A DNA stretch of 64,000 bases from a virus: UHGV virus genome UHGV-0305822. The stretch is one strand, 5' to 3'. Positions within the stretch are counted from its first letter, which is position 1. Every line of letters starts with the position of its first letter. A program made the translations under genes and the position numbers. This document shows, piece after piece, positions 1 through 64,000 of this stretch. The notes beneath the pieces are model-generated. The model was not told the origin of the DNA and did no database searches. It saw nothing but the letters and a program-made list of their open reading frames with translations.

Positions 1-745
1 GCTCGTTAAAACTGAAATCCGTCCGGTTCCCGAAGCACAATTACTCGATCAACTTTATCGCATATTCCTGGATAAAGGTGTACATTTCCGTGTAGAACAA
101 GTCAATGATGAAAGCATCGTGTTCTACTGGACTCACAGCAACGATTATCTTTGTGACACTATTGCGAAAGAAATCGGTGAGTTACTCAACCCAGCAGAAG
201 GTACCACGAACGCCTGGGTAGAAACGACCGAGACTGAACAACCGAAAGCCGAGGCCGAAAAACAGCAGAAAGACGAACCGCACGTCCTCTGGTACGAAGG
301 TAAGAAGATTAAGGAAATTAAAGAAGCGTTAGAGACCCTCTATCACGACGATTTAGGCATTTACTGGGATAACAGCAAGCTCGTCGTTCGATTGAAGAAA
401 GACGATCGTAACCTCATGGAAGATATTCGTTCTATCGTTAAGCTGATCGATAACGACGCTGTTCGACTTATTTCGATTCATGGTATCGGAAAAGATACCG
501 CTGATGAACTCATGCGTGTGGCTGTTCACGAACACAAGGAGAAAATTCATCAATCCGTTTACAAAGGTGAAACGCTCACCGTTTTGATCGACAACGATGT
601 TGAGGTTTTCAAATCATTAACGAACTTTATGCGAATAGTTTCAACGGATTCTTATATCGAAAAAGCACGTGCCATGGTTCTCGAAAAGATTTTTGATATT
701 TACAACAAAGATTGCGATTGTCCTAATTGTCAAAAACGTCGTTAA
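1..745 (+). CDS. hypothetical protein, 5'-truncated at window edge
   Basis: Frame of ORF 119..745 stays open back to position 2 with no stop; C-terminal DCDCPNC Cys motif; followed by palindrome/hairpin. Confidence 0.55.
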   Translation, partial: LVKTEIRPVPEAQLLDQLYRIFLDKGVHFRVEQVNDESIVFYWTHSNDYLCDTIAKEIGELLNPAEGTTNAWVETTETEQPKAEAEKQQKDEPHVLWYEGKKIKEIKEALETLYHDDLGIYWDNSKLVVRLKKDDRNLMEDIRSIVKLIDNDAVRLISIHGIGKDTADELMRVAVHEHKEKIHQSVYKGETLTVLIDNDVEVFKSLTNFMRIVSTDSYIEKARAMVLEKIFDIYNKDCDCPNCQKRR

Positions 746-769
746 TTAACGACGTTCTAAATTCATCTA

Positions 770-803
770 AGGGGTGGTAATCCGCCCCTCTGTTATTGTA
801 TTT
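770..803 (+). terminator. rho-independent terminator candidate
   Basis: Stem AGGGGTGG/CCGCCCCT with TAAT loop followed by T-rich tract; also perfect palindrome CGTCGTTAATTAACGACG spanning the stop codon (737-754). Confidence 0.5.
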
Positions 804-821
804 ACCTAAAGGAGCATTAAA

Positions 822-1253
822 ATGTTTTTCGTACTAAAAGATGATATCCGTAACTACATTCGTAACAACCCTATTGCTCTGGGCGTTTTAGCAGGTTTCT
901 GTCGTCCAAATACTGATTTCGATTTAGTTAAGTTAGAAGAATATCAGGAAATTGTGAATACTAACTACTTGCACATCTGTAGCTGGGGTAAACGTCCTCG
1001 AGAAGAGTACCCTGTAGGTGAGTTAGGTGACACTATGCATCGTGACCAGAATCTGATGCACGAATTCGTTGAATACACACTGGAAAATCTTAACTATCCG
1101 CTTCTGGTCGACACTGTACCAGAAATGGTTGACGAGTGGTTAAGTCGTGTTTACAATGACCCTACTGCCAGCGCTCTACTGAGTCAGATGTCACAAACTT
1201 CTCGTGATATCGACACCCGTACCCTGATGTACTTAGCACACAACGTTCGCTAA
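822..1253 (+). CDS. hypothetical protein (143 aa)
   Basis: ATG preceded by conserved TTTACCTAAAGGAGCATTAAA ribosome-binding context; no recognisable motif. Confidence 0.6.
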   Translation: MFFVLKDDIRNYIRNNPIALGVLAGFCRPNTDFDLVKLEEYQEIVNTNYLHICSWGKRPREEYPVGELGDTMHRDQNLMHEFVEYTLENLNYPLLVDTVPEMVDEWLSRVYNDPTASALLSQMSQTSRDIDTRTLMYLAHNVR

Positions 1254-1419
1254 CCTCTCTCCGCTATAGGCTTCGGTCTATAGCGGAATTAATTTTCTTT
1301 CCCTTTTCTTTTTTGTTATTTCGACACCGCTTTACTTACTCTCTACTCGACTATTCCTATGCTGGCTGAGGGATGTAAAACGACCTCTTAAACCTTTTTA
1401 CTTATTGTGAGTTAACGCG

Positions 1420-2268
1420 ATGTCTCTTACGTCAAAACAGAAACTGCTAAAACTCATCAACACTGAAAACAATATTGTTCCGCCATTGACCTTCAGTGAT
1501 GTTGATATCGGCGAACCTACTGGTACTGGGGTTGATACCCAGGTGGTTCTGACTTCTAAACTCAAAGGCGATGAGTCTACTACTTTAACTGTGACTTACC
1601 ATCGTCGTAATTTGCCCGAATACCTAACAGGTGAATTGGTATTCGGTAACGACGGTGTTGTAACCGCTACAGATTTGCTTAATGCAATCAACGCAAAATA
1701 CGATTTAAATATCCTGCCGTCGGATATCGTTGATGCGAAAGTTGAAGGTGAAACCCATCAGCTTACCGCTAACGAGAAATCCTACGAATGGTGTGGCGAG
1801 GTGACGCTTACGCTACGCGATCCTATTGATCTGGCTAAATTGTTACCTGTTACTCAATTAGAAAACCTGGTAGAGTATCCGTCCACTAAGAAAGGTAACG
1901 CAGCGGTTTATTCTTATCCAATTGACTTCACCGCAGAAAAAGATTACCTCGATCCGATTACCATTAACGACACTGTCGACCTGGCTGAGTTAGCCACTAA
2001 ACTGGTCAACGTCGTTGATGAGAAATGGGTAAGCGTACCTAAAAACGCTGCTAATAACCTCTACGGTGCTAAGGTTATCTACGATGGCCCTACCGCAGGT
2101 TACGAAGGTGCAAACACAAAGTACACACGTGTGTTGGTACTCGCACTCAGTGGACTGTGTGCTAACCTGACCGGTAATCTGTTAATCCACTTTAACGGTA
2201 CCGATCGTCCGAAGTCGAAGATTGAATTAGCTAAAACTAATTCGGTCTTACCGGGATTCTTAGATTAA
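1420..2268 (+). CDS. hypothetical protein, member 1 of 4-member paralog family (282 aa)
   Basis: N-terminal ~70 aa alignable by eye with ORFs 2282, 5423, 6034 (shared DV.FG.P ... NT.V.LT ... Y.R pattern). Confidence 0.6.
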   Translation: MSLTSKQKLLKLINTENNIVPPLTFSDVDIGEPTGTGVDTQVVLTSKLKGDESTTLTVTYHRRNLPEYLTGELVFGNDGVVTATDLLNAINAKYDLNILPSDIVDAKVEGETHQLTANEKSYEWCGEVTLTLRDPIDLAKLLPVTQLENLVEYPSTKKGNAAVYSYPIDFTAEKDYLDPITINDTVDLAELATKLVNVVDEKWVSVPKNAANNLYGAKVIYDGPTAGYEGANTKYTRVLVLALSGLCANLTGNLLIHFNGTDRPKSKIELAKTNSVLPGFLD

Positions 2269-2281
2269 GAGGATTACAGTA

Positions 2282-2758
2282 ATGACCAGTCAAGAAACTA
2301 TCTTCGACCTTATTAAAAAGGCTAACCCAGACGCTGAGCTTGACACCGCCAAAGTTACATTGGGTGTGCCCGTCGTAAGTACCGGTGCGTACAACACCGA
2401 AGTTACGGTTGCGTCAATTAAGAATCTCGGTTATGCTAATAAGCAAACGTTCCAGTATAACCGCATTGATGCAGGTTTGTATTTCCTCAACGTATTGCCG
2501 AAACTGTTAGTTGAATCAGCCACCACGACTGCGGACCTGCTGCCTGTAATTAACGAGCAGTATGGCTTAACCCTTACTGAAGACGACGTATGGGTAGAGC
2601 AGGTTGGTGAGTTACCGCTGGACGGCAGTGCAATCGAGCACGGCATTTTCTTCCGTCCTGAGTGCCTAACCTGGGTCGGTGGTTTTACAGTGCGCGTTGC
2701 GCGTAAACCGACTGTTGAAACACCGCCAGCTAATCCATCGCGCGCTAAGAAGAAATAA
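2282..2758 (+). CDS. hypothetical protein, paralog family member 2 (158 aa)
   Basis: RBS AAGAGGA; N-terminal similarity to 1420/5423/6034 products. Confidence 0.6.
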   Translation: MTSQETIFDLIKKANPDAELDTAKVTLGVPVVSTGAYNTEVTVASIKNLGYANKQTFQYNRIDAGLYFLNVLPKLLVESATTTADLLPVINEQYGLTLTEDDVWVEQVGELPLDGSAIEHGIFFRPECLTWVGGFTVRVARKPTVETPPANPSRAKKK

Positions 2759-2763
2759 CGACA

Positions 2764-2797
2764 GGGTGGGGTAATCCCACCCTCTTTTCTTTTTTTG
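2764..2797 (+). terminator. rho-independent terminator candidate
   Basis: GGGTGGG...CCCACCC stem followed by TCTTTTCTTTTTTTG. Confidence 0.55.
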
Positions 2798-2819
2798 TGT
2801 AAAAGAGGAGTTAAACGAA

Positions 2820-3410
2820 ATGGCCGAACGTTGGACTAAAGAAGGTATTATTGCTTCGAAAACAGATTTAGAAGGTGGGTACGTGAACGACCCCGACGAT
2901 AAAGGTGGGGAAACCTGTCACGGCGTAACACTAACAACTGCACGCGAATACGGGTATAAAGGGAGAATGAAGGATCTGACCCGTGCGCAGGCGTTTGATA
3001 TTTACGATCGCGGTTGGTGGAAGAAACTTAAACTCGATGAGATTTTAGCTATTTCACCCTTACTCGCAGACCGGATGTTTGATTTTGCTATTAACTCTGG
3101 CCGCGTTAACTGTGTGAAATCGTTACAACGTATTCTGAACGTTTTAAATAACGAAGGGAAACTTTACGCAGATATTGACACCGACGGCGGTATGGGACCT
3201 AAAACGCTAGGTGCCCTGAATGCTTATCTGAATTACCGTAAAGACGAGGGGTTAGGCATCTTAATCTTTGCCTTAATCTCACACCAGGTAACTTACTACA
3301 CAGAAATCTCCGAAAAGCGTAAGAAGAATGAAAAATTCGCTTACGGTTGGTATGCACGTGTGTTCAGGGAAATGCCGGATTATGTAGTGAAGGCGGGGTT
3401 AGTAAAATGA
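2820..3410 (+). CDS. GH108-type lysozyme with putative peptidoglycan-binding domain (endolysin-like)
   Basis: Motif EGGYVNDPDDKGGETCHGVT matches the GH108 signature (EGGY.NDP.D.GG.T..G); C-terminal region resembles PG_binding_3-type domain; RBS AAAGAGGAG. Confidence 0.7.
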   Translation: MAERWTKEGIIASKTDLEGGYVNDPDDKGGETCHGVTLTTAREYGYKGRMKDLTRAQAFDIYDRGWWKKLKLDEILAISPLLADRMFDFAINSGRVNCVKSLQRILNVLNNEGKLYADIDTDGGMGPKTLGALNAYLNYRKDEGLGILIFALISHQVTYYTEISEKRKKNEKFAYGWYARVFREMPDYVVKAGLVK

Positions 3411-3511
3411 ACTGGTTTGCTAAACTCTTAGCGTTATTGTGGAAAGCGTTAACGTCTGGGCGGAAACGTAAAGACGAAAAGCGTGGATACGAATTTTTCT
3501 GGTTTCTATAA
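3407..3511 (+). CDS. small ORF (34 aa, amphipathic/basic), start overlaps lysozyme stop (ATGA)
   Basis: MNWFAKLLALLWKALTSGRKRKDEKRGYEFFWFL; not in ORF track (short); ATGA overlap suggests translational coupling; function unknown. Confidence 0.25.
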   Translation: MNWFAKLLALLWKALTSGRKRKDEKRGYEFFWFL

Positions 3512-3526
3512 GGGAAGGTGTGGGTA

Positions 3527-4192
3527 ATGGAGAAGCTTCAATATAAACGTTTAGACAATAAGTGGTTTGTATTAACGGAGGATTACCATTATCCGTTTAC
3601 GTTACGTGAGATATATCACGACCACGTACACTTAGACCGTGCGGTTTATTTAACGGGTGTATTGCCTGACACACAATTGTGGTTAACGGCACCGAAAGGG
3701 TTCGTTACCGATTTAGCGTCAATTCCTGAACACCTCCAGGGAATTTTCCATCCTGACGGGCCGTGGGCACCTGCGGCCTGCATTCACGACCTACTCTATC
3801 AAAAATGCAGTACGGAACGGAGCTATCCCATGACACCGGGTGGTAACGTTTCGCGTTTTATCGATAAAGAGTTTTCTGACTTAACGTTCCTGCGTATTAT
3901 GCAGTCGTTGGAAATCTCGCCTTATATCTGCCAAACATTTTATAAGGCCGTCGTTGAATTCGGCTGGGATGCCTACGTAGATCCTAATGCAAAGCCATCC
4001 TACAACACTAACGCGTTTCGTACGTTAGATTATAATCGAAACTATTTATTCGTTCGCGAGTTTAAGGAACCTGCAATACCTGACCACGAACGTATTGATA
4101 TCACCACAGATCAGCCCGTTAATGTCAAATACCTGAACATTAAACGTGCTTTTCTGTCTGGGAGGGAAGATGTTTCATCCAAATCCGAGTAA
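3527..4192 (+). CDS. DUF1353-like protein
   Basis: Motif GFVTDLASIP ... AACIHDLLYQ resembles DUF1353 (G..TDGASIP ... HD.LY); ATG at 3527 after GGGAAGGTG (ORF track start 3518 is GTG). Confidence 0.5.
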   Translation: MEKLQYKRLDNKWFVLTEDYHYPFTLREIYHDHVHLDRAVYLTGVLPDTQLWLTAPKGFVTDLASIPEHLQGIFHPDGPWAPAACIHDLLYQKCSTERSYPMTPGGNVSRFIDKEFSDLTFLRIMQSLEISPYICQTFYKAVVEFGWDAYVDPNAKPSYNTNAFRTLDYNRNYLFVREFKEPAIPDHERIDITTDQPVNVKYLNIKRAFLSGREDVSSKSE

Positions 4193-4685
4193 CTTTAAAC
4201 TCAAAGAGTTAGTACCACAGTCTTATATTGCCAAATACGGCGATTCTGCAATTCGGTTTATGAATCCGTTGTTAATGATTTCGCTACAACAGATTCGTAA
4301 CCGTTTCGGTAGAATGGTCATTAACTCAACTACCGCACAACAACGTGGCCTAAGAACCTTAGACTTCTTTATCAATCAAGAAAAGCCTAAAGGCGGTAAC
4401 TATAAACAACGTGCTTTACAACTCTACTCTGATTCAGGAAGTCAACACAAATTCGGTAATGCGATTGACGCAACGTTGTTGGACAGTACCGTAAAGCAGG
4501 TTCACGACTACATCGCCGCTAACCCTGATGAGTTTCCGTTCATTCACTTTATTGAATGCGACATCAGTTGGTTACACATCGACGTTCGTAACCAACCTAA
4601 CATTACTTTCTGGTCACCAAATCGAGGTACTGTGAAAGTGGTTAAGCAAAAACCAATCGATTGGAGCGCCTTAGTCGAGATTTAA
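4170..4685 (+). CDS. peptidase M15-like (zinc D,D- or L-Ala-D-Glu peptidase fold) candidate
   Basis: SQHKFGNAIDA (S.H..G.A.D) and WLHIDV (W.H.D) resemble M15 metal-binding motifs; ATG at 4170 after GGGAGGGAAG; overlaps upstream gene by 23 nt. Confidence 0.45.
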   Translation: MFHPNPSNFKLKELVPQSYIAKYGDSAIRFMNPLLMISLQQIRNRFGRMVINSTTAQQRGLRTLDFFINQEKPKGGNYKQRALQLYSDSGSQHKFGNAIDATLLDSTVKQVHDYIAANPDEFPFIHFIECDISWLHIDVRNQPNITFWSPNRGTVKVVKQKPIDWSALVEI

Positions 4686-4770
4686 CTATTTCTAAGGTGT
4701 TTATACCTTATTTTGTATAAAGACGCTTAGAATGCGTTCTACGCACGATTTGGCGGTTAAAATGAATATA

Positions 4771-4805
4771 CCCTACTCCTTAACGGGAGTAGGGTAGTTT
4801 TTATT
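4771..4805. terminator. bidirectional terminator hairpin between convergent genes
   Basis: Stem CCCTACTCC / GGAGTAGGG, loop TTAACG, followed by TAGTTTTTATT; same stem recurs at 45813 and 46429. Confidence 0.6.
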
Positions 4806-5283
4806 ATTCCGCAGGATGGAGCATTGTTCCGGTGTCAGGAGCTACACCTTCTTTACAGTGGAAGAAAGTAATGCCTTTACCATCACCCGTTTTATATTCT
4901 AAAGTAGAATACGCAAACGTTGGCGTTTTTGAAAGTAACCCATTTACACGGTAGTAACGTTGCCCCGTGATAGGATCGATATTTCCATTAACTTTACCTA
5001 ATAAATCTTTATAAAGTTGGGGTGACTCAATCTTACCATTTGGCCAAGTGGCTACCCAGTTAGCGCCAGTATCGATTACAGTTACTGAACCTAACATTAG
5101 GTTAGTCGAGCTGACGACAGGTTTGTAATTTACAAAATCCTGCTCTACGCCCATACAGGTGTAAATAACCATGTCGTGTGGCTCTACGGGTACAGTTGAG
5201 AATTGGCCATTACTATTCGGTTGTAAAGCACATCCTGCTAATGAAAAAACACCAACCATAGCGATAAGAAAACGTTTTAGCAT
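4804..5283 (-). CDS. predicted lipoprotein (159 aa)
   Basis: N-terminal signal peptide with lipobox LAGC (MLKRFLIAMVGVFSLAGCALQ); convergent to the hydrolase cassette. Confidence 0.6.
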   Translation of the reverse strand: MLKRFLIAMVGVFSLAGCALQPNSNGQFSTVPVEPHDMVIYTCMGVEQDFVNYKPVVSSTNLMLGSVTVIDTGANWVATWPNGKIESPQLYKDLLGKVNGNIDPITGQRYYRVNGLLSKTPTFAYSTLEYKTGDGKGITFFHCKEGVAPDTGTMLHPAE

Positions 5284-5422
5284 GTTTTCACCTTTTATAA
5301 AAAAAGTTAAAAATAATAATTTTACAGACGACCCTTACTGCCATCTGTCATAACTATTAAAACCACTTCTATAATCCGAACAATACTATGCAATCCACCC
5401 TGCCACACACGAGGTAAAAACG

Positions 5423-5968
5423 ATGGCTAAAGCTTTCAATCTGCAGCTCATTGAAGCTGTTAAAGCTAAAAACCCTGAAACTGCTTCTAAACTGACCGTA
5501 AATGATGTCGATTTCGGGGCCGTAGAAGCTTACACCCCGACCGGTAAAAGCGACGCCCGTAACACTAAAGTTGTCCTGACAGCGAAAGAAAGCAGCGCTA
5601 ACTTCACCGGTAATAAAGAATTTCATTATATCCGTCTGGCTTCCGCTAACCTGATTGGTGCCAAAGCTTACCAACAGGAAGGTAGCCTCGACCTGGAAAA
5701 TGACGCTATCGTAACCAAACTCAATCAAGAAATGGTTACTAAAGGTTATGTCGATGACGCGTTCGCTGCAGGTGAACTCACTATTGAGAAAACTAATGGC
5801 GAGAGCGGTGCTAAGGTTTACACTATCAAAGTAAATGCTGGGCACATTAAATTCCTACCAGGTACCATTGCCACCTTCACCTATACCAACCCGGTTCCTC
5901 CGAAGGTAGCTCTGAGCGGCCTGGAAGGTGAACTGGACGGTTTCACCGCACCGTCTCCTAAAGAGTAA
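5423..5968 (+). CDS. hypothetical protein, paralog family member 3 (181 aa)
   Basis: N-terminal similarity to 1420/2282/6034 products; C-terminal GELDGFT motif shared with 6034 product; candidate TATAAT at ~5381. Confidence 0.6.
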   Translation: MAKAFNLQLIEAVKAKNPETASKLTVNDVDFGAVEAYTPTGKSDARNTKVVLTAKESSANFTGNKEFHYIRLASANLIGAKAYQQEGSLDLENDAIVTKLNQEMVTKGYVDDAFAAGELTIEKTNGESGAKVYTIKVNAGHIKFLPGTIATFTYTNPVPPKVALSGLEGELDGFTAPSPKE

Positions 5969-5972
5969 TTAA

Positions 5973-6008
5973 ATCGGGGAGGGGGTAACCTCCCCGATAT
6001 TTCTTTAA
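5973..6008 (+). terminator. rho-independent terminator candidate
   Basis: Stem ATCGGGGAGG / CCTCCCCGAT followed by ATTTCTTT. Confidence 0.55.
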
Positions 6009-6033
6009 CTCGTACTATTAAGGATTTAAGATA

Positions 6034-6564
6034 ATGGCAGCTACTAACCAGATGATGTTGGTCGCGCTTTATAATGCTGCTAACACTGAGCTACCACATC
6101 AGATTACTGATAAAGAAGTGTCCTTTGGTTTGCCTACTGCGCTGGAAGGCGAAGGTAAGAATACCAAAGTTACCATGACTGCACTGCCGGGTTCTGAGAA
6201 TTTCAAAGGCGCAATCGAACTGCATTACGATCGTCTGGAGCCGGGTGTTGTAGGTCGTATTGAACTAACTGACGATCTGTCTCGTTGGGAAGATCAAAAC
6301 GAATTGCGCGCATGGTTACAATATTACATCAATAAAGTTAAACCGGACGATGCTATTCATCCAGCGGACGTTTCTTATTCTACCGAAGACCAGAAAGACG
6401 AACATGAAAACGTCACTCTGCGTACCGTGACGTGCACCGTTACCGAAAAGAACCTCCGTTATAAACCAGGTGTAATGGCAACTTTCGTAATTACGCCGAA
6501 AGTTGTCGATAATCGTATTGACCTGGCCACCACCAACGGTGAGCTGGACGGCTTTACGTCCTAA
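6034..6564 (+). CDS. hypothetical protein, paralog family member 4 (176 aa)
   Basis: N-terminal similarity to 5423 product; C-terminal GELDGFTS. Confidence 0.6.
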   Translation: MAATNQMMLVALYNAANTELPHQITDKEVSFGLPTALEGEGKNTKVTMTALPGSENFKGAIELHYDRLEPGVVGRIELTDDLSRWEDQNELRAWLQYYINKVKPDDAIHPADVSYSTEDQKDEHENVTLRTVTCTVTEKNLRYKPGVMATFVITPKVVDNRIDLATTNGELDGFTS

Positions 6565-6565
6565 G

Positions 6566-6624
6566 AAAAAATAAAAAAAAATACCTACCTCCTATTACGG
6601 GAGGTAGGTATACTATTTTTTTTT
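6566..6624. terminator. bidirectional terminator (A-run, hairpin, T-run)
   Basis: AAAAAATAAAAAAAAA + stem TACCTACCTCC/GGAGGTAGGTA + TTTTTTTTT between convergent genes ending 6564 (+) and 6634 (-). Confidence 0.65.
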
Positions 6625-6633
6625 CGCTGTCGA

Positions 6634-7305
6634 TTACAGCCCTTGCTCTAACGCAAACGCTTTAATTGAATCGTAATCACGTGCTTCAGCCCAAGCCCTG
6701 ACTTCTCTTTTCTGCTCAGACATTGCGTGGTGTAGTCTTTGATCGCGCTCAACGATTGCTGCCAGCAACGTCTTGCACTGTTCTAACGTAAACGGTTCGA
6801 TACGGGTGTTGTTAGCCGTTAACCAATACGCTGGCGCAGTTTCTGACTGAATATAACGACTCAGTGCTACCTGTGACTTCTCATCTGCCTGGAAAGTGAA
6901 ATCACCTACCTGAATCTCAGCATAGCGTGCATCTTGATAACGGAATTCCAAAGCGCTTAGAATTTTCTGAACATCGGTAAAGATGTACCGCACCGTGGAA
7001 CGTAAACCTGTACGAATTTCTTCCAGGTCAATCCCCAACGTGTCGTTAACAAAGTCTTTCGCTTTCTGTAGCGTAAACCGTGCTTCGATTTCAGACATGT
7101 CGTAGTTACGCATTTGTTCCAATGCTTCGCGATCAGACATCCCATCAATCAACTTATAATGCAGTAACGCACAAAACCCTGTACGGCCGTGATCTTCGCT
7201 ACCGATTTTCTCCATGTAGTTACCATGACGGTCAATCGGTAAATCGTGCGCAAAATAACGGCGACGGATTTCTTCTTTCGTTAAGCCTTCACCAGTAGCA
7301 GACAT
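6634..7305 (-). CDS. hypothetical protein (223 aa), last gene of radical-SAM operon
   Basis: Long ORF, start overlaps upstream gene by 25 nt (translational coupling); no confident motif. Confidence 0.5.
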   Translation of the reverse strand: MSATGEGLTKEEIRRRYFAHDLPIDRHGNYMEKIGSEDHGRTGFCALLHYKLIDGMSDREALEQMRNYDMSEIEARFTLQKAKDFVNDTLGIDLEEIRTGLRSTVRYIFTDVQKILSALEFRYQDARYAEIQVGDFTFQADEKSQVALSRYIQSETAPAYWLTANNTRIEPFTLEQCKTLLAAIVERDQRLHHAMSEQKREVRAWAEARDYDSIKAFALEQGL

Positions 7306-7853
7306 TCATCGTCTCCTTTAATCAACCCTAATTCGATTAACAGTTCAAAATCGATATGACGGAATCTTGTGTCGAAGTCCGATTCCCAATCGATACGGAT
7401 ACCCTGGCATTCTTCTGGCGTTAGCTCAGGAAAAATCACGCTATTAAATTTCTCCCGCTCATCGTAAAACCCATCAATCGGTGAGTTCGGGTTACGTGTT
7501 GCGAAGATAGTAATGCCGGGGAAGGACAATGCCAACACAGTGATAGATTCTGCGCTGGGTTCGCTTAAAGAGCGGCGTAGAAACGCAATTTTGTGACGTG
7601 GGAAATCCAATACCCGTTCTTCAAACCCTGGGTTACGTTTTTCAATTTCCGCAACCGACAGGTCAGTAAGTTCGGTGCAGTACATTGGGATGATTACAGT
7701 CACGCCGTGACGAATCAGTAAGCGTTTTACGTCATCGGTGAAATCTTCACCGTTAATCACCACATAACAACCGAATAGCTTACTGTTTTCCAGAAACTTA
7801 TCCAGAAGTCGAATTCTACGCTTCGTAATATTGTTGATCAGAATTGGTTTCAT
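7281..7853 (-). CDS. hypothetical protein (190 aa)
   Basis: Long ORF overlapping both neighbours (7281-7305 and 7816-7853) on same strand. Confidence 0.5.
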   Translation of the reverse strand: MKPILINNITKRRIRLLDKFLENSKLFGCYVVINGEDFTDDVKRLLIRHGVTVIIPMYCTELTDLSVAEIEKRNPGFEERVLDFPRHKIAFLRRSLSEPSAESITVLALSFPGITIFATRNPNSPIDGFYDEREKFNSVIFPELTPEECQGIRIDWESDFDTRFRHIDFELLIELGLIKGDDECLLLVKA

Positions 7854-9138
7854 CTTTGGCTTCTCTTAATAATTTTTCCTTTTGGGCACGTTCACGAACA
7901 CAGCGTGGGCAATAACACATGCTCGTGTCGTGGAACGCTTTTGCTGACGTCGTACCCATCTTCTGTTTCCAGTATTCCGCCACCATCAGTTTCGCTGTCG
8001 TCCAGCCACACTGACGTCGTTCAGCGTGATACGCCTTACGGTCTTCTAACGTCCCTTCCCCGTTCTCGTAAGAAGCCGCTGCGCAGCTACCACAAGCGTG
8101 TTTCATCGGACAACCTAAACAGGTCTCTGGGTAGTTGGTATATTGCGTTTGAATCTCTTCTAACAATTTACCGTTGTCCAGACTGACGAATTCCCGACCT
8201 ACCAACTCAAACACCGCAGAACGCGACGTTACCGTTGACATAAAGCGGTTACAGCCAAAGATCTTACGGTCAAATCCTAAGCACGTCATGTGCGTTAACG
8301 TCCCACAAAACGGACGTAAACGTTCTGGGTTCAGCCGTACGGTGTCATTATACAGTAACTGGTCACGCCAGTTCGGTTCCCAAATCGTATCGAAATCCAA
8401 CCCTTCTGGAATGATGTGCGATAAGATATTACGTGGGTTGGTGTGTAATCCTTTCTCAACCCAGTAATCTATCACATCCATCATCTGTAACGCGATTGAC
8501 GTCGCCATGCTACGTGGCATAACGTCTTCGAAAGTTACGTTTCCAGAAATTGTCCCACCGCCAGTAATGTCAATTAATGACTTCATCCCCGCAGCATAGA
8601 ACGGCAGCGTTTCTAACGTAAAGGTTGCTTTTACGCCGAGCTCTGCAATGCCAACCTCTTTTAAGTAGTTATAGCCACGTACTGCGGCTTCGTAAGAACC
8701 CTGGCGTGTTGTTGTGAAGATACGATAACGGTCATGGGATTCAGGTAAGCCATCAATCGAAACCCCAACCGAAAGTTTATCTTTCCAACGTTCTACAATC
8801 TCACGGTTCAACGGACGATCTAACAGCGTTCCGTTCGTGGAGATACTAAACATAAACGGTCGGTTGTGTTCTTTACACAACTGCTCAGCGGTTTCAAACG
8901 CAGCCAGCAGCAGTTTAGGCTGCATGAACGGCTCACCACCGATAATGTCGATAATAACTTCAACATTCGGTTCGTTTTTATCACGTTCAAAACAGGCGTG
9001 TAAGAAATCAACAATATCCGCCGCTTTGTTGTTACGCGGGTACTTACGTTCGTAACAATATTCGCAGTCCAAGTTACACGAAAGGTTGGTTACGATCTGA
9101 TACGTTAACTGCTTAGGGAATTCATTTACTTGACTCAT
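7816..9138 (-). CDS. radical SAM enzyme with SPASM-type C-terminal Cys cluster (peptide/protein-modifying maturase candidate)
   Basis: N-terminal CNLDCEYC (Cx3Cx2C radical SAM 4Fe-4S motif); GGEPF SAM-binding-like motif; C-terminal FCG...C...C and CLGCPMKHACGSC clusters typical of SPASM auxiliary Fe-S domains. Confidence 0.8.
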   Translation of the reverse strand: MSQVNEFPKQLTYQIVTNLSCNLDCEYCYERKYPRNNKAADIVDFLHACFERDKNEPNVEVIIDIIGGEPFMQPKLLLAAFETAEQLCKEHNRPFMFSISTNGTLLDRPLNREIVERWKDKLSVGVSIDGLPESHDRYRIFTTTRQGSYEAAVRGYNYLKEVGIAELGVKATFTLETLPFYAAGMKSLIDITGGGTISGNVTFEDVMPRSMATSIALQMMDVIDYWVEKGLHTNPRNILSHIIPEGLDFDTIWEPNWRDQLLYNDTVRLNPERLRPFCGTLTHMTCLGFDRKIFGCNRFMSTVTSRSAVFELVGREFVSLDNGKLLEEIQTQYTNYPETCLGCPMKHACGSCAAASYENGEGTLEDRKAYHAERRQCGWTTAKLMVAEYWKQKMGTTSAKAFHDTSMCYCPRCVRERAQKEKLLREAKDETNSDQQYYEA

Positions 9139-10045
9139 TTGCCGCCCCTCTATTACGCCCTGCCATCACTACGCGACGAATATATTCGTACGCCTCTACA
9201 CCGATAGAGAAGGCCAGTTGGTTACATCCCGATTCCAGAACGTTAGGTGCATTCTGGAGTTGGTGCTCACCACCGTCTGCATTAATCCAAAGACTTTCGC
9301 TGCAAACGTTACACCCTTCTTCAAACACTTTACTTACTGTAAAGCCGCATTCACGACCATTTACTACATTCAGTCGTTCAATGTTATCCTGAACCTGATA
9401 GTAGCCGTAAATAAAGTTCATGACGTGGTCAGGCGATAAAGGTTTTGGCATTTTCGCATCTAAGAGTAACGTCATTGCACGGAAACCGTAATGGTAAATC
9501 GCGCTGTGCAGCTGAATAATATCTTCGTGCCAGCGTTTGTCCCCTAAACGGTCCCGTGTCAGGACACCCCAAGTCTGGACATTATCCAGCTCGTAGATCG
9601 TTTCCAGTGCTTCGTAACAGCCTTCGTCAATAAAGCGCATAAACGGGCGCTCAGACGACTTAAACCCATCGATGCTAACGTAGACATTGTCAAACTGTTT
9701 TAGCAACGGGAGATGCGATTTACGCATCTTTAAGCCATTGGTATACAACTGGTGTTTGAGTTCTGGACGAATCACTTTTAATTCGTCAACAAACGCCTCA
9801 ATTTTACGGGTTGCCAGTAATGGCTCACCACCCGTCCACTGAATTTCGGTAATGGTTGGATTAGCTTCCAGCGCTTCCAAAATTCGCTCACGTTGAAACT
9901 CTCGCGGAGAATCTTCACGATTCATGTAATAGGCTCCACCGCAGAAGCTACAATCCAGGTTGCACTTGGACGTAGCGACTACGGACAATACGGTGGGTTT
10001 ATCGTATAAACGATTCGATAACCTTGGTTCTGCATTGGTTGTCAT
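9122..10045 (-). CDS. radical SAM enzyme (second, shorter; partial auxiliary Cys cluster)
   Basis: CNLDCSFCGG (Cx3Cx2C); GGEPLL motif; C-terminal ECGF...CNVCSE Cys cluster; overlaps downstream rSAM start by 17 nt. Confidence 0.75.
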   Translation of the reverse strand: MTTNAEPRLSNRLYDKPTVLSVVATSKCNLDCSFCGGAYYMNREDSPREFQRERILEALEANPTITEIQWTGGEPLLATRKIEAFVDELKVIRPELKHQLYTNGLKMRKSHLPLLKQFDNVYVSIDGFKSSERPFMRFIDEGCYEALETIYELDNVQTWGVLTRDRLGDKRWHEDIIQLHSAIYHYGFRAMTLLLDAKMPKPLSPDHVMNFIYGYYQVQDNIERLNVVNGRECGFTVSKVFEEGCNVCSESLWINADGGEHQLQNAPNVLESGCNQLAFSIGVEAYEYIRRVVMAGRNRGAANESSK

Positions 10046-10066
10046 TGCAGGTGACTCCGGTCGTTT

Positions 10067-10966
10067 TTAAATATAATCAATGGCGAACAAAGGATCGTCG
10101 TCTACGTTAGCACCAGGGGTTAACAAGAATGGAGAGTTATACGCTTCCAAAATACGGTTAAGGTCTTTATAACGGACATTTAAACGTTCTAAATCCGCTA
10201 ACGTTACGTTACGGTCCAACACCGCCGACACTGCTGCTTTCTCTTCGTCAGTTAACGTGACTTTCGTCATTAAGAAACTAACGAGTTTTGCCAGATCCGC
10301 TTCTGTTGACGGATGCTCGCCAATACGCGTTTGAATCAAATGCTGCATCCAAGGCTTACGGATGCGTTTTGTGATTTCGTGTTCATCTGTCAGGGCAACC
10401 CACACGGAACGTTCACGATCCCACACGAACTTATAGCTATACGCCATTAAATCCGCTAAGCAATTAATCCCTAACGCTTCGTACCCTTCAATTTCGATAT
10501 ACGATTCCGTATCGAAATAGTTCTTCGTTTCTGGTGTTACCAGGGTAAAGAAATACGGGAACGAGCCTAAGTAATCCGGTGACCACCAACGACGGGCAAC
10601 CGGTTTTGCGCCCATTTCTTCAAATGGGGTAAAGAACAATTCCATATCTACGGAGTTATTCAAAATCCCGTCACTAAAGAAATATTTACCCGCAACCAGT
10701 TTACCACGCAACTCGGAGTCACCGGTAAAGACCACTACACTTTCTGCCGTCAGATCACGAATCTTAAACGTATTTTCTACACGATAGTTTTTACGATCGG
10801 TGAAGAAACGTCCGCGCACTTTAGGCCATTCGCCCGGCAACTGAGTCAACAGACGAACTTCATCTGCTAAGTGTGCACGTACGGAATCAGGGGAAGAAAT
10901 GTGAAGTGGGTGATTGAAAATTGTTTTGTACGCTAAATGTAAATCATTCTTCATTGATTGCTCCAA
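10067..10966 (-). CDS. hypothetical protein (299 aa), between Cys-rich genes and radical SAM genes
   Basis: Long ORF on operon strand; no recognisable motif. Confidence 0.5.
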   Translation of the reverse strand: MEQSMKNDLHLAYKTIFNHPLHISSPDSVRAHLADEVRLLTQLPGEWPKVRGRFFTDRKNYRVENTFKIRDLTAESVVVFTGDSELRGKLVAGKYFFSDGILNNSVDMELFFTPFEEMGAKPVARRWWSPDYLGSFPYFFTLVTPETKNYFDTESYIEIEGYEALGINCLADLMAYSYKFVWDRERSVWVALTDEHEITKRIRKPWMQHLIQTRIGEHPSTEADLAKLVSFLMTKVTLTDEEKAAVSAVLDRNVTLADLERLNVRYKDLNRILEAYNSPFLLTPGANVDDDPLFAIDYI

Positions 10967-11103
10967 TTATTTCACGGTCAAACAGACATTCAGGGTATAG
11001 AAACCACCGCACCATTGCCTACCGGTGACTTGAAACTCAGTAGTAAACCCGTACGATTAACTCGGTTATTGCGTAATAGACATACTACCACTGGAGGGCT
11101 TAG

Positions 11104-11310
11104 TTACCTTCCCCCCGCACCTTTACTACAGCTACCACTGCACGACCAGCTACATCCGCCGTTACAGTTATAATGGCTTAAAGGTAAACCGGCAAGGTTA
11201 TTGGTTGAAGACACAGTGCCCTGGTTTGCAATATAGTTGTTTGCGTTAGCGGTCGTAATATACCCTTCCGCTGTTACTAACCGATCACGAAGGTTCTTAA
11301 GGCTAATCAC
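11104..11310 (-). CDS. Cys-rich leader+core protein C (short core, ~68 aa)
   Basis: ORF track start 11340 is TTG and overlaps gene B; GTG at 11310 preceded by GGGAGG gives MISLKNLRDRL...HYNCNGGCSWSCSGSCSKGAGGR; N-terminus similar to protein A. Confidence 0.5.
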   Translation of the reverse strand: MISLKNLRDRLVTAEGYITTANANNYIANQGTVSSTNNLAGLPLSHYNCNGGCSWSCSGSCSKGAGGR

Positions 11311-11312
11311 AA

Positions 11313-11711
11313 TTACCTCCCAGAACACCCACCAGAACAACTACCTGAGCAGCCTGCAGAACAGTTTCCTACACACGAGTTAGAACAACTCCCCGTACAG
11401 CTTCCTGAACAGCCACCAGAACAGGTATTCGAACATCCACTACAGCCTGCACTACAACCTGATACACAGTTTGCAGAACACGAAGAACCACAGCCGCCTG
11501 ATGCGTTCCCTGTACAACCACCAGAACAGCTCGAACAGGTCCAGCTACAGCTCCCACCACAGTCATAGTGGTTGCGAGCTTGCCCACCGAATAAGTCTGC
11601 GTTGTTCGTCGCTTTCCCACGAATATAGTTTTGTACTGCACCCGTATTCTTCAATGCAGTGTTGTCAATGTTATTTAGCCGCGCTTGTAGCGCAGGTAAT
11701 CCAATTGCCAT
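11313..11711 (-). CDS. Cys-rich leader+core protein B (132 aa)
   Basis: ~50-aa Cys-free N-terminal segment then HYDCGGSCSWTCS followed by ~80 aa of CSG/CTG repeats (about 25 Cys). Confidence 0.6.
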   Translation of the reverse strand: MAIGLPALQARLNNIDNTALKNTGAVQNYIRGKATNNADLFGGQARNHYDCGGSCSWTCSSCSGGCTGNASGGCGSSCSANCVSGCSAGCSGCSNTCSGGCSGSCTGSCSNSCVGNCSAGCSGSCSGGCSGR

Positions 11712-11721
11712 TTTTCACCTC

Positions 11722-12120
11722 TTAGGTTGGGCCAGAACAGCCACCAGAGCAAGCACCAGAACAACCCGTAGAACAACGGCCCGAGCAAGCACCCCCACAG
11801 GTCCCACTGCAACCTGAGCAGCCACCGGAACACGTTGAACTACATCCAGTACACTGGTTACCGCACGCAGAGGAGCAGCTACCTACACACACTGACGTAC
11901 AGGTGCCCGAACAACTCGTACAGCCATGCGTACAACCGTTTGAGCACGTCCAGCTGCAACTCCCCCCGCAGTCTAACCGACTTGGCGTCCAACCCGAAAA
12001 AGTGTCGGCGGCATTATGTGCTTTCGACGCAACTTGCGGATCAACACGTGGGCCAGTTGCCATTTGGTTCTCTACGTTGGTGATTCGGTCACGTACATTT
12101 TTAACACTGATCGCCATCAC
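11722..12120 (-). CDS. Cys-rich leader+core protein A (132 aa)
   Basis: N-terminal MAISVKNVRDRITNVENQ..., junction RLDCGGSCSWTCS, then Cys/Gly/Ser/Thr repeats; GTG-ATG start with AAGGA RBS. Confidence 0.6.
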   Translation of the reverse strand: MMAISVKNVRDRITNVENQMATGPRVDPQVASKAHNAADTFSGWTPSRLDCGGSCSWTCSNGCTHGCTSCSGTCTSVCVGSCSSACGNQCTGCSSTCSGGCSGCSGTCGGACSGRCSTGCSGACSGGCSGPT

Positions 12121-12128
12121 GTATCCTT

Positions 12129-12174
12129 AAAATAAAAAAGAATGGAGGACTACGCCCATAAGCATAGTTCCTCC
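12129..12174 (-). terminator. terminator hairpin downstream of 401-aa fibre gene, immediately upstream of Cys-rich gene A
   Basis: Minus-strand GGAGGAACTATGCTTATGGGCGTAGTCCTCC hairpin followed by ATTCTTTTTTATTTT. Confidence 0.55.
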
Positions 12175-12184
12175 TGTAATAAAG

Positions 12185-13390
12185 TTATTTCGTACCCGCT
12201 TCTGCCTGAACGTCATCACGGGACGTCAAGTTAGCGTTAACGTGTACTGGAGCCTGAACCACACCACCGTATTTCTTGTGGAGATAGCCTGTGTGTGGGT
12301 TATCCGCCGCAATATGGTTTTGCAGGTTCTGATTCGCCTGACTGATCGCGTTCGTGTTATTCGCAACCTGTTGTTTAAGCGCATCCAGGTTTTGTTGCAG
12401 ATTATCAATTTTCTGATCGGACTCATTACCCCGTTGTTCTAACGCAGCAATGCGCTGAATCGCTTGGTTGAGTTTGGTGCTCAGATCGTTGATATTTTTC
12501 TGTAACTGTAACACTAGCGAATTTAGGTTCGCCAATGCCAATGCCATTTTCTGGTAGTTTTGTGCAACGATGTTAAGTTGGTCGTTCCACGCTTCCAAAG
12601 ATTTGACAACAGCATCAATACGTTTTCCTAACGCTTCATCCGCTTTCTTCAACGCATTAATATCAGTAATGGTTGCATCGATGGCAGACTGTACATCACG
12701 GATAAGTGCACGGATCTCCGTTTCTGTTAACCCGTTAACCTGGTGAATATCCAGATGGTGGACGTTACCCGTGGCGTTAATGTGCGCGTTCAGCGCGTCC
12801 AGGAAATCGTTTTTCAGGCTTTCGAGAATCGCTTTGATGTTCTCAAGCTGTACAGCATCGCCCGCCGTTATCGCATCTTTAATGCCAGCGAGCACTGTAA
12901 TGATATATTCGAAGCCGTAAATATCGCCGACGTCTTTATACGTCGGTGCCGACGGAAATGTATCTGGAACATTTCGCAAGTCTTTAAAGCCAACAGTTCG
13001 ATTATCGAGATTCAACTCAGCAATCGCCTGTTCTATCGCAGTCACGTTTGCCGACTGCGGACCCCCGACCACTTGCGCCGAAACCGTGATATCGGTCGGA
13101 ATCGCGGTGTTCGTTACAACAACCGCCATTACCACTTCCCGGTTCTTCGTCAATTTCTCGTAAGCCGGGTGTGCAAAAATCAACTCATAGTCCGTTCCGC
13201 GCTCATACGTCGCATCGGGGCGGTTAGCAACCCGCAAGCGGAACGTATCAGCATAAAACGGACCGTCAGGAAAAGCAAACGCACGGTTAACTTTACCTGT
13301 ACCTAACGTAACCTGACGCTCCACGGCGTTAGAGGTTAGGGTTCCCGTTAAATCTAAAGGGTATTGGTATACAATGGAGGCCATGGCCAC
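12185..13390 (-). CDS. tail fibre-like protein (401 aa) with C-terminal coiled coil
   Basis: N-terminal FPDGPFY ... GTDYEL motif shared with the three giant ORFs; long heptad-like Q/N/L-rich region. Confidence 0.6.
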   Translation of the reverse strand: MAMASIVYQYPLDLTGTLTSNAVERQVTLGTGKVNRAFAFPDGPFYADTFRLRVANRPDATYERGTDYELIFAHPAYEKLTKNREVVMAVVVTNTAIPTDITVSAQVVGGPQSANVTAIEQAIAELNLDNRTVGFKDLRNVPDTFPSAPTYKDVGDIYGFEYIITVLAGIKDAITAGDAVQLENIKAILESLKNDFLDALNAHINATGNVHHLDIHQVNGLTETEIRALIRDVQSAIDATITDINALKKADEALGKRIDAVVKSLEAWNDQLNIVAQNYQKMALALANLNSLVLQLQKNINDLSTKLNQAIQRIAALEQRGNESDQKIDNLQQNLDALKQQVANNTNAISQANQNLQNHIAADNPHTGYLHKKYGGVVQAPVHVNANLTSRDDVQAEAGTK

Positions 13391-13424
13391 TCTCCTTAAT
13401 CCGAGACGTCCTTGTCTCGTGGCG

Positions 13425-16400
13425 TTAAGATGTAAACATAAGATTGAACTGGAGCTTATCGATATCGCGCGTTTGTGCTGGGTTAACCGCGTCGTACGTG
13501 GTTGCCACGTAGACCGTTAATGTCCCGTCAGCAAACGAGGTTTTCACCGGTGGCGTAGTCCCTGTCTGTCCATCAGTTACAATGACGACAGGTTGAGACG
13601 GGAGTTGATGGAACTGACCCTTAACCGCTTTATACACCAAACCAGATTGCGCTGCTAACTCCGTGTCGGTATACACGATAAACGGTGTGTCGATATCTGT
13701 CTGTTTAATGACAGTGTTCGACTCAACGTCAATCAGCTGAACAGCACCGAACTTCGTACGGTAGCTATCGTATTCATTTTTTGGAATGACAAACGTAGCA
13801 TGTACACGGACTTCTTCGGCGGGCTTAAATCCGGCGTGTTCTTTTTCCAGATAGCTGTTAGCAGTTAACGTTACTGTCTGTTCAGTCATCGTACCACCAG
13901 ACTGGTTTAACCCGTAACGAACTTGGGTTATACCTGTCGGAGCCGCAAGCCTGATTTTTAGTCTACGGTTAGCGGTACCAGGATCGCCTGGCACTCTAAC
14001 ACGCAGGCTCAAAGCCAGATATGCATTCGCACCGGTAGTCGGTTTCGTATACGCACCCAACCACTTCATATTCGCGGTTGCCGCTTGACTGTTCTCAGAA
14101 GCAGTAGCCGCTGCAACGTTCGCAGCAACCGCTTTCTGCCAGAACTGGTCAGCGCAGTTTTCATACGCTACTCTACCGATACTTTTATAACCTGCGTAGG
14201 TTTCCTGTATCGGCAACTTGGGACGTGTTGTGATCCCGCTCAACGCATTCCATCTCTGACCATCGACATACCCTGCACCATTGCTCGCAGATGCCGTGGG
14301 GGCTTTCAGCGGTTGGTTAACCAAGGTTTGAAGTGGACCCGTTTTTCGATCGTACGCCGCCGCAACGTCGTGCTGATCTCTAACGGCAGCGTGTTCTTCT
14401 AATTCACGAACCCTGCCTAGCCGTTTCACTTTATCGATGTTAATAGCAACAATGCGCTTTTTATCGGTTGTAACTGTACCAACAAATAATCGCGAAGTCG
14501 TATCCGGCAGCTTTTCCAGCCCGATCTGATATTGAGCTTTCGAACCTACAAGAGCAGCATGAACATAGAACGTCTGGTTAGCATGGTTTTCTGGGAATTC
14601 ATTGCTTAAATCCACCGACCACGTCGGTAATGTATAGCTATTACTACCGAAATCTAACCTGACCTCTTCCGTCAAATATAGAATCCAGCCTTCCGCAGTC
14701 TCCACACCGGCGATAATAACCGCCTCCCCCCCAGTTGAGAACCTGGTGTCATTAACGAACTCTTCGGCTGTATATGCGTTACCTGAACAGAAGACACGAT
14801 CTGCTTTAGAGAAAATTAGTGCCATCTTGTCCCAATTACCCGCTCCCATGTAGCAGCCTGATTCGGGATTATGTGCAGGGGCCATCTGACGCAACTGTGA
14901 CTTACCGGGAACGCGAGTCCAGCCCGACCCAGGGTCGAAGGTGTACTTCGCAGCGTAACCCAAAGCATTTAGGTCCCCGATATTCCGTATTGTCAGCGTA
15001 TAAGGCAGCCATAGACCGAAGTTTACACCGTCGGCAGAAGCAAAAATGGGCTGGCCTACACGTCGCGTTTTATTACCCGCTTCTTCCCTCAGAGACTGAT
15101 AACTTAAGCCGTAATCAAGGTCTAAGAACCAATCAACGAGTTTGAAAGTAGCCGAGTTAAAACGTAGATAACCGTTTTCTTTGGTCGGGCTCACCATGAA
15201 GTAATAGATGTCGAGGACTCGACGTCCGTTACTCAGGATTTTCATACATGAGACTTGTAATAGGTCGAACTCACAAACAGTGTTAATGCCTAGCAACCAG
15301 AGCGCAAACAACGCGTTGCCGCTTTGGTGTGCTGCACTGATGCGCTCGTTCGCGTAACCATTTGCCTGACCAGATGGTGCGCCATCGACAATCATCCTAA
15401 TCATCTTCTGGCGATCCGCTTCCTCTAACGTCAGTCGTTCTGATGACAAGGCAAAGTTACCGTAGATGTTCCGATATGGGAAGGTTTCCGCTTTCGTCAA
15501 ATACCAACCGTTTAATTGCCCGTGACGCTCCTCAGGAGTCATGCAAGCAGCCATACAGCTTAACTGTTCGTAAAGGGTTGCATCAACTTCTCGACGGTTG
15601 TTGTTCGGGCCATAACCGCTATATCCGGGAACGTCATAAGGTTTACTTGGGTCAACTTCTACTTCGATCGTATAGCGGTTACGCGGATTGGATAACCATA
15701 CTTTGTTTGAGCCACCGATACCGACAGGATGAGAAAGACCAATGGTATAGATAGAACCACGACCTTTATCCCAAGTAAATGTCGCTTCGCCTGAGGTATT
15801 GTTTGGGTTATCGTAACGCAGATAATCAAAAAACTCTTTGCCTTGCGTACTTTTAATAGTAACATTCGGCATCTGGTCCGCATCGTTAATCTGCCAGCAG
15901 GAAAGCATCATTCCTGAGACATTAGGTTTAGCATACGTCGCAAAACAACGATTGTTTGCTTGGCCGCCACCCCACTTACGACTGGTTTCTACAGTTGAGC
16001 CATCCGCGAACGATAGTCTGGTAGTATCAACCTTAATGGGGAAACGTTCGGCACCCTCTAACGTAACTCTGCCCGTTAACGTATCGATTGTGAAACTTGT
16101 TGACCATTGACGGAAATTAATCGTCGTACCGTCGGCAGCCGCAAACCACACGCTGGGGACATGATTCACACGAATAACGCTGTCGCGTACCGCACAAGCA
16201 TGGTTACATTCTGGACCGTGAACAAAGTTGTGACCGATTGTCCATTTAGCCCGTGCCTCTGGCGGGTAATACGTAAAGAACTGACCAGTCTGCGACTCTT
16301 CGGTCTTCTGGCCAATTCTTAGGCAGAGGTTATCTCCGAATTGCCCCATTTCTCCGGTTAGGGTTACACGTTCAAATTCTAACTCAGTATTGGTAGTCAA

Positions 16401-18608
16401 ATCGGCTTTACGTAAACGCCATGCCGCCACGGCATAAGCAGAGTTATTTACCGTGGAACGAAGAAGATAAACGTGATCGTCAACTAACACAACATCGTCA
16501 GCTTCTGGCCAAGGATTCCAGGTTTGTTCCACAGTACCGCTGGGGTTGCCATTACGGTATTTAGGCATTGTAACACGACATACCACCGTGTGTTTACTGT
16601 GGTCCATTGAACCATTGAACAACACCAAATAACGGTTATTATCAGAACCCAGACAAATAATCGCTTCCTGACCACCAACCAATATCGCTTTTAAGGTCAC
16701 TCCAGGATATTTACTCATCCCAACGGGATGGTATTTCACCGAAGTTTGCTGAGGGTTCACAAACACATTCGACGTATTGATATCAGCATAGCCGTAGTAA
16801 ATAGCCTCTGTACCAGGTACACCATTAGAAGCATTACGTAACGAATAAACTTTACCTTGTTGGAATCCTACAACGCCTTTCTGATAGGACTGGTTCTTTG
16901 TAAAACCTGAATAATTACCGAGTGCCGGAATGGGTAAGAAGTTTTTGTTACCGAACTTCGCCCCACCGACAGTCCACGCAGGTAAGATGGTATTCAGTTT
17001 ATCAGAGACTTTCTTAATCTCTTTTGCGAACAACCAGCCTTGACGAGACGTGACGGCTTTATCGCTCGTGGTATCAATCGCATCCCACAACTGTAAGATA
17101 CCATCCACAGTCGCGCTGCCAATCGGGACATTATCCAAATCGGCGGTAGTGTGCGTGTGCTCCTTCACACTTTTATTTTTCAGCACGTTCGCTAACGCTT
17201 TTGTTACCGGTTTAGCGATCGGCATGGTGTTATCCATCTTATCGATACCGAAATCGGTTTTCGTTAAGGTTAACACCATTTTATCGCCCGTCTTAACAAA
17301 CCCTTTACCGTTAACCGTGTAGTCATCGTCAACGTACAAGTCTAACCGGTCTTTTAACTCGGTCACCGCCTTTTGGGAAATAGCAGTGCCTAGTGCTACG
17401 GAGGTTGCGATATTCGTAATCGAAAACACCCCATAAACCGACTCGGTTGCTGTGGGAATATTCGCGTTCAACGTTAGCGGGTTAGACTGCTTCGCTGTAC
17501 CGTATGGTTTTACGGTGTCTGATGGTTTGAAATAGGCATTTGCTTCAAGTAACGTTACAGACGTCAGGTACATGTTCACCATTTCTGGTGTAACCAAATA
17601 CACAGAGTTGTAAACCGGCGCTAATACATCCTGTTCTGTCCCAGAGTGCACCCAAAGCGTATTCAGTCCCGCACTAAATTCAACCGCCAAACCCGATTCG
17701 TTGTTGTCCTGGTCCGCTTTAATCACTAGCGGTTGCGGTGAGGTAATTAACCACTTATCACCACGGATACTGATGATGTGTCCGCCTGCGGTTTTAAACG
17801 TCAGTTCGTTACCGTTCGTGCTACCCCATCGACCGTAAACAGTGCCGAGGGCTTCACCCATTAACTGATCAACGTCTGATTGCTCAATACCCGCCGAACC
17901 CATCAGCGTAGCCAACTCGTCAATCGTCAGTCCAAACGCTTTTGTCGCGTCAACAGCACGTCCCAAAACCGGAAGGGCACCAACATCAGTGGTCGTATAC
18001 TGGTGTGCGTTAGGATTAAGGTGGTGTTGGTATAACTCCTCGTCGAAAACTTTTTTACCGTTCTCGTAAATCAGGTTAGTGACTTCGGTAAACGCTGCAT
18101 CTAACTCTGTTGAACGTTGAACGATTTTCTTACGGATGTCGTTTAACGCTTTAACAACCTCATCCCTCAGAATAGCTTCTTCTAAGTTAGCAGGGGGATC
18201 GATAGGTTGTATAACCGGTGCATACGCCATTAACTCTGACCAGTCCACGTTACGTGGGTCTTTCAGGTCAGTACGAACTAAGAACTTTCCGATTTCAGAT
18301 TGTGGTACACGATACTGGCGTGCTACCCCTAAAATCTCATATTCGATTTCTGTTGCGGTCAGCAACATAAACCCGCCATAAATCTGATCTTGCTCAGCTT
18401 CTGCGAGTTCTTTAAAGTAATAGCCTAAATAGTAGTCCAACCCCTCAATCAGAGTACGACGTCCGTTAGGCGCGGTATCGTCGGCTACTGTGAGTTTTAA
18501 TCCGATACGATAAAAAGGTCCTTCAGGCGGAATGACCACATTAAATCGGTTAGGGTACGTCGCTGTGCTTAACGTACCGTTAAACTGCGCCGCGTCTTCT
18601 CTCGGCAT
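13425..18608 (-). CDS. large tail fibre protein (1727 aa)
   Basis: N-terminal PPEGPFY ... EGLDYYL anchor-like motif; internal fibre-repeat-like segments (ATESVYGV...KAVTELK). Confidence 0.65.
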   Translation of the reverse strand: MPREDAAQFNGTLSTATYPNRFNVVIPPEGPFYRIGLKLTVADDTAPNGRRTLIEGLDYYLGYYFKELAEAEQDQIYGGFMLLTATEIEYEILGVARQYRVPQSEIGKFLVRTDLKDPRNVDWSELMAYAPVIQPIDPPANLEEAILRDEVVKALNDIRKKIVQRSTELDAAFTEVTNLIYENGKKVFDEELYQHHLNPNAHQYTTTDVGALPVLGRAVDATKAFGLTIDELATLMGSAGIEQSDVDQLMGEALGTVYGRWGSTNGNELTFKTAGGHIISIRGDKWLITSPQPLVIKADQDNNESGLAVEFSAGLNTLWVHSGTEQDVLAPVYNSVYLVTPEMVNMYLTSVTLLEANAYFKPSDTVKPYGTAKQSNPLTLNANIPTATESVYGVFSITNIATSVALGTAISQKAVTELKDRLDLYVDDDYTVNGKGFVKTGDKMVLTLTKTDFGIDKMDNTMPIAKPVTKALANVLKNKSVKEHTHTTADLDNVPIGSATVDGILQLWDAIDTTSDKAVTSRQGWLFAKEIKKVSDKLNTILPAWTVGGAKFGNKNFLPIPALGNYSGFTKNQSYQKGVVGFQQGKVYSLRNASNGVPGTEAIYYGYADINTSNVFVNPQQTSVKYHPVGMSKYPGVTLKAILVGGQEAIICLGSDNNRYLVLFNGSMDHSKHTVVCRVTMPKYRNGNPSGTVEQTWNPWPEADDVVLVDDHVYLLRSTVNNSAYAVAAWRLRKADLTTNTELEFERVTLTGEMGQFGDNLCLRIGQKTEESQTGQFFTYYPPEARAKWTIGHNFVHGPECNHACAVRDSVIRVNHVPSVWFAAADGTTINFRQWSTSFTIDTLTGRVTLEGAERFPIKVDTTRLSFADGSTVETSRKWGGGQANNRCFATYAKPNVSGMMLSCWQINDADQMPNVTIKSTQGKEFFDYLRYDNPNNTSGEATFTWDKGRGSIYTIGLSHPVGIGGSNKVWLSNPRNRYTIEVEVDPSKPYDVPGYSGYGPNNNRREVDATLYEQLSCMAACMTPEERHGQLNGWYLTKAETFPYRNIYGNFALSSERLTLEEADRQKMIRMIVDGAPSGQANGYANERISAAHQSGNALFALWLLGINTVCEFDLLQVSCMKILSNGRRVLDIYYFMVSPTKENGYLRFNSATFKLVDWFLDLDYGLSYQSLREEAGNKTRRVGQPIFASADGVNFGLWLPYTLTIRNIGDLNALGYAAKYTFDPGSGWTRVPGKSQLRQMAPAHNPESGCYMGAGNWDKMALIFSKADRVFCSGNAYTAEEFVNDTRFSTGGEAVIIAGVETAEGWILYLTEEVRLDFGSNSYTLPTWSVDLSNEFPENHANQTFYVHAALVGSKAQYQIGLEKLPDTTSRLFVGTVTTDKKRIVAINIDKVKRLGRVRELEEHAAVRDQHDVAAAYDRKTGPLQTLVNQPLKAPTASASNGAGYVDGQRWNALSGITTRPKLPIQETYAGYKSIGRVAYENCADQFWQKAVAANVAAATASENSQAATANMKWLGAYTKPTTGANAYLALSLRVRVPGDPGTANRRLKIRLAAPTGITQVRYGLNQSGGTMTEQTVTLTANSYLEKEHAGFKPAEEVRVHATFVIPKNEYDSYRTKFGAVQLIDVESNTVIKQTDIDTPFIVYTDTELAAQSGLVYKAVKGQFHQLPSQPVVIVTDGQTGTTPPVKTSFADGTLTVYVATTYDAVNPAQTRDIDKLQFNLMFTS

Positions 18609-18621
18609 CGTAAAGACTCCT

Positions 18622-18664
18622 ACTTTTAAATAAAATGGATACCCCTCCCCATTACAGGGAGGGG
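18622..18664 (-). terminator. terminator hairpin between 1401-aa and 1727-aa fibre genes
   Basis: Stem CCCCTCCC/GGGAGGGG followed on minus strand by ATCCATTTTATTTAAAAG. Confidence 0.5.
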
Positions 18665-18702
18665 TTACCTACGGACACACAACTGCCCGCAGGCAGCCTG
18701 TC

Positions 18703-21700
18703 CTAAGTACGATCCCCTAACTGCTTCCCGTTAAGTTCTCGTTTCAGTACAGCCAAAATCCACTTCCACGCTTTACTCGTGATGTGGTACGGATTGCGTT
18801 TCTCCATTAAGAATTGACTTTCGCCGCTACGGAGTTCGAAGCTCTGCGCATTGAGTTGGTCTTGGCGAACACCGTTCTCGTCAGTGACATCTAACGAACA
18901 GGTAAAGTTAAGCTCGTAGCCCTCTGGATTATTGCCTGGTGGTTCTAAGACAATATAAATGTCCTGTCCTACACGTAGGTCCTTTGGCGTAAGGGTAACT
19001 GCTTTACCTGTGTCCGCGCTGGTCGAAAGCGCAAACGGCACGCTATCGATAGCTGATACATACGCGTCCTTCCCAGCATCGCCGATAATCACCTTACCCG
19101 GCCAGTTACACTTCACCGTTCCTGTCACTTTTGCAACACGGTACTGCTGTTTATCAGCACCTTGTGCAAAGCGTAAAATGAGTTTATGCCGATACCGGTT
19201 TGCGGCAGCTTTGGATGTACTCCACTCATTGTTCCAGGAGGCATGAAGTTCACCTTTCTTGGCCATCAAAGCACCACGAGACAGCTTACGTGGGAAGAAT
19301 TGTGCCGGAAGTTGCCCTTCGTGGGAAATCGCTACACTCCCTTGTCCGGTTGGAAGTGCTATTGTTTCAGTAGGGCAATAATTTAACTCGTACACGTGTG
19401 TTGTAGGATCGATCAATTTCTGATAGTAATCGCCGTCCTTACTGTCCGCTAACCAACCAACGGAAGAGTCCGTATACGATTCAAACAGTGAACGTAAATA
19501 GTGATACTTATCGATATCGATGTTACCCGTTTTTGGATCGATCAGTGCATGGTTAATAGTGAGGAAACACTTCTCACTCAAACCATTAAACGCCAAGCCC
19601 ACGCCGTCACCGGTAAAATAGTCTACCAGGTCAAATGGAAGCGTCATTTCTATTTGTCGCAAGTTGATAGTCGTTGAACCAAACTGCGAAAAAGATAGCG
19701 CTAAACGAAGTACACGAGTATTAACATTATAACGATAACGAATCATCCCACGCGGCGCATGGTTCGCGGAGATCTTATCACCGTTTGGACCCCACCCAAT
19801 TAAATCGAGTATTTCGGCGTTTGCTACTTCACCATTAAACAAAACGTCTTTAGTCGTGATTTCAACTGACGTTTCCCTTCCGCCATCCATTAACATCGAA
19901 CCGTTATTCAACTCGAAGCTCTTGTGCCAAACTTCAGAAGTCGAGCCAGCACCTACACCCACCTTACAAGTTTTACTAGTAAGGTTAATACGCACATAAC
20001 GGCGTCCCACTGTACCGCCCTGCGAGCTTGCACACAAAATAAGATCAGGTGCCGCAGACAGTGCCTTGGTCCCTGCAATGTCATCAACATCGAAAACGAA
20101 TGAGCCTTCGAACGTTGGTGCGTTATTTTCCTTCGGGTTAAATGGCGTGAACCAACAATAAGGCGTCGCGCCCTCGGTTGAGAAAATCAACTCTAAGTCA
20201 GATTTAACATTTAATCCGTGGGAATAAGAAAAAAGACCGCGACTTAAGGTACAAAGCGTTCCACCGCTTCCGCTACCTAAGGTTTTTCGATATATTAAAG
20301 CGCGGGGTTCTGGGATAGCACGGTTTAATAACGGCAACCGTGGGTTATCCGTTAACGTCCAGTCTACAGAACTGAGTCCGTGTGCTTTACGAGCGTCGAT
20401 GTGCTCACTAACCTCGGTACTTTTCCCGAAATCAAACGTGGTTTCAAAACTCACGGTTTTATTCGAGTAAGATTCACCGGCAACAATATCAACGTAGCCG
20501 ATATAACCGCGCTCAGGGTCAACTGCAATACTCTGAATTGGCTCAGTACGCGAATACAGAGAACCTGTGAGCATGTTAACGTACAGATAATGACGAATGC
20601 CTACGTGTGTTGTAACGAACTCTTGGAGAAACTCTACGTGCGTTTCAGGGCCACTGAAATAAACGGGGTAGTCACCGTCGTAAACTTCGAATTGCACTGC
20701 TGCGGATTTAGCCGTGTCGCTACACTCAGCTTTAACCGCTACGGTGTAGTTTTCAACGTCTGCTGATGTTTCATACACTGCAACAAGCGGAGACTGGCCT
20801 GTGGCTGCCTGGATACCGTTAATGTAAACTGTAACCGGGCCACCCCCTGCGGCATAAACCCAAAGCTTCGGCTGGCGTGCCCTTACCCGCGTTTTGGCCA
20901 ACACAGTAACAACTGACTGGTCACCCATCTGTGAGGCAGTTTTACCTACCGGAACAGATTGGAAACCCATTAGTGGTGGTTCTTCAATACCTGTCCAGTT
21001 AATGCCCTTACCAGCGCTCACTTTCCCCGTAGGCCAGGTCGTCTCAATTTGGTTGTTCGGTGAGAACCAGTTAAACATCGGCGTAGTTTGCAGGTCAATC
21101 GAACCTGTAACGGCGCTATCAGCTTTCGCACCGTTCAGCAAATAGAAATATTTCAAATCTTGAACGGAGATTGCCGTACCCTGACTATTAAAACGCCAGT
21201 CTGCACCTTTTACCGCAGCAAAATCCGTTACCGACCCTTCTTTCGCGTTCGCAATCGCCGCAGCAACCACATCTAAACGCGCCGAAAGTTCTTTTAAGAT
21301 GTTCGGTACCACTGCACGGTTTTCAACCAAACCGTTCTGGTTAGTTGCGTACCGACCGATACCGTAAACGGTTTGCGAGGCTTTATAAATGCCTAGTTCC
21401 GACCAATCGTGGTGGTGACCTGCATCCGCTAAACCACTAAGCGCCGTATTTAACTCGGTAGACAACGGCTTGTCAACGTCTGCGGTGTTATCCGCTTGCC
21501 CTAACCCCAGATCAGCTTTCGTGATTGTCCTGGAGCCGTCATTCATCGGCTTACCGTTAATCATGGTCGTTTTAGCCACATACCCCGATAAGTCGGTCGA
21601 GTATGGTGCTAACGAAGCCGGTGTTGCAGCAACCCCAGTCGTTTCTGTACCTTTACCTGTTTTAAGTTTAGCGACGCCTTTTTCGGCGGTTGTCGCTTTT

Positions 21701-22908
21701 GTTGGGTCGATAGTCCCCACGATAGGGTCGGCGCGAGAACCTTTACCGGTAAAGCTAATCCCATTACGACCTTCAATGTACACCTTCGAATCGTCAGGGT
21801 CGCCACCGCCACCAGAACCCGCATCTGGATCTTGTTGGTATTCCATCAACGCCGTGGTGGTCAGTAACGGGTTACCGTTCAGGGTGAGTTTGTTCATCCC
21901 TAAAGCATCGCCTGTTGACTCGATGCGTAATGTGTTTTTACCGGCACGCCAGTTGATATAACGTCCTGCACCTGTGCCTTCCAGATGTCCTACCGCTAAT
22001 ACCACAGAACCGTTGGATTTTAACGTAAAACCATCGTTGGCAAAAATGATTTCTGACTCACCGTTTTTCGAACGGAACTGTGCGCGGTTTCCTGACACCG
22101 TACAGTTAAACACGCCCCGTACTTCCGAAGAAATCCAGTGAGAGATATACGTGTCGATAACTGACTGGGGTAAACGAAACGCTTTCAGCTCATCCGTCAG
22201 TGCTTTCAACTTTAACCCGTACGCCATAAAGGTGTCGGGCGTTTTCAAGTTAACAGGATGCGCGTTAATCTGCGCGGATGTGGTTTCGTGCGGGTTCTTC
22301 GCTGCGATATGTGCTGGGTAGTTAAATGCTTCGATTTCTTTACCCAACGCAGTCACTAACGCTTTAACTTCAGCTAATTTGTCTTTAATTAGCTGGTTAG
22401 CGTCGTCGGTTTTCAATTCAATATCGTGAACTGCCGACGCTAAATATTTTTTGTTCAGCAAATCCGCCCAGGACGTTGCTGCTGGCGTCGCTGGATATAA
22501 CGATGGTCTACCGTCTAATAACAACCAGTCAGCACTGACTGGGTTATTCAAATATTTCACCAGTTCATCGAGAATGTCAACAAACGGGTCGTAGAACGTA
22601 CCGCCGAGCATTTGTCCTTCAAAGGTTACGATACCCTTGATGGATGGGTTGATAAGGTGTACCCCACAATACACGTTGGCTGCTACCGAGTCATCCAGTT
22701 CCGTCAGCTGATATTGCAGTTCGTAGTCCACCCCACGACTCAGTGGGGTGGTTGAACCTGGTTGTCTGACGACCAAATCTTCAAAGAACGGGCGGTGGTC
22801 TAAAATCACCACCCGATCGTTGTTGTTCTCTGACCCGATGATACGCTCCTCTAAGAAGTGATTCTCGGCTTTCGTCCCCCGAGGATCGTAAGGATACGCT
22901 TTCATCAA
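18703..22908 (-). CDS. large tail fibre protein (1401 aa)
   Basis: N-terminal HRPFF ... GVDYEL motif; ATTAEKGVAKLKTG...AATPASL resembles the phage fibre repeat A[ST]xxxxG..[KR]LAT...AVTP..L. Confidence 0.65.
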   Translation of the reverse strand: MMKAYPYDPRGTKAENHFLEERIIGSENNNDRVVILDHRPFFEDLVVRQPGSTTPLSRGVDYELQYQLTELDDSVAANVYCGVHLINPSIKGIVTFEGQMLGGTFYDPFVDILDELVKYLNNPVSADWLLLDGRPSLYPATPAATSWADLLNKKYLASAVHDIELKTDDANQLIKDKLAEVKALVTALGKEIEAFNYPAHIAAKNPHETTSAQINAHPVNLKTPDTFMAYGLKLKALTDELKAFRLPQSVIDTYISHWISSEVRGVFNCTVSGNRAQFRSKNGESEIIFANDGFTLKSNGSVVLAVGHLEGTGAGRYINWRAGKNTLRIESTGDALGMNKLTLNGNPLLTTTALMEYQQDPDAGSGGGGDPDDSKVYIEGRNGISFTGKGSRADPIVGTIDPTKATTAEKGVAKLKTGKGTETTGVAATPASLAPYSTDLSGYVAKTTMINGKPMNDGSRTITKADLGLGQADNTADVDKPLSTELNTALSGLADAGHHHDWSELGIYKASQTVYGIGRYATNQNGLVENRAVVPNILKELSARLDVVAAAIANAKEGSVTDFAAVKGADWRFNSQGTAISVQDLKYFYLLNGAKADSAVTGSIDLQTTPMFNWFSPNNQIETTWPTGKVSAGKGINWTGIEEPPLMGFQSVPVGKTASQMGDQSVVTVLAKTRVRARQPKLWVYAAGGGPVTVYINGIQAATGQSPLVAVYETSADVENYTVAVKAECSDTAKSAAVQFEVYDGDYPVYFSGPETHVEFLQEFVTTHVGIRHYLYVNMLTGSLYSRTEPIQSIAVDPERGYIGYVDIVAGESYSNKTVSFETTFDFGKSTEVSEHIDARKAHGLSSVDWTLTDNPRLPLLNRAIPEPRALIYRKTLGSGSGGTLCTLSRGLFSYSHGLNVKSDLELIFSTEGATPYCWFTPFNPKENNAPTFEGSFVFDVDDIAGTKALSAAPDLILCASSQGGTVGRRYVRINLTSKTCKVGVGAGSTSEVWHKSFELNNGSMLMDGGRETSVEITTKDVLFNGEVANAEILDLIGWGPNGDKISANHAPRGMIRYRYNVNTRVLRLALSFSQFGSTTINLRQIEMTLPFDLVDYFTGDGVGLAFNGLSEKCFLTINHALIDPKTGNIDIDKYHYLRSLFESYTDSSVGWLADSKDGDYYQKLIDPTTHVYELNYCPTETIALPTGQGSVAISHEGQLPAQFFPRKLSRGALMAKKGELHASWNNEWSTSKAAANRYRHKLILRFAQGADKQQYRVAKVTGTVKCNWPGKVIIGDAGKDAYVSAIDSVPFALSTSADTGKAVTLTPKDLRVGQDIYIVLEPPGNNPEGYELNFTCSLDVTDENGVRQDQLNAQSFELRSGESQFLMEKRNPYHITSKAWKWILAVLKRELNGKQLGDRT

Positions 22909-22918
22909 AAAATTCTCC

Positions 22919-25900
22919 TTAATCGCGAATGATTACCGCCTGCACTTTATTGTTGGTGTCGATAAACGACATTACGCGCTCCTTGTTAAGATAAGGAGGT
23001 ATCGGTAACGCAGCGTAATCCGCCAGGTTGTTATTAAATTCAGTTGCCACTAACGCATTAAGCGTTTCAGGGTCTGAACTGACACCGGTCAATTCCATAA
23101 CGCGCACACGATTTAATGAGGAATAGTTGCTAATATAGTCTAACAACGTACCATAGACTTTATTCGCGGTTGTGCTATCTGCCGTAGAACGGATGTTGGC
23201 ACGAACTTCATCCTCATAAAGTCCCCCTAAACCGTAGTAAATAGGGGTATACGGATCGTTAACGATAGGTGCGATATTGAACCCTGTTAGACGGTCAGTT
23301 AGAGGGATTTTCTGCGTAGCTCCCCCTGCTGCCGTGCAACTTACGTATTTATCAGTCGCAGATAAAAACACCACGATGGTATACGTAGTGCCCGCTAAGG
23401 TCAATGTTGCGTTAAACGTTATTGCGTTATTTGCAGCACGGGTGTGGGTAAACGTTACGTCAGGTTGTAACGTATTCCACGGCGCAGGCGTAACACGCTT
23501 CGTTGGTGTGAAACCTAACACTACCGATTTCCCGCTACCGAAGTTCAAACCGAACCCTGCGTAACAATATTCACCGTTGCTGTCAGTTAAACGATAACCA
23601 CGAGTGATAAGTAACGACAACCGCATAAACTCGCCGTCGGTGTTTTTCCAACAACCTAAAACAGTTTCTAGCACCGTGCCGGTTTTTGCGTTGCTTTCTG
23701 TTTCCCAACTTACCCGCATTCCTGCGTTCTTAAAAGCTGGGAACATGTTGTGGATAAACCCGTGTAGGTTATCGCTTACCCCTTTCGCGTCAAAAATCCA
23801 CTTGGATGCGAGCTGGTCGTATTTCACCCCGTCTAAAGCTTTATACTGCCCACCGGCAACATAACGCCAATCTGCTTCACCGCGTACTACTGCCTGGAGT
23901 CCAGAAGCCCAGCAAGGTGCGCCTACCGTTAAGTTAGCTAACCCAAGCGTTGCACGTGACGCGGAGCGCTGAATGTGTGCGTTGTCATCGGCTTTATGAT
24001 CTTTCAGTTCACGGAAATCACCCAACCGTGTGACATTACGCATCTCCGTAACGAACACCTCAGAAATGTCGTTAACACCAATCAACCCTACACGCGTCAT
24101 GGTATCCGTTTCAGCCTGACTGTAGCTGTCGTGGACAATATACTTCGCTTTGTTATCAACGATATCAACAAAAATCCCTGCGTAGATTTCTGTATTCAAT
24201 TTCGGAAAACGTTCACTGACGTTAATCGTCATCAACGGAACGTCGTATGTTTCACCACCGATAAAATACGTTGAAGCTGGAAGCGTGACCAGAATTTTGT
24301 CTTTGACCGTAAGGTCTATTAAGTCGTTACCAGACTCACCAAAACGTATAATGTCAAGACGTGCCTCCGAGTCAACGCCGCTGACAGCGCGCTCCAATTT
24401 TTCAATCTGGGAAGTCTGCGCCATTACCACACTCCCATCGAGTGCTAAAGTCGCATCATCCACATCCAGACCAAATTTAATCAGACCACGTTGCGCTGTG
24501 GTTGCGTTCCCAGTACCAAAAGCGGTAAACGGGTGTTGGTGAACTTTAGGCGAGTATTTATCTAACTCCGCACGTTGTGCTGTAGAAATCGGTAAATCGA
24601 CATCGGGCGTATTCGCAACGTTACCTAAACCAAAGGTAATCTTATCGATAGTAACCGAGCTGGTAAGTTGCATGTCGTTAATGTACGATTTAACTGCAAC
24701 TAATTTACCGGTGAACTCCGCATCGAGTTTTTCAATCAGTGCTGGCGTTGCTGCAAGGTTTTCAGCGGTACCGAACTCATCGGTCAACTGCCAAGCTGCC
24801 AGAGCTGTTGTATCGGTCGCGGTAGGGAGAATAAAGGTCGCTACGAACGGCGAGGCTTTTATCCCGCTACCGGTGATCGTAACCGTTGTTGTCGAGTTTG
24901 CGTAGAATAAACCTGTACCACCTGCGGTATTGCCTGGTAGATACGGGGCCACGGTGGTGGGGTCTAAAAGTTTTTTACCACGCCACTGTAACCCTCGATC
25001 ATCAGGATACAACATAAGCTGGTTAGTACCTGCTTGGAACGTTACGGGGTTGTTACCCACGTTAACATCAGTAGAACCTTGACCGATGAACTTAATGGAT
25101 TTCGGATCAACGACAAACTGAGCGCCTAAACGTGTTTCGTCAACAACATCCGGTGCTTTCTTAATGGTAACCGTGTTACCTTTGTTTTGCGAACTAATGG
25201 TAACGGCGTCGGCAACATTATTGATCAGCGATTTAAAGTGGTGCTGATTCTCTAATGCTTCTAACGCGGCGTCCATGTTATTGAAGTTAATCCGACCGCT
25301 ATACGTTTTACTGTTTACGGTAATAACGACGTCAAACACATTCCCTGTACGCTTCAGTTGAAAACGTAGCGTAAAATCCCCATCCGGTATTGCCGGATTA
25401 GGAGCTTGTGAAATATACCGAACTGCCGGTACCGGACTCCCGTAACCGTGCAACGCCAGTTCGATAGTAAGAGTACCGGACCAGACTTCACCGCTAATCT
25501 CTACGTACTTACCGGAGTTACTACCAGGATTTTCGTAGAAACGTAAACCAACCCTACCGACCGCTTCATTACCAGACGCTGTTTTACGACCAGTAACAAT
25601 AAAGTCTATATCTTGCAGGTTGGCAGGCACCGCATTAAAGTTAGCACTGAAACCGCTTTTCGCTCCTGTGTAACGAAGCGCGCCGTGATATCTGTGACCT
25701 CTACTAACATAGCTTTCGCTAAAATAAGGACTCACGTATTTCGACATCGAAACCGGATCAACTTCCGTCGTGAACGAAGTAAAACCCGGAAGTGTGGTAA
25801 TCGTGCCGTTAACGTTCTTGCTCGCCGATTCACGAAGCAGTTTTTTCTGTGCGGTTAACGTTGCTTGTGTTGGGTACTTAGCATTAACGTAATCCGTTAA

Positions 25901-27241
25901 CTGCTGTTTCGTTTTCCCGTAAGCTAACGCGGCATCCGACGCAATACCATTCAGCTCTAACGCACGGATCGGACCCCACGTATCGGTGTGCGGGTTGTCC
26001 TTACGTGTAACGTGTTCGTGTGCAGGCGCGTTACGATACAGCTGCTCAACTAACTGATGGTATTTGACTATTAACTGGTAGACATCGTTATCGACGTCAG
26101 GTTCTGGTGCGCCGGGTAAAGAACGAATTTGAATATAATCGTTTTCGGCCGCATACCAGTTTAAATTAATGTTCGTTTTAAACTTCAACCATTTAGCAAC
26201 ATCCGTTTTCGAATACCCTGCCGAGAACTCATCAGGCGGTGTATCGACATTGAATGTGTAATCCATGGTCTGTTTATTTGTTTTTACTACGATGACGTAA
26301 ACACCGTTTCCGGGTTGACGGGTTACACTAAAATCGATATCGTTTTTTAACTCATCGTCAGTTAAACCGTTGATTAACGTATAATCGTAGTTTGTTGAAC
26401 CGCTACCAATAGCGACCGTTAAGACCAGTGAGATTTTGCGCTGTTTTAGCTGCAACCGTAGAATACTTGCACCGCCGTTAGCATAACAGAGCATCCAATC
26501 GATCTGTTCGTTTGGATTCAATTTCGTCATGTCTGGCAGAATAGCAGGAATTCTGTGTTTCACTGACAGGGCGTAGTCGTTAAAGGTTGCAGTTTTATAA
26601 CTCAAGCTATAACGATGACGGGTAGTGTTGTAGGTGAAGCCACCTTTATTGTCGTATACGGCATACTGCTCGGAAGTGATAACCTTGCTATTAGCACGGT
26701 ATTCTAAATCCAGGGTATTGCGTGCGATGGGGTTAAGTCGACTCACGACTTCCCCTAACGAATCGCCTAATCCAGCAATAGCCTGCATTAATTCCAGTTC
26801 ACCTTTCCAATTCTCCCAATCGAACTGGATATCGACCGGCGGAAAGTAAACGTCCCCGATGACGGTGTCCCACTGACACGCAGACGGGTATTTATCTTTA
26901 TTGAGTTCGCGTTCTGCGGTAATCTGTTGTTGGGTAGCCTGACCACAACCAACGGCGTGGTAATCTACCGTAAAATTCGATTTGTATTTGTCATTAACAA
27001 TCCAAATCATCCCGTGAATGAGATAGGCTGTGCGCAACATACCGGTCTCGTACGGGTGTGTAATAACGTAATCGTCGCCTAAGGTCAGTGTTTTGCCGCC
27101 GCTCTTGACCACCAGGGATGTGGTGAAAAAAGGGGCGTGGGCAGGTACCAACATTCGGTATTTCGTACCAATGACGGCGACCGCTTCACCGGTTATTTTA
27201 TTCCCCGGTTTTTTGAAGTGTGGGTCTAGGACGACAGCCAT
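22919..27241 (-). CDS. large tail fibre protein (1440 aa)
   Basis: N-terminal HAPFF ... GDDYVI motif; TTAQRGLIKFG fibre-repeat-like segment; only 10 nt from next gene (co-transcribed). Confidence 0.65.
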   Translation of the reverse strand: MAVVLDPHFKKPGNKITGEAVAVIGTKYRMLVPAHAPFFTTSLVVKSGGKTLTLGDDYVITHPYETGMLRTAYLIHGMIWIVNDKYKSNFTVDYHAVGCGQATQQQITAERELNKDKYPSACQWDTVIGDVYFPPVDIQFDWENWKGELELMQAIAGLGDSLGEVVSRLNPIARNTLDLEYRANSKVITSEQYAVYDNKGGFTYNTTRHRYSLSYKTATFNDYALSVKHRIPAILPDMTKLNPNEQIDWMLCYANGGASILRLQLKQRKISLVLTVAIGSGSTNYDYTLINGLTDDELKNDIDFSVTRQPGNGVYVIVVKTNKQTMDYTFNVDTPPDEFSAGYSKTDVAKWLKFKTNINLNWYAAENDYIQIRSLPGAPEPDVDNDVYQLIVKYHQLVEQLYRNAPAHEHVTRKDNPHTDTWGPIRALELNGIASDAALAYGKTKQQLTDYVNAKYPTQATLTAQKKLLRESASKNVNGTITTLPGFTSFTTEVDPVSMSKYVSPYFSESYVSRGHRYHGALRYTGAKSGFSANFNAVPANLQDIDFIVTGRKTASGNEAVGRVGLRFYENPGSNSGKYVEISGEVWSGTLTIELALHGYGSPVPAVRYISQAPNPAIPDGDFTLRFQLKRTGNVFDVVITVNSKTYSGRINFNNMDAALEALENQHHFKSLINNVADAVTISSQNKGNTVTIKKAPDVVDETRLGAQFVVDPKSIKFIGQGSTDVNVGNNPVTFQAGTNQLMLYPDDRGLQWRGKKLLDPTTVAPYLPGNTAGGTGLFYANSTTTVTITGSGIKASPFVATFILPTATDTTALAAWQLTDEFGTAENLAATPALIEKLDAEFTGKLVAVKSYINDMQLTSSVTIDKITFGLGNVANTPDVDLPISTAQRAELDKYSPKVHQHPFTAFGTGNATTAQRGLIKFGLDVDDATLALDGSVVMAQTSQIEKLERAVSGVDSEARLDIIRFGESGNDLIDLTVKDKILVTLPASTYFIGGETYDVPLMTINVSERFPKLNTEIYAGIFVDIVDNKAKYIVHDSYSQAETDTMTRVGLIGVNDISEVFVTEMRNVTRLGDFRELKDHKADDNAHIQRSASRATLGLANLTVGAPCWASGLQAVVRGEADWRYVAGGQYKALDGVKYDQLASKWIFDAKGVSDNLHGFIHNMFPAFKNAGMRVSWETESNAKTGTVLETVLGCWKNTDGEFMRLSLLITRGYRLTDSNGEYCYAGFGLNFGSGKSVVLGFTPTKRVTPAPWNTLQPDVTFTHTRAANNAITFNATLTLAGTTYTIVVFLSATDKYVSCTAAGGATQKIPLTDRLTGFNIAPIVNDPYTPIYYGLGGLYEDEVRANIRSTADSTTANKVYGTLLDYISNYSSLNRVRVMELTGVSSDPETLNALVATEFNNNLADYAALPIPPYLNKERVMSFIDTNNKVQAVIIRD

Positions 27242-27309
27242 TATCTACTCCTATAGTCCGTGGGCGTCGAAGTTCATACTATGACTTGAATCTATAGAGG
27301 AAAAGAGCT

Positions 27310-28572
27310 GTGACTACTGCTTATCAAGTGCGGCCCGACAGCGCTTTTGGCTTCTCTCGAGAGTCCCGTACCTGGGGAGCCATCGATGTCACGCAACCCT
27401 TAAATACGTTGTGTTCAGACTACCACACCTTTGAGATCGGTTTAAGTGCACTTGGTAAAGACTATACGTTAGTCAGCCAATACCATCTTGCCGAACTACA
27501 AAACCGAACAGACACTTTACAAGATTGGTTAAATGAAAAAGCCGGAAACGTCATCCCTACTCTAAAAGCCGGATTGCCGAAACTCGAATTCAGTTGGGCA
27601 CATTACCAATCGATTAATGCCGACGTACCCGTTGAAACGTACCTGTGTCCGCCTGGGTACCACCACAGTCAAGATTTCAGCTTAGACGATGCTGATGACG
27701 TTGTCATCGTTTGTGAGGACAAGTGGAAGGACAAATACCGTAATAGTGTACTGTACAACATTAACGGTCAATGGGTACCGCACCAGACAGATACCGTAGG
27801 TGTCCGATTACCCGGGGCCGGTAAAATCGTACGGAGAGCCTGTACGCCAGATATCGGCTGTATGGTTTTTGGTCAGTTAGGGAATGTTAAAACTTACCCC
27901 ATTGCCAACCTTACCCTAAACAAGCTCGACACTACACGTGACTATTACTCCACGCTAATGATTTCGCTGCCCGAATCTATTACGGGAAAAACGGTGGGTT
28001 TCGTCATCGGTGGACTGTTACGTTGGTTGCCTCCGGGCGGTTATTTCTCCGACCGTGCGATCATGATTTCTTTGCCGAATTTTGATCTTGCTCGGACCGT
28101 TCTGGAAACCCGTCGCTATTACGACTGGGACGCCATCGGTGTGGGTGATTTATCAACGCCTACTAATGTCCAACGTATTCGCAACCCCGAAACATTAAAG
28201 GCGCTTTTACTCCACGAGTCTTCGTTTATCTTTACGGTAGATAATCCGTATTTAGAAGAAGAGGTTGTGGGTGTATCGCATAACGCAGTTTGGGGACGTT
28301 GTTATCTCAAGGACCCTAGCGATCCTGATTCTGAAAAACCATTAGGGTACTTAAATAATCGCTTCGGAAAGACCGTGGGCTATTGGCCTACATGGGAGGA
28401 GGGTGAGTGGGTATTTAACACCACCGAATTCGACAGTCAAAACTACGTCTTTCGTGAAGCCCGGTGGTATAATCAGAAGAAGATTAACGACGCGCAAGCA
28501 ATCGTCGGTCCATTCGGTCCCTGGGAAAAAGTGTATTTAGAAATGCATCGCTTTAGAGCACGAAAAAAATAA
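27310..28572 (+). CDS. hypothetical protein (420 aa), divergent from fibre operon
   Basis: GTG start with GAGGAAAAGAG RBS; 68-nt divergent intergenic region; no motif recognised. Confidence 0.5.
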   Translation: MTTAYQVRPDSAFGFSRESRTWGAIDVTQPLNTLCSDYHTFEIGLSALGKDYTLVSQYHLAELQNRTDTLQDWLNEKAGNVIPTLKAGLPKLEFSWAHYQSINADVPVETYLCPPGYHHSQDFSLDDADDVVIVCEDKWKDKYRNSVLYNINGQWVPHQTDTVGVRLPGAGKIVRRACTPDIGCMVFGQLGNVKTYPIANLTLNKLDTTRDYYSTLMISLPESITGKTVGFVIGGLLRWLPPGGYFSDRAIMISLPNFDLARTVLETRRYYDWDAIGVGDLSTPTNVQRIRNPETLKALLLHESSFIFTVDNPYLEEEVVGVSHNAVWGRCYLKDPSDPDSEKPLGYLNNRFGKTVGYWPTWEEGEWVFNTTEFDSQNYVFREARWYNQKKINDAQAIVGPFGPWEKVYLEMHRFRARKK

Positions 28573-28578
28573 AGTAAC

Positions 28579-28621
28579 CTCCTACCCTCTAAGAGGGTAG
28601 GAGTAGCACGTTTTTTTTTTC
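28579..28621. terminator. bidirectional terminator
   Basis: A-run, stem CCTACCC / GGGTAGG, then TTTTTTTTTT; between genes ending 28572 (+) and 28624 (-). Confidence 0.65.
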
Positions 28622-28623
28622 GC

Positions 28624-28830
28624 TTAGTCTTTTTTGTAGACAATTGCGTTACCGTGCAGTTTGTTGTTGCCGGAAATACCGATAACTTTGAATGCGTCGC
28701 CGCCAATTTTTTCAGCTTCAGCAGCCAGCTTACCCGTTACATGATCAACGGTGTCGCCGAAAGCGCTAACGTTACCGATTTTCTTAAACTCTTCTGGAAT
28801 ATGCTCAGCAGAAGAGAACTCTTTAATAGA
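28624..28830 (-). CDS. DUF1471 (BhsA/YdgH/McbA-like) domain protein without signal peptide
   Basis: C-terminal GGDAFKVIGISGNNKLHGNAIVYKK resembles the DUF1471 consensus (GA..Y.I.S.SG.N...GTA..YK); ATG at 28830 after GGAGAG RBS (ORF track start 28851). Confidence 0.45.
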   Translation of the reverse strand, partial: SIKEFSSAEHIPEEFKKIGNVSAFGDTVDHVTGKLAAEAEKIGGDAFKVIGISGNNKLHGNAIVYKKD

Positions 28831-29039
28831 CATAACAGCTCTCCATTTCAAAAGGAAGGTGGTCTAAGACCGACGTGTGTTACAACCGAAGCATAAGATA
28901 GCTCCTCCCCGTAGGGAGGAGTAGAGTGCGCGAAAAAAGTGGCCTGCTTAACTAAACGATGGGTTTAAGAAAAGTGTTGATAAAAAGCTTTACCAACGTC
29001 AGGTCACAATATATAAACACAACGTAAGAAAAAGGGGAA

Positions 29040-30005
29040 TTATTGCGGAGGTGATGTCGGACCATGTTTACCTTGGTGAATGTGAACGCTAAAGGTAATA
29101 CCGGAAATAATGGCATCTTTAACCGTAAAGACACCCACGCCTTCACCCGTACCACCGTATTTGAAGTTCTTAGCGACTTCCAAATTACCGGTGAACATCG
29201 CTTCATTCCCTTCCTGTTTAAAGTTCGGCGTTTTGAACGTTGTCGAACTGCCCGCTTCTGTTAACCAGGTTTGTGTTTTAAACGTAACGGAATTCGCTGC
29301 TTCCGTATTGCGGACTTCGCATTTTTCATTAATCGTTTTCGTTTCCAGGTTAATAGAGCGCTTTGAATAAATGAACGCATCTTCTTTGTTGATGTTCACT
29401 TTTGAAAGCATCGCATTCTCAAACCCGAGATCATCTTCAACCGAGTTAATGTAATACTTGTTTCCTTTATGGTCAACGCACTGCCACGTACCGTTTGCAT
29501 TATCAAACTGAAACAACCACGCCGCTTTCTCGCCATTCACCATACTTGTTCTTAGCGTGATATGTTTGTCAATCGTCGAAACGTTCAACACATACGCATT
29601 GGACAAGTCATCCGCCATTTGGTTTTCGGGGTCAGCCGACCACGCATAAACCGCATCTTCTAATCGCTTAACGTTAGCGAAGTTCAGATCAATCCAAAAA
29701 TAAATATCGGTTTTCCCCAAACGTAACAAGATAACGTAGTCTTCTCGTTTAACGTCAGGGGAATTAATTCGGTTGGAGTTAAACTTCCACCACTTTGCTG
29801 TTATCGTGTTACCCGTCTTAATGGTTAGGTTATCTGTTGCACCAGATGTTTCATGCGTCTTTTCAGTTGCTGAAGAAACAGATTGCACCACGGTAGGGTT
29901 AGCAAAGTTGGTTTCAATTGGTATCACTTTTACCCGATCTGTACCACGGGGTTTGTCTTCCGCGACGATACCAATTGAGAAAAAATCAACACTGGATTTC
30001 TCCAT
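29040..30005 (-). CDS. putative virion (tail/baseplate-associated) protein (321 aa)
   Basis: First gene of minus-strand structural block; beta-rich composition; placement only, no motif match. Confidence 0.4.
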   Translation of the reverse strand: MEKSSVDFFSIGIVAEDKPRGTDRVKVIPIETNFANPTVVQSVSSATEKTHETSGATDNLTIKTGNTITAKWWKFNSNRINSPDVKREDYVILLRLGKTDIYFWIDLNFANVKRLEDAVYAWSADPENQMADDLSNAYVLNVSTIDKHITLRTSMVNGEKAAWLFQFDNANGTWQCVDHKGNKYYINSVEDDLGFENAMLSKVNINKEDAFIYSKRSINLETKTINEKCEVRNTEAANSVTFKTQTWLTEAGSSTTFKTPNFKQEGNEAMFTGNLEVAKNFKYGGTGEGVGVFTVKDAIISGITFSVHIHQGKHGPTSPPQ

Positions 30006-30325
30006 CGGGACGTTCCTTAGATCGGAATTGATTTCAGATATATTTTACTTAAGTGAATAGGGACTGAACTGGTACTTCAGTCCCTACGGACACGTTACCC
30101 TTTTAGTACCTTTCGTTAAAGGTTACTAAAAATTACATTATGTCCCTTTATTCTGCTACTCGGGATACCGGTAGGGGGTAGGGGGCATTATGTATACGGA
30201 TATAAATAGCGGAGGTATACGGAGTATACCGACATACTCTTCCCAGAGGAACGTAGTGACTTCCTTATACCTCTTTTACAATCCATAATAATAGCCTTCC
30301 CTTCATTGGGATTAGCGAGTAAATC

Positions 30326-31063
30326 ATGAGAGAATTATTAGACGATATCTTTACCAACACCAGTTTAGAACTTTCTTCTACGGTGGTTAACGAACTAATA
30401 AAACAATCGCAACCTGCCAAGTTAATCGATGCTGGAACAATTAAACCTGAAGATTATCCAGACAGTGACGTTATCGACTGCTTGATTGACGAATACGTGA
30501 TAGGTAGTTACGCCAACCGCGTCTTCTTTGTTTTTAATACCGAAACCAGTGTCATGTTAATCTATAAGTTGATCAGTGGTGCCGAACTTGAAGTAATGGC
30601 TGACCACATTCGTCTCCTTGCGAACACGCCTACTAGTATCGCTGATGTGCTTATTGGGAACGGTTGGCCTTTACCACCACTATTCTCTTACTTCCCTCTG
30701 TTTAGAAATGGGATAGGGTTACTCCGAAATGCGGAAAACCTTCCCGATAACGTCGAGTTATCACTGCTTGGGCCCGGCATCGATCTTTGTCCATTAGAAG
30801 ACGAGGGCACGCTGTATGGTTTACGCATTTATGTTTCTGTGTTAGAGGGATACCGTATCATCGAGTTAATTGCATCAGACTTAGCAAAACAGATCCCTGA
30901 TGTAGAAACGATTTCTAAAGCTACCCACCTGGTTGAGATTAACCCGGACGATCCCTTATTGAAATATCACGAGAAAATTGATCTTCGTAAAATCGCCACG
31001 ATGAGAGGGTGGGGTTGTGCTGAGATTACGAAGGACTATCTGCTGTTAATTAAAACCGCGTAA
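30326..31063 (+). CDS. hypothetical protein, family with conserved C-terminal GW...LL module (member 1)
   Basis: N-terminus MRELLDDIFT similar to 32897 product (MKVHLDDIFKT); C-terminal MRGWGCAEITKDYLLLIKTA. Confidence 0.55.
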   Translation: MRELLDDIFTNTSLELSSTVVNELIKQSQPAKLIDAGTIKPEDYPDSDVIDCLIDEYVIGSYANRVFFVFNTETSVMLIYKLISGAELEVMADHIRLLANTPTSIADVLIGNGWPLPPLFSYFPLFRNGIGLLRNAENLPDNVELSLLGPGIDLCPLEDEGTLYGLRIYVSVLEGYRIIELIASDLAKQIPDVETISKATHLVEINPDDPLLKYHEKIDLRKIATMRGWGCAEITKDYLLLIKTA

Positions 31064-31093
31064 TTAAGAAAACCGAAAAAAGGAGAATATACC

Positions 31094-31648
31094 ATGTTTC
31101 AAACTGAACTGAAAAATGAAATTATCCAAACCCTTGAAAAAGGCGTAGGCGAACATTTCTTTGTCCGTCCTTATACCGTACTGACCAATACCATTATTCA
31201 GCCAGGTGCGATGATAGTAGGGGTAAGTGTACAAGCTGTAGAGGAAACCCCACTGCGTCGCAACATCACACGTAAAACCCATATCCCGTTTAGAACAGGT
31301 TTTACAGATTACTTTCAGAGCTTACTGAAAGATAGCGGTTGGAAAACAGGCAGCTTCTTCCACGAAGGGAAGACTTCCACGCTCGTTTATAAAGAGAACA
31401 CCAAGTATCTGGTCGATTTTCTCTTAGCGCGTCAGTATACTTTCTTTCCAACCCCTACTGACTGCACCCCAGACAACCCAGGTAAGTTATTAAACCAAAG
31501 CGAAGCCGAAGCACTCTTTACAAGACTTCGGAATGAGCAGTGCGATGTTGACGACTGGGAAACGTTGATCGCGGTCGCTAAAGCCCACGGTTGGTATACC
31601 GTACGTAAACTCGGCCAGCAGTTGTTGTTCTTAGCTTACCCTGCTTAA
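31094..31648 (+). CDS. hypothetical protein, GW...QLLF family (member 2)
   Basis: C-terminus AHGWYTVRKLGQQLLFLAYPA. Confidence 0.55.
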   Translation: MFQTELKNEIIQTLEKGVGEHFFVRPYTVLTNTIIQPGAMIVGVSVQAVEETPLRRNITRKTHIPFRTGFTDYFQSLLKDSGWKTGSFFHEGKTSTLVYKENTKYLVDFLLARQYTFFPTPTDCTPDNPGKLLNQSEAEALFTRLRNEQCDVDDWETLIAVAKAHGWYTVRKLGQQLLFLAYPA

Positions 31649-31677
31649 GTAACGAAAAAACCTAAAGGAGAGTAAAA

Positions 31678-32829
31678 ATGCGAAATATTATTTCTAAACC
31701 AGGTCATGCCAAAATCCTAAAAGAACTGATGGACAGATGCTATAATCGGACTTGGTCGCTACCAAGCTTAACCATCGAATCTTCATTACAACGTGAGTTG
31801 TTTGGTTATGTCATGGGCTGCTGTGTACTTACTGAATACAATGAGATTATCGCGCCTGTCGATGTCTGTACTTCCGATGAAGAAATTGAAGGTTACCAGT
31901 TCACAGCTTACACAAATTGTGGACTAAATTACCGTAAACTCGTTGTTAGGGAAATGAGTAGCAACCGGAAGATTATGTTTAAGGTATTCCCAAGTGGTAA
32001 AGTCAGTAATTTATGTCTTCAGCTTGAGAAAGTGCCCTTTCACGGTGCGGACATTTTAACTAAACCGGAGCTCGCGTTATTAAGCGGGTTAATTGGTTTT
32101 GAAGCAAAAACCATCAAAGTTGAGCAGGAACTTACACGAAACGATTTCGGCTCAACTTGGTACGAAAGTTTCTTCCGCTACGAAATGTTAAGTGATAAAG
32201 CTATCAAACTCACTTACCGTTCTACCGACGACATCGTTTACCACATTTTAATTAGCGGCGAACCCCACCAGATTATTGAAGTCGAAGGAGAAAAATCCGT
32301 GCGTACCTTAAAAGATGAATTAACTGATTTTGTTAACAAAATTGATAGCGTGGGTATCAGTGAATTATTATTCCCGATTCAACATCCAGAGTTGCTTGAC
32401 GAGAAATGTGAAAACATGGTTATGGCGGTGCATTTACTTCCTGACCATCTTGCTATCTACCGTACACTTTCTAAGAACCAACTTAAAGTGTGGTGTCTGT
32501 TAAAAGACCTTTTAACAGAGGCGGGGTGGTCGTGTAGTGTAGATGTTAACTGTGAAGGAGTTGCGTTCTTCATCACAATAGGCAATCGTAGTTTTTCTGT
32601 CGATTTACCTACTCGCAGCTATTACGATTTCTTCCCGACCGCAGAAGGACGTACTGAAAAAGAACCCGCATTACTGCTCAGTGCTAAGTCGTCCAATGCG
32701 CTAATGGCGCAACTAAAGGCAAAAGACGAGAAACTGGATGCTTTACATCTACCTATAATCGGAAAAGATTACGGTTGGGCTGACGTGCAAAAATACGGCA
32801 GCCAACTGTTGTTTGTTGCTGACCTTTAA
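31678..32829 (+). CDS. hypothetical protein, GW...QLLF family (member 3)
   Basis: C-terminus DYGWADVQKYGSQLLFVADL. Confidence 0.55.
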   Translation: MRNIISKPGHAKILKELMDRCYNRTWSLPSLTIESSLQRELFGYVMGCCVLTEYNEIIAPVDVCTSDEEIEGYQFTAYTNCGLNYRKLVVREMSSNRKIMFKVFPSGKVSNLCLQLEKVPFHGADILTKPELALLSGLIGFEAKTIKVEQELTRNDFGSTWYESFFRYEMLSDKAIKLTYRSTDDIVYHILISGEPHQIIEVEGEKSVRTLKDELTDFVNKIDSVGISELLFPIQHPELLDEKCENMVMAVHLLPDHLAIYRTLSKNQLKVWCLLKDLLTEAGWSCSVDVNCEGVAFFITIGNRSFSVDLPTRSYYDFFPTAEGRTEKEPALLLSAKSSNALMAQLKAKDEKLDALHLPIIGKDYGWADVQKYGSQLLFVADL

Positions 32830-32896
32830 TAAGTGAAAATACACTTTCTCTAACTGCCGCGCTTTAGTCGCGGCTTTTGTTAAGAAGGAAATAGAA

Positions 32897-33670
32897 ATGA
32901 AAGTCCATTTAGACGATATCTTTAAAACCGAACCGTATATGATCGAAGGTCCGCTAACATCACTACTACTCGCCGATAGATTAGATCGTACGCTGCAATT
33001 ACAATCGATCGAATCTGCACCCGTTGACGATGTAGAGCGTTACGAGCGCATCAACTATACGCGTGGTGAGTATCGTCGCTATAAGCCAAATTCACTAAGC
33101 GTTAAACTTTGGAAAGTAAGCACAGGTAAGGTATTAACTTATCGCACTGTCGGTAGTTATTACATTCAACAAGCCAAAGAATGGCTAGAGAAAGTTAAAG
33201 AACTGAACTTCGATCTACTGAGCAAAAAACTGCGCGATCATAACGCTAGTTTGCCGATACGTAATTATTTCTCCACGATTGAAAATAGCCGTTGTTTCGT
33301 TTCTCGCGAATCCATGATATTACCTGGGGATGATGTTCAGACAACACTAAAAGATGTGGTTGTGAAGAAAATCTTTCATGAATCTGAACACGTTGGGTTT
33401 CGTATCTATCTGACGCACAAGAGACCATTTACCGTGATTCACGTTGTTACCGCACCCGAAGGCTCAGCGGTTATTCGAGAACTTCCTGATGCTCGAGACC
33501 GTTGCCCTAATGAGCCGCTTTATTTAATGTCAGGAACAAAATCAACCGCGTTGATGTCCCGTTACAGCATGTTAGATGTTGTTGACGCTGCTATGAAACT
33601 AGGTTGGAAAGAAGTGCAGCAACATGGTAAACAATTGCTGTTTATTGCCGATGTAAAACTTAATCAATAG
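32897..33670 (+). CDS. hypothetical protein, GW...QLLF family (member 4)
   Basis: C-terminus KLGWKEVQQHGKQLLFIADVKLNQ. Confidence 0.55.
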   Translation: MKVHLDDIFKTEPYMIEGPLTSLLLADRLDRTLQLQSIESAPVDDVERYERINYTRGEYRRYKPNSLSVKLWKVSTGKVLTYRTVGSYYIQQAKEWLEKVKELNFDLLSKKLRDHNASLPIRNYFSTIENSRCFVSRESMILPGDDVQTTLKDVVVKKIFHESEHVGFRIYLTHKRPFTVIHVVTAPEGSAVIRELPDARDRCPNEPLYLMSGTKSTALMSRYSMLDVVDAAMKLGWKEVQQHGKQLLFIADVKLNQ

Positions 33671-33682
33671 TGAGGTGGTACC

Positions 33683-34261
33683 GTGTACCGATTAATAGAA
33701 ATGCGAAAAGACGTTTGGTTGGAAAACCTCGTCGATGGGGAGCTTGAGGGAATAGAGCTTTCCTTACCAGAAAGAGCGGACACGGTATTGGTCTTTCTGA
33801 TAAAACAGGCAGCGAAGGAACCGGTAGGAATCTTCAGCGTGGACTATAAAGACCCACGAGGGATTCATTTACGGAACATTTGCAGTGGTTTAGAAAGCTT
33901 ACCGGCTAATCCGTTCTTAAACTACGCAAAACGTAAACTCCAGCCAGGGCAACATCTCTGGGTAGTTCTAGCGCCTGATACACGCATTATACGTGACGAC
34001 CTGACTGCGTTTGTCCAAGCAACGAAAGTCAGTTTGTACAATCCTAATGCGGATCGTACCGATATGCCGTTTACAATCACCTTAGAAGACGATGGAACGC
34101 AAGAGGGTATTGAGGCAATTACGGAATTAGTAAACTCTTATCCGGTAGCGTCTATTGAGTTAGAAAACCCAAACCGATTACCGTTGGGTGATTTACTCGA
34201 ATGGATTGAGCTGAATACCGAGTTCCTCATTAACTCCCGGCAGTACCGGTTCGATGTATAA
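33683..34261 (+). CDS. hypothetical protein (192 aa)
   Basis: GTG start after GAGGTGG; followed by strong terminator. Confidence 0.5.
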   Translation: MYRLIEMRKDVWLENLVDGELEGIELSLPERADTVLVFLIKQAAKEPVGIFSVDYKDPRGIHLRNICSGLESLPANPFLNYAKRKLQPGQHLWVVLAPDTRIIRDDLTAFVQATKVSLYNPNADRTDMPFTITLEDDGTQEGIEAITELVNSYPVASIELENPNRLPLGDLLEWIELNTEFLINSRQYRFDV

Positions 34262-34265
34262 CATC

Positions 34266-34298
34266 GGTGGGGGTAAACCCCCCACCTTTTATTTTTTT
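34266..34298 (+). terminator. rho-independent terminator
   Basis: Stem GGTGGGGG / CCCCCACC, loop TAAA, then TTTTATTTTTTTG. Confidence 0.65.
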
Positions 34299-34391
34299 GT
34301 TCGTTAATATTAAAAATAATTTCAGATATATATTACCTAGGTGAGAGTACAAAAGCTCTCACTTAATAAAACCATTTTAGGAGTATTAAAG

Positions 34392-34763
34392 ATGAAAAAC
34401 GAATTATTTAAAGACCCGTTTGTTGTATTAATGATCGTTACTCGCGCTGCCACTAACCCAGAAAACCTGAAACGTTTACTTACTAACGAAGCATACCTTA
34501 TCGAACAGCGTGACGCGCAGTTAGCCAAACCGCACGCTGAAGGCCAGGCGAAAGACCTTATCTCTATTTTCCGTAACGAAGAATGGCGTAAAAACAACGA
34601 GCTGTCCGACAACTTGACGGTTGCAATTGCAAAACTCTTGACACTGTTCAATCTTGACAAAGACATTAACCAAAGCCTTTCTACAGAAGAGCGTCTGGAA
34701 ATGATAAGAGGTATCGGAGATAGTTATACACAGATTAAAGCATTACCCAACACAGTTATTTAA
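34392..34763 (+). CDS. hypothetical protein (123 aa)
   Basis: ATG at 34392 preceded by TTTTAGGAGTATTAAAG (ORF track start 34341 is upstream non-ATG). Confidence 0.5.
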   Translation: MKNELFKDPFVVLMIVTRAATNPENLKRLLTNEAYLIEQRDAQLAKPHAEGQAKDLISIFRNEEWRKNNELSDNLTVAIAKLLTLFNLDKDINQSLSTEERLEMIRGIGDSYTQIKALPNTVI

Positions 34764-34809
34764 TTTCATAATTTGTGGGAATTTCCCCATAACCCGAAGG
34801 AGCATTTCA

Positions 34810-35271
34810 ATGAAAACCTTTATCACATTCTTAATAACCATTTTAACTTTCGGCCTCAATAGCGCACACGCCGCTATCAACAGCTGGGAACAAATACAAA
34901 ACCCTGGCCAGGCAGTTTACGAAATTGAAGACACCGCCGGAAACGGACTGTCTATCAACTGTGACACAGAAACTGCGAATCGCAAATTTTACGGTCGCAT
35001 GGTTTGGTATTACGGTGAACCCGTAGGTGCAACTAACGCTGAAGATAACACGATGGATATTGTCGTAAACGGCAAAACCTATAACATCCCTACCGTGGAC
35101 GGTAGTGACAAAGCAGAACACGCTTGGGTTGCTTTCGTTAATGCTATCGGTAATGCCAAAACTTTCAGTGTGAGTATCAATGGTAACGATGCCGCTAACT
35201 TTACCGTAGAAGGCGAACGTCTGTCTGAAACTTTCTTCCAAAACTGTGGACACACCCGTCCTAACAAATAA
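34810..35271 (+). CDS. secreted protein (signal peptide), 153 aa
   Basis: N-terminal MKTFITFLITILTFGLNSAHA signal-like sequence; RBS GAAGGAG. Confidence 0.55.
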   Translation: MKTFITFLITILTFGLNSAHAAINSWEQIQNPGQAVYEIEDTAGNGLSINCDTETANRKFYGRMVWYYGEPVGATNAEDNTMDIVVNGKTYNIPTVDGSDKAEHAWVAFVNAIGNAKTFSVSINGNDAANFTVEGERLSETFFQNCGHTRPNK

Positions 35272-35293
35272 TTATTAGTCTTTTTTAGAGTGC

Positions 35294-35686
35294 GTGAAAA
35301 TGAATATCAGAACTATACTTTATACCATCATTATTTTCTGTGCGGTCGGAATTACTGGCACTTATGCTTTCGGTGATTCGGATGTCCGCTATTACGAACC
35401 GGCTCCTGACTCACCGATTATCAACCCGGATGAGACGCCTACGTTAATGCGCAGTTTCGGTAAACTACAAGTTTATCGTTTAGTGCGTGGTGAAACGTGT
35501 ACGGGATTACTCATTGCTGACACCCGTGCACAAGTCTACCAACGTCTGACGGATATCGCCTGCGAACAACCAAAGGTAATGTCGGTTAGCATCCATCCGC
35601 TATCAGTTGGTAACTATACCGCTGTGGACTTCTTTCACAACGCCGAATTAATCGGACGCGTTACCTTAAATCGTCCTGCCGAATAA
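35294..35686 (+). CDS. secreted/membrane-anchored protein, 130 aa
   Basis: Hydrophobic N-terminus ILYTIIIFCAVGITGTYA; start may be ATG at 35300. Confidence 0.5.
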   Translation: MKMNIRTILYTIIIFCAVGITGTYAFGDSDVRYYEPAPDSPIINPDETPTLMRSFGKLQVYRLVRGETCTGLLIADTRAQVYQRLTDIACEQPKVMSVSIHPLSVGNYTAVDFFHNAELIGRVTLNRPAE

Positions 35687-35704
35687 TCTAAAGGAGTAGT
35701 TACA

Positions 35705-36190
35705 ATGAAACGTTTACACACTCTGATGTTCTTTCTGGTTTTCTTGTTTATCGGTGTCACACCAAGTGTAGATGCGGCCTCCGTAGACGAATTGCTTACC
35801 TGTGATGGAAACGCTTGGGAAGGTCAGCCAAATGCGTGCCCAAACATCAACGACTTGTACGATACCGATAAGTCGTTTAAAGCCGTTGTTGATAAAACAT
35901 TAGACCCTGTGGGACTGGATGGTATGTTCGGCTCTAAAGGTTACATGGATGGCCCTGGCGGTAACATGTATCCGGTAAACATCAACAACAAAATCTGGAT
36001 TGAAAGTGGCGGTTGTAAAGCTAACGCTTGTGGTTGGGAATACATCGTAACGCTATACAACCCACACACCAAGAAACTCGTCGGTTATTACTACAACATC
36101 GACCCCGGTTATCTGATCTGGTTCGGTGATATCGGTGTTGCCGAATTCGCTTACCTGGTTAAGAAATACGTAGAACAATCTAAATACTAA
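35705..36190 (+). CDS. secreted Ivy-like protein (inhibitor-of-vertebrate-lysozyme fold candidate)
   Basis: Signal peptide MKRLHTLMFFLVFLFIGVTPSVDA; segment ESGGCKANACGWEYIVTLY...YYNIDPG parallels the Ivy CKPHDC loop region (SACKPHDCGSQRIAVMW...FSTIDEK) recalled from E. coli Ivy, but with N in place of the key His. Confidence 0.4.
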   Translation: MKRLHTLMFFLVFLFIGVTPSVDAASVDELLTCDGNAWEGQPNACPNINDLYDTDKSFKAVVDKTLDPVGLDGMFGSKGYMDGPGGNMYPVNINNKIWIESGGCKANACGWEYIVTLYNPHTKKLVGYYYNIDPGYLIWFGDIGVAEFAYLVKKYVEQSKY

Positions 36191-36201
36191 GGACTTTTAT
36201 C

Positions 36202-36612
36202 ATGAAAACTATCATCAATACTCTTCTCATTGCAATGGCTGTTCTGTTCTCTGTCAACGCTACAGCAAAAACAATACAGTTGCCAGACAATATTAAGTAC
36301 GTCAATAGCACCGATGATTTCTATTGTACGGAAATTGACGGCTTGTACTGCCAGGCGAAGAGTCTGTTTAAATACAAAGGTAGCAGATACGTATTCATCG
36401 TTGAGCAGGGTGGTGCCTGGTGTTACGACAGCCCAATGTCCGTACTCAACCTCGAAACGTGGAAGGCCCAACGTCTCGAATACAACGACAAACGTCTGTG
36501 CTCTGGTAATAACAAACCATTCTTCGAAGTCGTAGATGGTGTGCCAATGGTAGGGATATTAGACACTTCGGAAAAACCTATCGTTGTAGCTATGGATAAA
36601 CTTAAAATTTAA
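36202..36612 (+). CDS. secreted protein (signal peptide), 136 aa, 4 Cys
   Basis: MKTIINTLLIAMAVLFSVNATA signal-like N-terminus. Confidence 0.55.
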   Translation: MKTIINTLLIAMAVLFSVNATAKTIQLPDNIKYVNSTDDFYCTEIDGLYCQAKSLFKYKGSRYVFIVEQGGAWCYDSPMSVLNLETWKAQRLEYNDKRLCSGNNKPFFEVVDGVPMVGILDTSEKPIVVAMDKLKI

Positions 36613-36622
36613 GGAGTAACTC

Positions 36623-37012
36623 ATGCGTCTCGTCTGCGTTTTAGCATTCTTCTTCTCCCTGAGTGTAGCAGCATCTACTCAAGTTAACGATTTACTGCTA
36701 ACCCCAAACAACAATACCGATTACCAGTACAATCCTCCGGGGTTTGAAGTTTGTGAAGTCGGTGAAACAATCTGCCAAGAAGTCGGCGCAGACGGGCGCT
36801 ATATTCTGGTAAAAGCTGATGGTGGCACAATGTGTCCCGCAGGTTATTACTTTCTGCTCGATTCCGTCGCAAGAGAGGTTCTTCCTATCACCACGAAAAC
36901 GTGCGACCCTACCGTTGTCTTAACTCTCGCTAAAAGCAAATCTCGCGACCGTTACCTGATCGTTATCGAAGAACGGGGCAAGATGGCTGGTGCTATCGAA
37001 TTAGATCATTGA
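36623..37012 (+). CDS. secreted protein (signal peptide), 129 aa, 4 Cys
   Basis: MRLVCVLAFFFSLSVAAS signal-like N-terminus; RBS AAGGAG. Confidence 0.55.
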   Translation: MRLVCVLAFFFSLSVAASTQVNDLLLTPNNNTDYQYNPPGFEVCEVGETICQEVGADGRYILVKADGGTMCPAGYYFLLDSVAREVLPITTKTCDPTVVLTLAKSKSRDRYLIVIEERGKMAGAIELDH

Positions 37013-37021
37013 GTGTAGTCT

Positions 37022-37050
37022 TGGCCCCGATACGTTCGGGGTCCTTTTTA
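37022..37050 (+). terminator. rho-independent terminator
   Basis: Stem GGCCCCGA / TCGGGGTCC followed by TTTTT. Confidence 0.6.
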
Positions 37051-37078
37051 CGACATGTTTACCTAAAGGAGTATTAAA

Positions 37079-37555
37079 ATGCAATTATCTAACGTTTACC
37101 AAGCTGCGCAATTTCATCATGACCTGTCGGCTAAACCTGAACAAATTCGCCACAACTTAACGGTGGCCTGGAAACTGCTGCGTATCGCCGAAGCCTCGCG
37201 CCTTAACGATCAGTCGACGATTATCGAAACGGTGCGCACACTACATCCAGTCGACCTGGAAACAATCTGGACCTTTGATTTAACCCGAATTTATCACCGT
37301 CGTTTTAATGCGGCAGTTGATGCGATCCGTCCTTACTTTCACCACCTGCGAACAACACGCGAAAATGACACCGCACTTGAGTGGGTATTGGTACAAAGCG
37401 TATGGAGCGACTACATTTATCTCCTTTCTTTAGAGACGGGTGAATGTATCGTTGCTAACGAAGTTTTTTCAAGTAACGCAGAAATGTATCGTTCCTTCGC
37501 GACGATTAAAGGTGAAACACAACCTATTTTATCACTCACGCACTTAGGGCTGTAA
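37079..37555 (+). CDS. hypothetical protein (158 aa)
   Basis: Conserved upstream TTTACCTAAAGGAGTATTAAAATG context, nearly identical to that of ORF 822. Confidence 0.55.
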   Translation: MQLSNVYQAAQFHHDLSAKPEQIRHNLTVAWKLLRIAEASRLNDQSTIIETVRTLHPVDLETIWTFDLTRIYHRRFNAAVDAIRPYFHHLRTTRENDTALEWVLVQSVWSDYIYLLSLETGECIVANEVFSSNAEMYRSFATIKGETQPILSLTHLGL

Positions 37556-37559
37556 TTAG

Positions 37560-37592
37560 CCCGGCCCCGTTTACTCGGGGCTTCTTTTTTTG
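37560..37592 (+). terminator. rho-independent terminator
   Basis: Stem GCCCCG / CGGGGC followed by TTCTTTTTTT. Confidence 0.6.
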
Positions 37593-37611
37593 ATCTAAAA
37601 GGAAAGACCAG

Positions 37612-38220
37612 ATGAACGAAATTACATTAGTTCGTTTTCTTGAAGCGATGCAAAATGCAGAGCGCTTTTCGCATACGCCTTTATTCATTGACTTAATGGA
37701 AGAAGAAGTAGAGGGCTTCCTGGCATACCCACGCTTACGGGAATATTTTAAACGCAAAACACCGACTGCTTACGAAAAGTTGGTTTACGCGCTTGAAAAC
37801 AGTACAACACTGTTAACGTCGCCTTTTAAGGCGTTGGAGGCTTTAGACCCGGCTGGTACCACAAGTATCCCACAACGTGTTGTGTTCTACTATATCGACC
37901 ACGATCGAATTAAAGCCGATGTTGTTAACTGGATCTCTGAAAACGCAGTTCCTGAAACACGCACTTTTAATCTCTGTCCCGTAGAAGAAGGGTGGAAGGT
38001 CGGTAGCCACTATTCTTACCCGTACCAATCCATTAAATCGCCGTTTTTATACCCGGTTTATCTGGATGATGTTACACCTGGAAATTGTATCCCGGTAACA
38101 AATCTGATCTGTACATTGACAATGGAAGTCTTAGCCACAAAGGCGGGACAGGTTTGGGTAGAAAACACGAAGAACGTCGATTATTGGACTTCAATGGGTT
38201 ATCACCTGTACACCAAATAA
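37612..38220 (+). CDS. hypothetical protein (202 aa)
   Basis: Long ORF with AAAGGAAAG RBS; no metallophosphatase (Mre11/SbcD) motifs. Confidence 0.5.
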   Translation: MNEITLVRFLEAMQNAERFSHTPLFIDLMEEEVEGFLAYPRLREYFKRKTPTAYEKLVYALENSTTLLTSPFKALEALDPAGTTSIPQRVVFYYIDHDRIKADVVNWISENAVPETRTFNLCPVEEGWKVGSHYSYPYQSIKSPFLYPVYLDDVTPGNCIPVTNLICTLTMEVLATKAGQVWVENTKNVDYWTSMGYHLYTK

Positions 38221-38225
38221 CGTTT

Positions 38226-38268
38226 GGGAGAACCTTCGGGTTCTCCCTTTCTTTATTTTTTTCTTTTT
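38226..38268 (+). terminator. rho-independent terminator
   Basis: Stem GGGAGAACC / GGTTCTCCC, loop TTCG, then long T-rich tract. Confidence 0.65.
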
Positions 38269-38298
38269 ACACCACACTCCGTCTTTATGGAGGTGGGT

Positions 38299-40803
38299 AT
38301 GCTAAAAGTTGAACGCATTATACTCAAAGGTTTTACGGGGATGGGGTTACATGAAATTGAAACCTTCGATTTCACTATCCAGTCTCCAACAACAATTATC
38401 CTGGGTGGGAACGGCTGCGGGAAAACCAGTCTACTGTCTGTGTTCTTACCCTTAGCACCGGCTAAAACCGAATTTAGGGACGGCGGTTCTTACACAAACT
38501 ACTGTTTAGTTGGCGATCAACGCTATCGATTCAAAGTTGCCCGTAAAGGCAACTCTTTGGTTTGTGATATTGAGAACTTGACCACGGGGACAAAGATCGT
38601 CGAGCAAGGTAATGCGAAAGTCTACAACTCCCGTGTTGAAGAAATCACGGGTATTACGAAAGAGATTAAAGAACTATTAAATGGTGAGGTGTTGTTAACC
38701 GATGCGGGAACCGAATTACGCCGCAAATGGTTTTACCGTTTAAGTACCTCTGACCTCACTTACGCGTTAGGGTTTTATCAGCGTTTACGTAAAAACCTTA
38801 CTGCCTTAAATGGGGGTATTGAAATCACCAGCCGCAAGATCGCCGAATTACGGACGCGTGTTATTGAGAACGAGGAAGAACGGCAGCAGTTAGCGACGAG
38901 ATTAAAAGGTTTGGAATCGGATTTACGTGAACTGAACCGAGAAATCGAACAGTTGCCAGGATTAAATCGTGCCGTCACCATCGAAACAATCCAAGCGTTA
39001 TTAAACAGCTTGGGCCCAACCATCGACGCAATATTACAACATCGTGGTGGCCTGCCTACTGATGAACAGATACTGACCGCGCGACAAAACGAAGCTACGG
39101 CCCGCGAAGCTGTCGTGTCTACTGAAACAGAGGTATCGATGTTGAATAAAGACTTGTCGTTATTAATGGATGAGTCGACACGACAAGACTACCTGATGCG
39201 GAATCACGAAGGTCTCAAGAATACGCTGGCACGTTTACGTGAGTTACTTACCAAATGGGACACCGAACATCTCTTTCCGGGTCTATTTAACGACAACATC
39301 AATTTAGACCAACTTCGTGCGGCTACAGATGCGCGTGTTTGGGGGCAACGGTTGGGAACAACACTAGACGCAATTCATTCAACCGAAAAACTTAACGTTT
39401 TGGAAGAACGACTTCTGGTGATGGATCAAAAAACCGCAGGGATGCGGGATAGACTCCAGCGAGTGGAGAACGTTTTACAGAATTTAAATCACGAACGTAA
39501 TCACTACTTAGAAACAGCGGAAGTGGATTGCCCGCAGTGTCGGTTTAAGTTTCGGCCCGGTGTTACGCGTTCTTTACCTGAACTTGAGTCTTCGATTCGC
39601 GGACAACAACAGCAGCGCACGGAACTGCAAACACAGTTAGAGGCCCTATTACGCGATCGTGTTGAATTAGAATCTGATGTAACTTATATGCGGCAGGTTC
39701 GTGAGATTGTACTGACGTATTCAAAGGACCCGGTATTGAGCATGTTCTTTAAGCGTTTGCAAGAACGTAACGTTTTCACAGAATCACGCGAACAGTTCGG
39801 GAGTCTATGCGCAGCGTTTGACAGTGAGTTGTACTCTGCTATTGAGTACCATGAAACCCGACAACGGTTAGTGAAGGCGGAAAAAGAATGGCAGGATGCC
39901 GTAGCGGCCGTTGGTAACGTCGATGGTGCTTTACAACAGAAAATCGCCTTCCAACAGTCACGATTAGGTAAAGCCACAGAAATGCTCTCAATGCGTCGTA
40001 GAGAGCACGAACTGGCTAACACGACACTTACCTATCTGGTGAATGTTAAACGTGCTGTAGATGATTTCAGTGCGTTATTCGAACGGTTAGAGAGTGATGT
40101 TAAGGTTACGTTGACAAATACGGTCGTCGAGGAACTCTTACGTGCACGAGAAGGGAAGCTGGATGCTTTTACAACCGCACGCGAACGTTATCGTCAGATG
40201 GAAAATGAATTGAATCAGCTCAACAGTTTGGAACGCGAACTTGCTGACTTACAAGCCCAGCAGTTCAATAACAAACTGATGATTCAAGCCTTCTCGCCAG
40301 AAAAGGGTGTACTTAGAAAGTATTTTTACAACGCTATCGTTAGAATCACAGAGTTAATGACGCGTTATATCGAACAAGTCTGGACGTACCCCATGCGCGT
40401 TATGCCTTGTGACCTCACTGACGGCGATTTGGATTATACTTTTCCTGTCCAGCTAAAAACGCATCCTGAGCCTGTTCCTGACGTGCGTAAAGGGTCTAAG
40501 GCGCAGCGTGCGATATTTAATCTGATGTTCAGGCTGACCGCGTACAAAGCGCTGAAGTTGCATCAGTTTCCGTTGCTTTTGGATGAGCCTTCGGAAGGCA
40601 TGGATGAGGAGCACCGTAACAACCTGGTCGGCTTTATTAAAACGTTAGCAAACTCGGGAGAATTTTCTCAACTGTTGGTAGTCTCCCACGAAGCCGAGGT
40701 TCATTCTAAACTTAATGAAGCATCGTACTGTGTCATCGAACCGGAAGGGGTGACATTGCCTGCGGTGTATAACGAAGGAGTAAAAATTGTTTATGCAAAC
40801 TGA
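38299..40803 (+). CDS. Rad50/SbcC-like ABC-type ATPase with zinc hook
   Basis: Walker A GGNGCGKTS near N-terminus; long coiled-coil-like middle with central CPQC (zinc-hook-like); C-terminal LLLDEPSEGMD Walker B/D-loop; ATG at 38299 after GGAGGTGGG (ORF track start 38224). Confidence 0.7.
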   Translation: MLKVERIILKGFTGMGLHEIETFDFTIQSPTTIILGGNGCGKTSLLSVFLPLAPAKTEFRDGGSYTNYCLVGDQRYRFKVARKGNSLVCDIENLTTGTKIVEQGNAKVYNSRVEEITGITKEIKELLNGEVLLTDAGTELRRKWFYRLSTSDLTYALGFYQRLRKNLTALNGGIEITSRKIAELRTRVIENEEERQQLATRLKGLESDLRELNREIEQLPGLNRAVTIETIQALLNSLGPTIDAILQHRGGLPTDEQILTARQNEATAREAVVSTETEVSMLNKDLSLLMDESTRQDYLMRNHEGLKNTLARLRELLTKWDTEHLFPGLFNDNINLDQLRAATDARVWGQRLGTTLDAIHSTEKLNVLEERLLVMDQKTAGMRDRLQRVENVLQNLNHERNHYLETAEVDCPQCRFKFRPGVTRSLPELESSIRGQQQQRTELQTQLEALLRDRVELESDVTYMRQVREIVLTYSKDPVLSMFFKRLQERNVFTESREQFGSLCAAFDSELYSAIEYHETRQRLVKAEKEWQDAVAAVGNVDGALQQKIAFQQSRLGKATEMLSMRRREHELANTTLTYLVNVKRAVDDFSALFERLESDVKVTLTNTVVEELLRAREGKLDAFTTARERYRQMENELNQLNSLERELADLQAQQFNNKLMIQAFSPEKGVLRKYFYNAIVRITELMTRYIEQVWTYPMRVMPCDLTDGDLDYTFPVQLKTHPEPVPDVRKGSKAQRAIFNLMFRLTAYKALKLHQFPLLLDEPSEGMDEEHRNNLVGFIKTLANSGEFSQLLVVSHEAEVHSKLNEASYCVIEPEGVTLPAVYNEGVKIVYAN

Positions 40804-40972
40804 TTGGTTCCGTCGTATTGTGGATGCGGCAGGGTTTGGCTTCATGTCCATTCTAGCGGTTCTTTATGTCATGTTTTGTGTGGTGATGATTTTATGGGTA
40901 GTTTCATCTTATCTGATTAAACTATCGTGGGGTTCAATTTGGCGTCAACGCGAATGCGAATGGCGGAATTAG
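40793..40972 (+). CDS. small membrane protein (59 aa)
   Basis: Hydrophobic stretch FGFMSILAVLYVMFCVVMILWVVSSYLI; ATG at 40793 overlapping upstream stop. Confidence 0.4.
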   Translation: MQTDWFRRIVDAAGFGFMSILAVLYVMFCVVMILWVVSSYLIKLSWGSIWRQRECEWRN

Positions 40973-40982
40973 GAGAGGGAAT

Positions 40983-41081
40983 ATGGTTGTAGGGGTTCTG
41001 TTAACACTTGGCTCGTTGTGGTTAATTGGTAAAGGTTTAAACTGGCTGATTAAACGTCACCGTTGGGCGTTCGAAGATTAA
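40983..41081 (+). CDS. small hydrophobic peptide (32 aa)
   Basis: MVVGVLLTLGSLWLIGKGLNWLIKRHRWAFED, AGGAGAGGGA RBS; not in ORF track (short). Confidence 0.3.
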   Translation: MVVGVLLTLGSLWLIGKGLNWLIKRHRWAFED

Positions 41082-41138
41082 CCACCCAAATAATCCAGAA
41101 GATACCCTCCGGTGTGAGGGTATTGACAGGAGCAGAAA

Positions 41139-41267
41139 ATGACCACGATAAACGCTACGAATGTAGCGATATCCGCACTATACGACGCGGAACTTTCATG
41201 GGGTGGATTAATGATCACCACAGCCATATTAGCCGCTGCGGCTTTCGTCATCGCGCGTTGGTTTTAA
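41139..41267 (+). CDS. small hydrophobic peptide (42 aa)
   Basis: MTTINATNVAISALYDAELSWGGLMITTAILAAAAFVIARWF, AGGAG RBS 6 nt upstream; not in ORF track (short). Confidence 0.3.
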   Translation: MTTINATNVAISALYDAELSWGGLMITTAILAAAAFVIARWF

Positions 41268-41298
41268 TTTTACTTTTTTGCGTCTCTAAGGTTTGCAA

Positions 41299-41742
41299 AT
41301 GGAAATTTATTTGTTGAACGCATCTTCTAAAGTCGGTGAACGACAAGCTGCCGATTTACTCAAACTACACTACCGTTACTTGGACCACCAGGCTACATTA
41401 CTGAAAATCAAAACGTCGGTGCCGAAGTTAAATGCGCGACAGCTGATCGAAGGTAACTGCATAGTTCTGGTGTATCAGGATGATGTCGCGGTAGGATACT
41501 GTAGTTATCGGAATCGTAACGGTTCACTTAAGATACGTTCGGTATACGTGCTCCCAGACTATCGTCAACGGGGTGTAATGAAAGAGATTTTCAAAGCAAT
41601 TGCAGCTGATGAAGTTTTCGGCGAGATTGTTACTGGCATGTATGCGAAATGTAAAGAAGCAAAAGAGTATTTCATCCGACGCGGCTATCAAGCGGTTTAC
41701 TCACACGATCGTGAGTGGGTCGATTTTAGCAAAACATTCTAA
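41299..41742 (+). CDS. GNAT-family N-acetyltransferase candidate
   Basis: VYVLPDYRQRGVMKEIF resembles the GNAT acetyl-CoA-binding motif A region; ATG at 41299 (ORF track start 41293 is TTG). Confidence 0.4.
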   Translation: MEIYLLNASSKVGERQAADLLKLHYRYLDHQATLLKIKTSVPKLNARQLIEGNCIVLVYQDDVAVGYCSYRNRNGSLKIRSVYVLPDYRQRGVMKEIFKAIAADEVFGEIVTGMYAKCKEAKEYFIRRGYQAVYSHDREWVDFSKTF

Positions 41743-41808
41743 AAACAATAAAGCTCTCTTGGCGTACCTCACTATGAGTGTGAGAAATTTACGTCAGGAG
41801 AGCTAATT

Positions 41809-42054
41809 ATGTTAAAATCGTACGGAGTGGGTGGTTTGGATACGAGTATTTGTTGGAAAGAATACGAACGTGCGAAAGCGTTCTTACAGCATCCCAATGT
41901 GGGGACGATAGGTAAGGTCTGTTTCGGCAAACCTTCACTGACGGCTTGTATCCAAGGGGCTTTAGGGACGTTGCCACCCGAATCACATTTCGAGCCTGAG
42001 GAGAATATGAATGTTCACAGAGAACCCATCAATTTACGGCATACCGTTGAATGA
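41809..42054 (+). CDS. hypothetical protein (81 aa)
   Basis: ORF with GGAGAG RBS. Confidence 0.4.
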   Translation: MLKSYGVGGLDTSICWKEYERAKAFLQHPNVGTIGKVCFGKPSLTACIQGALGTLPPESHFEPEENMNVHREPINLRHTVE

Positions 42055-42379
42055 AATTGATATTCTGCAAATTTGTTATCAATGTGGTGACTTCGGTAAG
42101 ACGCAGGTAACGCCGTTAGTTAAGCTTTTAGGTTACTTGCCTGAAATCGAGTTGCCTTTTGTTAAACCCAGTTTAGTTCGTCGCGCATCGTGTCGTGAAG
42201 CTTATTTGCTCTGGAAACACAATATTTCAGTAGAGAATGTCTGGGACCGTATGAACGATCATCAGTTCCGTGAGCAGGTCGTCCACACGCTTAACTTGTC
42301 ACTGACTATGCAGCGCCTGGGCTTACAACACGAAGGTTTAGAAGCGGCGGTCAAGCAATGGATTACGAAAAATCGATAA
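42011..42379 (+). CDS. hypothetical protein (122 aa)
   Basis: ORF overlapping upstream gene end; GAGGAGAA RBS. Confidence 0.45.
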   Translation: MFTENPSIYGIPLNEIDILQICYQCGDFGKTQVTPLVKLLGYLPEIELPFVKPSLVRRASCREAYLLWKHNISVENVWDRMNDHQFREQVVHTLNLSLTMQRLGLQHEGLEAAVKQWITKNR

Positions 42380-42466
42380 TGGGTAAAACATATATCGCTA
42401 TACTTGTCGAGCTATCAATCGGCGGTACACGTTTTAATACTACACATCAACTCCGGGCGTTTCGTT

Positions 42467-42964
42467 ATGTTAACGGTACGTAAAGAATCTGAAATTGGTA
42501 ACGATCTTTTTAATGCGCCCGAAGACTATAAAGTCGTTACCATTAACTGCGTAGGAGCGATGGGTCGCGGTATTGCACTCGCGTGTCGTGAACGCTACCC
42601 CAACCTTTATCAGGATTATCGTAAGCGGTGTCGTGAAGACGAAATTAAGATTGGAAGCGTTTACGTTTACTCTGACGAAAAGTGTATCTTGCTCCCCACG
42701 AAAACACATTGGCGTTTAAAATCCCAGGTTTCTTATGTTACTGCGGGCATTACCGCATTAGCAGACTGTGTTGAGGATCTGGATACCAGCGTTGCTATCC
42801 CTCCGTTGGGAATGGCAAATGGGTGGTTAGATTCCTGGGAAAGACAAGAAATCTTTTTGTGGCTTTACAAAAAACTTGAACCGAGGAGGCAGCGCTACAC
42901 GTTATACTTACCTGATAAGCTGTACCAAGAAGCAGAGTCATTAATTCCAAACTCTTTTAAATAG
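42467..42964 (+). CDS. TARG1/DarG-like macrodomain protein (ADP-ribose hydrolase candidate)
   Basis: NCVGAMGRGIALACRERYP parallels TARG1 DCRMGAGIAVLFKKKFG; later AIPPLGMANGWLDSWERQ parallels SMPRIGCGLDRLQWENV (comparison from memory); ATG at 42467 (ORF track start 42404 is TTG). Confidence 0.6.
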   Translation: MLTVRKESEIGNDLFNAPEDYKVVTINCVGAMGRGIALACRERYPNLYQDYRKRCREDEIKIGSVYVYSDEKCILLPTKTHWRLKSQVSYVTAGITALADCVEDLDTSVAIPPLGMANGWLDSWERQEIFLWLYKKLEPRRQRYTLYLPDKLYQEAESLIPNSFK

Positions 42965-43064
42965 ATATTATCATTAGGGCACACAACAAAGGAGTATTAG
43001 CTGTCCGCGCCGTCATTTCGTCTTACGGAATACGGAAATGTATAAATCCAACTGGAGAAACAAA

Positions 43065-43763
43065 ATGTTTCGTATCTTCTTTCTTTTACTGGTAACACTT
43101 TTCGCGTTTAACGCACAGGCGTCAACGTCAACGCCACATTCTAAGCATCAGCGTGAGTTTGCACAAATCCAACATCGGTTCGAAAAAGTCAGCCCGTTAA
43201 TTGTGGAAATCTCACGAAAGCAGGGCGTTGATCCCAAGCTGATGATTACGCTGATTTATCGTGAATCGCGTTTTGATCCCAAGGCTTACAACAAAAGCTC
43301 ACGAGCGCACAGCCTGGTACAAATGCTTCCAAGTACCAAGCGTAATCTGCTAAAGCTTTATGGAAAAGAATTAGGTCTTAGTCAGAACGCCGATTTGTAT
43401 AATCCGCGTAACGCTGTTTTGCTGGCTACCGCGTATGTTAAACATCTTGAGAAGGGGTTAACCAAACGACTCAAACGCAAGCCCACCATGGCTGAAATTG
43501 CGTTAGCTTACCACTGGGGTGAAAGTGGCGCTCACACGCGAATCAAAAGCAAATCTCGAGCAGCACAACGAGAAATGGCAGGCTTTATGAAAGACGCCGC
43601 GTTCTATAGCGCGAAAATCGATGTGCCTGTTGTTGTGGGCTCGGCCCCACGTCAGCTTGCGTTTGCGAAGAAAACACCACGTCAGATTCAACTGGCGGAA
43701 GTTAGTAGAATTTGGGATACGATAAACATGAGTTTTCCAATCAATAGAGGAGTTACCCTTTGA
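43065..43763 (+). CDS. secreted lytic transglycosylase (SLT domain) candidate
   Basis: Signal peptide MFRIFFLLLVTLFAFNAQA; YRESRFDPKAYNKSSRAHSLVQMLPST resembles the SLT catalytic ES ... G(L)MQ(L/I)(M)P motif; ATG at 43065 after GGAGAA. Confidence 0.55.
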   Translation: MFRIFFLLLVTLFAFNAQASTSTPHSKHQREFAQIQHRFEKVSPLIVEISRKQGVDPKLMITLIYRESRFDPKAYNKSSRAHSLVQMLPSTKRNLLKLYGKELGLSQNADLYNPRNAVLLATAYVKHLEKGLTKRLKRKPTMAEIALAYHWGESGAHTRIKSKSRAAQREMAGFMKDAAFYSAKIDVPVVVGSAPRQLAFAKKTPRQIQLAEVSRIWDTINMSFPINRGVTL

Positions 43764-44269
43764 GCATCGTAGTAACCGATTGGTATAAAGGCATTACAAA
43801 AGCCGCACAATTGACCGCGAAAGACGTTTACAGTATCGTCCGAAGCAGTATCGAAGACGAGATTAAGTCGGATGAAGAATTCGCAGAGAAACACGAATTT
43901 TACGATGCTTTACCCACAGCATTCGGTGACGACGAAGAAGAAGGTTTAGAGTTTGACTGGAACGTCAACCTTGCCTTGTTGTGGATTTGTGGTTTACGAC
44001 CAACGGTAAAAGAAACCGAAGAAGGGAAAGTCTTGCTTTGGAATTTTACCGGGCAGTATAACCGTAATTTAGTCTTTAAACAGGCGTATATGGACGCTAC
44101 TGTAGAACTTCAAAATCTACTGCTTGGCGAAAACACATACTGCCAACGCAGTTTCTTAACGATTCTGGAAAAACTTGTGTCGACACACAAAGTCTGGCGT
44201 AAAGAAGACGCCCCGGAACATATGTTCATTTTAGAGTACGCTGTCATTCCAAATCAGCCGTTCTTCTAA
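43760..44269 (+). CDS. hypothetical protein (169 aa)
   Basis: TTG start overlapping upstream stop, GAGGAG RBS. Confidence 0.45.
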   Translation: MSIVVTDWYKGITKAAQLTAKDVYSIVRSSIEDEIKSDEEFAEKHEFYDALPTAFGDDEEEGLEFDWNVNLALLWICGLRPTVKETEEGKVLLWNFTGQYNRNLVFKQAYMDATVELQNLLLGENTYCQRSFLTILEKLVSTHKVWRKEDAPEHMFILEYAVIPNQPFF

Positions 44270-44275
44270 CCTCTA

Positions 44276-44313
44276 CCCCTTACCCTATACGGAGTAAGGG
44301 GTACTTTTATTTT
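44276..44313 (+). terminator. terminator candidate
   Basis: CCCCTTA ... TAAGGGG stem with long loop followed by TACTTTTATTTT. Confidence 0.4.
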
Positions 44314-44335
44314 CATTCCCTAAAGGAGCAGAGTT

Positions 44336-44815
44336 ATGATAAAATTCATTTGGCGTTATCCAACGCGTTTTTGGTTTGTGGTACTTGAACTGTGTATGGT
44401 TCTTGTAGCGGTTACTTTTGTCGAAGCACCCGCCTCGCAGTTGGCCATTTTCTGCCTTTTCGTGACTGTCCCTGTATGGGTGATTGCGAAGGTTATTAAG
44501 TTCGTCATGGTGTGTTGGGCGAATTATACCTGTCCGTATAAGCCTAAACAAATCATGAAATGGCTGATGTATATTGAAGAACGTTTACCGGCGCAACATA
44601 AATTACTGGGCTGGTCGTCAATGTTGGATATTGCGCTAGAAACCAATGCAAAGTTCCCCGGTGCGAAAAACCCGTATTTGTTGATGGCGGTAATTGTTGC
44701 ACAACAAAAACTGGCAGGTGACCGTTGGTTGCCAGAAGAAGCGAAAGCGTATATCCGTAAACATCCAAAAGCTTTTTACTCGGTAGGACAATGGCGTAAC
44801 TTGCCTTTATTTTAA
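44336..44815 (+). CDS. membrane protein (159 aa)
   Basis: Two hydrophobic segments (FWFVVLELCMVLVAVTFV; LAIFCLFVTVPVWVIAKVI); RBS AAAGGAG. Confidence 0.55.
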   Translation: MIKFIWRYPTRFWFVVLELCMVLVAVTFVEAPASQLAIFCLFVTVPVWVIAKVIKFVMVCWANYTCPYKPKQIMKWLMYIEERLPAQHKLLGWSSMLDIALETNAKFPGAKNPYLLMAVIVAQQKLAGDRWLPEEAKAYIRKHPKAFYSVGQWRNLPLF

Positions 44816-44868
44816 CTTTTTACATAACCCTTAGTTGATTTGAACAAACCTAAAAGAGGACTATTAAA

Positions 44869-45804
44869 ATGACTTTTCCATCTGAAGTAATTTACGAACT
44901 GGCTAACACTCTACGTCGTCACTATAGCAGCAAAATGATGCAAACCCACGTGGGTGCGACTGCTGACTTTTTGCGCGGCCATTTCCTGGGCAATAACCCA
45001 CCGTCGATTACACAGGAAACGGTTTTCTCTATCGATCGTGCCTCCTTAATTCTTCCAATCGACCACGCCATTGCGGTTCAAGAAGGGAATACGTTCAACT
45101 TCTCTATGGGAATGCGACATTCGTCTAATGTCGTTAACTCAAGCATGGGAAATGACCCGTCTTTCGCACACAACACGCACTCTGTAGAACATGGTAACTG
45201 GTTCGTTGCTGTAGAACAAGGCGTGAATCAGTATGACGTTGTTGCAGCTCGCGATGAGTCTTTCTTTGAGCTGGGACAGATTTCTCGCCGTCGTGAAATT
45301 GCGCTTGACCTACGTCAAGGTAATATCGGATTAAGTGGGACCAGTGTTTATTTCATCCTGAGCAGTTGGGCACATGTAAGTTACGTGCTGAAAAATGCCA
45401 GCCCGACGTTCCACGCAACGATGGTAGAATTTCGTAGCCTTGATGTAGGAAATCATGACGAAGAAGAAACGGTACCTAGCACAGAAGTCGCCGTCTGTGA
45501 AGACTACGATGATCTGAAATCTGTACTCGTTAAGCGTGATGTTTTCGAATCGTTAAACCTGGATTTCCCCGGTGACGAAAATGAAATATCCGTAGCTGAT
45601 CTGGTAGAAGCGTTGTGTCAGAAAGACCAAGCTAATGAGATCAGTGACGAAGAAGCAGAACTCTTCCAAGTTCAACAACTCGTCAGCAAGGTTATCGGTG
45701 GACAGGGAATCGTTGACACTCTTATGGCTCTACCGCCGAAGAAACGTACTCAGAAGTACATTCGTGAACTGGTTCTTGAAAACCTTGGTCAAACCAAAAA
45801 GTAA
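44869..45804 (+). CDS. hypothetical protein (311 aa)
   Basis: Long ORF, AAAGAGGA RBS. Confidence 0.55.
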   Translation: MTFPSEVIYELANTLRRHYSSKMMQTHVGATADFLRGHFLGNNPPSITQETVFSIDRASLILPIDHAIAVQEGNTFNFSMGMRHSSNVVNSSMGNDPSFAHNTHSVEHGNWFVAVEQGVNQYDVVAARDESFFELGQISRRREIALDLRQGNIGLSGTSVYFILSSWAHVSYVLKNASPTFHATMVEFRSLDVGNHDEEETVPSTEVAVCEDYDDLKSVLVKRDVFESLNLDFPGDENEISVADLVEALCQKDQANEISDEEAELFQVQQLVSKVIGGQGIVDTLMALPPKKRTQKYIRELVLENLGQTKK

Positions 45805-45812
45805 TTTAAATC

Positions 45813-45846
45813 CCCTACTCCTCCGGGAGTAGGGTTAATTCTTTTT
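45813..45846 (+). terminator. rho-independent terminator
   Basis: Stem CCCTACTCC / GGAGTAGGG, loop TCCG, then TTAATTCTTTTT. Confidence 0.65.
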
Positions 45847-45865
45847 CCACCTTAGGAGTATTAAA

Positions 45866-46417
45866 ATGTTTCCATCGTCTGAATATTTAACTCATCTGGC
45901 TTACGGTATTCGCCGTGGTTCTGTTTTCCGCACACGTTTAAAGGATATAAATTTCCTGGCTAATTTCTTATTTGATCGTTTGTGGGATGGCGATAGTGTT
46001 TACAAAAAGATCACCGTAACACAACTTTATTCCCTTATAGCAGCATCTGAAATTGTGCCTACTGATATTCGTCGATTTAAACGACAGCATAACGGGGAGG
46101 TTACAATCAGCTTTCTTGATCGTTCTCCTATTACCGTTGAAATCGACGATCGTATTGACGCTAATAGTGAAATGTCTGGTTGGAAGATTCTGTTTGATTG
46201 TGGCAATCGTTATGCGGTACTTGGTTCCTCTGATGAGCGCGACTTCCCTTTCGACAAACCTTACTACTACCTCAGTGAAGATGATTTCCCGGATAAAGAA
46301 TCTAACATCTTTTTAAACGGAGACACAGTTTACTTCATTTTTCGTACCTGGAACGATGTTGCTGCTATGATTGCTCAAGGCGTCATCGATTACCGTAAAC
46401 TAGAAGTCGACATTTAA
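45866..46417 (+). CDS. hypothetical protein (183 aa)
   Basis: ATG after TTAGGAGTATTAAA. Confidence 0.55.
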   Translation: MFPSSEYLTHLAYGIRRGSVFRTRLKDINFLANFLFDRLWDGDSVYKKITVTQLYSLIAASEIVPTDIRRFKRQHNGEVTISFLDRSPITVEIDDRIDANSEMSGWKILFDCGNRYAVLGSSDERDFPFDKPYYYLSEDDFPDKESNIFLNGDTVYFIFRTWNDVAAMIAQGVIDYRKLEVDI

Positions 46418-46428
46418 AATAAAAGCTA

Positions 46429-46460
46429 CCCTACTCCTTCGGGAGTAGGGTAATCTTTTT
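46429..46460. terminator. bidirectional terminator
   Basis: Stem CCCTACTCC / GGAGTAGGG, loop TTCG, flanked by A-rich and T-rich tracts; between convergent genes. Confidence 0.65.
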
Positions 46461-47082
46461 AGTTAACTAACCCGTTAGCTTTAAGAATCTCTAACATTTG
46501 GTTGTTTAACTCTTTTAATTTTTTGTTCTCTTCTGTCAACGCAGCAACTTTCTCACCTAATGGAATAGATTCACGAATTTTATTTTTTCGTGCCGCTTCC
46601 ATCTGCAAGTGTTGTTCCTCCGTTACCTTCCCTTCATACTCGAGCGTTGTAATTTCAACTTTCGGCTCAATCCCTAGTGTATGCGTGAGAATATCTGAAA
46701 CGTCTTTTGTTATAGACGACACTTTCACGTAATCCGGTACCAGTGCCAAATCTACCACTAACACATTTCGTTGATACGTGATCCCGGATAAACCTGGGTA
46801 TGATTCCAGATAGGTGTCAGGTATGTATACAACTTGACCGTCCCGAGATTTAAATGTCAGAATAGACGCACTAACATTCGCATCTGCTAAATATTCTTCA
46901 CGTCCTAGCCCTACTGGCTGGTAATACGAGTTATAAACGTCAATATTCTGACGTACTAAATCTGGGAAGGTACGTGACGCTTCTACCGTATAAATGACCG
47001 TCTCGGCTAAAGTAAATGGTGTTTTTACTTTAAACAGTCCCGTGGTGTTGACCGGTACCTGGAGTGGTAAACGCGTAGCCAT
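46459..47082 (-). CDS. hypothetical protein (207 aa)
   Basis: Long minus-strand ORF, C-terminal coiled-coil-like EENKKLKELNNQMLEILK. Confidence 0.5.
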   Translation of the reverse strand: MATRLPLQVPVNTTGLFKVKTPFTLAETVIYTVEASRTFPDLVRQNIDVYNSYYQPVGLGREEYLADANVSASILTFKSRDGQVVYIPDTYLESYPGLSGITYQRNVLVVDLALVPDYVKVSSITKDVSDILTHTLGIEPKVEITTLEYEGKVTEEQHLQMEAARKNKIRESIPLGEKVAALTEENKKLKELNNQMLEILKANGLVN

Positions 47083-47085
47083 TCA

Positions 47086-48459
47086 TTACTCCTCGTCTAA
47101 CTCGGTGTACCATTTCGCTTTCCGAGACAGGATACGATATTCTACGTTGTCGTATTCAAACACCCAGAAGTAGTTATCAGGGTCGGCCTCATCGACCAGT
47201 TTTACAACATCTAAGCTGGTTTGATACGGGTGGTATTCTTCCGCAGCAATAAGTGCCTGGAAGAATAACGCCAACCATTCGGTCGTTGTTTTCGACATAC
47301 GCGCAATATCAGGGTTAGTCGTCGCAATTAACGCATAATCCGGGATAGTTTCGTGTAAGGTCGCTTTCCGTGTATCGTTTTCCGGCCCACTGATTACAAC
47401 ACAGTTTAATGATTTATAAACTGTTGGTAAGTCAGTTACGTCTGTTGTAGGTTTACTGATCGTTTTAGTATTTCTTTCTGCTACCGTCTGGTCTGCCCAT
47501 TCTCCAAACCGACTGATAGCTTTGACCCAGAAATCATATGGAAGGATGGGGGAATAAAGCGCCGCCACATCTTCCTCATTGGGTATCCCACGAATTTTCC
47601 ATCCAGGGACAATTGTAAATTTCGTGGTAGTGAAAATTTCGGGAAATACTTTTACCCCGATAGGGACAGTAAAGCTAGAATTAGCGAGAATATGTTCTCG
47701 CAACGCTTGCTTTATTTTCGTTGGGTTTTTTCCCGCACGTCCGTAGATAATAACCGACATTGGGACAACTAGGGTAGACTCGTAGTTTTCTTGATCGTGC
47801 CAAGTATAGTAGTTGGTTTGGATGGCGGTATAAGGAAACCCTGCCATTAACTCATTGATTTTCTTATGGTGTTCGGTAAGGTTAAACCCTTCCATCGCCT
47901 TTTCAACGACTGACTTGGTCGACAAAAATGTGTCGATTGGTGAAATCGGCATCTGTACTTCGATTTCGAACCCTGTGTAATCTTGATCGAAGTCTTCATC
48001 CGAGAACCAAACAATGATCTGATTATCTACATCAGTGTCATCTTGTACTTGATCTGCCGTTACTTCATATTTCCAGCTCACCCAACGTGGGAACCAGTTA
48101 CTGTTCGTCTGTATCATCGCACCAGACTGAACACCAGAAATGGTTGATTGGAATTGGCCTAATAACAGGCGCTGGAATTCGAGTTCGTCATTTCTCAGAT
48201 TCCCCAAGATGGCTTGCTGGTAAATCCATTGAGAAACGGTTAGAATATGATCAGAAAATTCGGCTGGTACAACAACCGTCTGTTTTTCTCGTTTAGACGT
48301 AAAAGTCACCAATTGAACTTGCAAATTGGTTTTAGTAAACGTCTGTTTACTCTTCGCGTACGAGAGTGTCAAATCCGACAGCTCGCCCACCGGAGCGGTG
48401 ACGCCGTCCTGATTGTCAAACAGTGCCGGTATCTGAATAAAACCTTGTAAGTCTAACAT
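47086..48459 (-). CDS. hypothetical protein (457 aa)
   Basis: Long minus-strand ORF, 3 nt from downstream gene; no motif recognised. Confidence 0.55.
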   Translation of the reverse strand: MLDLQGFIQIPALFDNQDGVTAPVGELSDLTLSYAKSKQTFTKTNLQVQLVTFTSKREKQTVVVPAEFSDHILTVSQWIYQQAILGNLRNDELEFQRLLLGQFQSTISGVQSGAMIQTNSNWFPRWVSWKYEVTADQVQDDTDVDNQIIVWFSDEDFDQDYTGFEIEVQMPISPIDTFLSTKSVVEKAMEGFNLTEHHKKINELMAGFPYTAIQTNYYTWHDQENYESTLVVPMSVIIYGRAGKNPTKIKQALREHILANSSFTVPIGVKVFPEIFTTTKFTIVPGWKIRGIPNEEDVAALYSPILPYDFWVKAISRFGEWADQTVAERNTKTISKPTTDVTDLPTVYKSLNCVVISGPENDTRKATLHETIPDYALIATTNPDIARMSKTTTEWLALFFQALIAAEEYHPYQTSLDVVKLVDEADPDNYFWVFEYDNVEYRILSRKAKWYTELDEE

Positions 48460-48484
48460 AATTAAAAATACTCCGAGGTGAGCA

Positions 48485-48988
48485 ATGGGTTCATTTTTTA
48501 AAGTGCTTCCGTTCTTCCTTCAGATGTTAATGGAAGCATTTAAACCAGGAGAAGGAGAAAACGTATCAAGAGCAAGCAAGATAATGACTTTAATCATCAC
48601 GATCTTGTTGTCGTATTCTGGCTTCGTCTCCTACGCCTATGTACAACAGTTTCACGCGCTCGTTGCAGTGCAGTCTCATGACACTTATATGTCGCAGTCT
48701 TACCAAGAGATGAAACAAGATCGAGATAAACTAAAAGAAGATAATGGGAAGTTATACGACAGGCTCTTCGTTTGCCTCGGCCAGAAACCGCCATATGAAA
48801 GCACGTTTAATTCATCGAAAGCGAGCGGTACGGCGAAGGATCTGTCTTCGACAAAACCAGAAACTCCTGTTAATCCAGCTTCAACACCAGAACAACGTAA
48901 AGAGGCTTCGGCGAGACCTGTTGGCAATTTAAATGCGAACAGCTTTCGACAGGAGATCATAAAGACGCTAACGTCTTCTAAGGAGTGA
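48485..48988 (+). CDS. membrane-anchored protein (167 aa)
   Basis: Internal hydrophobic segment IMTLIITILLSYSGFVSYAYV; charged/low-complexity C-terminus. Confidence 0.5.
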   Translation: MGSFFKVLPFFLQMLMEAFKPGEGENVSRASKIMTLIITILLSYSGFVSYAYVQQFHALVAVQSHDTYMSQSYQEMKQDRDKLKEDNGKLYDRLFVCLGQKPPYESTFNSSKASGTAKDLSSTKPETPVNPASTPEQRKEASARPVGNLNANSFRQEIIKTLTSSKE

Positions 48989-48991
48989 TTG

Positions 48992-49447
48992 ATGAAAATG
49001 CTGTTATTCATCATGATGGTGTTCGTGGGGTTGGTGAGTAATAGCTACGGCGACGAAGTTAAACGTCCAGCTTATAGGCCACTGGAACTTCCTCCTACAC
49101 CGCCAATAATGGTGAATTGGAAAATTGACAATAACGCAATGCGTGAGTATGTTGCGGACGTCAACACCTATGCTTACTACGTTTATGTCTACACCCGAAA
49201 TTTAAACCAACAAGCCGTTAAACGTGGCTGGAGCCCACCAATGCTGGCTCCACTTTGTGAGCGTTATGAGTTACCGAAGTTACATGTTGTACCCGAACGC
49301 TTATCTCTTGACGAAAGCTCTTTAACGCCCCAGGAGATTAGCCGTGACCTATCGCGTAAACTCAATAATTTGTTGTGGAATTACCGTTCCGACCGTCAGA
49401 CACTACTCGATTCGTACAACCAATACTTGACATCGTGTTTGTACTGA
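48992..49447 (+). CDS. secreted protein (signal peptide), 151 aa
   Basis: MKMLLFIMMVFVGLVSNSYG signal-like N-terminus without lipobox Cys; ATG at 48992. Confidence 0.5.
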   Translation: MKMLLFIMMVFVGLVSNSYGDEVKRPAYRPLELPPTPPIMVNWKIDNNAMREYVADVNTYAYYVYVYTRNLNQQAVKRGWSPPMLAPLCERYELPKLHVVPERLSLDESSLTPQEISRDLSRKLNNLLWNYRSDRQTLLDSYNQYLTSCLY

Positions 49448-49451
49448 CACC

Positions 49452-49493
49452 CCCTCCTGTACCCATTCGTGGTACAGGAGGGTCTTTCTTTTT
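49452..49493 (+). terminator. rho-independent terminator
   Basis: Stem CCCTCCTGTACC / GGTACAGGAGGG followed by TCTTTCTTTTT. Confidence 0.65.
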
Positions 49494-49537
49494 AACGTTT
49501 GTAACTATTTTAATGTAGACTAACAGGAGAATTCAAC

Positions 49538-50272
49538 ATGACCTACCCAAAAATTGTCACCCCGTACACCCCGACGCTGGTTATTGGCGCTGATGCTGAA
49601 ACCAAATCATTACGTCCCGATGCTTATCTGTTAAGTGCGGGTTTAGTGGCTTTTGACGTCCCTACATTGAAAATGGTAGGTTCCTCATACATCAGGATCG
49701 ATCCTAACGATCCTAAAGCAAAAGCCATTTTCCACGAAGACCCACAAACCGTTGGTTGGTGGGAAGGTAAAGGCGAACCCGAATACGCACCGTCTCGTGA
49801 AGCCTATGCGGAAGCGTGGGGTGGGACGACAGCATTGCCAGACGCGCTCTGGGCGATGCAAAAATGGCTCGGGGAGATCACCGCAAAACATGAGTTTGTG
49901 ATTACCATGCGTGGCCCTGACTTCGATGCGCCGATTTTCATGAACGCATTCGCACAATGTGATATTCCGCCAGGGAAGTTCCGTAAATTCAGTGCACTGG
50001 ATAGCGATCGTACCGCAGAACGTTTAGCCTTTGCATTTGGGTTCGAGCCTGACCTAACCGTAGAGCAAATTTACTGGACACGCGGTAAGCCCGCTTTTGA
50101 GCACCACGCAATGTGGGATGCAGCAAAAGAAGCCTACACCACGGCACGTATTTACCACCTCGCTTTGGTCACTCGCCAATACGGGTTTGAACGCGCCAAA
50201 GCCTGTCACGAAGAACTGAAAACGGGCGAGTATGTTGCGCCGCAGATTCGTGATCAATTAACCAGGGATTAA
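49538..50272 (+). CDS. DEDDh-type 3'-5' exonuclease (DnaQ-like) candidate
   Basis: VIGADAETKSL (DxE Exo I motif) and HHAMWDA (H-x4-D Exo III motif). Confidence 0.55.
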   Translation: MTYPKIVTPYTPTLVIGADAETKSLRPDAYLLSAGLVAFDVPTLKMVGSSYIRIDPNDPKAKAIFHEDPQTVGWWEGKGEPEYAPSREAYAEAWGGTTALPDALWAMQKWLGEITAKHEFVITMRGPDFDAPIFMNAFAQCDIPPGKFRKFSALDSDRTAERLAFAFGFEPDLTVEQIYWTRGKPAFEHHAMWDAAKEAYTTARIYHLALVTRQYGFERAKACHEELKTGEYVAPQIRDQLTRD

Positions 50273-50274
50273 GA

Positions 50275-51795
50275 ATGAAGAACGTTGATGTTGCAGTAAT
50301 TTACACGGATGGTAGCCATTTGACCTCCCCGCTCGGTACAGGAGCGGGGATTCATGGATACTTATTTAATCGTGAAGCGATTGAGGATGGTCGGGTTTAC
50401 CGCCATCCCTCTATTCCCGAGGGGATTACGACGTCAGGATACCGCCAGATAAACAAGGATGAAAAACTTCCACCTTTACCAGAAACCGTGGAGTTTATTG
50501 ACGGCGTTGTGCCTGTACCAAAAATGTCACACTCCGACGTTGCAGAACTCGTGGCTTTCCTGACCGTCTTCGAACACGCACCTTTCGTTGCCAAAAACTA
50601 TGTTATCTATATCGATGCCTCTTACGTTGTCAACACGTATAACGATTGGATTGATGGTTGGGCTGCACGCGGCTGGCGTCGTGCAGACGGTACGCCTATT
50701 GCGAACTTGGAATTAATCCAACGGATGTGGGAAGTTAAACAGCGGTTAAAGAAAGAAGGGAAAGGTATCCGTGTCCTTAAAATTAAAGGGCATTCAGGAC
50801 GCTATGGAAACGAGCGTGCCGACGAGTTAGCACGGAAAGGTTCAAGTATTTCGGCTCGAGGTGATGGGTTAGACTATACACCGTATTGGTCAAAAGACGA
50901 GATGCCTGAGGAAGAACAGCAACCAGAAGTTGTTGGTGAAGGTGTCAATTTGTCTGCTTTTCCCGATATCTGTGTTACGAAGTTCTGTTACCCGATGGTG
51001 AACGAACCGCATCCCACTGTTACAGTTAACGGTAATAAACTTTATTACATGTTCGGTGGGAACCATGCAAAACAGAAGGACGATATCGTCTTCGTTGGTA
51101 AGTACATTCCAGATGCACAATTCTGCGTAATGTTTACCAAAGAACCATGGAACAACGTATACGAGTTGGTAAATACCCACTCTGCGAAAGCGTGGGAAGG
51201 GGTGCCCCGTTTACGTCAGTTTGATCCCATCGCCGTTGTTTTTAACTTATTCGTAAAACGTAAGAAGTTCGCAGAAGCCGCAGGTAACGGTATTCCTGTC
51301 GATCGGATGCATTTTAGCGAAGACAAAAACCTGTGGATGTTTGAAGATCTTTCGATTACACGAATTCTTCGTCCCGCGTTATTGTCTTATCGCTGCATTA
51401 CGATTCGTGATGAGCTTGCAGGTTGGTTACGCGATGCCATGGAGGGGAAAAACTCAGTCGTAATGAACGACATTACTGACCTGCTTTACGATGAGAAAGG
51501 TAAGCCGAAGAAAGACTTTTATCGTAACGTAGATAAAGGTTTTGACGTAACCATCCATATCCCTGGTAGCAAAAACAAGGTTAAAACCATCCTTACTCGA
51601 GGTATCGACATACCGACGCGTACGGAAATCAACCGTATGAAAGAACCAGAAGGACGATTCTACGTGGCGGTAAGGCGTCCAGAACGGCAGTATATCGAAT
51701 ATGCGTTGGTTTATATTGGGGAAAAATATCATGGGTTGTGGTGTGGCTATTATTCAAACAAACGAATATTGACGGATAAGGAGCTTGAATGCTGA
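50275..51795 (+). CDS. RNase HI domain fused to ~310-aa C-terminal domain of unknown function
   Basis: VAVIYTDGS; DVAELVAFL; IDASYVVNTYNDWIDGWAARGWRRADGTPIAN; KGHSGRYGNERADELARKG all parallel E. coli RNase HI motifs (TDGS; NN.MEL.A; TDSQYV..GI..W...W..RGW.TA; KGH.G...NE..DELA). Confidence 0.75.
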   Translation: MKNVDVAVIYTDGSHLTSPLGTGAGIHGYLFNREAIEDGRVYRHPSIPEGITTSGYRQINKDEKLPPLPETVEFIDGVVPVPKMSHSDVAELVAFLTVFEHAPFVAKNYVIYIDASYVVNTYNDWIDGWAARGWRRADGTPIANLELIQRMWEVKQRLKKEGKGIRVLKIKGHSGRYGNERADELARKGSSISARGDGLDYTPYWSKDEMPEEEQQPEVVGEGVNLSAFPDICVTKFCYPMVNEPHPTVTVNGNKLYYMFGGNHAKQKDDIVFVGKYIPDAQFCVMFTKEPWNNVYELVNTHSAKAWEGVPRLRQFDPIAVVFNLFVKRKKFAEAAGNGIPVDRMHFSEDKNLWMFEDLSITRILRPALLSYRCITIRDELAGWLRDAMEGKNSVVMNDITDLLYDEKGKPKKDFYRNVDKGFDVTIHIPGSKNKVKTILTRGIDIPTRTEINRMKEPEGRFYVAVRRPERQYIEYALVYIGEKYHGLWCGYYSNKRILTDKELEC

Positions 51796-52457
51796 TCGTT
51801 TATAGTGAGGTCTTGTCAAAAGCCCCTCGGTTTTTACAAACTCACTTTATGTATAACGCACGGCAGTATTGGGGCTTTAAAGCCCCTTACTCCGAAGATT
51901 GGGAAGTTGTGGAAAAGTTAGCATTTGTGTTTTCTCTTTCGTTGTTGTGGGAGATCATTGCACTATACAACGCAGGTTGTGATATCCCGGAGAACGGCTT
52001 TTTCCAACAACACCTATTCCAAAAATTCACAGCATCGGTAGAAAATCATGAAGTGCGCAAGGAGTGTATCGGCTACGCCGAGCATTCTGAAGAATTGAGA
52101 AAGATTTCCAAATTAGTTATCACGCGGACATGGGCTGAATTCGAAACTTACCCCGAAAAAATAATTTGGTTTAATCGTGAACAGTTTATTAAAGAGGCAG
52201 TCAGTCAACATCCCGTTCGATTAATCGTGTTAAAGCCGTCCGATCTCGCCTTACGCCACACCTATTCGTCTCCAGAGGAAATCGTTTTTTCCTCTGGAAC
52301 AACAGATTATGGTATTTTTAAACAAGGAGATTCTTGGATTCTTCCACACGATTTAGACGGGTATTTGCTCAGTAGCGATCAAATACATTCGGGTTATGAC
52401 TCACAGGTGAAGGAGTTTACAGTCGATCCTTTTTTCGCTAAAAATATTCTTAGATAG
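51789..52457 (+). CDS. hypothetical protein (222 aa)
   Basis: ATG overlapping upstream stop. Confidence 0.5.
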   Translation: MLIVYSEVLSKAPRFLQTHFMYNARQYWGFKAPYSEDWEVVEKLAFVFSLSLLWEIIALYNAGCDIPENGFFQQHLFQKFTASVENHEVRKECIGYAEHSEELRKISKLVITRTWAEFETYPEKIIWFNREQFIKEAVSQHPVRLIVLKPSDLALRHTYSSPEEIVFSSGTTDYGIFKQGDSWILPHDLDGYLLSSDQIHSGYDSQVKEFTVDPFFAKNILR

Positions 52458-52493
52458 ATATTATCCAGGTGTAACACCATTGGAGTTATTAAA

Positions 52494-53231
52494 ATGCTAA
52501 AAGTTTATGTCCCTCAATTACAACGTATCAATCCCTCGTTGTTCGAGGGAATCTTTTATAAAATTTGGCCGCAATACTTCAATGAACATTTGAAGGACCC
52601 AAAGTGGTCAACCGTACAAGGAGAATTCTTTTATACCGCACAGACTGCCTGCACAAACGTCTTTACTCGTCTCATCGCTGAAGTTATTGAGGGCGTCAAT
52701 ACCAACCGAAACTTTGACCTTCGCGACGTCATAATAGATCTCTCAGGGGTCTTCGATAACTACGATTGTGATGACGCCGTATTCGAGCATTTCTCTTCTG
52801 AGGATGTCTGGGAAGCCGTTTATCAATGGCTAGAATACTACGTGAACTTTCTACTCTCTCCAGAGATGTTAGAAAGTTTCAATAAAGCACTCTACCCCAT
52901 TTATAACGACTTAATGAACGTTAAACGGACAAAGAACCTCGTCGGTTTCTGGTTTTCGATTTACGACGCCGAAAGCAGATTGTGGGAAAAAGAAATGATT
53001 GCTTTTGGTATCGAGCGCGGTGATTACGACGAATTGTATCGCGGTTATTGGCCCTTCGATCATCGTGAAAACAGTTGTCAAGGCAATCCGTACTTGTGGT
53101 CTTTTTATTTCTGTAATCAGACTGGTGTTATTTATCTTGAAGACGCTGGCGTACAAATCCCTAACGGTGCTGACGTAACATACTGCCAGTTACGTAAAGA
53201 CCGTGACGACATCATTTATCAGGGCTATTAA
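52494..53231 (+). CDS. hypothetical protein (245 aa)
   Basis: ATG after GGAGTTATTAAA. Confidence 0.5.
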   Translation: MLKVYVPQLQRINPSLFEGIFYKIWPQYFNEHLKDPKWSTVQGEFFYTAQTACTNVFTRLIAEVIEGVNTNRNFDLRDVIIDLSGVFDNYDCDDAVFEHFSSEDVWEAVYQWLEYYVNFLLSPEMLESFNKALYPIYNDLMNVKRTKNLVGFWFSIYDAESRLWEKEMIAFGIERGDYDELYRGYWPFDHRENSCQGNPYLWSFYFCNQTGVIYLEDAGVQIPNGADVTYCQLRKDRDDIIYQGY

Positions 53232-53232
53232 C

Positions 53233-53775
53233 ATGAAAATACTTATCGATTTCTCACTCAGTGAGTCACGGGGCAAATTAAACAAACTGTTAAGTGGGAT
53301 GCGTAGCCGCGTTGCGTTTGAACTGCACGACGCGATAGCAGTACATGAGAACAAGATTTCTGAAGAACACAGTGGGGTCGAAATTACTATCCTGGATTCA
53401 GAAGCGATGGTGAATAATCTCATTGAACAGTTAGAGCGAAAAATCCATTCGGCCATGACATACCCACATTTGGTGCGGGTAACTGATCCCGATACGGATA
53501 TTCACCTGATTCTTGAGAAAGCCTTTCTACATGCCGCGCATTACTTACAGAATAATGCTCCAGATACCCTCGATGAAGTGTATGTCGCCATATTGCAGCG
53601 ACAATCTTCAACGACGGATATAATAGACACAACGTGTTGGAGCGATATTCTTACCAACGAAACAATGTCCCGTATCCGGGATATTTTCCTTGAGACACTC
53701 GGGTTAGTTGAGAAAATCTGCCATGCCGAGCTCATCTACCTGTCATCAAAATACGGTCAACCTAAAGGAGTATAA
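53233..53775 (+). CDS. hypothetical protein (~180 aa)
   Basis: In-frame ATG right after upstream stop (ORF track start 53203 overlaps previous gene). Confidence 0.5.
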   Translation: MKILIDFSLSESRGKLNKLLSGMRSRVAFELHDAIAVHENKISEEHSGVEITILDSEAMVNNLIEQLERKIHSAMTYPHLVRVTDPDTDIHLILEKAFLHAAHYLQNNAPDTLDEVYVAILQRQSSTTDIIDTTCWSDILTNETMSRIRDIFLETLGLVEKICHAELIYLSSKYGQPKGV

Positions 53776-53777
53776 TC

Positions 53778-54302
53778 GTGGATATTTTAATTCAGCTTCG
53801 TAAGAAAACAACCATTGCCACACCGATAGCGCTAGAGGAGAAAATCTCTGGCGCAGTTGCACGCAAGCTCTGTGGTGCTCATGGCTTTAGCGACCATCAG
53901 GAGCGGGTCGTTACTGTCGCCACATTACACAACTTACGTCACACAGTGCATTACTGTTTAGTTGACAACGTCACCATCACTCTTGATGATAACGTAAATG
54001 TCGACCAACTGCGACGCGAAATTGTCCACAAGATCGAGGCTTACAATAGACGTTTCGATCGGGCGTGTACGCGTTTAACTAATGACGAGGCACTACGAAA
54101 ACGTTTGAAACTTGAAATCGAATATGCAGCGCAACGATACGGGATTGGCGGTACCGAACCGTGTCTGACTGAACAAGAAATCACGTTAGCAATTGAGGTT
54201 TATACCACTCTCTGTTGCGCCATCCTAAAAGAGACCAACCACGAAATTACAAAAGCGTTGTTAAACACCGCAGACAAACTCTCCCCAATTTTAGGACAAT
54301 AA
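53778..54302 (+). CDS. hypothetical protein (174 aa)
   Basis: GTG start after AAAGGAG. Confidence 0.5.
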   Translation: MDILIQLRKKTTIATPIALEEKISGAVARKLCGAHGFSDHQERVVTVATLHNLRHTVHYCLVDNVTITLDDNVNVDQLRREIVHKIEAYNRRFDRACTRLTNDEALRKRLKLEIEYAAQRYGIGGTEPCLTEQEITLAIEVYTTLCCAILKETNHEITKALLNTADKLSPILGQ

Positions 54303-54303
54303 A

Positions 54304-54792
54304 ATGAACGTAAATGATATTATCAATCTTAGTAAAAGTGATATTGTGCACGAATTTCTCAATCACGGTGCGCGTGTAAGAAAAGAAATTGAAGAAAAGT
54401 TGACCCCAATGGTTGCTTCCACTCCTTGGATGGCAGGATACGCCGCTGCCTACTTCAGTTGCCAGAGCGGAAAAGCATACATAGCTAACCTGTTTGATTT
54501 CTTCAATCCATCAAACGACCACATAACAGAAACAGACGTTCGACAACGCCTTCGCGATTGCCGGTATCAGTTCTTAAGAAATGTTACTGATGCGTACAAT
54601 TTAGAGCAATTTCCTACACCGATTGTTCCCTATACAGAACCGGAATGGGAAAATTTTTATAGACGAATTTGGATTGGTGGGTCTTACGTGGCAGATATAA
54701 TGGAAATCATCGAACGTAGTGAAAACCAACTTGCTCTGCAACTATGGGAGTGGTTAAAAGCTAATTATCCTGATTACGTCAAAATCGACTAA
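54304..54792 (+). CDS. hypothetical protein (162 aa)
   Basis: ATG 2 nt after upstream stop. Confidence 0.5.
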   Translation: MNVNDIINLSKSDIVHEFLNHGARVRKEIEEKLTPMVASTPWMAGYAAAYFSCQSGKAYIANLFDFFNPSNDHITETDVRQRLRDCRYQFLRNVTDAYNLEQFPTPIVPYTEPEWENFYRRIWIGGSYVADIMEIIERSENQLALQLWEWLKANYPDYVKID

Positions 54793-54798
54793 TACACA

Positions 54799-54829
54799 CC
54801 CTAGCTTCGGCTAGGGTTACTTTATTTTT
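54799..54829 (+). terminator. rho-independent terminator
   Basis: Stem CCCTAGC / GCTAGGG, loop TTCG, then TTACTTTATTTTT. Confidence 0.6.
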
Positions 54830-54851
54830 AACCATTTTAGGAGAATAAACC

Positions 54852-55778
54852 ATGTATTTGTACAAAAGTAAAAAAGTAAAAGGTATTAAAGACTGCCTTA
54901 GACAAATGGGGTCTCAGCATCTTGAAAATGTCATGGAAGAAAACCGAATAAAGGAAAATCCTGTCTCGAAATGGATAAAAAAGAATCGTAACCATTTAAC
55001 CAATGCCTTTATACCTTACGACGCTGAGTTAGGTCTCAAAGATCCCCGTTCCCTTCACGCACAAACATTGGCAATTGGATGGCTATACGGTGGTGCTTCC
55101 TTAATATCCAACCAAGCACTTAGAGAACTTGTTTTCGAGACTGAGATGCCCAGTAAATTCCCTGAAGAATGGTTGGACTTTATACCTACTTGGACTGTGG
55201 CAATCGACGTAGGTAAAGAGGATGAGACTTTCTTTCTCGGCTATCGAAAAAACGGGAAGAGAAGGTTTATCATAATTGCCACAAATACTGATTACGGGTT
55301 AACAGAAGGCGTTACCACAATTGCCACTTGTTCGTTAGAGCTTCGTAGTGCAGGGAACGGGCTTGTGGAAATCGACTATGCCGACGGTGTGGAAAACGAA
55401 CAAGAAAAGATGTTGTGGTTATCTCTGGCCAAAGCCGCCACTTCGATGATATTTCTGTGCACGCTAATCCCGCCTAACTACAGGGAGACTTTTAATGATA
55501 TTAAGTTCAAGGAAATCAAAAAGAACGGTAGTATTAGTTACGACGTTAAACCTCGTGAACGCGATGTTAAGATAGATATCACGCCAGGACAAGTGAATTA
55601 TCTAAAAGGGTTTAACACTGACTTGAAAACCATGCAGGGTATCAAACATGCTAAGGCTGCCCACATCCGTCGCGCACACTGGCGCAGATATTGGGTCGGC
55701 CCTAGAAATGGTGAAAGAAAGAGAAAACTTTGTTGGATTCCACCTACCTTTGTCCGTGGCTACGTACCCCACAATTAA
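54852..55778 (+). CDS. hypothetical protein, HIRRAHW family member 1 (308 aa)
   Basis: C-terminus AAHIRRAHWRRYWVG...WIPPTFVRGY paralogous to next gene. Confidence 0.55.
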   Translation: MYLYKSKKVKGIKDCLRQMGSQHLENVMEENRIKENPVSKWIKKNRNHLTNAFIPYDAELGLKDPRSLHAQTLAIGWLYGGASLISNQALRELVFETEMPSKFPEEWLDFIPTWTVAIDVGKEDETFFLGYRKNGKRRFIIIATNTDYGLTEGVTTIATCSLELRSAGNGLVEIDYADGVENEQEKMLWLSLAKAATSMIFLCTLIPPNYRETFNDIKFKEIKKNGSISYDVKPRERDVKIDITPGQVNYLKGFNTDLKTMQGIKHAKAAHIRRAHWRRYWVGPRNGERKRKLCWIPPTFVRGYVPHN

Positions 55779-55802
55779 GCTAAAGTGTTTAGGAGTATTA
55801 AA

Positions 55803-56702
55803 ATGACAACGAATAATAGACTTTACGGGAAAGCGCTAAGACGCATGAGTGAACAAATAGAAAAGGCACACCAAACAATTCACGGATTAGATCAGTGTCG
55901 CTTTATTCGGTTCATTAACGAGCATAAACGTCAAATACCCGTAACGTTTATGCCAGTTAAAGATCCGACCTATCGTGAGTATGGCGTTACCGAACAGATT
56001 CCCAGACTGATTAAGCAGTCTCTGGGACTAGGATGGCAATACGCTGCTGTTGAAATCATCTCGGATGAAGAACTGATGGCGCTCTTAGCAAAAACTGAGA
56101 GACTAAAAAATATCCCGTACTTCTGGATAGAAACCATCCCTTCATTTACTTTCTCGGTTACTGTAAATCTCGACGAATGTCCAATCACGTTATTTATCGG
56201 AAGACGTCTTTACGAAGGTGAAGAAGTTCTCTTTGTGATGTCATGCGAAGAACATGACGAGTCGGTATACATGGAGTTTGAGATTTACACGATCGATAAA
56301 AGTAATGATGATTTCGTGGAGTTAAAGCCGCTCCTTACTTCGGTTAAGGAGAATCAACGACTACTCGACGCCGTCTATATCGGGCTATATCTTTCATCAC
56401 GAATTAAGCGAACCGAACGCGAGAAGAAAGAATTTCGCGGAAGGTCCATTCGTTATGTTCCTGATACAGAAATTCGCCCACGTAGTGAAGCAGTCGTTTT
56501 AGATGTAAGTCCGGTACAATGGGAAGATATAGAGCAGCAACGCAAGGAAGGACACGAGGTTTGTTTGGCGATTTATTGTGCCGCACATATCCGTCGTGCG
56601 CATTGGAAGCGTGTATGGTGTGGTAAAATGTCAGAAATGCGCTGGCGCGAATGGCGATGGATAGCGCCGAGTTACATTTCTGGATTTTATCGTGGGAAAT
56701 AA
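55803..56702 (+). CDS. hypothetical protein, HIRRAHW family member 2 (~300 aa)
   Basis: C-terminus AAHIRRAHWKRVWCG...WIAPSYISGF; ATG at 55803 after TTAGGAGTATTAAA. Confidence 0.55.
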   Translation: MTTNNRLYGKALRRMSEQIEKAHQTIHGLDQCRFIRFINEHKRQIPVTFMPVKDPTYREYGVTEQIPRLIKQSLGLGWQYAAVEIISDEELMALLAKTERLKNIPYFWIETIPSFTFSVTVNLDECPITLFIGRRLYEGEEVLFVMSCEEHDESVYMEFEIYTIDKSNDDFVELKPLLTSVKENQRLLDAVYIGLYLSSRIKRTEREKKEFRGRSIRYVPDTEIRPRSEAVVLDVSPVQWEDIEQQRKEGHEVCLAIYCAAHIRRAHWKRVWCGKMSEMRWREWRWIAPSYISGFYRGK

Positions 56703-56710
56703 ATAGTTTA

Positions 56711-56759
56711 CCCCTAGACCGTGTGGTCTAGGGGTAACTTTACTTTTTTTTATTTTTTG
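56711..56759. terminator. bidirectional terminator
   Basis: Stem CCCCTAGACC / GGTCTAGGGG, loop GTGT, then TTTACTTTTTTTTTATTTTTT; between convergent genes. Confidence 0.65.
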
Positions 56760-57505
56760 TTTGCCTTAAGCGCTTTTAAGCGTTCGGCAGTAACGTTCAG
56801 GCATTCGATTAACTCGTTAACCTGTTTCATGAACAGACCAAACAGCTCCACCCAATCGGACGCAAAATCTAACATCATCGTCAGTTCTTTTGCTACATTC
56901 GGATGAATGTTTTGTTCAGACAAGATTTCCGACGTAGTGCGAATGGACTCGATTGACTTGTCGATGTTCGTCCGTAAACGTTTCGTAATTTCAACGTTCA
57001 GGGCTTTAGCACGATTGAACGCAACGTCAATCTCAGACGCGCTGTGGTACGTCTTCTCAATTGGTCGCTGGTCAATAACGTTATTAGTGTACGATTTCGC
57101 TAATAAGTTAACCAGGTCTTTCGGGTTAACATTACGTAACGGCAAATTAACGTTTTTATAACGGAAACCAATCGGTAATGACAGTACCCCCACATCATGT
57201 GTAAGGGCCGAAAGTTGTTTATCGACCGGCAGCAGAATACCCGTATAGATGTTTTGTAGTGAACTCCATACGGATTCTAAGCGGTTCAAGTGATCCATCA
57301 CGTAGGTATTAAACCCAGGTGGGACGATAACCAACATTCCCGCAAAGTGTAGGAATTTTTCTTGTTGCATCCACTTGGAAACGTCCGACATCTCGTCATA
57401 AGTGGTTAATGCAATCTCTTGTTGAGGGCCGCTAAACCCTTTCGGTAAGATTGCAGACGCTTTAGCGGCGAAGCTAGATAACGCTGCAAGTGGATTTACA
57501 TTCAT
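56750..57505 (-). CDS. hypothetical protein (251 aa)
   Basis: Isolated minus-strand ORF between plus-strand blocks. Confidence 0.5.
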   Translation of the reverse strand: MNVNPLAALSSFAAKASAILPKGFSGPQQEIALTTYDEMSDVSKWMQQEKFLHFAGMLVIVPPGFNTYVMDHLNRLESVWSSLQNIYTGILLPVDKQLSALTHDVGVLSLPIGFRYKNVNLPLRNVNPKDLVNLLAKSYTNNVIDQRPIEKTYHSASEIDVAFNRAKALNVEITKRLRTNIDKSIESIRTTSEILSEQNIHPNVAKELTMMLDFASDWVELFGLFMKQVNELIECLNVTAERLKALKANKK

Positions 57506-57603
57506 TCTAAAACCTCGGATTATAAGTCAGGGTTACATAGTAAAGTCTTTTTACAGTTCACCCAAACCTTATGACCGAGACTCTTCCATAAAGGTAAAGC
57601 TCG

Positions 57604-57903
57604 ATGAAAATCAAATTACTGACTCGAAACACCACACCGCGTTTAGAACCGGAAATTTATCTGACGCCTGTTAAAAAAGGTCAGAACGGTAAACCTATTC
57701 AAGTTGGAAAAGTCTTGAGCGTAACGTCGTGCCCGAGCGGTAAACGTGTTATGGAACTGGAAATTGACGAGCGTAACAAACGCCGTTTCGAGTCTATTGA
57801 AAACCCTTATCCTGAAAATGCGGAAGAAGTTACTGAGTGGGTAGAGACCTACTTTGAATTCTGGCACAACCGCCGTCTTCTTCTTCCGACCAAGAATCGT
57901 TAA
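57604..57903 (+). CDS. hypothetical protein (99 aa)
   Basis: ATG-initiated ORF upstream of recombinase-like gene. Confidence 0.45.
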   Translation: MKIKLLTRNTTPRLEPEIYLTPVKKGQNGKPIQVGKVLSVTSCPSGKRVMELEIDERNKRRFESIENPYPENAEEVTEWVETYFEFWHNRRLLLPTKNR

Positions 57904-57918
57904 TTATCGGAGCGCTAA

Positions 57919-59415
57919 ATGGCAGGCCCAACTAAGCAAGTTATCGGTGAAGTAATTCGTCCACGTTTTAACGTTTACACCATCATGGATCATGCCTTAG
58001 GTAACTACGAAAAAGGTGAAGATGGTTTGTACTACCTTAACGGTGGTTTTGCCCACATCATGGGTTTCGCAGGTCGCGGTAACACCTTTAAATCCACCTT
58101 GTTAGATTTCTGTATTTTCCAAATCCTGCAACGTTATAAAGCAGAGTGGGGTTCTAAGTACGATACAGAAGTGTCCGCTGCCCTCGATCGTTTAGAAACT
58201 GGGTACATCTCTGCCATGAACGCCAACGGTATCGACGACGGAACATCCGTACTGGAGCTTATCCACGAAGGTCGTTATAACCTGGTCGGTTCTGACGTAA
58301 TGCCCGGGGAACAGTATTACAGTGATTATATTCGTGATGAAGTTGAAAAACGCTTCAAACAGTATATGTCTGGTAAGACCCGCGTAACACCGTTCCCCGA
58401 TCCGGTTCGTCGTAAGTTAAAAGAAATCCTGGACCCCTGGCTTTATTCTATCGACTCCCTGTCAGAGTGGCATTCCAGTTCGCTGGAAGACAAGCACGCA
58501 AAAACGGATATCGGGGATTCTGATCAGAACATCCTGAACGCCCACGATGCGCTGCAAAAATCGAATATGATGAGCCGCTGGCCGTCTGCGTTTGCACGCG
58601 GTGGTTTTTACATGGGCTTCGTGGCACAGATGGCCGATGACTCTGGGAAAGCGATGGCGGGTGGCCGACAGGCACAAAAAGCAAATGCGAAAATTCTCGA
58701 CGACGCCAACGACGATCTAAAATTCGCAGGTATTCCTCGCCGTCAGCTTAGCTTCTTAACAAACTCTTTTATCGTCGCGACGAAATCAGGGGAACTGAAG
58801 AAAGACCAGAGCTATAACGCACAGACCGGTGTTAACGAAGAACTTTATCCGACGTCACGTTCTAAAGCGATGAATGCGTCGGTAAACGACTTGAAGATTA
58901 TCACCTTTACCCAGTATCGTGCGAAGGGTGGTCACACCGGTGTGAAATTCCAGATGATCTTCTCTCAGGAAATGGGTCTGTTGTATCACCTGAGCCTGTG
59001 GCATTATTTAAGTGACACGCTGAAGAAGTCAGACTTTGGTTTCACATCAAGCGGTAGTGGAGGTTCCATCAAAGAACTTGACATTCTACCTGGTGTGAAA
59101 TTCCAACGCACGACAATCCGTGATATGATTTCTGATAACGCACGCTTACGTCGCGCTTTAGAAATCACTGCGGCAATTGCGTATATGCAAAACAACTACC
59201 ATCGTCTTGAAATGAAGTATCATCTCAGCATGGGTGAGATTTACAAACTGATTGACGAGAAGTGGGACTGGAATGAAATTCTGGATAACACGGTAGAATA
59301 CTGGATGTTTAAAGACCAGGAAACCAAAGGCGGTAAACGTACACTGACTGCACGTACCATTCTGGGTATGGCTGTTGATGGACTAGAACCGAAGTTCCTG
59401 ACGAAAAAGAAATAA
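57919..59415 (+). CDS. RecA-superfamily recombinase candidate (UvsX-like)
   Basis: GGFAHIMGFAGRGNTFKSTLL parallels the unusual T4 UvsX P-loop region (GG..SGL.ILAGPSKSFKSN) recalled from memory; not a canonical GxxxxGK[ST]. Confidence 0.35.
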   Translation: MAGPTKQVIGEVIRPRFNVYTIMDHALGNYEKGEDGLYYLNGGFAHIMGFAGRGNTFKSTLLDFCIFQILQRYKAEWGSKYDTEVSAALDRLETGYISAMNANGIDDGTSVLELIHEGRYNLVGSDVMPGEQYYSDYIRDEVEKRFKQYMSGKTRVTPFPDPVRRKLKEILDPWLYSIDSLSEWHSSSLEDKHAKTDIGDSDQNILNAHDALQKSNMMSRWPSAFARGGFYMGFVAQMADDSGKAMAGGRQAQKANAKILDDANDDLKFAGIPRRQLSFLTNSFIVATKSGELKKDQSYNAQTGVNEELYPTSRSKAMNASVNDLKIITFTQYRAKGGHTGVKFQMIFSQEMGLLYHLSLWHYLSDTLKKSDFGFTSSGSGGSIKELDILPGVKFQRTTIRDMISDNARLRRALEITAAIAYMQNNYHRLEMKYHLSMGEIYKLIDEKWDWNEILDNTVEYWMFKDQETKGGKRTLTARTILGMAVDGLEPKFLTKKK

Positions 59416-59459
59416 ATAGGCTCGGGTAGGGTAAACCCTACCCGACCTAAGGAGTCATC

Positions 59460-59759
59460 ATGCGTTATCAAACGGAGATTGTGGAACGCTTAAGTGAAGG
59501 ATTGGCAAGTGTTAATTTAGAAACAGCGGCCGAATTTCGTGAAGCCTTCACTCACCCGTTTCCCGATCTGGAATCCTTTTGTTTAAAGGTCGCTGAGTAT
59601 TACTCGAATCTATTAGTACGTTACGGGTATGCGCCAGTACGTTCCGAACTTCCTGAAAACACGGAAGCTATCAGCTACTGGATTGACCTGCTTGAAGCAG
59701 AAACGTTATCCAATTTACGTAAGGCGGTAGACAATGAAACTCGAACCAGCGCGGCGTAA
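59460..59759 (+). CDS. hypothetical protein (99 aa)
   Basis: ATG after TAAGGAG. Confidence 0.45.
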   Translation: MRYQTEIVERLSEGLASVNLETAAEFREAFTHPFPDLESFCLKVAEYYSNLLVRYGYAPVRSELPENTEAISYWIDLLEAETLSNLRKAVDNETRTSAA

Positions 59760-60402
59760 AAAGGCGGAAGCCTACGCCTTACAAATCTTAAAGTTGGTAG
59801 ACCCTTCTGGCATTAATGCCGAAGCCGCGAAGAAAGCCTTCGCACGAATGACCGACGAACAGTTTAACCGACTTCGTAACGGTTTGCCTATTTACAACCC
59901 GGTGGGAAGTAAAGTCGAAATTGACCACCTGCGCAATATCGAGGTGTGCAAAATTCTCGGGGTAAACCTGGAGCAACGACTCTGGTTAACAGAACCAAAA
60001 ACGGGTGTTTATCACCGTACTCGTTACCCTCACTTAGTCTTACGCTTGCCTGTCCGTCGTCAGACACAGATGCAAGAAAAGAAAATGGCGGTTGCGAAAA
60101 ACGACAAAGTTCGCGATAAGCTCTCCGGTCAAGTCGTCGGACCTTCCAAAGCATCCGGGGTGTCCTTCCCAGAGGCATACATCATGTACTCCGATGGTCA
60201 CGACTGGACACTGAAAGAGTTCTTGTGGGCGCGTGGTGGTAACGACGCACTACAACGTGCTTTCTATCAATCGCTGCGCCAAACCGGTAAAGGGCGTATT
60301 GATTTGCCTGGAGCGGAGCGAACAAGTTCTAAAGCAACGCGTACGTGGTCGGCGTACCTAAAAGCGATGCATATCGGTAACAACATAGGCCATCCGTCAT
60401 GA
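59734..60402 (+). CDS. hypothetical protein (222 aa)
   Basis: ORF overlapping upstream gene end. Confidence 0.45.
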   Translation: MKLEPARRKKAEAYALQILKLVDPSGINAEAAKKAFARMTDEQFNRLRNGLPIYNPVGSKVEIDHLRNIEVCKILGVNLEQRLWLTEPKTGVYHRTRYPHLVLRLPVRRQTQMQEKKMAVAKNDKVRDKLSGQVVGPSKASGVSFPEAYIMYSDGHDWTLKEFLWARGGNDALQRAFYQSLRQTGKGRIDLPGAERTSSKATRTWSAYLKAMHIGNNIGHPS

Positions 60403-61121
60403 GATTATCTCGGCGTTTCTTAATCGATATTGATACGTTATTTGATACGCGTTTAGGTTGGGTAAAAGCCGTTAAGCCTGAAAGCTTAGCATTGCTAGAC
60501 TACGATGTTTATCGTCGTCGCTATACAGAAGCTTGGGCTGGCGTACTTGGATTTGAAAAATGGGATGAAGAGTGGCGGAAGCGGGATAAGCGCGCGTTGA
60601 TTAATGCGCAACCTACTGAATTATTGGCAACAATGAAAAACGAATTCGAGTGTATGTTGCTTGAAATCGAAATGCATTCGCCAATTGAAAAACCCACCCT
60701 GACCATCAATACGTGGCCTTATACGGATTTAACAGGCGAAGAACTTCAAGCCTTTTTGAATCTGTTTCGGATGTACTACAATAACGTACAAGTTGAATTG
60801 GTGTCTTGGTCGTTAGAAGATCTCACACCGGGGAGATTGTCGTTGGCGTGGGATTGCTGGATAATGTACGATTGGTTCGAGTGGATTAAGCTTAACGCTA
60901 CGCACTTGAAAAAACCAATTCCGAGCTTTACCATCACACACCCTGCCATGCTCACACCAGAACTGACCGGAGTGTTGGTTGAACAAATCAAACAAGACGG
61001 CGTTAACCCGTTTAAGGAACATATCCGGTTTATGGCAGAGTGGGTCGGTGTCGACCCACGAGATGCCGCTTTATTTAGTCTTGCTCGCCCTGCTCAGGAC
61101 GTGCAAACGCCGCCGTCATAA
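60399..61121 (+). CDS. hypothetical protein (240 aa)
   Basis: ATGA overlap with upstream stop. Confidence 0.5.
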   Translation: MRLSRRFLIDIDTLFDTRLGWVKAVKPESLALLDYDVYRRRYTEAWAGVLGFEKWDEEWRKRDKRALINAQPTELLATMKNEFECMLLEIEMHSPIEKPTLTINTWPYTDLTGEELQAFLNLFRMYYNNVQVELVSWSLEDLTPGRLSLAWDCWIMYDWFEWIKLNATHLKKPIPSFTITHPAMLTPELTGVLVEQIKQDGVNPFKEHIRFMAEWVGVDPRDAALFSLARPAQDVQTPPS

Positions 61122-61539
61122 TGGACTTAACATCGATTTGTTCACCTACTGGTGCCAGCTCCCCTTCTGTTACTTCAACATCAGGAATAACAGGAACGGG
61201 GGGCTGGTAGCCCTGGGTTTCTTCGATTTCCTCATCGTGACGACGTATTTTGATATTACCACGTTGCATGAGGATGCTATTAAGTGCATTCGCCAAATCT
61301 TGGTTAGCTTCGCTGTTTTTCTGTGCAGCAGCGACGCGACGTTTGGAAATGATTTGTTTATCGACGTCGTTAAGCAAAGACCCCAGCCGGTCTACCGTTT
61401 TCAAGTCTTTGTGTGCTTGAGGATCGTCTAAGATGAGATTCACAATCCGTACACGGGCTTGTTGCGTTTGGCGGAGAAGCGATTCTTCGTCGTCCACATC
61501 TCCATCAAACGCCTGATATTTCACTTCTTCGTCAGCCAT
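61075..61539 (-). CDS. acidic hypothetical protein (154 aa)
   Basis: Minus-strand ORF with GAGGT RBS 8 nt upstream of ATG; 47-nt convergent overlap with 60399..61121. Confidence 0.4.
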   Translation of the reverse strand: MADEEVKYQAFDGDVDDEESLLRQTQQARVRIVNLILDDPQAHKDLKTVDRLGSLLNDVDKQIISKRRVAAAQKNSEANQDLANALNSILMQRGNIKIRRHDEEIEETQGYQPPVPVIPDVEVTEGELAPVGEQIDVKSIMTAAFARPEQGEQD

Positions 61540-61610
61540 TCTTACTACCTCAATTTCAAAAAGAAGTCAGACAGATATTATCTACGTGAGACATTCTTTA
61601 GGAGTGAATT

Positions 61611-62159
61611 ATGTTAACAGGAATAATAACTCGTTTTAAACAACGGTTAGAGAATAATCGTTTAAAAGCCCTCAGAGAGTCTCTGAAGCAGGAGTTCCAT
61701 AAGAACACCCACAACCCCTATGTCAGAGTCTTTACCGGCTTACAATTGCTTACGTTGCCTTTAAACATAAATGAAGAACCTTTTCGTCCCAGCCTTCGCG
61801 GTTTCCTCGAATTGCGTATTAATAACATTGACCTCGTTTATCAACGTTTGGCATTTCTCATTAATGAATACCAACGAGCAATTAACAGGAGTTCAATAGA
61901 ATGGCTACCATTACCTGATGCTTTAAATAAACGAAACGACTTGGCGGAATACCGATGGCTAGACACTTATTTTGGGACGTCCAGTCCTGAGGTTGCCGCT
62001 TATAAGCTGGGTAAATTACTCGCGCTAATTCAACCCTATGAATCGGCGTTCCTTAAACCGGAGTCCGACGAAGACAAAGCGCTGGTAAATCAAACAGCGC
62101 ATTTATTCCGGGAGTTGGAAACGTTGATTGAACACTACCTTTTAGAACGTCCTATTTAA
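61611..62159 (+). CDS. hypothetical protein (182 aa)
   Basis: ATG after TTAGGAGTGAATT. Confidence 0.5.
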   Translation: MLTGIITRFKQRLENNRLKALRESLKQEFHKNTHNPYVRVFTGLQLLTLPLNINEEPFRPSLRGFLELRINNIDLVYQRLAFLINEYQRAINRSSIEWLPLPDALNKRNDLAEYRWLDTYFGTSSPEVAAYKLGKLLALIQPYESAFLKPESDEDKALVNQTAHLFRELETLIEHYLLERPI

Positions 62160-62192
62160 TAAACCAGTAACCCCTTGTAACAAGGTGATGTG

Positions 62193-63035
62193 ATGGATAG
62201 CAAAAAAGTAAGTGTGGTCGTGGACGCTGAAGACGAACGTGCAGGCGGACCACTTCAAACACTATATTGGAATTATAAAGAATTGATCGGGTGGAAGCCT
62301 TCGGATTATAAACTCGCCGTCGCCAAACATATTCTGTCTCCAGAATTTAAAACACGTTCAAAAGCAACGATGGACGATCGAATACAACGTATCTCCACGA
62401 AGCTGAGTTCAGGTAACATCCCTGCACTACCTGTCGATCTTACCTGGCGAGGTTTTACAGAAGGGTTGGTGATTACCGGAGTGGAAACACTGCGGATTTG
62501 TGTAACCACTTACCGAGGACACTTCAAAACAAAAACCGTATCTGAAATTACCACACGCGTGCGTGAAGATCTCGCTCGGGATTTGTTCGAAGATAACGAC
62601 GAACGACCTAAAGAGTCTGCAACTGCGCAATTGAACCGTTATTTCCAGAACTGTGGTGAGACCGCAAAGATGATGGTACATCCGTTATCTCGGCTAACTT
62701 GGACTATCTTCGCAAACATGAAAATGAATGCGGACTGGTGGTACCGTCTTTCCACAAACTTCGTTAACGATCCTGCTAACTGTGAGCAGACGCCGTCGAA
62801 ACGAAATGATTTGCGGCACAACATGCAGCACAATCTAAGGTTAAAAAAGAAGTTTTCCTGGAAATGGTTTATGAGGGTACTCAAGGCAATTGATGTTCGT
62901 AGTTTCGAAATCCTTCTGACCTTAAGGCGTCAGAAAGACAATAAAATCTACGAAGTTCAGGTCACGGTAAACCTTGACGAATACCAAATTGGAGACCAGA
63001 ATGAAAATCGACCAAATAACCAGTCAGATAAATAA
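62193..63035 (+). CDS. hypothetical protein (~280 aa)
   Basis: GTG-ATG tandem start. Confidence 0.5.
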   Translation: MDSKKVSVVVDAEDERAGGPLQTLYWNYKELIGWKPSDYKLAVAKHILSPEFKTRSKATMDDRIQRISTKLSSGNIPALPVDLTWRGFTEGLVITGVETLRICVTTYRGHFKTKTVSEITTRVREDLARDLFEDNDERPKESATAQLNRYFQNCGETAKMMVHPLSRLTWTIFANMKMNADWWYRLSTNFVNDPANCEQTPSKRNDLRHNMQHNLRLKKKFSWKWFMRVLKAIDVRSFEILLTLRRQKDNKIYEVQVTVNLDEYQIGDQNENRPNNQSDK

Positions 63036-64000
63036 AGGTCAGTCAGCAATCGATAATTCCGTTAATACGGCAAAGAACGCCGCAAACCGCGTACAATCGA
63101 CGGTGGAGAATGCGGAGCGTGGTATTAAAAGCACGGTCGATAGCGTCAACCGATTATCAGAACGTGCTGGTGAAACATTCAACAAACTGATTGGCGGTGG
63201 TAACGAACTGACCAGCAAAATTGGTAACCTTTTTGGCGGTAGCGATACCGCCAGTGTTGGGGGGAGTAAGACTGCGGGGAGTTCGGCTTCCGGTGTATCT
63301 CCAGGACAAAAGGTTCCCGGTTTTGCATCTAATACCAAAGAAACACTTCCTGTCCTCGATCCACAAAAGCGTGACGTTTCTGAACCTTTTAAGAAAAAGG
63401 ATGAAGATGGTCTAAAAGCGCTAGACTACCTAAGTCCGGGTGGGATGGGGAAACTGTTAAATAAAGGGTGGGACAGCATCGGCAGCTTAACCGACTCTGT
63501 TTTATCAGGTATCGGCACCGACTTTAACTCAGTGAAAAAACGTCTCGAAGGGACGATGAACATTGCTGGGCAACTGGCTAAACTCCCCTCGGAAGTTAGT
63601 CAAGAAGTCAACGGCTTTATGTCCGAAGTTAACAGTATGCGTTATCAAATCACCTCGATCGTTGATGACGTACAGCATACTTTCGACAGCTACAAAGACT
63701 TAGACGACTTCTTAGCCATCGATAACCTGATTAACAGCTTTAAAGGCAGCAACAGTTTCTCCACGTTAGACATTAATACCTCTTCAGCATTGATTTATGG
63801 CCTGTCTACCAAACTGAACAGTTATGGCTTACCGGCTAAAATCGAACCGATGCTTCAAGCGATTACTGATGCACAAGCGAAAGAGGTACTGTACGGCGAG
63901 CTGATGATTCAGGCGGCAGCGACAGGTAATCTGGATTCAACGGAATACTATCTAGATAAACTCCAACCGGGGCAAGGGACTCAGATCGCAACCACCGTTA
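63001..64000 (+). CDS. hypothetical protein, 3'-truncated at window edge (Gly/Ser-rich N-terminus; possible structural protein)
   Basis: ATG at 63001; frame open with no stop to position 64000; not in ORF track because incomplete. Confidence 0.5.
   Translation, partial: MKIDQITSQINKGQSAIDNSVNTAKNAANRVQSTVENAERGIKSTVDSVNRLSERAGETFNKLIGGGNELTSKIGNLFGGSDTASVGGSKTAGSSASGVSPGQKVPGFASNTKETLPVLDPQKRDVSEPFKKKDEDGLKALDYLSPGGMGKLLNKGWDSIGSLTDSVLSGIGTDFNSVKKRLEGTMNIAGQLAKLPSEVSQEVNGFMSEVNSMRYQITSIVDDVQHTFDSYKDLDDFLAIDNLINSFKGSNSFSTLDINTSSALIYGLSTKLNSYGLPAKIEPMLQAITDAQAKEVLYGELMIQAAATGNLDSTEYYLDKLQPGQGTQIATTV

What the first reader, a model, noticed from the sequence alone, without database searches (positions are those of the whole stretch)
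42467..42964. TARG1/DarG-like macrodomain: candidate ADP-ribosylation eraser and anti-defence factor
Seen: NCVGAMGRGIALACRERYP and GMANGWLDSWERQ parallel the TARG1/DarG-type macrodomain substrate-binding and catalytic segments (comparison from memory). Established: DarG-type macrodomains remove ADP-ribose from DNA thymidines installed by DarT, and DarTG acts as an anti-phage system. Inference: this phage gene could reverse host ADP-ribosylation of phage DNA or proteins.
Basis: partly seen in the sequence, partly recalled or inferred. Interest (0 to 1): 0.72.

Follow-up and report, generated by a model that had tools for sequence, protein, structure and literature searches.

The report
Jumbo-phage anti-DarT macrodomain (AdfM orthologue)
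This gene encodes a small stand-alone enzyme closely modelled on the bacterial DarG antitoxin. It most likely strips ADP-ribose off phage DNA to defeat the host's DarTG2 defence. This is a real function but an already published one (AdfM of nucleus-forming jumbo phages), so the finding is correct and not new.

Summary
Window 42467-42964 (+) is a 165-aa ORF containing both quoted motifs, and it is a macrodomain. It is specifically the DarG type. The only hits in NCBIfam and PADLOC are DarG models (2e-36, 2e-37). The best solved structures by sequence and by fold are the Mtb and Taq DarG macrodomains (profile 157 and 142 bits; TM 0.85), far ahead of TARG1 (34 bits). The catalytic Lys (K79 = Taq K80) and Asn (N27 = N22), T78, H81, W82 and both Gly loops are present. 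TARG1's Asp is absent, as in DarG.

The window is collinear with the chimalliviruses SPN3US and Asesino. The protein is 62% identical to Asesino gp217 and about 35-39% identical to PhiKZ gp104. Both are published AdfM (anti-DarT factor macro) proteins, which are imported into the phage nucleus. PhiKZ AdfM removes DarT2 ADP-ribose from DNA (Morgan et al., Cell Rep 2026).

One small new detail: the protein belongs to a distinct jumbo-phage sub-lineage with Trp in ADP-ribose loop 2 (G-M-A-N-G-W-L), whose catalysis has not been tested.

The parts
42467..42964 (+). adfM-like gene: stand-alone DarG-type macrodomain, 165 aa plus stop
   Evidence: ORF and translation. Pfam Macro above the gathering cutoff. 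The DarG models are the only hits in NCBIfam and PADLOC. AF2 model has pLDDT 93.6 and pTM 0.90, and its best fold matches are 5m3e, 5m3i and 5m31, the DarG macrodomains. It is 61.6% identical to Asesino gp217 AdfM.
42545..42547 (+). codon AAC = N27, equivalent to Taq DarG N22 and PhiKZ AdfM N23 (catalytic/substrate-positioning Asn)
   Evidence: Invariant in alignment A1 and in 154 of 154 DarG-like representatives. N22A in Taq DarG and N23A in PhiKZ AdfM reduce activity.
42554..42571 (+). ADP-ribose-binding loop 1, G30-A-M-G33-R34-G35 (Taq G25..K29-G30)
   Evidence: G30, G33 and G35 are invariant. R34 is a conservative replacement of Taq K29, whose K29E mutant is impaired.
42698..42712 (+). catalytic segment T78-K79-T80-H81-W82 (Taq T79-K80-K81-H82-W83). 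K79 is the catalytic lysine (codon AAA, 42701-42703)
   Evidence: K79 is conserved in 152 of 154, T78 in 153 of 154 and W82 in 150 of 154. Taq K80A is inactive, and W83 is proposed to stack on the modified thymine.
42800..42829 (+). ADP-ribose-binding loop 2, P112-P-L-G115-M-A117-N118-G119-W120-L121 (Taq P114..G117-A-G119-N120-G121-G122-L123). W120 (TGG, 42824-42826) marks the sub-lineage
   Evidence: Alignments A1, A2 and A3. A117 is shared with active PhiKZ AdfM. W120 occurs in only 14 of 154 representatives. The 12 short W-type proteins form a clade with 94% NJ bootstrap support.

Best explanation
The gene encodes an orthologue of AdfM (anti-DarT factor macro), a stand-alone copy of the N-terminal macrodomain of the bacterial antitoxin DarG carried by a nucleus-forming jumbo phage (Chimalliviridae, SPN3US/Asesino-like).

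Proposed mechanism: when the host's DarTG2 system is triggered, the DarT2 toxin ADP-ribosylates thymidines in single-stranded phage DNA, which blocks replication and packaging. The phage protein binds the ADP-ribose in its two Gly-rich loops. It cleaves the thymidine-ribose bond using K79, with N27 positioning the substrate and W82 near the base. This restores unmodified DNA.

The protein lacks DarG's C-terminal DarT-binding domain, so it should act purely as an enzyme rather than by sequestering the toxin. By analogy with the Asesino, PhiKZ and PhiPA3 proteins, it is probably imported into the phage nucleus, where the DNA is.

Shown here: the fold, the DarG-type active site, orthology to published AdfMs and the chimallivirus context. 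Inferred: catalysis on DNA, nuclear import and the DarTG2 target in this phage's host.
For: Sequence:
- DarG is the sole family hit in NCBIfam (2e-36, covering profile positions 7-155 of 338) and in PADLOC (2e-37, 7-152 of 329).
- The top PDB hits are Mtb and Taq DarG.

Structure:
- AF2 model with pLDDT 93.6.
- Foldseek's top three hits are DarG macrodomains: E about 3e-13, TM 0.85, rmsd 2.0 A.

Active site:
- N27, T78, K79, H81, W82, G115, N118 and G119 match Taq N22, T79, K80, H82, W83, G117, N120 and G121.

Orthology:
- 61.6% identity over 96% coverage to Asesino gp217.
- 65% identity to the SPN3US macro protein, in the same gene order SMC-GNAT-macro-SLT.
- 35-39% identity to PhiKZ gp104.

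Context:
- The window is collinear with SPN3US at 49-83% amino-acid identity, including a split RNAP beta fragment.
- Seoulvirus and Erskinevirus are both in Chimalliviridae.
- Asesino forms a chimallin nucleus.

Published function of the family:
- PhiKZ AdfM removes DarT2 ADP-ribose from an oligonucleotide, rescues DarT2 toxicity and is required on DarTG2 hosts.
- The Asesino, PhiKZ and PhiPA3 AdfMs localize to the phage nucleus (PMC13309987).
- The Taq DarG macrodomain alone suffices as an antitoxin (PMC5179494).
- T4 Tk.4, another phage macrodomain, is needed against DarTG2.
Against: - No enzyme of the W-type sub-lineage has been assayed. For Asesino gp217 only localization was reported.
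- Loop 2 differs from DarG at two positions. Taq G119 becomes A117, and G119E impairs Taq DarG, although active PhiKZ AdfM also has Ala there. Taq G122 becomes W120. The ADP-ribose contact Q34 is Ala here (A39).
- The NCBIfam score (125.9 bits) is below the DarG equivalog cutoff (250) because half of the model is unmatched.
- Chimallin and PicA are not in this window, so nuclear import rests on family membership.
- The host (probably Salmonella) and whether it carries DarTG2 are unknown.
- PhiKZ AdfM does not group with this protein in a distance tree, so transferring function from PhiKZ goes through the shared DarG-type active site rather than through close orthology.
Confidence: 0.8

Rival explanations
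1. It removes ADP-ribose from something other than DarT2-modified DNA. Candidates are host- or phage-ADP-ribosylated proteins or RNA, for example RNA-targeting ART defence toxins, or modifications made by the phage's own ADP-ribosyltransferases. In that case it would be an eraser for a different conflict.
For: - Macrodomains as a superfamily act on proteins, RNA and small molecules.
- TARG1, the next-closest fold, is a protein de-ADP-ribosylase.
- The W-type loop 2 and A39 differ from assayed enzymes.
- GenBank annotators have called some orthologues 'protein-ADP-ribosylation protein'.
Against: - All DarG-specific features, including N27 and W82, are retained, while TARG1's Asp is absent.
- DarG models outscore every other macro family by about 100 bits.
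- No ADP-ribosyltransferase domain was found in the eight flanking proteins scanned.
- The paper states that this phage macrodomain aligns most closely with DarG2 macrodomains, which act on DNA.
Confidence: 0.1
2. It is a housekeeping 'Appr-1-p processing' or O-acetyl-ADP-ribose phosphatase/deacetylase acting on small NAD-derived metabolites, as the legacy GenBank and PHROG names ('phosphatase', 'Appr-1-p processing protein') suggest.
For: - PHROG 335 is labelled 'phosphatase'.
- Many orthologues are annotated 'putative Appr-1-p processing protein'.
- There are weak PDB hits to ADP-ribose 1''-phosphate phosphatases (E 0.02-0.05).
Against: - These names derive from the old name of the Pfam Macro domain, not from assays.
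- The phosphatase hits are marginal (17-30 bits) and cover only the N-terminal third, against 94-157 bits for DarG.
- The characterized family member acts on DNA.
Confidence: 0.04
3. The W-type protein is catalytically impaired and works mainly as a binder or sponge, for example of ADP-ribose-derived immune signals or of ADP-ribosylated DNA, rather than as a hydrolase.
For: - A bulky Trp replaces a Gly in the loop that closes over the ADP-ribose diphosphate. The Taq loop 117-122 moves up to 7.7 A on binding.
- G119 is replaced by Ala.
Against: - The catalytic K79, N27 and T78 are strictly conserved across the W-type clade, which would not be expected for a pure binder.
- The position equivalent to W120 is Arg in active TARG1 and is R, K, E or Q in other DarG-like proteins, so bulky residues are tolerated there.
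- Ala at position 117 is present in active PhiKZ AdfM.
Confidence: 0.05

Closest known systems
AdfM of Erwinia phage Asesino (gp217, ANZ48230.1 / YP_009290835.1), Chimalliviridae, Erskinevirus
   Same: 61.6% identity over 96% of the length. Same size (166 vs 165 aa). Same W-type loop 2 (GMAHGWL vs GMANGWL). Same gene neighbourhood, with SMC upstream and an SLT endolysin immediately downstream. Shown to localize to the phage nucleus.
   Different: A different phage: the window has no DNA-level match in GenBank phages. The Asesino protein's catalysis and anti-DarTG2 role were not directly tested.
AdfM of Pseudomonas phage PhiKZ (gp104, AAL83005.1) and PhiPA3 gp108
   Same: A stand-alone DarG-type macrodomain of about 162 aa in a chimallivirus. 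It has the same catalytic Asn and Lys (N23/K78 vs N27/K79) and Ala at the Taq G119 position. It is the biochemically and genetically characterized reference for the family.
   Different: Only 35-39% identical. It has the G-type loop 2 (GCANGGL), a 10-residue insertion before beta-5 and a different genomic neighbourhood. It does not cluster with the W-type clade (2% bootstrap).
Bacterial DarG antitoxin macrodomain (Thermus aquaticus 5M31/5M3E; M. tuberculosis 5M3I), DarTG2 systems
   Same: Best sequence and structure match: 39-42% identity, TM 0.85, rmsd 2.0 A. All residues shown by mutagenesis to matter most (N22, K80) are conserved, along with the putative base-stacking Trp.
   Different: No C-terminal DarT-binding domain (165 aa vs about 340). 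No adjacent darT gene. Encoded by a phage, so it is an 'orphan antitoxin' used as counter-defence. Loop 2 has G119A and G122W, and Q34 is Ala.
Human TARG1 / OARD1 (4J5Q/R/S)
   Same: Same macrodomain subclass. The catalytic Lys is in an equivalent position (K84 = K79).
   Different: Only 19-20% identity and 34 bits with the profile. TARG1's D125 aligns to Gly. TARG1 lacks the DarG Asn and Trp. TARG1 acts on protein Glu/Asp-ADP-ribose.
Other phage anti-DarT factors: T4 Tk.4 (also named AdfM), NADAR-type AdfN (vs DarTG1), AdfA (RB69), AdfB (ICP1 gp145)
   Same: Same strategic role, neutralizing DarT. Tk.4 is also a DarG-like macrodomain needed against DarTG2. NADAR orphan antitoxins follow the same 'steal the antitoxin enzyme' logic (PMC11825919).
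   Different: AdfA and AdfB are small non-enzymatic DarT inhibitors or mimics of DarG's C-terminus. AdfN is a different fold acting on guanine-ADP-ribose. T4 is not a nucleus-forming phage. I did not compare the Tk.4 sequence directly.

Membership tests
Macro domain superfamily (Pfam PF01661) | Profile match above the curated gathering score | tested here: met
   25.9 bits against a cutoff of 22, E 1e-5, covering profile positions 3-104 of 118.
Macro domain superfamily (Pfam PF01661) | Three-layer alpha/beta/alpha fold with a mixed six-strand sheet | tested here: met
   The AF2 model (pLDDT 93.6, pTM 0.90) has strands at 2-6, 21-27, 66-68, 73-79, 108-111 and 143-148 plus flanking helices. 178 PDB macrodomain matches at E<=1e-3.
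DarG-type macrodomain (DNA thymidine ADP-ribosylglycohydrolase) | Closest to DarG rather than to other macro classes, by sequence and by structure | tested here: met
   DarG is the sole hit in NCBIfam and in PADLOC. The profile scores 157 and 142 bits on Mtb and Taq DarG against 34 on TARG1 and 30 or less on the others. Foldseek ranks 1-4 are all DarG or DarTG entries.
DarG-type macrodomain (DNA thymidine ADP-ribosylglycohydrolase) | Catalytic Lys (Taq K80) and Asn (Taq N22) | tested here: met
   K79 and N27 align to them. They are conserved in 152 of 154 and 154 of 154 family representatives. Mutational importance is given in PMC5179494 and PMC13309987.
DarG-type macrodomain (DNA thymidine ADP-ribosylglycohydrolase) | ADP-ribose-contacting residues and loops (Taq N8, L9, T20, V31, Q34, T79, G117, G119, N120, G121; W83) | tested here: inconclusive
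   Most are kept or conservatively changed: D13, L14, T25, I36, T78, G115, N118, G119, W82. Three differ: Q34 to A39, G119 to A117 (also Ala in active PhiKZ AdfM) and the neighbouring G122 to W120. The effect on activity cannot be judged in silico.
DarG-type macrodomain (DNA thymidine ADP-ribosylglycohydrolase) | Hydrolysis of thymidine-linked ADP-ribose on ssDNA | not testable with these tools
   This requires a biochemical assay. It has been shown for Taq and Mtb DarG and for PhiKZ AdfM, but not for any W-type protein.
Full-length DarG antitoxin of a DarTG2 toxin-antitoxin operon (NCBIfam NF048014 equivalog) | Score above the equivalog cutoff, with a C-terminal DarT-binding domain | tested here: not met
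   125.9 bits against a cutoff of 250. Only profile positions 7-155 of 338 are matched, and the protein ends at residue 165. PADLOC matches 7-152 of 329.
Full-length DarG antitoxin of a DarTG2 toxin-antitoxin operon (NCBIfam NF048014 equivalog) | Adjacent darT toxin gene | tested here: not met
   The upstream 122-aa ORF has no Pfam hit and the downstream gene is an SLT transglycosylase. None of the 8 flanking proteins carries an ART or DarT domain. The same neighbours appear in all related contigs.
AdfM (anti-DarT factor macro) of Chimalliviridae | Stand-alone DarG2-like macrodomain homologous to the published AdfMs | tested here: met
   61.6% identity over 96% coverage to Asesino gp217, syntenic position. 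E 2e-21 to PhiKZ gp104.
AdfM (anti-DarT factor macro) of Chimalliviridae | Encoded by a chimallivirus (nucleus-forming jumbo phage) | tested here: met
   The window is collinear with SPN3US across about 64 kb. Amino-acid identities: a 1726-aa virion protein 49%, SMC 58%, SLT 51%, split RNAP beta fragment 83%. Seoulvirus and Erskinevirus belong to Chimalliviridae. Caveat: chimallin itself lies outside the window (the Asesino ChmA is gp039).
AdfM (anti-DarT factor macro) of Chimalliviridae | PicA-dependent import into the phage nucleus | not testable with these tools
   Shown by GFP fusions for the Asesino, PhiKZ and PhiPA3 AdfMs. Import depends on cognate surface residues, so it cannot be predicted from sequence.
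AdfM (anti-DarT factor macro) of Chimalliviridae | Protects the phage from DarTG2 | not testable with these tools
   Shown genetically for PhiKZ and PhiPA3. This needs a knockout phage and a DarTG2 host.
TARG1/OARD1-type protein glycohydrolase | Lys/Asp catalytic dyad (K84, D125) | tested here: not met
   The Lys is present (K79), but D125 aligns to G119: TARG1 G-C-G-L-D-R-L against G-M-A-N-G-W-L. Overall similarity is weak (34 bits, 19-20% identity).

The most novel reading that the evidence does not exclude
The Trp-loop ('W-type', G-M-[AS]-[NH]-G-W-L) stand-alone macrodomains are found in SPN3US-, Asesino-, CR5- and Vibrio pVa-21-like jumbo phages. They may be a lineage captured from bacterial DarG separately from the PhiKZ-type AdfM. 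They may also be tuned to a different substrate context, for example a different DarT2 target motif, a different modified base or a different host ART. If so, 'AdfM' in chimalliviruses would be at least two convergent acquisitions with possibly different specificities.
Probability: 0.2. Interest if true: 0.4.

Novelty: new member of a known kind. Interest (0 to 1): 0.2.

Why it matters
The result assigns a specific, testable counter-defence function to a gene that GenBank relatives label 'hypothetical protein', 'phosphatase' or 'Appr-1-p processing protein'. It extends the published AdfM family to an uncultured, probably Salmonella-infecting jumbo phage.

For phage-therapy and host-range work, an intact AdfM predicts resistance to DarTG2-carrying hosts. 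Scientifically it adds little beyond Morgan et al. 2026, because the concept, biochemistry and cell biology are already established.

The one new item is a well-supported W-loop sub-lineage whose enzymology has never been assayed. Only localization was tested, for Asesino. This protein or its Asesino orthologue would be the natural candidate for that assay.

Tried and rejected
- Megablast of window 41000-45000 against GenBank phages found nothing. The phage has no close sequenced relative there, so identification went through proteins.
- A scripted tblastn synteny map failed because most fetched loci were not available to the Python sandbox. I replaced it with pairwise BLASTP of selected genes.
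- The first neighbour-joining bootstrap with Biopython timed out. I redid it with a numpy implementation.
- The TARG1 Lys/Asp dyad was considered as the catalytic model and rejected. The Asp is not conserved, and DarG's Asn/Lys/Trp set is.
- Classification as a true DarG antitoxin was rejected. There is no C-terminal domain, no darT neighbour and the score is below the equivalog cutoff.
- The longer TTG start at 42404 was rejected because the homologues begin at the ATG.
- The sigma-70 promoter and terminator scan around the gene was uninformative: 0 promoters, and 1 terminator-like site inside the upstream ORF, at chance level.
- The supplement of PMC13309987, which lists chimallivirus AdfMs, is not held. 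I could not confirm whether SPN3US-type proteins are explicitly listed there.
- The word-indexed homologue search returned only the phage clade. Bacterial DarGs appeared only in the exhaustive search.
- I did not test for DarT2 target-motif depletion in the phage genome. I judged it uninformative for a 4-mer with an N.

Full report
**1. Observation**

Window 42467-42964 on the + strand translates without interruption into a 165-aa protein. The complementary strand is full of stops. A mechanical ORF starts earlier at a TTG (42404). All homologues are 161-166 aa and align from the ATG, so 42467 is the start.

**2. Is it a macrodomain, and of which kind?**

- Pfam Macro (PF01661) is matched above its gathering score: 25.9 against 22 bits.
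- The more specific libraries give one answer only. NCBIfam's sole hit is antitoxin_DarG (2e-36). PADLOC's sole hit is DarG (2e-37).
- Against solved structures, the single sequence hits the M. tuberculosis DarG macrodomain (5m3i, 7.5e-26), the Thermus aquaticus DarG macrodomain (5m31/5m3e, 9e-21) and a Thermosipho DarTG entry (7omu). All other macrodomains score E>0.01.
- A 32-sequence family profile widens the gap: 157 and 142 bits for Mtb and Taq DarG, against 34 bits for human TARG1.
- An AlphaFold2 model built on that alignment is confident (pLDDT 93.6, pTM 0.90). Its best Foldseek matches are the DarG macrodomains (E about 3e-13, TM 0.85, rmsd 2.0 A), then the DarTG entry, then TARG1 (E 1e-7).

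The precise assignment is DarG-type.

**3. Active site**

Jankevicius et al. 2016 (PMC5179494) showed that Taq DarG K80A is inactive, N22A is the next most damaging mutation, and K29E and G119E are impaired. They list the ADP-ribose contacts and propose that W83 stacks on the modified thymine.

In the alignment, most of these residues are kept:

| Taq DarG | Window protein |
|---|---|
| N22 | N27 |
| K29 | R34 |
| T79 | T78 |
| K80 | K79 |
| H82 | H81 |
| W83 | W82 |
| G117 | G115 |
| N120 | N118 |
| G121 | G119 |

Across 154 DarG-like sequences, N27 is conserved in 154, K79 in 152, T78 in 153 and W82 in 150. The protein has the full catalytic set.

TARG1's second catalytic residue, D125, aligns to G119, a Gly as in DarG. 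TARG1 also has Ser where DarG has the Asn. The 'Lys/Asp dyad' is therefore not the right yardstick.

Three positions differ from Taq DarG:
- Q34 becomes A39.
- G119 becomes A117. PhiKZ AdfM, which is active, also has Ala here.
- G122 becomes W120.

**4. Genomic context**

The region has no nucleotide-level match in GenBank phages. At protein level the macro gene's best matches are the SPN3US-like Salmonella phages (65%), Erwinia phages phiEaH2, Asesino and Stratton (about 62%), then other Erwinia and Cronobacter jumbo phages. PhiKZ PHIKZ104 is at 39% over the core.

The window is collinear with SPN3US 132-196 kb. Pairwise identities are:
- a 1726-aa virion protein, 49%;
- the SMC-like ATPase, 58%;
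- the SLT transglycosylase, 51%;
- a split multisubunit-RNAP beta fragment, 83%.

The local order SMC, small ORFs, GNAT, 122-aa ORF, macro, SLT is the same in SPN3US, in Asesino, in a 226-kb contig within a Salmonella enterica assembly and in five metagenomic contigs carrying the identical protein. Seoulvirus and Erskinevirus are both genera of Chimalliviridae, and Asesino has been shown to build a chimallin nucleus. The window therefore comes from an undescribed chimallivirus, probably infecting Salmonella or a related enterobacterium. Chimallin and PicA themselves are not within the window.

**5. What is known**

Morgan et al., Cell Rep 2026 (PMC13309987) describe exactly this class as AdfM (anti-DarT factor macro).
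- PhiKZ gp104 removes DarT2-installed ADP-ribose from a TNTC oligonucleotide, and N23A reduces this activity.
- It fully rescues DarT2 toxicity.
- It is required for PhiKZ and PhiPA3 growth on DarTG2 hosts, where its loss leads to ADP-ribosylated phage DNA, reduced replication and empty capsids.
- It is imported into the phage nucleus via PicA.
- The AdfMs from Asesino (gp217), PhiKZ and PhiPA3 all localize to the nucleus.
- Homologues occur in about half of chimalliviruses.

Independently, a HIDEN-SEQ preprint found that T4 tk.4, another DarG-like macrodomain, is needed against DarTG2 and gave it the same name. Related strategies are known: NADAR orphan antitoxins against DarTG1 (PMC11825919) and the non-enzymatic AdfA and AdfB.

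The window protein is 61.6% identical over 96% of its length to Asesino gp217 and sits in the same genomic position. It is an AdfM orthologue.

**6. Mechanism**

Shown here:
- the DarG-type fold and active site;
- a stand-alone architecture with no C-terminal DarT-binding domain, since only positions 7-155 of the 338-position DarG model are covered;
- no darT neighbour;
- a chimallivirus context.

Established for relatives:
- the macrodomain alone suffices as an antitoxin;
- PhiKZ AdfM de-ADP-ribosylates DNA and acts from inside the nucleus.

Inferred for this protein:
- K79-dependent hydrolysis of thymidine-linked ADP-ribose on phage ssDNA;
- purely enzymatic neutralization of DarT2, without toxin sequestration;
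- nuclear import.

I put this at about 0.8. The rivals are all weaker. They are another ADP-ribosylated substrate, a small-molecule 'Appr-1-p phosphatase' as the legacy annotations say, and a non-catalytic binder. The DarG-specific catalytic residues are strictly conserved, and DarG models outscore all other macro families by roughly 100 bits.

**7. What is slightly new**

An exhaustive search finds 5,097 50%-identity clusters at E<=1e-3 and 1,900 at E<=1e-10. Many have the canonical architecture of about 340 aa. Only two clusters reach E<=1e-30.

Trp at position 120 is a minority state, present in 14 of 154 sequences. It is concentrated in short stand-alone proteins. The 12 short W-type proteins form a clade with 94% neighbour-joining bootstrap support, whereas PhiKZ gp104 joins them in only 2% of replicates.

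Direct inspection shows:
- W-type loops in Asesino (GMAHGWL), SPN3US and Vibrio phage pVp-JHP1101 (GMSNGWL);
- G-type loops (GC[AS]NGGL) in PhiKZ, Viktualia, Eowyn and the non-chimallivirus Kuravirus Paul.

Other W-type representatives find their best phage matches in Erwinia, Cronobacter and Vibrio jumbo phages at about 40% identity. This suggests a distinct jumbo-phage sub-lineage of AdfM, for which only localization, not catalysis, has been tested.

The tree is a quick distance tree on about 156 columns and a top-150 sample. The deeper inference, separate capture from bacteria or altered specificity, is therefore only a possibility (about 0.2). Bulky residues at this position are tolerated elsewhere: Arg in TARG1 and R, K, E or Q in other DarG-like proteins.

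**8. Verdict**

The finding corresponds to a published family, so it is a new member of a known kind with low interest (0.2). Its practical value is a correct functional annotation for this and many mis-annotated orthologues, plus a pointer to the un-assayed W-loop variant.

Noticed in passing
window 7816-9138 (-) and 9122-10045 (-): Two adjacent, slightly overlapping radical-SAM/4Fe-4S proteins (Pfam PF04055, 3e-15 and 6e-14). They are syntenic with two 'radical SAM domain-containing' genes of SPN3US. Their role in a jumbo phage is unexplained; nucleotide or DNA modification, or an anti-defence role, is possible.
   Followed up: partly
window 41293-41742 (+): A GNAT acetyltransferase (PF00583/PF13508, about 8e-8) lies two genes upstream of the macro gene. 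It is conserved at this position in SPN3US and in every related contig. Its substrate is unknown. The conserved proximity to adfM may or may not be functional.
   Followed up: partly
window 42358/42379-42483 (+): A small ORF (41 aa, or 34 aa from the internal ATG) overlaps the adfM start codon by 17 nt. It is called as a gene on the metagenomic contigs, and SPN3US has an analogous overlapping upstream ORF. It could reflect translational coupling or be a spurious call.
   Followed up: no
window 38224-40803 (+): An SMC/Rad50-like ATPase of about 834 aa (best start probably 38299). It is 58% identical to the SPN3US 'SMC domain-containing protein'. The Pfam SMC_N match spans both ends of the protein with a long coiled-coil between them.
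   Followed up: partly
window 49538-50272 (+) and 50275-51795 (+): A back-to-back Rv2179c-like 3'-5' exoribonuclease (PF16473, 2.5e-11) and a 506-aa protein with an RNase H domain (PF00075, 9e-21). They are syntenic with the SPN3US 'exoribonuclease' and 'ribonuclease' genes.
   Followed up: partly
window 59734-60402 (+): A 222-aa fragment annotated in SPN3US as an RNA polymerase beta subunit (split multisubunit RNAP, a chimallivirus hallmark). At 83% identity it is the most conserved gene I compared, yet it has no Pfam hit.
   Followed up: partly
L006 (GCA_014613015.1 contig AAWEAX010000007.1, 226,167 bp) and P0009 (79-kb contig, S. Braenderup assembly): Near-complete genomes of a 90%-related jumbo phage sit inside Salmonella enterica isolate assemblies. 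This suggests a carrier state, pseudolysogeny or contamination. It is the best clue to the host of the window's phage.
   Followed up: partly
P0051, P0053, P0058, P0066, P0069 and others: Many DarG-like macrodomains sit at the C-terminal half (residues about 150-300) of proteins of about 335-355 aa, the reverse of the canonical DarG layout. These may be DarT-macro fusions or another architecture. I did not examine them.
   Followed up: no

Follow-up and report, generated by a model that had tools for sequence, protein, structure and literature searches.

A probable RNase H-clamp ortholog encoded next to a DEDDh exonuclease in an uncultured jumbo phage

Introduction

The stretch of viral DNA analyzed here (UHGV virus genome UHGV-0305822; 64,000 nt, hereafter the window) carries, at 50275..51795 on the + strand, a gene in which an RNase HI is continued by a large C-terminal region. 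The locus poses the question of what this region is and what it does for the nuclease to which it is attached. The initial annotation regarded the region as uncharacterised and the product as a composite nucleic-acid-processing enzyme. The best explanation, with a probability of roughly 80%, is that the gene encodes the Rhc/Nlp2 ortholog of a nucleus-forming jumbo phage, most probably an uncultured SPN3US/Asesino-like one, in which an RNase H is tethered to a clamp-like polymerase accessory module. The present analysis bears directly on the domain architecture, the intact catalytic residues, the modelled clamp-like fold, orthology, and synteny.

Characterized members of the family are ΦKZ155 (Nlp2), an RNase HI-domain core protein of Chimalliviridae, and the Rhc protein of phage Goslar. 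ΦKZ155 cuts RNA/DNA hybrids in vitro, and its knockdown stops nucleus maturation and genome amplification (PMC12571901). The Goslar protein was named Rhc, for “RNase H-clamp”, in an October 2026 preprint, whose abstract presents it as indispensable and as the third subunit, bound to DNAPC, of a DNA polymerase made up of DNAPN, DNAPC, and Rhc (PMC13648698). As far as that abstract and the ΦKZ work go, the description of the C-terminal domain as uncharacterised no longer holds: its fold appears to be clamp-derived and its family has been studied (PMC12571901, PMC13648698).

A single gene with two domains

The open reading frame begins with ATG, is uninterrupted, and encodes 506 amino acids plus a stop codon, arranged as an RNase HI domain, an acidic linker, and a clamp-like domain. 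Its length and the two-domain AF2 model agree with the single-polypeptide architecture of the Rhc family, and the profile phrog_3265 (“ribonuclease”, 496 positions) covers aa 1–504 of 506 (E=3e-170). The fusion of an intact RNase HI to a second conserved domain in one gene, as first annotated, is thereby borne out.

A search for the same fusion elsewhere, proposed with the initial annotation, recovers it widely. More than 150 cluster representatives have the fused form, and tblastn with the window protein finds 122 phage records in which coverage is 80% or higher. The C-domain alone matches 147 phage records, all of jumbo phages, with hosts including Pseudomonas, Erwinia, Salmonella, Serratia, Ralstonia, Escherichia, and Vibrio. 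When 1.84 billion representatives are searched exhaustively with the C-domain by HMMER, 127 proteins are returned, almost all of them ~470–560 aa long with the match at their C-terminal end.

This distribution bears on the trivial explanation of the fusion as an artefact, with two separate genes run together by a frameshift or misassembly; practically no credence can be given to it. The reading frame is unbroken, the same 506-aa call is made in independent metagenome assemblies, and the C-domain is C-terminal almost throughout the family. P0077, P0138, and P0143 at first resembled C-domain proteins that stand alone, but this idea was rejected: P0077 is truncated by the end of a 902-bp contig and the sequence of P0143 starts partway through the RNase H domain, which makes both of these fragments. 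The wide distribution of the fused form, together with the fragmentary nature of the short matches, refutes the two-gene alternative.

Broken copies do occur among database entries. Several Salmonella SPFM-series GenBank records (P0050, P0052, P0053, and P0055; H90 and H130) have broken or frameshifted RNase H-clamp and exonuclease genes, which probably reflects sequencing errors in the deposits.

The RNase HI domain

The catalytic domain (50275..50859, +; aa 1–195) has the type 1 RNase H fold. Pfam RNase_H (PF00075) matches aa 81–190 with 75 bits against a cut-off of 25.8 (E=8.8e-21), phrog_531 (“Rnase H”) matches with E=1.2e-26, and RNase HI/H1 sequences in the PDB match at ~1e-11. The motifs that had been picked out by eye thus align in profile searches, and the five catalytic residues D12, E91, D114, H173, and D183 are all present. 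These correspond to D10, E48, D70, H124, and D134 of E. coli RNase HI. Across the family alignment, 152 of the 162 members keep all five. The domain also contains an E. coli-type basic protrusion (WIDGWAARGWRRADGTPIAN). On these grounds the active site is judged to be intact, and cleavage of RNA/DNA hybrids is predicted. The protein scores 65 bits where the NCBIfam equivalog cut-offs demand 160, and is thus not a cellular rnhA equivalog.

At ~195 aa, rather than the expected 155, the domain is enlarged by a structured and conserved insertion of ~40 aa after strand 2 (aa 32–72; 50368..50490, +), which also explains why the Pfam alignment begins only at residue 81. This family-specific insertion is modelled confidently, includes a tyrosine (Y56) that is more than 90% conserved, and is common to the Goslar and ΦKZ orthologs. 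It could serve as an interface for the polymerase, for Imp1, or for the C-domain. Compared to E. coli RNase HI and human RNase H1, the phage protein is therefore distinguished by the 40-aa insertion and by a C-terminal extension of 310 aa, and unlike eukaryotic RNase H1 it has no hybrid-binding domain.

Four full-length metagenomic members (P0070, P0072, P0076, and P0110) apparently lack catalytic residues and have kept the clamp-like domain; P0072, for example, reads “-TVLD”. If the alignment is right, they fit a nuclease-independent function in some lineages.

The linker and C-terminal domain

The two domains are connected by an acidic linker (50860..50940, +), in which aa 200–222 have a pI of 4.05 and include 8 D/E residues. 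The AF2 model has pLDDT below 50 at aa 209–219, where the linker is disordered; a conserved tryptophan, W205, is located just ahead of this segment. The pTM is 0.57 for the full-length model and 0.86 for the C-domain alone, which indicates two rigid domains whose mutual orientation is undefined.

The C-domain (50941..51792, +; aa 223–506, ~285 aa, pI 8.85) is conserved within the family. Across more than 145 diverse members, G262, G275, P367, T401, D445, and R449, as well as W205, are more than 90% conserved, while H264, K276, D280, R373, D399, and P447 are conserved at ~80–90%.

Sequence comparison gives this domain no relatives outside the Rhc family in Pfam, NCBIfam, or the PDB, in line with the first impression that the C-terminal ~310 aa hold no recognisable motif. 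A Pfam scan at E up to 10 finds no clamp family and only a noise-level BNR_3 match, NCBIfam has no match for this part of the protein, and phmmer finds none in the PDB. A profile built from 21 diverse C-domains matches only a ribosomal protein among PDB sequences (E=0.54), and Pfam scans of the same 21 members one by one yield scattered single matches and no clamp family. By sequence the domain does not belong to PCNA_N/C, DNA_pol3_beta, Rad1/Rad9/Hus1, gp45, or similar Pfam families.

The best matches of the structural model are two-domain clamp protomers (9-1-1, PCNA, and gp45), with 150–178 residues aligned. In a Foldseek search of the C-domain against the PDB, the top five are all archaeal PCNA with E values of 0.009–0.07, which are individually not significant; the third is the PCNA:RNase HII complex 3p83, matched through its PCNA chain. 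With the full-length model, clamp proteins are the sole large structural matches that are not RNase-H-like. Judged from the model, the fold is probably clamp-derived and strongly diverged. This clamp-like reading, reached independently from the window protein's own sequence, agrees with the description of Rhc in the preprint abstract. A weak similarity also extends to herpesvirus processivity factors (HCMV UL44, HSV UL42, KSHV PF-8, and EBV BMRF1), which have no sequence relationship to the C-domain and no fused enzyme.

Since the best structural matches are protomers of ring-forming clamps, the protein might itself assemble into a true closed ring, that is, a PCNA/gp45-like homotrimer placed around DNA by a loader and carrying three RNase H heads. 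Such a ring, as opposed to a non-ring subunit, is a distinctly improbable arrangement. The preferred reading, a clamp-like accessory subunit, leads us to infer that the C-domain is a DNA-binding, polymerase-tethering module. The outline of a composite nucleic-acid-processing protein built on a fused RNase HI thus stands, but the second domain is probably not a second enzyme.

Orthology and gene order

Megablast of 49400–52500 against the phage collection gives no match, which makes the phage a new one in terms of nucleotide sequence. No record has exactly the sequence of the window protein either, and the 99%-identical P0001 was used as a stand-in. The best protein matches are gp226 of Erwinia phage Asesino (66% identity), Salmonella SPFM19/SPN3US-like proteins (64%), and Erwinia phage Kwan (57%). 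The Asesino and SPN3US-like proteins, deposited as “putative ribonuclease H” (phrog_3265), are the closest cultured relatives, match over the full length, and are encoded in an identical local gene order, including the exonuclease immediately upstream. At the nucleotide level the window phage matches none of them; it is distinct, has not been cultured, and also occurs in metagenome assemblies. Asesino, its nearest relative, is a demonstrated nucleus-forming phage (PMC11724907).

Homology to the characterized members is collinear over the full length. In the Phikzvirus SL2, gp188 aligns with aa 5–494 (E=2e-30), and its length (482 aa) and syntenic position equal those of PHIKZ155. Through this SL2 counterpart, ΦKZ gp155 is homologous to the window protein from end to end and shares its catalytic residues, with D114 aligned to the Asp of “LMDSEY”, taken as D102. 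It differs in length (482 aa), in sequence (24% identity), and in having the small ORFs gp156 and gp156.1 upstream instead of an exonuclease. In Goslar, Goslar_00246 (QBO64037.1, “putative ribonuclease HI”) is collinear over aa 68–497 (E=1e-26). Goslar Rhc has the same two-domain architecture and nearly the same length (508 vs 506 aa), and Goslar is a jumbo phage of the nucleus-forming group, to which the window phage probably also belongs; both have a divergent virion-protein gene upstream. The identity is again only 24%, and a 183-aa hypothetical protein is encoded upstream in place of the DEDDh exonuclease.

That Goslar_00246 is Rhc we infer from its architecture, because the gene is not numbered in the abstract of the preprint and “gp246” in Corbett/Pogliano-lab numbering denotes ChmA (PMC11077065). 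The C-domain matches no other locus of Goslar. The numbering is a trap in its own right: the laboratory “gp246” is ChmA, whereas Goslar_00246 of GenBank MK327938.1 is the RNase HI-like protein.

The gene order of the window parallels ΦKZ gp157→gp149 and gp165. The syntenic genes encode a divergent virion structural protein (47086–48459), a UvsX-like recombinase (57919–59415), an RNAP β-subunit piece (59734–60402), and an SbcC-like protein (38224–40803); as in ΦKZ, small ORFs are found between the virion structural protein gene and the RNase H gene. The 64-kb window contains no chimallin-sized ORF. Judged by these comparisons, the window gene is a diverged ortholog of ΦKZ gp155 (Nlp2) and Goslar Rhc.

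The upstream exonuclease and the transcription unit

The gene immediately upstream (49538..50272, +) encodes a 244-aa DEDDh 3′-5′ exonuclease, as first annotated, and belongs to the Rv2179c-like family. It matches PF16473 (Rv2179c-like 3′-5′ exoribonuclease) with 44 bits against a cut-off of 27 (E=2.5e-11) and phrog_255 with E=3.8e-44, and has the motifs D19-A-E21 (Exo I), F129-D130 (Exo II), and H189-x4-D194 (Exo III). Its TAA stop is followed by “GA” and then by the Rhc ATG; the 2-nt gap given by the initial annotation is exact, and the two genes are probably translationally coupled across it. Downstream, a 222-aa ORF of unassigned function (phrog_9472; 51789..52457, +) has an ATG that overlaps the Rhc stop by 7 nt and is probably co-translated with the Rhc gene in one unit. 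The trio of 244-, 506-, and 222-aa genes is recovered by independent gene calls in metagenome assemblies of a 99%-identical phage.

A strong terminator-like hairpin with a 12-bp stem and a T-rich tail (49452..49482, +) closes the upstream unit. It is followed by an AGGAG Shine-Dalgarno sequence ahead of the exonuclease ATG, and the interval between hairpin and ATG is a likely promoter region. Five further ORFs separate the Rhc gene from a second terminator-like hairpin (54798..54817, +), which suggests a seven-gene + strand unit that starts at ~49.5 kb and probably ends at this hairpin. A sigma-70 promoter scan finds 14 sites, fewer than in shuffled controls (22.7), and is uninformative, which is no surprise in phages that rely on RNA polymerases of their own. 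Strong bidirectional terminator-like hairpins with 12–13 bp stems and T-runs on both strands are also present between convergent genes at 46426–46453 and 56708–56737, and the four hairpins split the region into short transcription units.

The adjacency of exonuclease and RNase H genes is kept in Asesino, SPN3US-like, Kwan-like, and CR5-like phages. Small hypothetical genes occupy the exonuclease position in Goslar and ΦKZ, tblastn with the exonuclease matches no ΦKZ-like or Goslar record, and its other homologs are found in unrelated small Vibrio phages. The exonuclease is therefore a clade-specific accessory rather than a partner conserved throughout the Rhc family; for the same reasons, its candidacy as a family-wide partner or as the DNAPN piece of the polymerase was rejected.

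Within the SPN3US/Erskinevirus/CR5-like clade only, the acquired exonuclease and Rhc might form one RNA-removal module at the replisome, a tentative proposal with the odds against it. The RNase H would first nick primer or R-loop RNA, and the exonuclease would then degrade the released 3′-OH RNA fragments or trim the 3′ ends of R-loop RNA. The site would be the phage nucleus, from which host RNases are excluded, and other Chimalliviridae would solve the same need differently.

Several features elsewhere in the window are of separate interest. Tandem paralogous ORFs at 54852–55778 (308 aa) and 55785–56702 (305 aa), both + strand and both phrog_6160 of unassigned function, have the basic C-terminal motif AAHIRRAHW(R/K)R.W.G in common. 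On the − strand, 12185–27241 holds four paralogous virion structural genes (401, 1727, 1401, and 1440 aa) with a common N-terminal phrog_2163 module; the set looks as though giant virion proteins had multiplied within one lineage. Two adjacent radical-SAM-domain ORFs with overlapping ends (7816–9138 and 9122–10045, −; both phrog_1802) are unusual cargo for a phage replication/structural region.

Proposed mechanism and alternatives

Polymerase association, DNA binding, nuclear localization, and essentiality of the window protein would carry over from the papers on its orthologs, which are ~25% identical to it. In the favored mechanism, the type 1 RNase H would be active and joined through a flexible acidic linker to a module of two subdomains with a clamp-derived fold. 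By orthology, the protein would be imported into the phage nucleus, where the clamp-like domain would bind DNA and dock on the C-terminal piece of the split phage DNA polymerase, acting as a processivity or accessory subunit of the herpesvirus type. Travelling with the polymerase, the RNase H would cut RNA in RNA/DNA hybrids and thus remove primers during replication and resolve R-loops left by the phage RNA polymerases.

The covalent fusion would parallel the way in which PCNA holds RNase H2 and FEN1 non-covalently in archaea and eukaryotes. The logic is the same in that a clamp retains a primer- or ribonucleotide-removing nuclease at the fork. The PCNA systems, however, employ a type 2 RNase H and a non-covalent PIP box, whereas the window protein has a type 1 RNase H that is covalently fused.

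It is unlikely, but deserves consideration, that the essential role is non-catalytic, with cleavage dispensable and the RNase H domain mainly sensing RNA/DNA hybrids, or acting as a structural element, to license genome amplification. The D102N variant of ΦKZ155 has no RNase H activity in vitro and yet fully complements the knockdown (PMC12571901), and the few members with apparently degenerate catalytic residues point the same way. The retention of the catalytic set in the great majority of the family argues instead for selection on catalysis, and according to the preprint abstract Goslar needs the catalytic activity of Rhc (PMC13648698). ΦKZ, moreover, carries a second RNase H, gp199 (PMC12571901), which might mask the defect of the D102N variant.

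The remaining alternative, that the C-domain is chiefly a protein-protein module (an Imp1/PicA import determinant or a scaffold) whose clamp resemblance is vestigial and which makes no DNA contact, is very unlikely. It would account for the import of Nlp2 into the phage nucleus, which is Imp1-dependent and relies on specific Imp1 surfaces (10.1101/2024.03.27.586873), for the only mildly positive net charge that goes with the pI of the C-domain, and for its dissimilarity in sequence to clamps. The domain nevertheless has conserved basic residues, and the preprint, in its abstract, reports that the C-terminal domain of Rhc binds DNA and is needed for replication (PMC13648698). A polymerase-associated, clamp-like module that contacts DNA is the reading that we retain.

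Significance

The fusion, the fold, and the role have already been published, and relatives are deposited as “ribonuclease H”; the window protein thus opens no new question. Nucleus-forming jumbo phages count RNase H-clamp proteins among their core, essential replication factors, and building a nuclease that would remove primers and R-loops into a clamp-like polymerase subunit is an unusual solution. What the window adds is a diverged ortholog, 66% identical to that of the nearest cultured phage and ~25% to the studied members, that helps to define the family invariants, namely the catalytic DEDHD set together with W205, G262, G275, P367, T401, D445, and R449. It also reveals a clade-specific exonuclease next to the Rhc gene.

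Follow-up and report, generated by a model that had tools for sequence, protein, structure and literature searches.

A tandem pair of diverged AcrVA2/FinQ-family genes in one accessory slot of SPN3US-like jumbo phages

Two adjacent genes of about 300 codons, at positions 54852 to 56702 of the 64,000-nucleotide stretch of UHGV virus genome UHGV-0305822 analysed here (the window), are assigned by sequence comparison to the AcrVA2/FinQ family, Pfam PF26125 'AcrVA2-like', and the HIRRAHW(R/K)R.W.G motif of their products corresponds in alignments to the conserved C-terminal effector motif of that family. We refer to the two proteins as A (ORF1) and B (ORF2). By analogy with AcrVA2, we consider it fairly probable that A and B act as two translation-coupled mRNA silencers, in each of which a variable recognition module would be joined to a shared effector tail, with targets other than Cas12a. 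The family is already named, its presence in huge phages was noted earlier (bioRxiv 10.1101/2022.11.29.518452; PMC7162821), and the motif is thereby explained. What is new is the presence of two tandem and deeply diverged genes in one SPN3US-like phage, the copy-number polymorphism of 0, 1 or 2 in one slot, and the module swap described below. The two genes and the signals around them are as follows.

54798-54830, plus strand: putative terminator-like hairpin ACCCTAGC-TTCG-GCTAGGGT (hairpin 54798-54817) followed by a T-rich run; consensus scan only
54839-54843, plus strand: ribosome-binding site AGGAG of ORF1, 8 nt 5' of the ORF1 ATG, read from the sequence
54852-55778, plus strand: paralog A (ORF1), 308 aa, predicted AcrVA2/FinQ-family protein
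55791-55795, plus strand: ribosome-binding site AGGAG of ORF2, 7 nt 5' of ATG 55803
55803-56702, plus strand: paralog B (ORF2), 299 aa from ATG 55803, predicted AcrVA2/FinQ-family protein
56708-56737, no strand assigned: hairpin with a 13-bp stem and T-runs on either side, putative bidirectional terminator-like site

The mechanical call for ORF2 ran from GTG 55785 to 56702 (305 aa). The start is almost certainly ATG 55803, because the AGGAG at 55791-55795 precedes it and the orthologs P0004 and P0005 begin there. From the stop of ORF1 to the start of ORF2 there are 24 nt, in which the consensus scan detected no terminator-like site. The first hairpin (54798-54817) lies directly 3' of the upstream gene and about 20 nt 5' of the ORF1 ribosome-binding site, and the second is positioned between ORF2 and the convergent gene 56750-57505 (minus strand). 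Since the gap is short and free of such a site, and terminator-like hairpins are present at both flanks, ORF1 and ORF2 look like a two-gene unit. We also considered whether the flanking hairpins represent a repeated regulatory motif, and this was rejected: CTAGGGKWACTTTA had 4 matches compared to 1.4 expected, one of them exact, and is not enriched. The hypervariable upstream gene (54304-54792) had no similarity to Asesino gp234, which occupies the same slot.

A first-pass annotation, made from the letters of the window, had described two adjacent paralogous ORFs of about 300 aa, with a common mid-region and a basic, Arg/Trp-rich C-terminus. The paralogy was borne out by BLASTP of the pair (E=1e-20, 24% identity, 277 aligned positions), and the peptide strings quoted there were all present on translation. 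The corresponding segments are listed below, with residues of ORF2 in the 299-aa numbering.

55068-55109, plus strand: ORF1 mid-region segment LAIGWLYGGASLIS, containing W77; N87 is just downstream of the segment
56022-56063, plus strand: ORF2 mid-region segment LGLGWQYAAVEIIS, containing W78; an Asp follows
55659-55763, plus strand: ORF1 C-terminal string AHIRRAHWRRYWVG...FVRGY with motif AHIRRAHWRRYWVGPRNGERKRKLCWIPPTFVRGY; H271/R273/H276 aligned with AcrVA2 H286/R288/H291
56580-56687, plus strand: ORF2 C-terminal string AAHIRRAHWKRVWCG...YISGF with motif AAHIRRAHWKRVWCGKMSEMRWREWRWIAPSYISGF; H262/R264/H267 aligned with AcrVA2 H286/R288/H291

The likeness of A to B is uneven along the proteins, with identities of 14% in the N-terminal helices, 29% in the GW region, 15% in the middle domain and 44% in the C-terminal domain. 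The description of a duplicated gene with an Arg/Trp/His-rich C-terminus therefore stands, and the C-terminus is both the most conserved part and the part that holds functionally important residues. The tails are basic as described, with a pI of 11.8 in ORF1 and 10.6 in ORF2; the last 45 aa of ORF1 have 12 K/R versus 1 D/E, and those of ORF2 have 10 K/R and 5 Trp. The motif does not occur a third time in the six-frame translation of the window. Both proteins match phrog_6160 (ORF1 at 4e-36 and ORF2 at 1e-19), a group whose function is uncharacterised.

The first-pass annotation recognised no known family and named remote homology as a check. This part did not survive the search: the match obtained is to a family that has been characterised and accounts for the motif, which is the finding that the annotation itself had named as grounds for refutation. 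Precomputed PF26125 matches are present on the homologs P0001-P0005, whose identity to the window proteins is 63-98% (95% for P0001 and ORF1, 98% for P0004 and ORF2), as well as on the two tandem genes of each of the metagenomic contigs L002-L005; the assignment of the window ORFs goes through these homologs, and entries left unmarked in the gene tables correspond to E<=1e-5. A word-indexed homolog search returned only 5 close relatives, and the wider family was reached by an exhaustive HMMER search, in which a profile of the 7 closest sequences was compared to 1.84 billion representative proteins and matched 601 of them at E<=1e-3, most being 300-340 aa long. The motif H.R..H[WFY] is present in 141 of 153 sequences (the five earlier homologs together with the matches listed), and those 141 have in common the C-terminal signature PH-I-R-R-A-H-W-H-x-Y-W-t-G-P...W-I-P-P..V.

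The same 7-sequence profile, when compared to the PDB sequence set, matched the AcrVA2 chain 7ci1_A at E=0.031, on the C-terminal motif. We then used an alignment of 47 sequences (A2), with ORF1 first and 34 more distant matches added, the profile of which matched the 7ci1_A sequence at E=6.4e-41 over chain residues 6-318 of 323. In order to keep intermediate sequences from carrying the signal, we also prepared an alignment of the jumbo-phage clade only (A3, 14 sequences). Its profile matched 7ci1 at E=7e-6, in the C-terminal region only, and hhalign gave a probability of 95.4% for AcrVA2 and of 98.2% for FinQ (E=4.7e-14, 214 columns, from the GW segment to the C-terminus; FinQ sequence from pHUSEC2011-1). 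AcrVA2 and FinQ are themselves connected: a search of plasmids with the AcrVA2 sequence gave 519 records, most of which are finQ genes of conjugative plasmids from E. coli and Salmonella, and tblastn of AcrVA2 to finQ gave E=3e-11. Plain pairwise BLASTP of ORF1 to FinQ recovered the C-terminal motif only (E=9e-9 over 39 aa). No family match was obtained for either ORF or for their homologs in the local copies of Pfam-A and NCBIfam, a negative that for Pfam-A is uninformative about PF26125: AcrVA2 itself scores nothing in the same Pfam copy, from which the PF26125 model is therefore apparently missing. Literature searches for the names 'PF26125' and 'AcrVA2-like' returned nothing.

Structure prediction, another check that had been named earlier, agrees with this assignment. 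An AlphaFold run of ORF1 with the 7-sequence alignment had a pLDDT of 46 and was unusable. With A2, the ORF1 model had a pLDDT of 83.6 and a pTM of 0.84, and it has helices at the N-terminus, then a beta/alpha middle domain, and four short strands at the C-terminus. AcrVA2-family proteins have been described with this three-domain layout (PMC10846135). The predicted ORF1 structure thus has the AcrVA2 three-domain fold. Foldseek comparison of the model to the PDB gave nothing significant, and 7ci1 was absent among the matches listed; this discordance most likely arises because Foldseek is not sensitive enough at such a divergence. Compared to BFVD, the model matched 12 viral proteins at E<=1e-3, which are uncharacterised or unnamed except for one 'putative mycothiosynthase'. 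Proteins of other large Erwinia and Dickeya phages are among the BFVD matches.

In order to relate the motif to function, we mapped residues of AcrVA2 on the two ORFs through the alignment of A2 and 7ci1, in which AcrVA2 residues 6-318 were recovered and PDB chain numbering equals native plus 1. H271, R273 and H276 of ORF1, as well as W281, G283 and W295, are invariant in all 47 sequences of A2. W79 of AcrVA2 corresponds to W77 of ORF1 and W78 of ORF2 (299-aa numbering), and D89 corresponds to N87 of ORF1 and to an Asp in ORF2, so that D89 is kept in B. In AcrVA2, the substitutions H286A, R288A and H291A abolish the downregulation of mRNA while binding is kept (Marino et al., bioRxiv 10.1101/2022.11.29.518452), and W79A and D89A reduce activity (same preprint). 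In 7CI2 the Cas12a 620-636 peptide is contacted by D129 and D195 of AcrVA2; the segments that hold these two residues are missing from ORF1 and ORF2, and the residues are not alignable. Since these segments are absent, the target and specificity of AcrVA2 cannot be transferred to A and B.

The loss of these contacts bears on whether A and B are genuine anti-CRISPRs against Cas12a, like AcrVA2. The type V-A anti-CRISPR class is defined by inhibition of Cas12a or binding of its N-terminal LSKT peptide, and we regard membership of A and B in this class as very improbable. The family and fold are common to A, B and AcrVA2, the effector motif is kept, and huge-phage proteins clustering with AcrVA2 were proposed as possible Acrs (PMC7162821). 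However, besides the peptide contacts that cannot be aligned, the identity of A to B is about 15% in the recognition domains, and these domains are very far from their AcrVA2 counterparts. Homologs of AcrVA2, including FinQ, are found on plasmids and 'megaphages', typically where Cas12a is absent from the genome (bioRxiv 10.1101/2022.11.29.518452), and nucleus-forming phages are already shielded from DNA-targeting CRISPR (PMC7162821). The closest cultured relatives of the window phage infect Salmonella, E. coli, Proteus and Erwinia. To our knowledge, type V-A is not typical of these hosts. Cas12a is therefore unlikely as the target of A and B, given that the recognition residues are not conserved, that the family usually occurs without Cas12a, and that the hosts of the relatives are enterobacterial.

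The first-pass annotation had suggested that the basic Arg/Trp tail may bind nucleic acid. In such a reading the tail would contact DNA or RNA directly, for example as part of a transcription or termination factor, with no recognition of a nascent peptide. In its favour are the very basic character of both tails (pI 10.6-11.8) and an older description of FinQ, related by PMC8744291 in citing Ham & Skurray 1989, in which this protein makes tra transcripts undergo Rho-independent termination at several sites. We consider direct nucleic-acid binding unlikely as the explanation of the pair, although the tail itself may bind nucleic acid.

The window derives, as judged from its genes, from an SPN3US-like jumbo phage, and its probable placement in Chimalliviridae is judged from named relatives. 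Its UvsX-like protein is 81% identical to the SPN3US protein, and its gene order is that of Erwinia phage Asesino (RNase H, ..., AcrVA2-like gene, convergent 251-aa gene, 99-aa gene, UvsX-like gene, RNAP beta subunit), the genus of which, Erskinevirus, is classified in Chimalliviridae. Megablast of positions 54000-58000 against the phage collection gave no match, and the phage is thus not represented there at about 85% DNA identity or above. SPN3US has zero copies of the AcrVA2-like gene, its gp213 being directly followed by the convergent gp214. Escherichia phage EC001, which is assigned to the same species as SPN3US, has one 307-aa copy in the same slot, Asesino has one copy (gp235) in the same slot, and the tandem pair is found in the window and in four metagenomic contigs (L002, L003, L004 and L005). 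The distribution among related phages, which had also been named as a check, is therefore one of 0, 1 or 2 copies in a single slot, and the gene is accessory.

In order to have a better insight into the history of the pair, we calculated a neighbour-joining tree. The A clade and the B clade each have 100% support; the single-copy jumbo-phage proteins join A (85%), with B placed outside them (85%). This would mean that the split of A and B is old or that B is fast-evolving, a tentative reading at the identities of 21-29% behind the tree. Closer comparisons show that the two genes have changed separately. In L002, L003 and L004 most neighbouring genes are 98-100% identical, whereas A is only 69-71% identical (L002 and L003 versus L004). 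B of L002 and B of L004 are 99-100% identical while the A allele is swapped. Conversely, A of the window is 94% identical to A of L002 despite a DNA background only about 80% identical, and B of the window is only 61% identical to B of L002-L004. Within A, sliding-window comparison (dN and dS) of L002 versus L004 gave 38-74% identity and dS of 0.8-1.6 for residues 1-200, compared to 90-100% identity for residues 201-311, where dS is 0.54 (201-250), 0.14 (251-300) and 0 beyond. Since residues 1-200 are divergent and residues 201-311 are nearly constant in near-identical genomes, the comparison indicates that recombination replaced the N-terminal and middle module of A ahead of a constant tail.

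These results also bear on a possible cooperation of A and B against a single target, in which they would form a heterodimer or act one after the other. The genes are tightly linked and apparently co-transcribed (24-nt gap with an ORF2 ribosome-binding site of its own and no terminator between), and the pair is kept in four related contigs. However, single-copy relatives (Asesino, EC001 and others) and AcrVA2 persist or function alone, and the alleles evolve independently, as seen both in the swapped A beside a 99-100% identical B (L002 versus L004) and in the 94% identity of A against only 61% of B (window versus L002). A joint action on one target is accordingly quite improbable in our estimation. 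We disfavour even more strongly the reading of A and B as decaying or neutral duplicates without current function, which we find scarcely credible. Although the gene is dispensable in SPN3US, both ORFs are intact and have ribosome-binding sites, the family-invariant residues are all retained, and both genes are conserved across diverged relatives. Moreover, purifying selection is seen in both (dN/dS about 0.085 for A of the window versus A of L002 and about 0.08 for B of L002 versus L004).

Our preferred reading is therefore that of a small accessory operon which encodes two diverged AcrVA2/FinQ-family members, each probably acting as a translation-coupled mRNA silencer. A specific target polypeptide would be recognised, while leaving the ribosome, by the variable N-terminal helical and middle beta/alpha domains; the four-stranded C-terminal domain, which is conserved (H-I-R-R-A-H-W...W.G...W.P), would then bring about loss of the mRNA under translation. 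A and B may silence two different targets, for example host defence factors or genes of competing mobile elements; different targets are probable because the recognition parts are only about 15% identical compared to 44% for the effector tails. We infer the silencing mechanism, the distinct targets and the role in counter-defence or competition from the analogy to AcrVA2 and FinQ. Among prokaryotic proteins, AcrVA2 is reported to be the first known to destroy a given mRNA upon recognition of the nascent polypeptide, and its homologs are widespread (bioRxiv 10.1101/2022.11.29.518452). FinQ lowers F tra mRNA, that is, mRNA of a competitor's genes (bioRxiv 10.1101/2022.11.29.518452; PMC8744291).

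A broader proposal, which we put forward tentatively and hold to be rather doubtful, is that SPN3US-like chimalliviruses carry a recombination-shuffled toolkit of AcrVA2-like, nascent-chain-guided mRNA silencers, in which the two tandem paralogs would have one effector tail in common but different, swappable recognition modules, and would each act at the ribosome to remove a different enterobacterial protein. If this were true, the targets might for example belong to cytoplasmic, RNA-level or translation-level defence beyond the reach of the phage nucleus, and the allele diversity of residues 1-200 would represent a natural library of peptide-recognition specificities. The locus provides a natural contrast of copy number, constant tail and exchanged recognition alleles in relatives of cultured Salmonella and E. 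coli phages. It may be a reasonable entry point both for finding non-CRISPR targets of the AcrVA2/FinQ family and for mapping the part that sets specificity.

The pair is not a new class of system, and three known systems are close enough for comparison. AcrVA2, the anti-CRISPR of a Moraxella bovoculi prophage (PDB 7CI1/7CI2; PF26125), is of similar length (about 300-320 aa), has the same succession of N-terminal helical, middle beta/alpha and C-terminal four-short-strand domains, conserves W79 and H286/R288/H291, and is likewise encoded on a mobile element. It differs in that its identity to A and B is only about 17%, in the D129 and D195 segments that A and B lack, and in D89, which is N in ORF1. 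The context differs as well: AcrVA2 is encoded in a prophage next to acrVA1, whereas A and B are tandem paralogs of a lytic SPN3US-like jumbo phage, the named relatives of which are nucleus-forming Chimalliviridae. FinQ, the fertility inhibition protein of IncI-type conjugative plasmids of E. coli and Salmonella, is of the same family as A and B, and its host range is enterobacterial, as for the cultured relatives of the window phage; it differs in being plasmid-borne, in targeting the F tra operon, and in having a longer ORF (up to 363 aa in L009). The phrog_6160 proteins of jumbo phages (Asesino gp235, EC001 ACEC001_2110, and those of Salmonella phages SaP7 and JN03) are the direct relatives, with 21-29% identity to A and B. 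Their genes lie in the same syntenic slot, with the convergent 251-aa gene and the UvsX-like gene downstream of it, and the proteins are annotated as hypothetical. Each of these phages has a single copy, as opposed to two in the window and in its metagenomic relatives.

The 162-aa ORF that precedes gene A (ORF1, the first of the two tandem AcrVA2/FinQ-family paralogs) was compared gene by gene with its counterparts in L002, L003 and L004, the related metagenomic contigs that also carry the tandem pair.

54304-54792, + strand: 162-aa ORF directly 5' of ORF1

This ORF is hypervariable across otherwise near-identical relatives. Its counterparts share 55-72% identity within L002/L003/L004, where most of the neighbouring genes are 98-100% identical, and the copy in the window is 44-48% identical to them. 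A PHROG search with the ORF returned no match, and no similarity was found to gp234, which occupies the same slot in Erwinia phage Asesino. Together with gene A, the ORF is a small diversity hot spot.

Divergence from L002-L004 is also patchy in the early-gene-like block that holds the two genes below: these have only 57-61% identity to their counterparts, and the genes adjoining them have 84-87%.

51789-52457, + strand: small gene of unknown function, phrog_9472
53233-53775, + strand: small gene of unknown function, phrog_8379

Elsewhere in the window, the following features were annotated; no tRNA genes were found within the 64 kb.

7816-9138, - strand: radical SAM domain protein (phrog_1802, 2e-114)
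12185-27241, - strand: run of four large ORFs, listed as 401, 1727, 1401 and 1440 aa
38224-40803, + strand: SbcC-like nuclease subunit (phrog_77, 8e-92)

The four large ORFs cross-match common PHROGs (2163, 7449, 8078 and 7557, virion structural protein) and are on that ground paralogs of one another, a single family of giant virion proteins.

Finally, the corresponding loci of two phages assigned to one species, Seoulvirus SPN3US, were compared.

SPN3US 186177-187537: locus without the AcrVA2-like gene
EC001 185367-186290: locus with one copy

The 924-nt AcrVA2-like gene differs in presence or absence at one site between SPN3US and EC001, and the genes flanking this site are otherwise collinear.

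Follow-up and report, generated by a model that had tools for sequence, protein, structure and literature searches.

The open reading frame at positions 57919-59415 of the viral genome UHGV-0305822 very likely encodes a UvsX/RecA-like recombinase of a phiKZ-like, nucleus-forming jumbo phage (Chimalliviridae) related to SPN3US and Asesino. The window analysed is a stretch of 64,000 nucleotides from this genome. Recombinases of this type are already known from phiKZ-like giant phages, and the phage that carries this one is absent from the phage database. The first-pass annotation had proposed a RecA-superfamily recombinase with a UvsX-like, non-canonical P-loop from the letters alone, and the proposal is supported by profile search, in which UvsX-like recombinases were the only significant match, with no unrelated ATPase family reaching significance, and by structure prediction. 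The identity of one core gene is thereby fixed for a new SPN3US/Asesino-like jumbo phage, and it can be seen that a very diverged recombinase was recognisable without tools, from its unusual P-loop alone.

Re-translation returned the same coordinates, strand and length for the ORF as had been annotated before. The gene and the signals around it are as follows.

57909..57912, plus strand: Shine-Dalgarno GGAG, 6 nt 5' of the ATG
57919..59415, plus strand: predicted UvsX/RecA-like recombinase gene, 498 aa and stop, ATG start
59422..59445, no strand assigned: perfect 10-bp stem-loop, intergenic, between the stop codon and the Shine-Dalgarno/ATG of the next gene

A 99-aa ORF upstream (57604-57903) ends 15 nt before the recombinase start, and because so short a gap separates the two, they are probably co-transcribed. 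Promoter and terminator scans around the recombinase gene gave no excess over chance. Among 50%-identity cluster representatives the 498-aa protein has 840 relatives, which identifies the ORF as a real gene; the best 150 of these 840 family clusters are mostly about 450-540 aa in length. The reading of the ORF as a chance or mis-called frame draws on the absence of Pfam and NCBIfam matches and on nothing else. Set against it are the probability of about 6e-13 for 498 stop-free codons at local composition, the Shine-Dalgarno sequence, the 840 homologous clusters, a confidently predicted fold and conserved synteny, so that this reading is virtually without probability and is counted as already refuted.

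Some homologues are 635 aa long. An intein or internal insert was considered for them and rejected, as the additional 141 aa sit at the N-terminus and stop directly ahead of a MAGP start; for the same reason these longer proteins are probably read-through products or gene-call fusions. Nor did the upstream ORF 57604-57903, considered as a fused partner, show any evident resemblance to the N-terminal extensions by inspection. One such extension (P0181) is a DNA-ligase-like domain.

Direct searches did not lead to RecA or UvsX. The Pfam scan of the 498-aa protein returned neither RecA PF00154 nor PF21134, even at E 10, and both are carried by every listed T4-type UvsX; PF21134, the second Pfam model on these proteins, is possibly a model of the UvsX C-terminal domain. 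A weak match to Pfam AAA_25 (E 0.23) was obtained, and the NCBIfam scan gave nothing relevant, even at E 10. Against PDB sequences, phmmer with the single protein found no RecA/UvsX match, and a 33-sequence family profile found no match. Homology therefore had to rest on PHROGs, profile-profile comparison and fold. In PHROGs the protein was assigned to phrog_97, "UvsX-like recombinase", with E 1e-55 as its sole significant profile match, and T4 UvsX belongs to the same group (E 9e-105). In hhalign, a 178-sequence family profile aligned with the T4-UvsX family at 84% probability and E 8e-6, with a confident stretch of about 56 columns from Walker A to the catalytic Glu. The comparison with the single T4 UvsX sequence was weak (9% probability), and that with E. 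coli RecA was not significant (E 0.14).

The ATP- and DNA-binding motifs of the protein, as placed by these alignments and by the predicted structure, are listed below.

58063..58098, plus strand: Walker A/P-loop GFAGRGNTFKST, aa 49-60, aligned with AGPSKSFKS of T4 UvsX
58159..58170, plus strand: YDTE, aa 81-84; E84 aligns with the catalytic Glu (UvsX E92, RecA E96; PMC3016280)
58189..58191, plus strand: R91, aligned with the adenine-stacking Tyr (UvsX Y99, RecA Y103; PMC3016280)
58438..58464, plus strand: Walker B strand WLYSIDSLS, aa 174-182, paired with UvsX FIDSLGN and RecA VVDSVAA
58504..58530, plus strand: L1-like DNA-binding loop TDIGDSDQN, aa 196-204, best local match to RecA L1 EIGDSHMG
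58621..58629, plus strand: VAQ, aa 235-237, end of a core strand; Q237 pairs with the gamma-phosphate sensor (RecA Q194, UvsX H195)
58636..58728, plus strand: L2-like loop, aa 240-270, longer than RecA L2
58918..58926, plus strand: R334-A-K336, end of the penultimate core strand

FAGRGNTFKST (aa 50-60, nt 58066-58098) had been likened to the atypical Walker A of UvsX rather than to GxxxxGK[ST], with AGPSKSFKS of T4 UvsX as the comparison. This motif is indeed present in T4 UvsX, within LAGPSKSFKSN at aa 58-68, and the profile-profile alignment places AGRGNTFKS and AGPSKSFKS in one register, both having the form G-x4-F-K-S and not G-x4-G-K-[ST]. In T4-type UvsX a Phe in place of the second Gly (F65) is invariant at the matching position; of 178 members of the family studied here, 84% have an aromatic residue (F or Y) at position 57 and 8% the canonical G. 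All conservation figures refer to these 178 relatives. Within the same motif K58, conserved in 100%, is followed by S or T in 100%, and N55 is conserved in 98%. E84 is 99% conserved, and YDTE pairs with YDSE inside the confident region of the alignment. At position 91 an Arg is found in 87% of the family.

Further along the core, D179 (100%) lies in a predicted strand of residues 174-179 and is followed by S180 (98%). At the sensor position 237, 86% of members have H and 13%, like the protein studied, have Q (0.99 together). R334 and K336, each 99% conserved, pair with K248/K250 of RecA and K246/R248 of UvsX by relaxed alignment and strand order in a single-chain model; both these and the sensor were placed by relaxed alignments and secondary-structure order, not by 3D superposition. 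The RecA and UvsX residues in question are trans-acting residues at the subunit interface (PMC3016280). The L2-like loop ends in a conserved K268-F269 that resembles ALKF of RecA, and its residues 241-259 form the only stretch of the model with pLDDT below 50 and its sole disordered part.

Structure prediction pointed in the same direction. The AlphaFold (AF2) model of the 498-aa protein (pLDDT 87, pTM 0.89) predicts a RecA-fold alpha/beta ATPase core. The best 50 Foldseek matches in the PDB were all RecA or "phage recombinase UvsX" (E 1e-10 to 8e-8), with target TM values of 0.58-0.71 against single-protomer targets. The fold search of BFVD placed UvsX proteins of jumbo phages at the top (TM up to 0.86) and RecA-like recombinases next, with DnaB-type helicases at ranks 23-50 (about E 1e-8 to 4e-6). 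The following parts of the model depart from RecA and UvsX.

57919..57966, plus strand: N-terminal tail, aa 1-16, MAGPTKQVIGEVIRPR, predicted coil
58000..58041, plus strand: beta-hairpin insertion relative to UvsX/RecA, aa 28-41, directly before strand 1 and the P-loop
58372..58431, plus strand: second beta-hairpin insertion, aa 152-171, directly before the Walker B strand
58795..58890, plus strand: extended hairpin/loop insertion relative to RecA/UvsX, aa 293-324
58978..59412, plus strand: C-terminal domain particular to the family, aa 354-498, mainly of helices, with small sheets

The tail stands where RecA and UvsX have an N-terminal polymerisation helix of about 30 aa, a region described as the association domain in UvsX (PMC3016280). 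No such helix is present in the AF2 model, in which about 16 coil residues precede the core, and across the family the N-termini are short and variable. The C-terminal domain, 145 aa long, has conserved residues P391, R397, R401, R412 and A413. Modelled alone (pLDDT 94) it had no fold match in the PDB, the best E being 3.8, and its identification with the RecA/UvsX C-terminal domain or with another known DNA-binding fold was rejected on this ground.

Comparison with phage genomes indicates that the protein belongs to a family of jumbo phages. By tblastn 281 phage records were matched, all of them jumbo phages and 234 near full length. The sequence is new, as the best phage-database match reached 81% at the protein level and about 74% at the DNA level. 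SPN3US gp216 was matched with 81% identity over 100% of the query, and phiKZ gp152 (Nlp1) with 27% identity over 98% of the query (tblastn E 6e-31, blastp 5.7e-44). The protein is an orthologue of SPN3US gp216, Asesino gp238 and phiKZ gp152/Nlp1. It shares length class, motifs and C-terminal domain with phiKZ gp152, PhiPA3 gp175, Asesino gp238, SPN3US gp216 and PCH45 gp72, as well as the neighbourhood of an RNase H-like gene, a head-protein gene on the minus strand, UvsX and a virion RNA polymerase (vRNAP) beta fragment. Two differences can be observed: about 3 kb of extra genes upstream compared with SPN3US, including two phrog_6160 paralogues, and Q at sensor position 237 where H is the family norm.

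Several of these orthologues have been described. SPN3US gp216 was recognised as a diverged UvsX homologue (PMC5694885). Asesino gp238 UvsX, PhiPA3 gp175 and PCH45 gp72 UvsX localise to the phage nucleus (PMC11724907, PMC10643120, bioRxiv 10.64898/2025.12.19.695335), and nuclear import of phiKZ gp152/Nlp1 requires Imp1 and Imp2 (bioRxiv 10.1101/2024.03.27.586873). A phiKZ phage deleted for nlp1 grows more slowly, forms small plaques, has a competitive index of 0.05 and is sensitive to NucC of CBASS, a DNA-cutting defence nuclease (PMC12676376). The family is already in use as a nuclear-import tag and is genetically known as a repair recombinase; no report of strand exchange shown biochemically for it was found in the literature searched. 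Curated models of Pfam and NCBIfam miss the whole jumbo-phage UvsX family, and so the product is still listed as "hypothetical protein" in SPN3US and many relatives.

In the window the recombinase gene is flanked on one side by a head-protein gene of opposite strand and on the other by the gene of a virion RNA polymerase subunit. Gene-by-gene orthology was observed with SPN3US gp204-gp223, and the order RNase H, UvsX, vRNAP beta is kept as far as phiKZ, where gp147 follows; the annotation of RAY has the same order. The first-pass annotation had placed the recombinase in a replication/recombination gene set with a Rad50-like ATPase, an exonuclease and an RNase H. These genes do exist: an SbcC/Rad50-like ATPase gene at 38224-40803, 17 kb from the recombinase gene, and a DEDD-type 3'-5' exonuclease gene (49538-50272) and the gene of an RNase H-domain protein (50275-51795), both 6-8 kb away. 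They are not contiguous with it, however, and form no operon. UvsY or SSB partners, which had been suggested as a check, were not found among the 30 neighbouring ORFs in the window, whose length is no more than about a quarter of a genome of this kind. Nor was an SbcD-like partner found among these 30 ORFs, where nothing but unrelated enzymes and families of unknown function came to light. UvsY and UvsW have been reported from T4-like jumbo phages only (PMC7824862).

A RecA-type core is common to proteins with other tasks, and the protein could be a ring-shaped helicase or translocase of the DnaB, RadA/Sms or KaiC-like kind instead of a filament-forming recombinase. The DnaB-type helicases in the BFVD search, the weak AAA_25 match and the missing N-terminal polymerisation helix are consistent with such a function. 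We consider it improbable: in both fold libraries RecA and UvsX are ahead of the helicases by several orders of magnitude, no helicase occurs among the best 50 PDB matches, and no DnaB N-terminal domain is present, whereas the P-loop variant, YDTE and the IGDS of L1 are of the UvsX/RecA type and the PHROG is that of T4 UvsX. Genetics argues in the same sense. T4 uvsX mutants have a repair and fitness defect, and the phiKZ nlp1 deletion resembles them. The phenotype of the latter is not that of a replication-helicase null (PMC12676376).

A similarly small probability is given to the view that the RecA fold has degenerated here, with loss of ATP turnover, and that the phage nucleus retains the protein for DNA binding, as a scaffold or as an adaptor for import. 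The family is known mainly as nuclear cargo or tag, no enzymology was found in the literature searched, curated RecA models do not match, and Arg stands in place of the adenine-stacking Tyr; in addition, UvsX is non-essential in PCH45 (bioRxiv 10.64898/2025.12.19.695335). However, all residues needed to bind and hydrolyse ATP show 99-100% conservation in the 178 diverse members, and a dead enzyme would not be expected to keep them so. The non-essential character is also shared by T4 UvsX, which is active.

As a UvsX/RecA-like recombinase, the protein would form polymers on single-stranded DNA in the manner of RecA and UvsX, with ATP sitting between adjacent subunits. Binding of phosphate and Mg would fall to K58 and S59, activation of water to E84 and sensing of the gamma-phosphate to H or Q at position 237, with R334 and K336 supplied by the adjacent protomer. 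L1 and L2 would be the loops that grip the single-stranded DNA, and homology search and strand exchange would be carried out by the filament. Its role would be recombination-dependent replication and the repair of breaks in the phage genome. Judging from the literature on orthologues, the protein would be synthesised in the cytoplasm and then imported into the phage nucleus as its site of action.

Polymerisation probably proceeds by other means than an N-terminal helix of the RecA type. A broader proposal is tentative, and we regard it as somewhat doubtful: the UvsX-like proteins of jumbo phages, this one included, might form a RecA-type recombinase lineage apart, assembling and loading in its own way. 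In such a lineage the short tail would replace the helix and Arg the adenine-stacking Tyr, and the conserved, Arg-rich, structurally orphan 145-aa C-terminal domain could substitute for a UvsY-type mediator or for binding of a second DNA, or could carry a nuclear-import determinant. Distant family members often have an F-x-x-A-P-like peptide in the N-terminal tail, reminiscent of the FxxA motif of Rad51. The F-K-S P-loop in common with T4 UvsX suggests, on the other hand, that the family may branch with the latter. The biochemical questions, namely polymerisation without the helix, the orphan C-terminal domain and loading without UvsY, are family-wide and not specific to this window.

Compared with T4 UvsX (391 aa; PDB 3IO5 is presumably its structure), the protein shares phrog_97, the G-x4-F-K-S P-loop, the YD[ST]E motif, the IDS of Walker B, a His/Gln sensor and the RecA-fold core, and it has a basic pair at the putative interface position. 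The protein had been estimated as about 100 aa longer than T4 UvsX, and the exact difference is 107 aa. It differs further in having no N-terminal association domain of about 30 aa, two hairpin insertions, a longer L2, a longer distal hairpin and Arg where UvsX has Tyr99, and the C-terminal domains are unrelated. Bacterial RecA (E. coli; PDB 2REC, 3CMW and others) is the best structural match, with a Foldseek E of 1e-10. The IGDS of L1 is identical in the two, K-F after L2 is like ALKF, and the catalytic positions are in register by relaxed alignment. In contrast to RecA, the protein has Phe for the second Gly of the P-loop, has no N-terminal helix and ends in a larger, unrelated C-terminal domain, and sequence similarity between them is not significant. 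With DnaB-family and other ring ATPases of the RecA superfamily it has in common the RecA-like nucleotide-binding core, seen as weaker fold matches that rank far lower than those of recombinases; the helicase N-terminal and primase-interaction domains are not present, and its motifs are those of the recombinase branch.

The UvsX/RecA-like recombinase is encoded at 57919-59415 on the plus strand, exactly where the first-pass annotation had placed it, and translating the frame twice gave 498 codons followed by TAA. A Shine-Dalgarno GGAG on the same strand lies 6 nt 5' of the ATG, and the stop of a 99-aa ORF upstream is found 15 nt before it. At the local base composition, 498 stop-free codons would arise by chance at approximately 6e-13, and an artefact is extremely improbable. 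The P-loop segment FAGRGNTFKST covers residues 50-60. Both the UvsX Walker A motif used for comparison and the estimate of a protein about 100 aa longer than T4 UvsX were correct, since the uvsX product in the T4 record is 391 aa (107 aa shorter) and carries LAGPSKSFKSN at 58-68. A stem-loop at 59422-59445 (TCGGGTAGGG-TAAA-CCCTACCCGA; 10 perfectly paired bp, loop of 4 nt) follows directly on the recombinase stop and precedes the AAGGAG and ATG (59460) of the next gene. Since the plus strand shows no T-run, the structure does not qualify as a canonical intrinsic terminator when read in the gene direction.

HMM searches placed the protein in a UvsX-like family through PHROGs (phrog_97, 'UvsX-like recombinase', E 1.1e-55, residues 10-468), which also contains T4 UvsX (E 9e-105). 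Neither Pfam, with a sole sub-threshold match to AAA_25 (E 0.23), nor NCBIfam, with no relevant match, gave a RecA hit; phmmer against all PDB sequences produced only noise, and a 33-sequence family profile had no PDB match at E<=10. Among 50,697 phage records searched by tblastn, 281 matched, exclusively jumbo phages, and 234 of these were nearly full length; the host genera include Pseudomonas, Erwinia, Salmonella, Vibrio, Serratia, Aeromonas, Klebsiella, Ralstonia and others. The closest relatives are SPN3US-like phages (81-82% identity by tblastn/blastp), and proteins of Erwinia phages Stratton, Parshik and Kwan, annotated 'putative UvsX', show 68-80%. phiKZ gp152 aligns with 98% of the query at 27% identity (tblastn), and in the most distant phages the C-terminal domain is what BLAST still picks up (matches limited to 268-485, 309-497 or 389-497). 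Searching 1.84 billion cluster representatives exhaustively with a HMMER profile recovered 840 family members, 502 of them at E<=1e-30. The best 150 of the 840 are mostly 450-540 aa, so the extra length is a family property. The recombinase is a new sequence (81% identity to the nearest database phage) in a known, named and genetically studied family.

Some family members depart from the usual length. P0181 (773 aa), P0190 (716 aa) and P0026 (635 aa) have a long N-terminal extension within a single called ORF; in P0181 an ATP-dependent DNA-ligase-like domain (KLDGIR motif) comes before an entire UvsX-like protein. In P0026 the extension runs right up to a MAGP start, a pattern suggestive of read-through or of a gene-call fusion. 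The Salmonella phage SPFM records (P0030, P0031, P0034, P0038, P0039; H40) combine high HMMER scores with BLASTP coverage of 4-13%, and their shortened versions (280-477 aa) look like genes frameshifted or scrambled in those assemblies.

When family profiles were compared with an alignment of T4-type UvsX proteins, the 33-sequence profile reached 44% probability and a 178-sequence profile 84% (E 8e-6). The confident region pairs recombinase 40-95 with UvsX 47-103, a stretch that runs from strand 1 through the P-loop, helix A and strand 2 to the catalytic Glu. AGRGNTFKS falls on AGPSKSFKS in the same register, as expected from the UvsX-like P-loop first proposed, and YDTE falls on YDSE.

Conserved positions in the 178-sequence family alignment
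Walker A: K58 100%, S/T59 100%, N55 98%, F/Y57 84%
Catalytic Glu region: D82 96%, E84 99%
Walker B: D179 100%, S180 98%
Position 237: H 86%, Q 13%
Basic pair: R334 99%, K336 99%
Other positions: G199 92%, K214 96%, Q350 98%, G353 99%

The canonical Gly occupies position 57 in 8% of the 178 members; therefore both P-loop types coexist in one family and the aromatic residue is not universal. The first three motifs are solidly assigned. Relaxed hhalign alignments paired IDSLS with UvsX IDSLGN and RecA VDSVAA (Walker B), A-Q/H237 with RecA N-Q194 and UvsX N-H195, and R334-x-K336 with RecA K248-x-K250. IGDS was paired with the IGDS of RecA L1, the best local RecA match, which alone is not significant (E 0.14). 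From these alignments and the predicted strand order, 237 would be the sensor and R334/K336 would be equivalent to the RecA/UvsX pair. A T4 review places UvsX E92, K246 and R248 in the ATP site between protomers and gives Tyr99 the role of stacking on adenine (PMC3016280).

AlphaFold2 with the family alignment gave a mean pLDDT of 87 and a pTM of 0.89, with pLDDT below 50 solely at residues 241-259. The best 50 Foldseek matches in the PDB were bacterial RecA structures and one 'putative phage recombinase UvsX', with nothing else (E 1e-10 to 8e-8; approximately 390-440 aligned columns; target-normalised TM 0.58-0.71 for single-protomer targets). These matches and the PHROGs assignment point neither to an unrelated ATPase family nor to the lack of a RecA fold, and the RecA-superfamily call is supported. 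In the set of viral structure predictions, the leading matches were three UvsX proteins of jumbo phages (TM 0.82-0.88), followed by RecA-like recombinases of other phages (E 1e-13 to 1e-9); DnaB-type helicases appeared from rank 23 on, at about E 1e-8 and weaker, and some other RecA-superfamily motor is a very unlikely identity. The UvsX structure among the PDB matches, the recently released 9gbg (hit 35, E 4e-8), was missed by the family profile at the sequence level and therefore represents another UvsX lineage; it may belong with the UvsX proteins from extremophiles covered in PMC12890299.

The recombinase is orthologous to proteins acting inside the phage nucleus. SPN3US gp216 was called a diverged UvsX homologue in 2017 (PMC5694885). 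GFP fusions of Asesino gp238 (PMC11724907), a close relative of the recombinase, of PhiPA3 gp175 (PMC10643120) and of PCH45 UvsX (bioRxiv 10.64898/2025.12.19.695335) localise to the nucleus. phiKZ gp152 (Nlp1) is the standard cargo for bringing foreign proteins into the nucleus, and its import requires Imp1 and Imp2 (bioRxiv 10.1101/2024.03.27.586873). Phage lacking nlp1 replicate more slowly, form small plaques, have a competitive index of 0.05 and lose DNA replication when the CBASS nuclease NucC is present, effects that the authors read as recombinational repair (PMC12676376). UvsX of PCH45 is non-essential (bioRxiv 10.64898/2025.12.19.695335). The literature searched yielded no in-vitro work on strand exchange or filaments for the family. 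The analysis shows the protein to be conserved, with a predicted RecA fold, a site for nucleotide hydrolysis that is intact, and L1- and L2-like loops that are flexible. A UvsX/RecA-like recombinase is very probably the right explanation, and an inactive scaffold or cargo is very unlikely; the original observation is confirmed and its interpretation supported.

Following the RecA/UvsX paradigm, the recombinase would assemble on ssDNA as a helical filament that depends on ATP and holds it between neighbouring protomers; K58/S59, E84, D179 and H/Q237 would act in cis and R334/K336 in trans. The filament would carry out homology search and then strand exchange. Ends processed by phage SbcCD-like and exonuclease proteins may lead into this step, and strand exchange would prime recombination-dependent replication and serve break repair.

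Genes around the recombinase
38224-40803: SbcC/Rad50-like ATPase, 17 kb upstream
49538-50272: DEDD 3'-5' exonuclease
50275-51795: RNase H-domain protein
About 5 kb between the RNase H-domain and head-protein-like genes: genes without assigned function
56750-57505, minus strand: head-protein-like gene
Between the head-protein-like gene and the recombinase: 99-aa ORF
Between the recombinase and the vRNAP beta fragment: 99-aa ORF
59734-60402: virion RNA polymerase (vRNAP) beta fragment, downstream

The window comes from a new phage of the SPN3US/Asesino type. Megablast of 12 kb around the recombinase aligned 2.7 kb including the gene (74% identity) and left the rest unaligned; gene-by-gene blastp showed collinearity with SPN3US gp204-gp223, the recombinase (82%) and vRNAP beta fragment (83%) being best conserved and other genes 27-73%. 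The order RNase H, minus-strand head protein, UvsX and vRNAP beta is common to the window, phiKZ (gp155, gp153, gp152, gp149) and RAY (gp147, gp149, gp150, gp154). Of the proposed replication/recombination gene set, the SbcC/Rad50-like ATPase, exonuclease and RNase H genes are present, but with the ATPase 17 kb away and the genes spread out, the set is dispersed rather than an operon. Neither of the suggested partners, UvsY and SSB, nor an SbcD-like protein could be recognised in a scan of 30 ORFs near the gene. In a comparative study, UvsY and UvsW are reported to be restricted to T4-like jumbo phages, whereas the RecA homologue is widespread (PMC7824862).

Tandem paralogous plus-strand ORFs at 54852-55778 and 55785-56702 (308 and 305 aa; phrog_6160, function unassigned, no Pfam match) share the C-terminal motif AAHIRRAHW[RK]R.W.G and have no SPN3US counterpart at this position. 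A single diverged copy (approximately 22-29% identity) is found in a few jumbo phages of Erwinia, Salmonella and Escherichia and in Asesino, where it sits directly upstream of the genes for the head protein and UvsX. Together with plus-strand ORFs at 53778-54302 and 54304-54792 (174 and 162 aa; no PHROG match, nothing equivalent at the syntenic SPN3US locus), the pair adds up to about 3 kb of inserted sequence compared with SPN3US. Adjacent plus-strand ORFs at 31678-32829 and 32897-33670 share at their C-termini a module of roughly 60-90 aa (phrog_26772, phrog_33648, phrog_24489, function unassigned), which suggests a duplicated or shuffled domain.

Compared to RecA and UvsX, the recombinase has approximately 16 pre-core residues of predicted coil in place of an association helix of about 30 residues; family N-termini are short and variable, with an F-x-x-A-P-like peptide frequent in distant members. 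Hairpin insertions occur at 28-41 (a beta-hairpin) and at 152-171 before Walker B, the L2 region (240-270) is longer, and a long excursion covers 293-324. At the position of UvsX Tyr99, within the confident alignment, the recombinase has R91, and Arg is found in 87% of the family. The C-terminal domain (354-498; conserved P391, R397, R401, R412 and A413) reached pLDDT 94 when modelled alone and had no neighbour among PDB folds (best E 3.8, TM<0.25), not even the C-terminal domains of RecA or UvsX. A mechanistically distinct recombinase lineage, marked by tail-mediated assembly, Arg at the adenine-stacking position and this orphan domain as a possible built-in mediator or import determinant, is a tentative and rather doubtful reading; if true, it concerns the entire family and not the window specifically.
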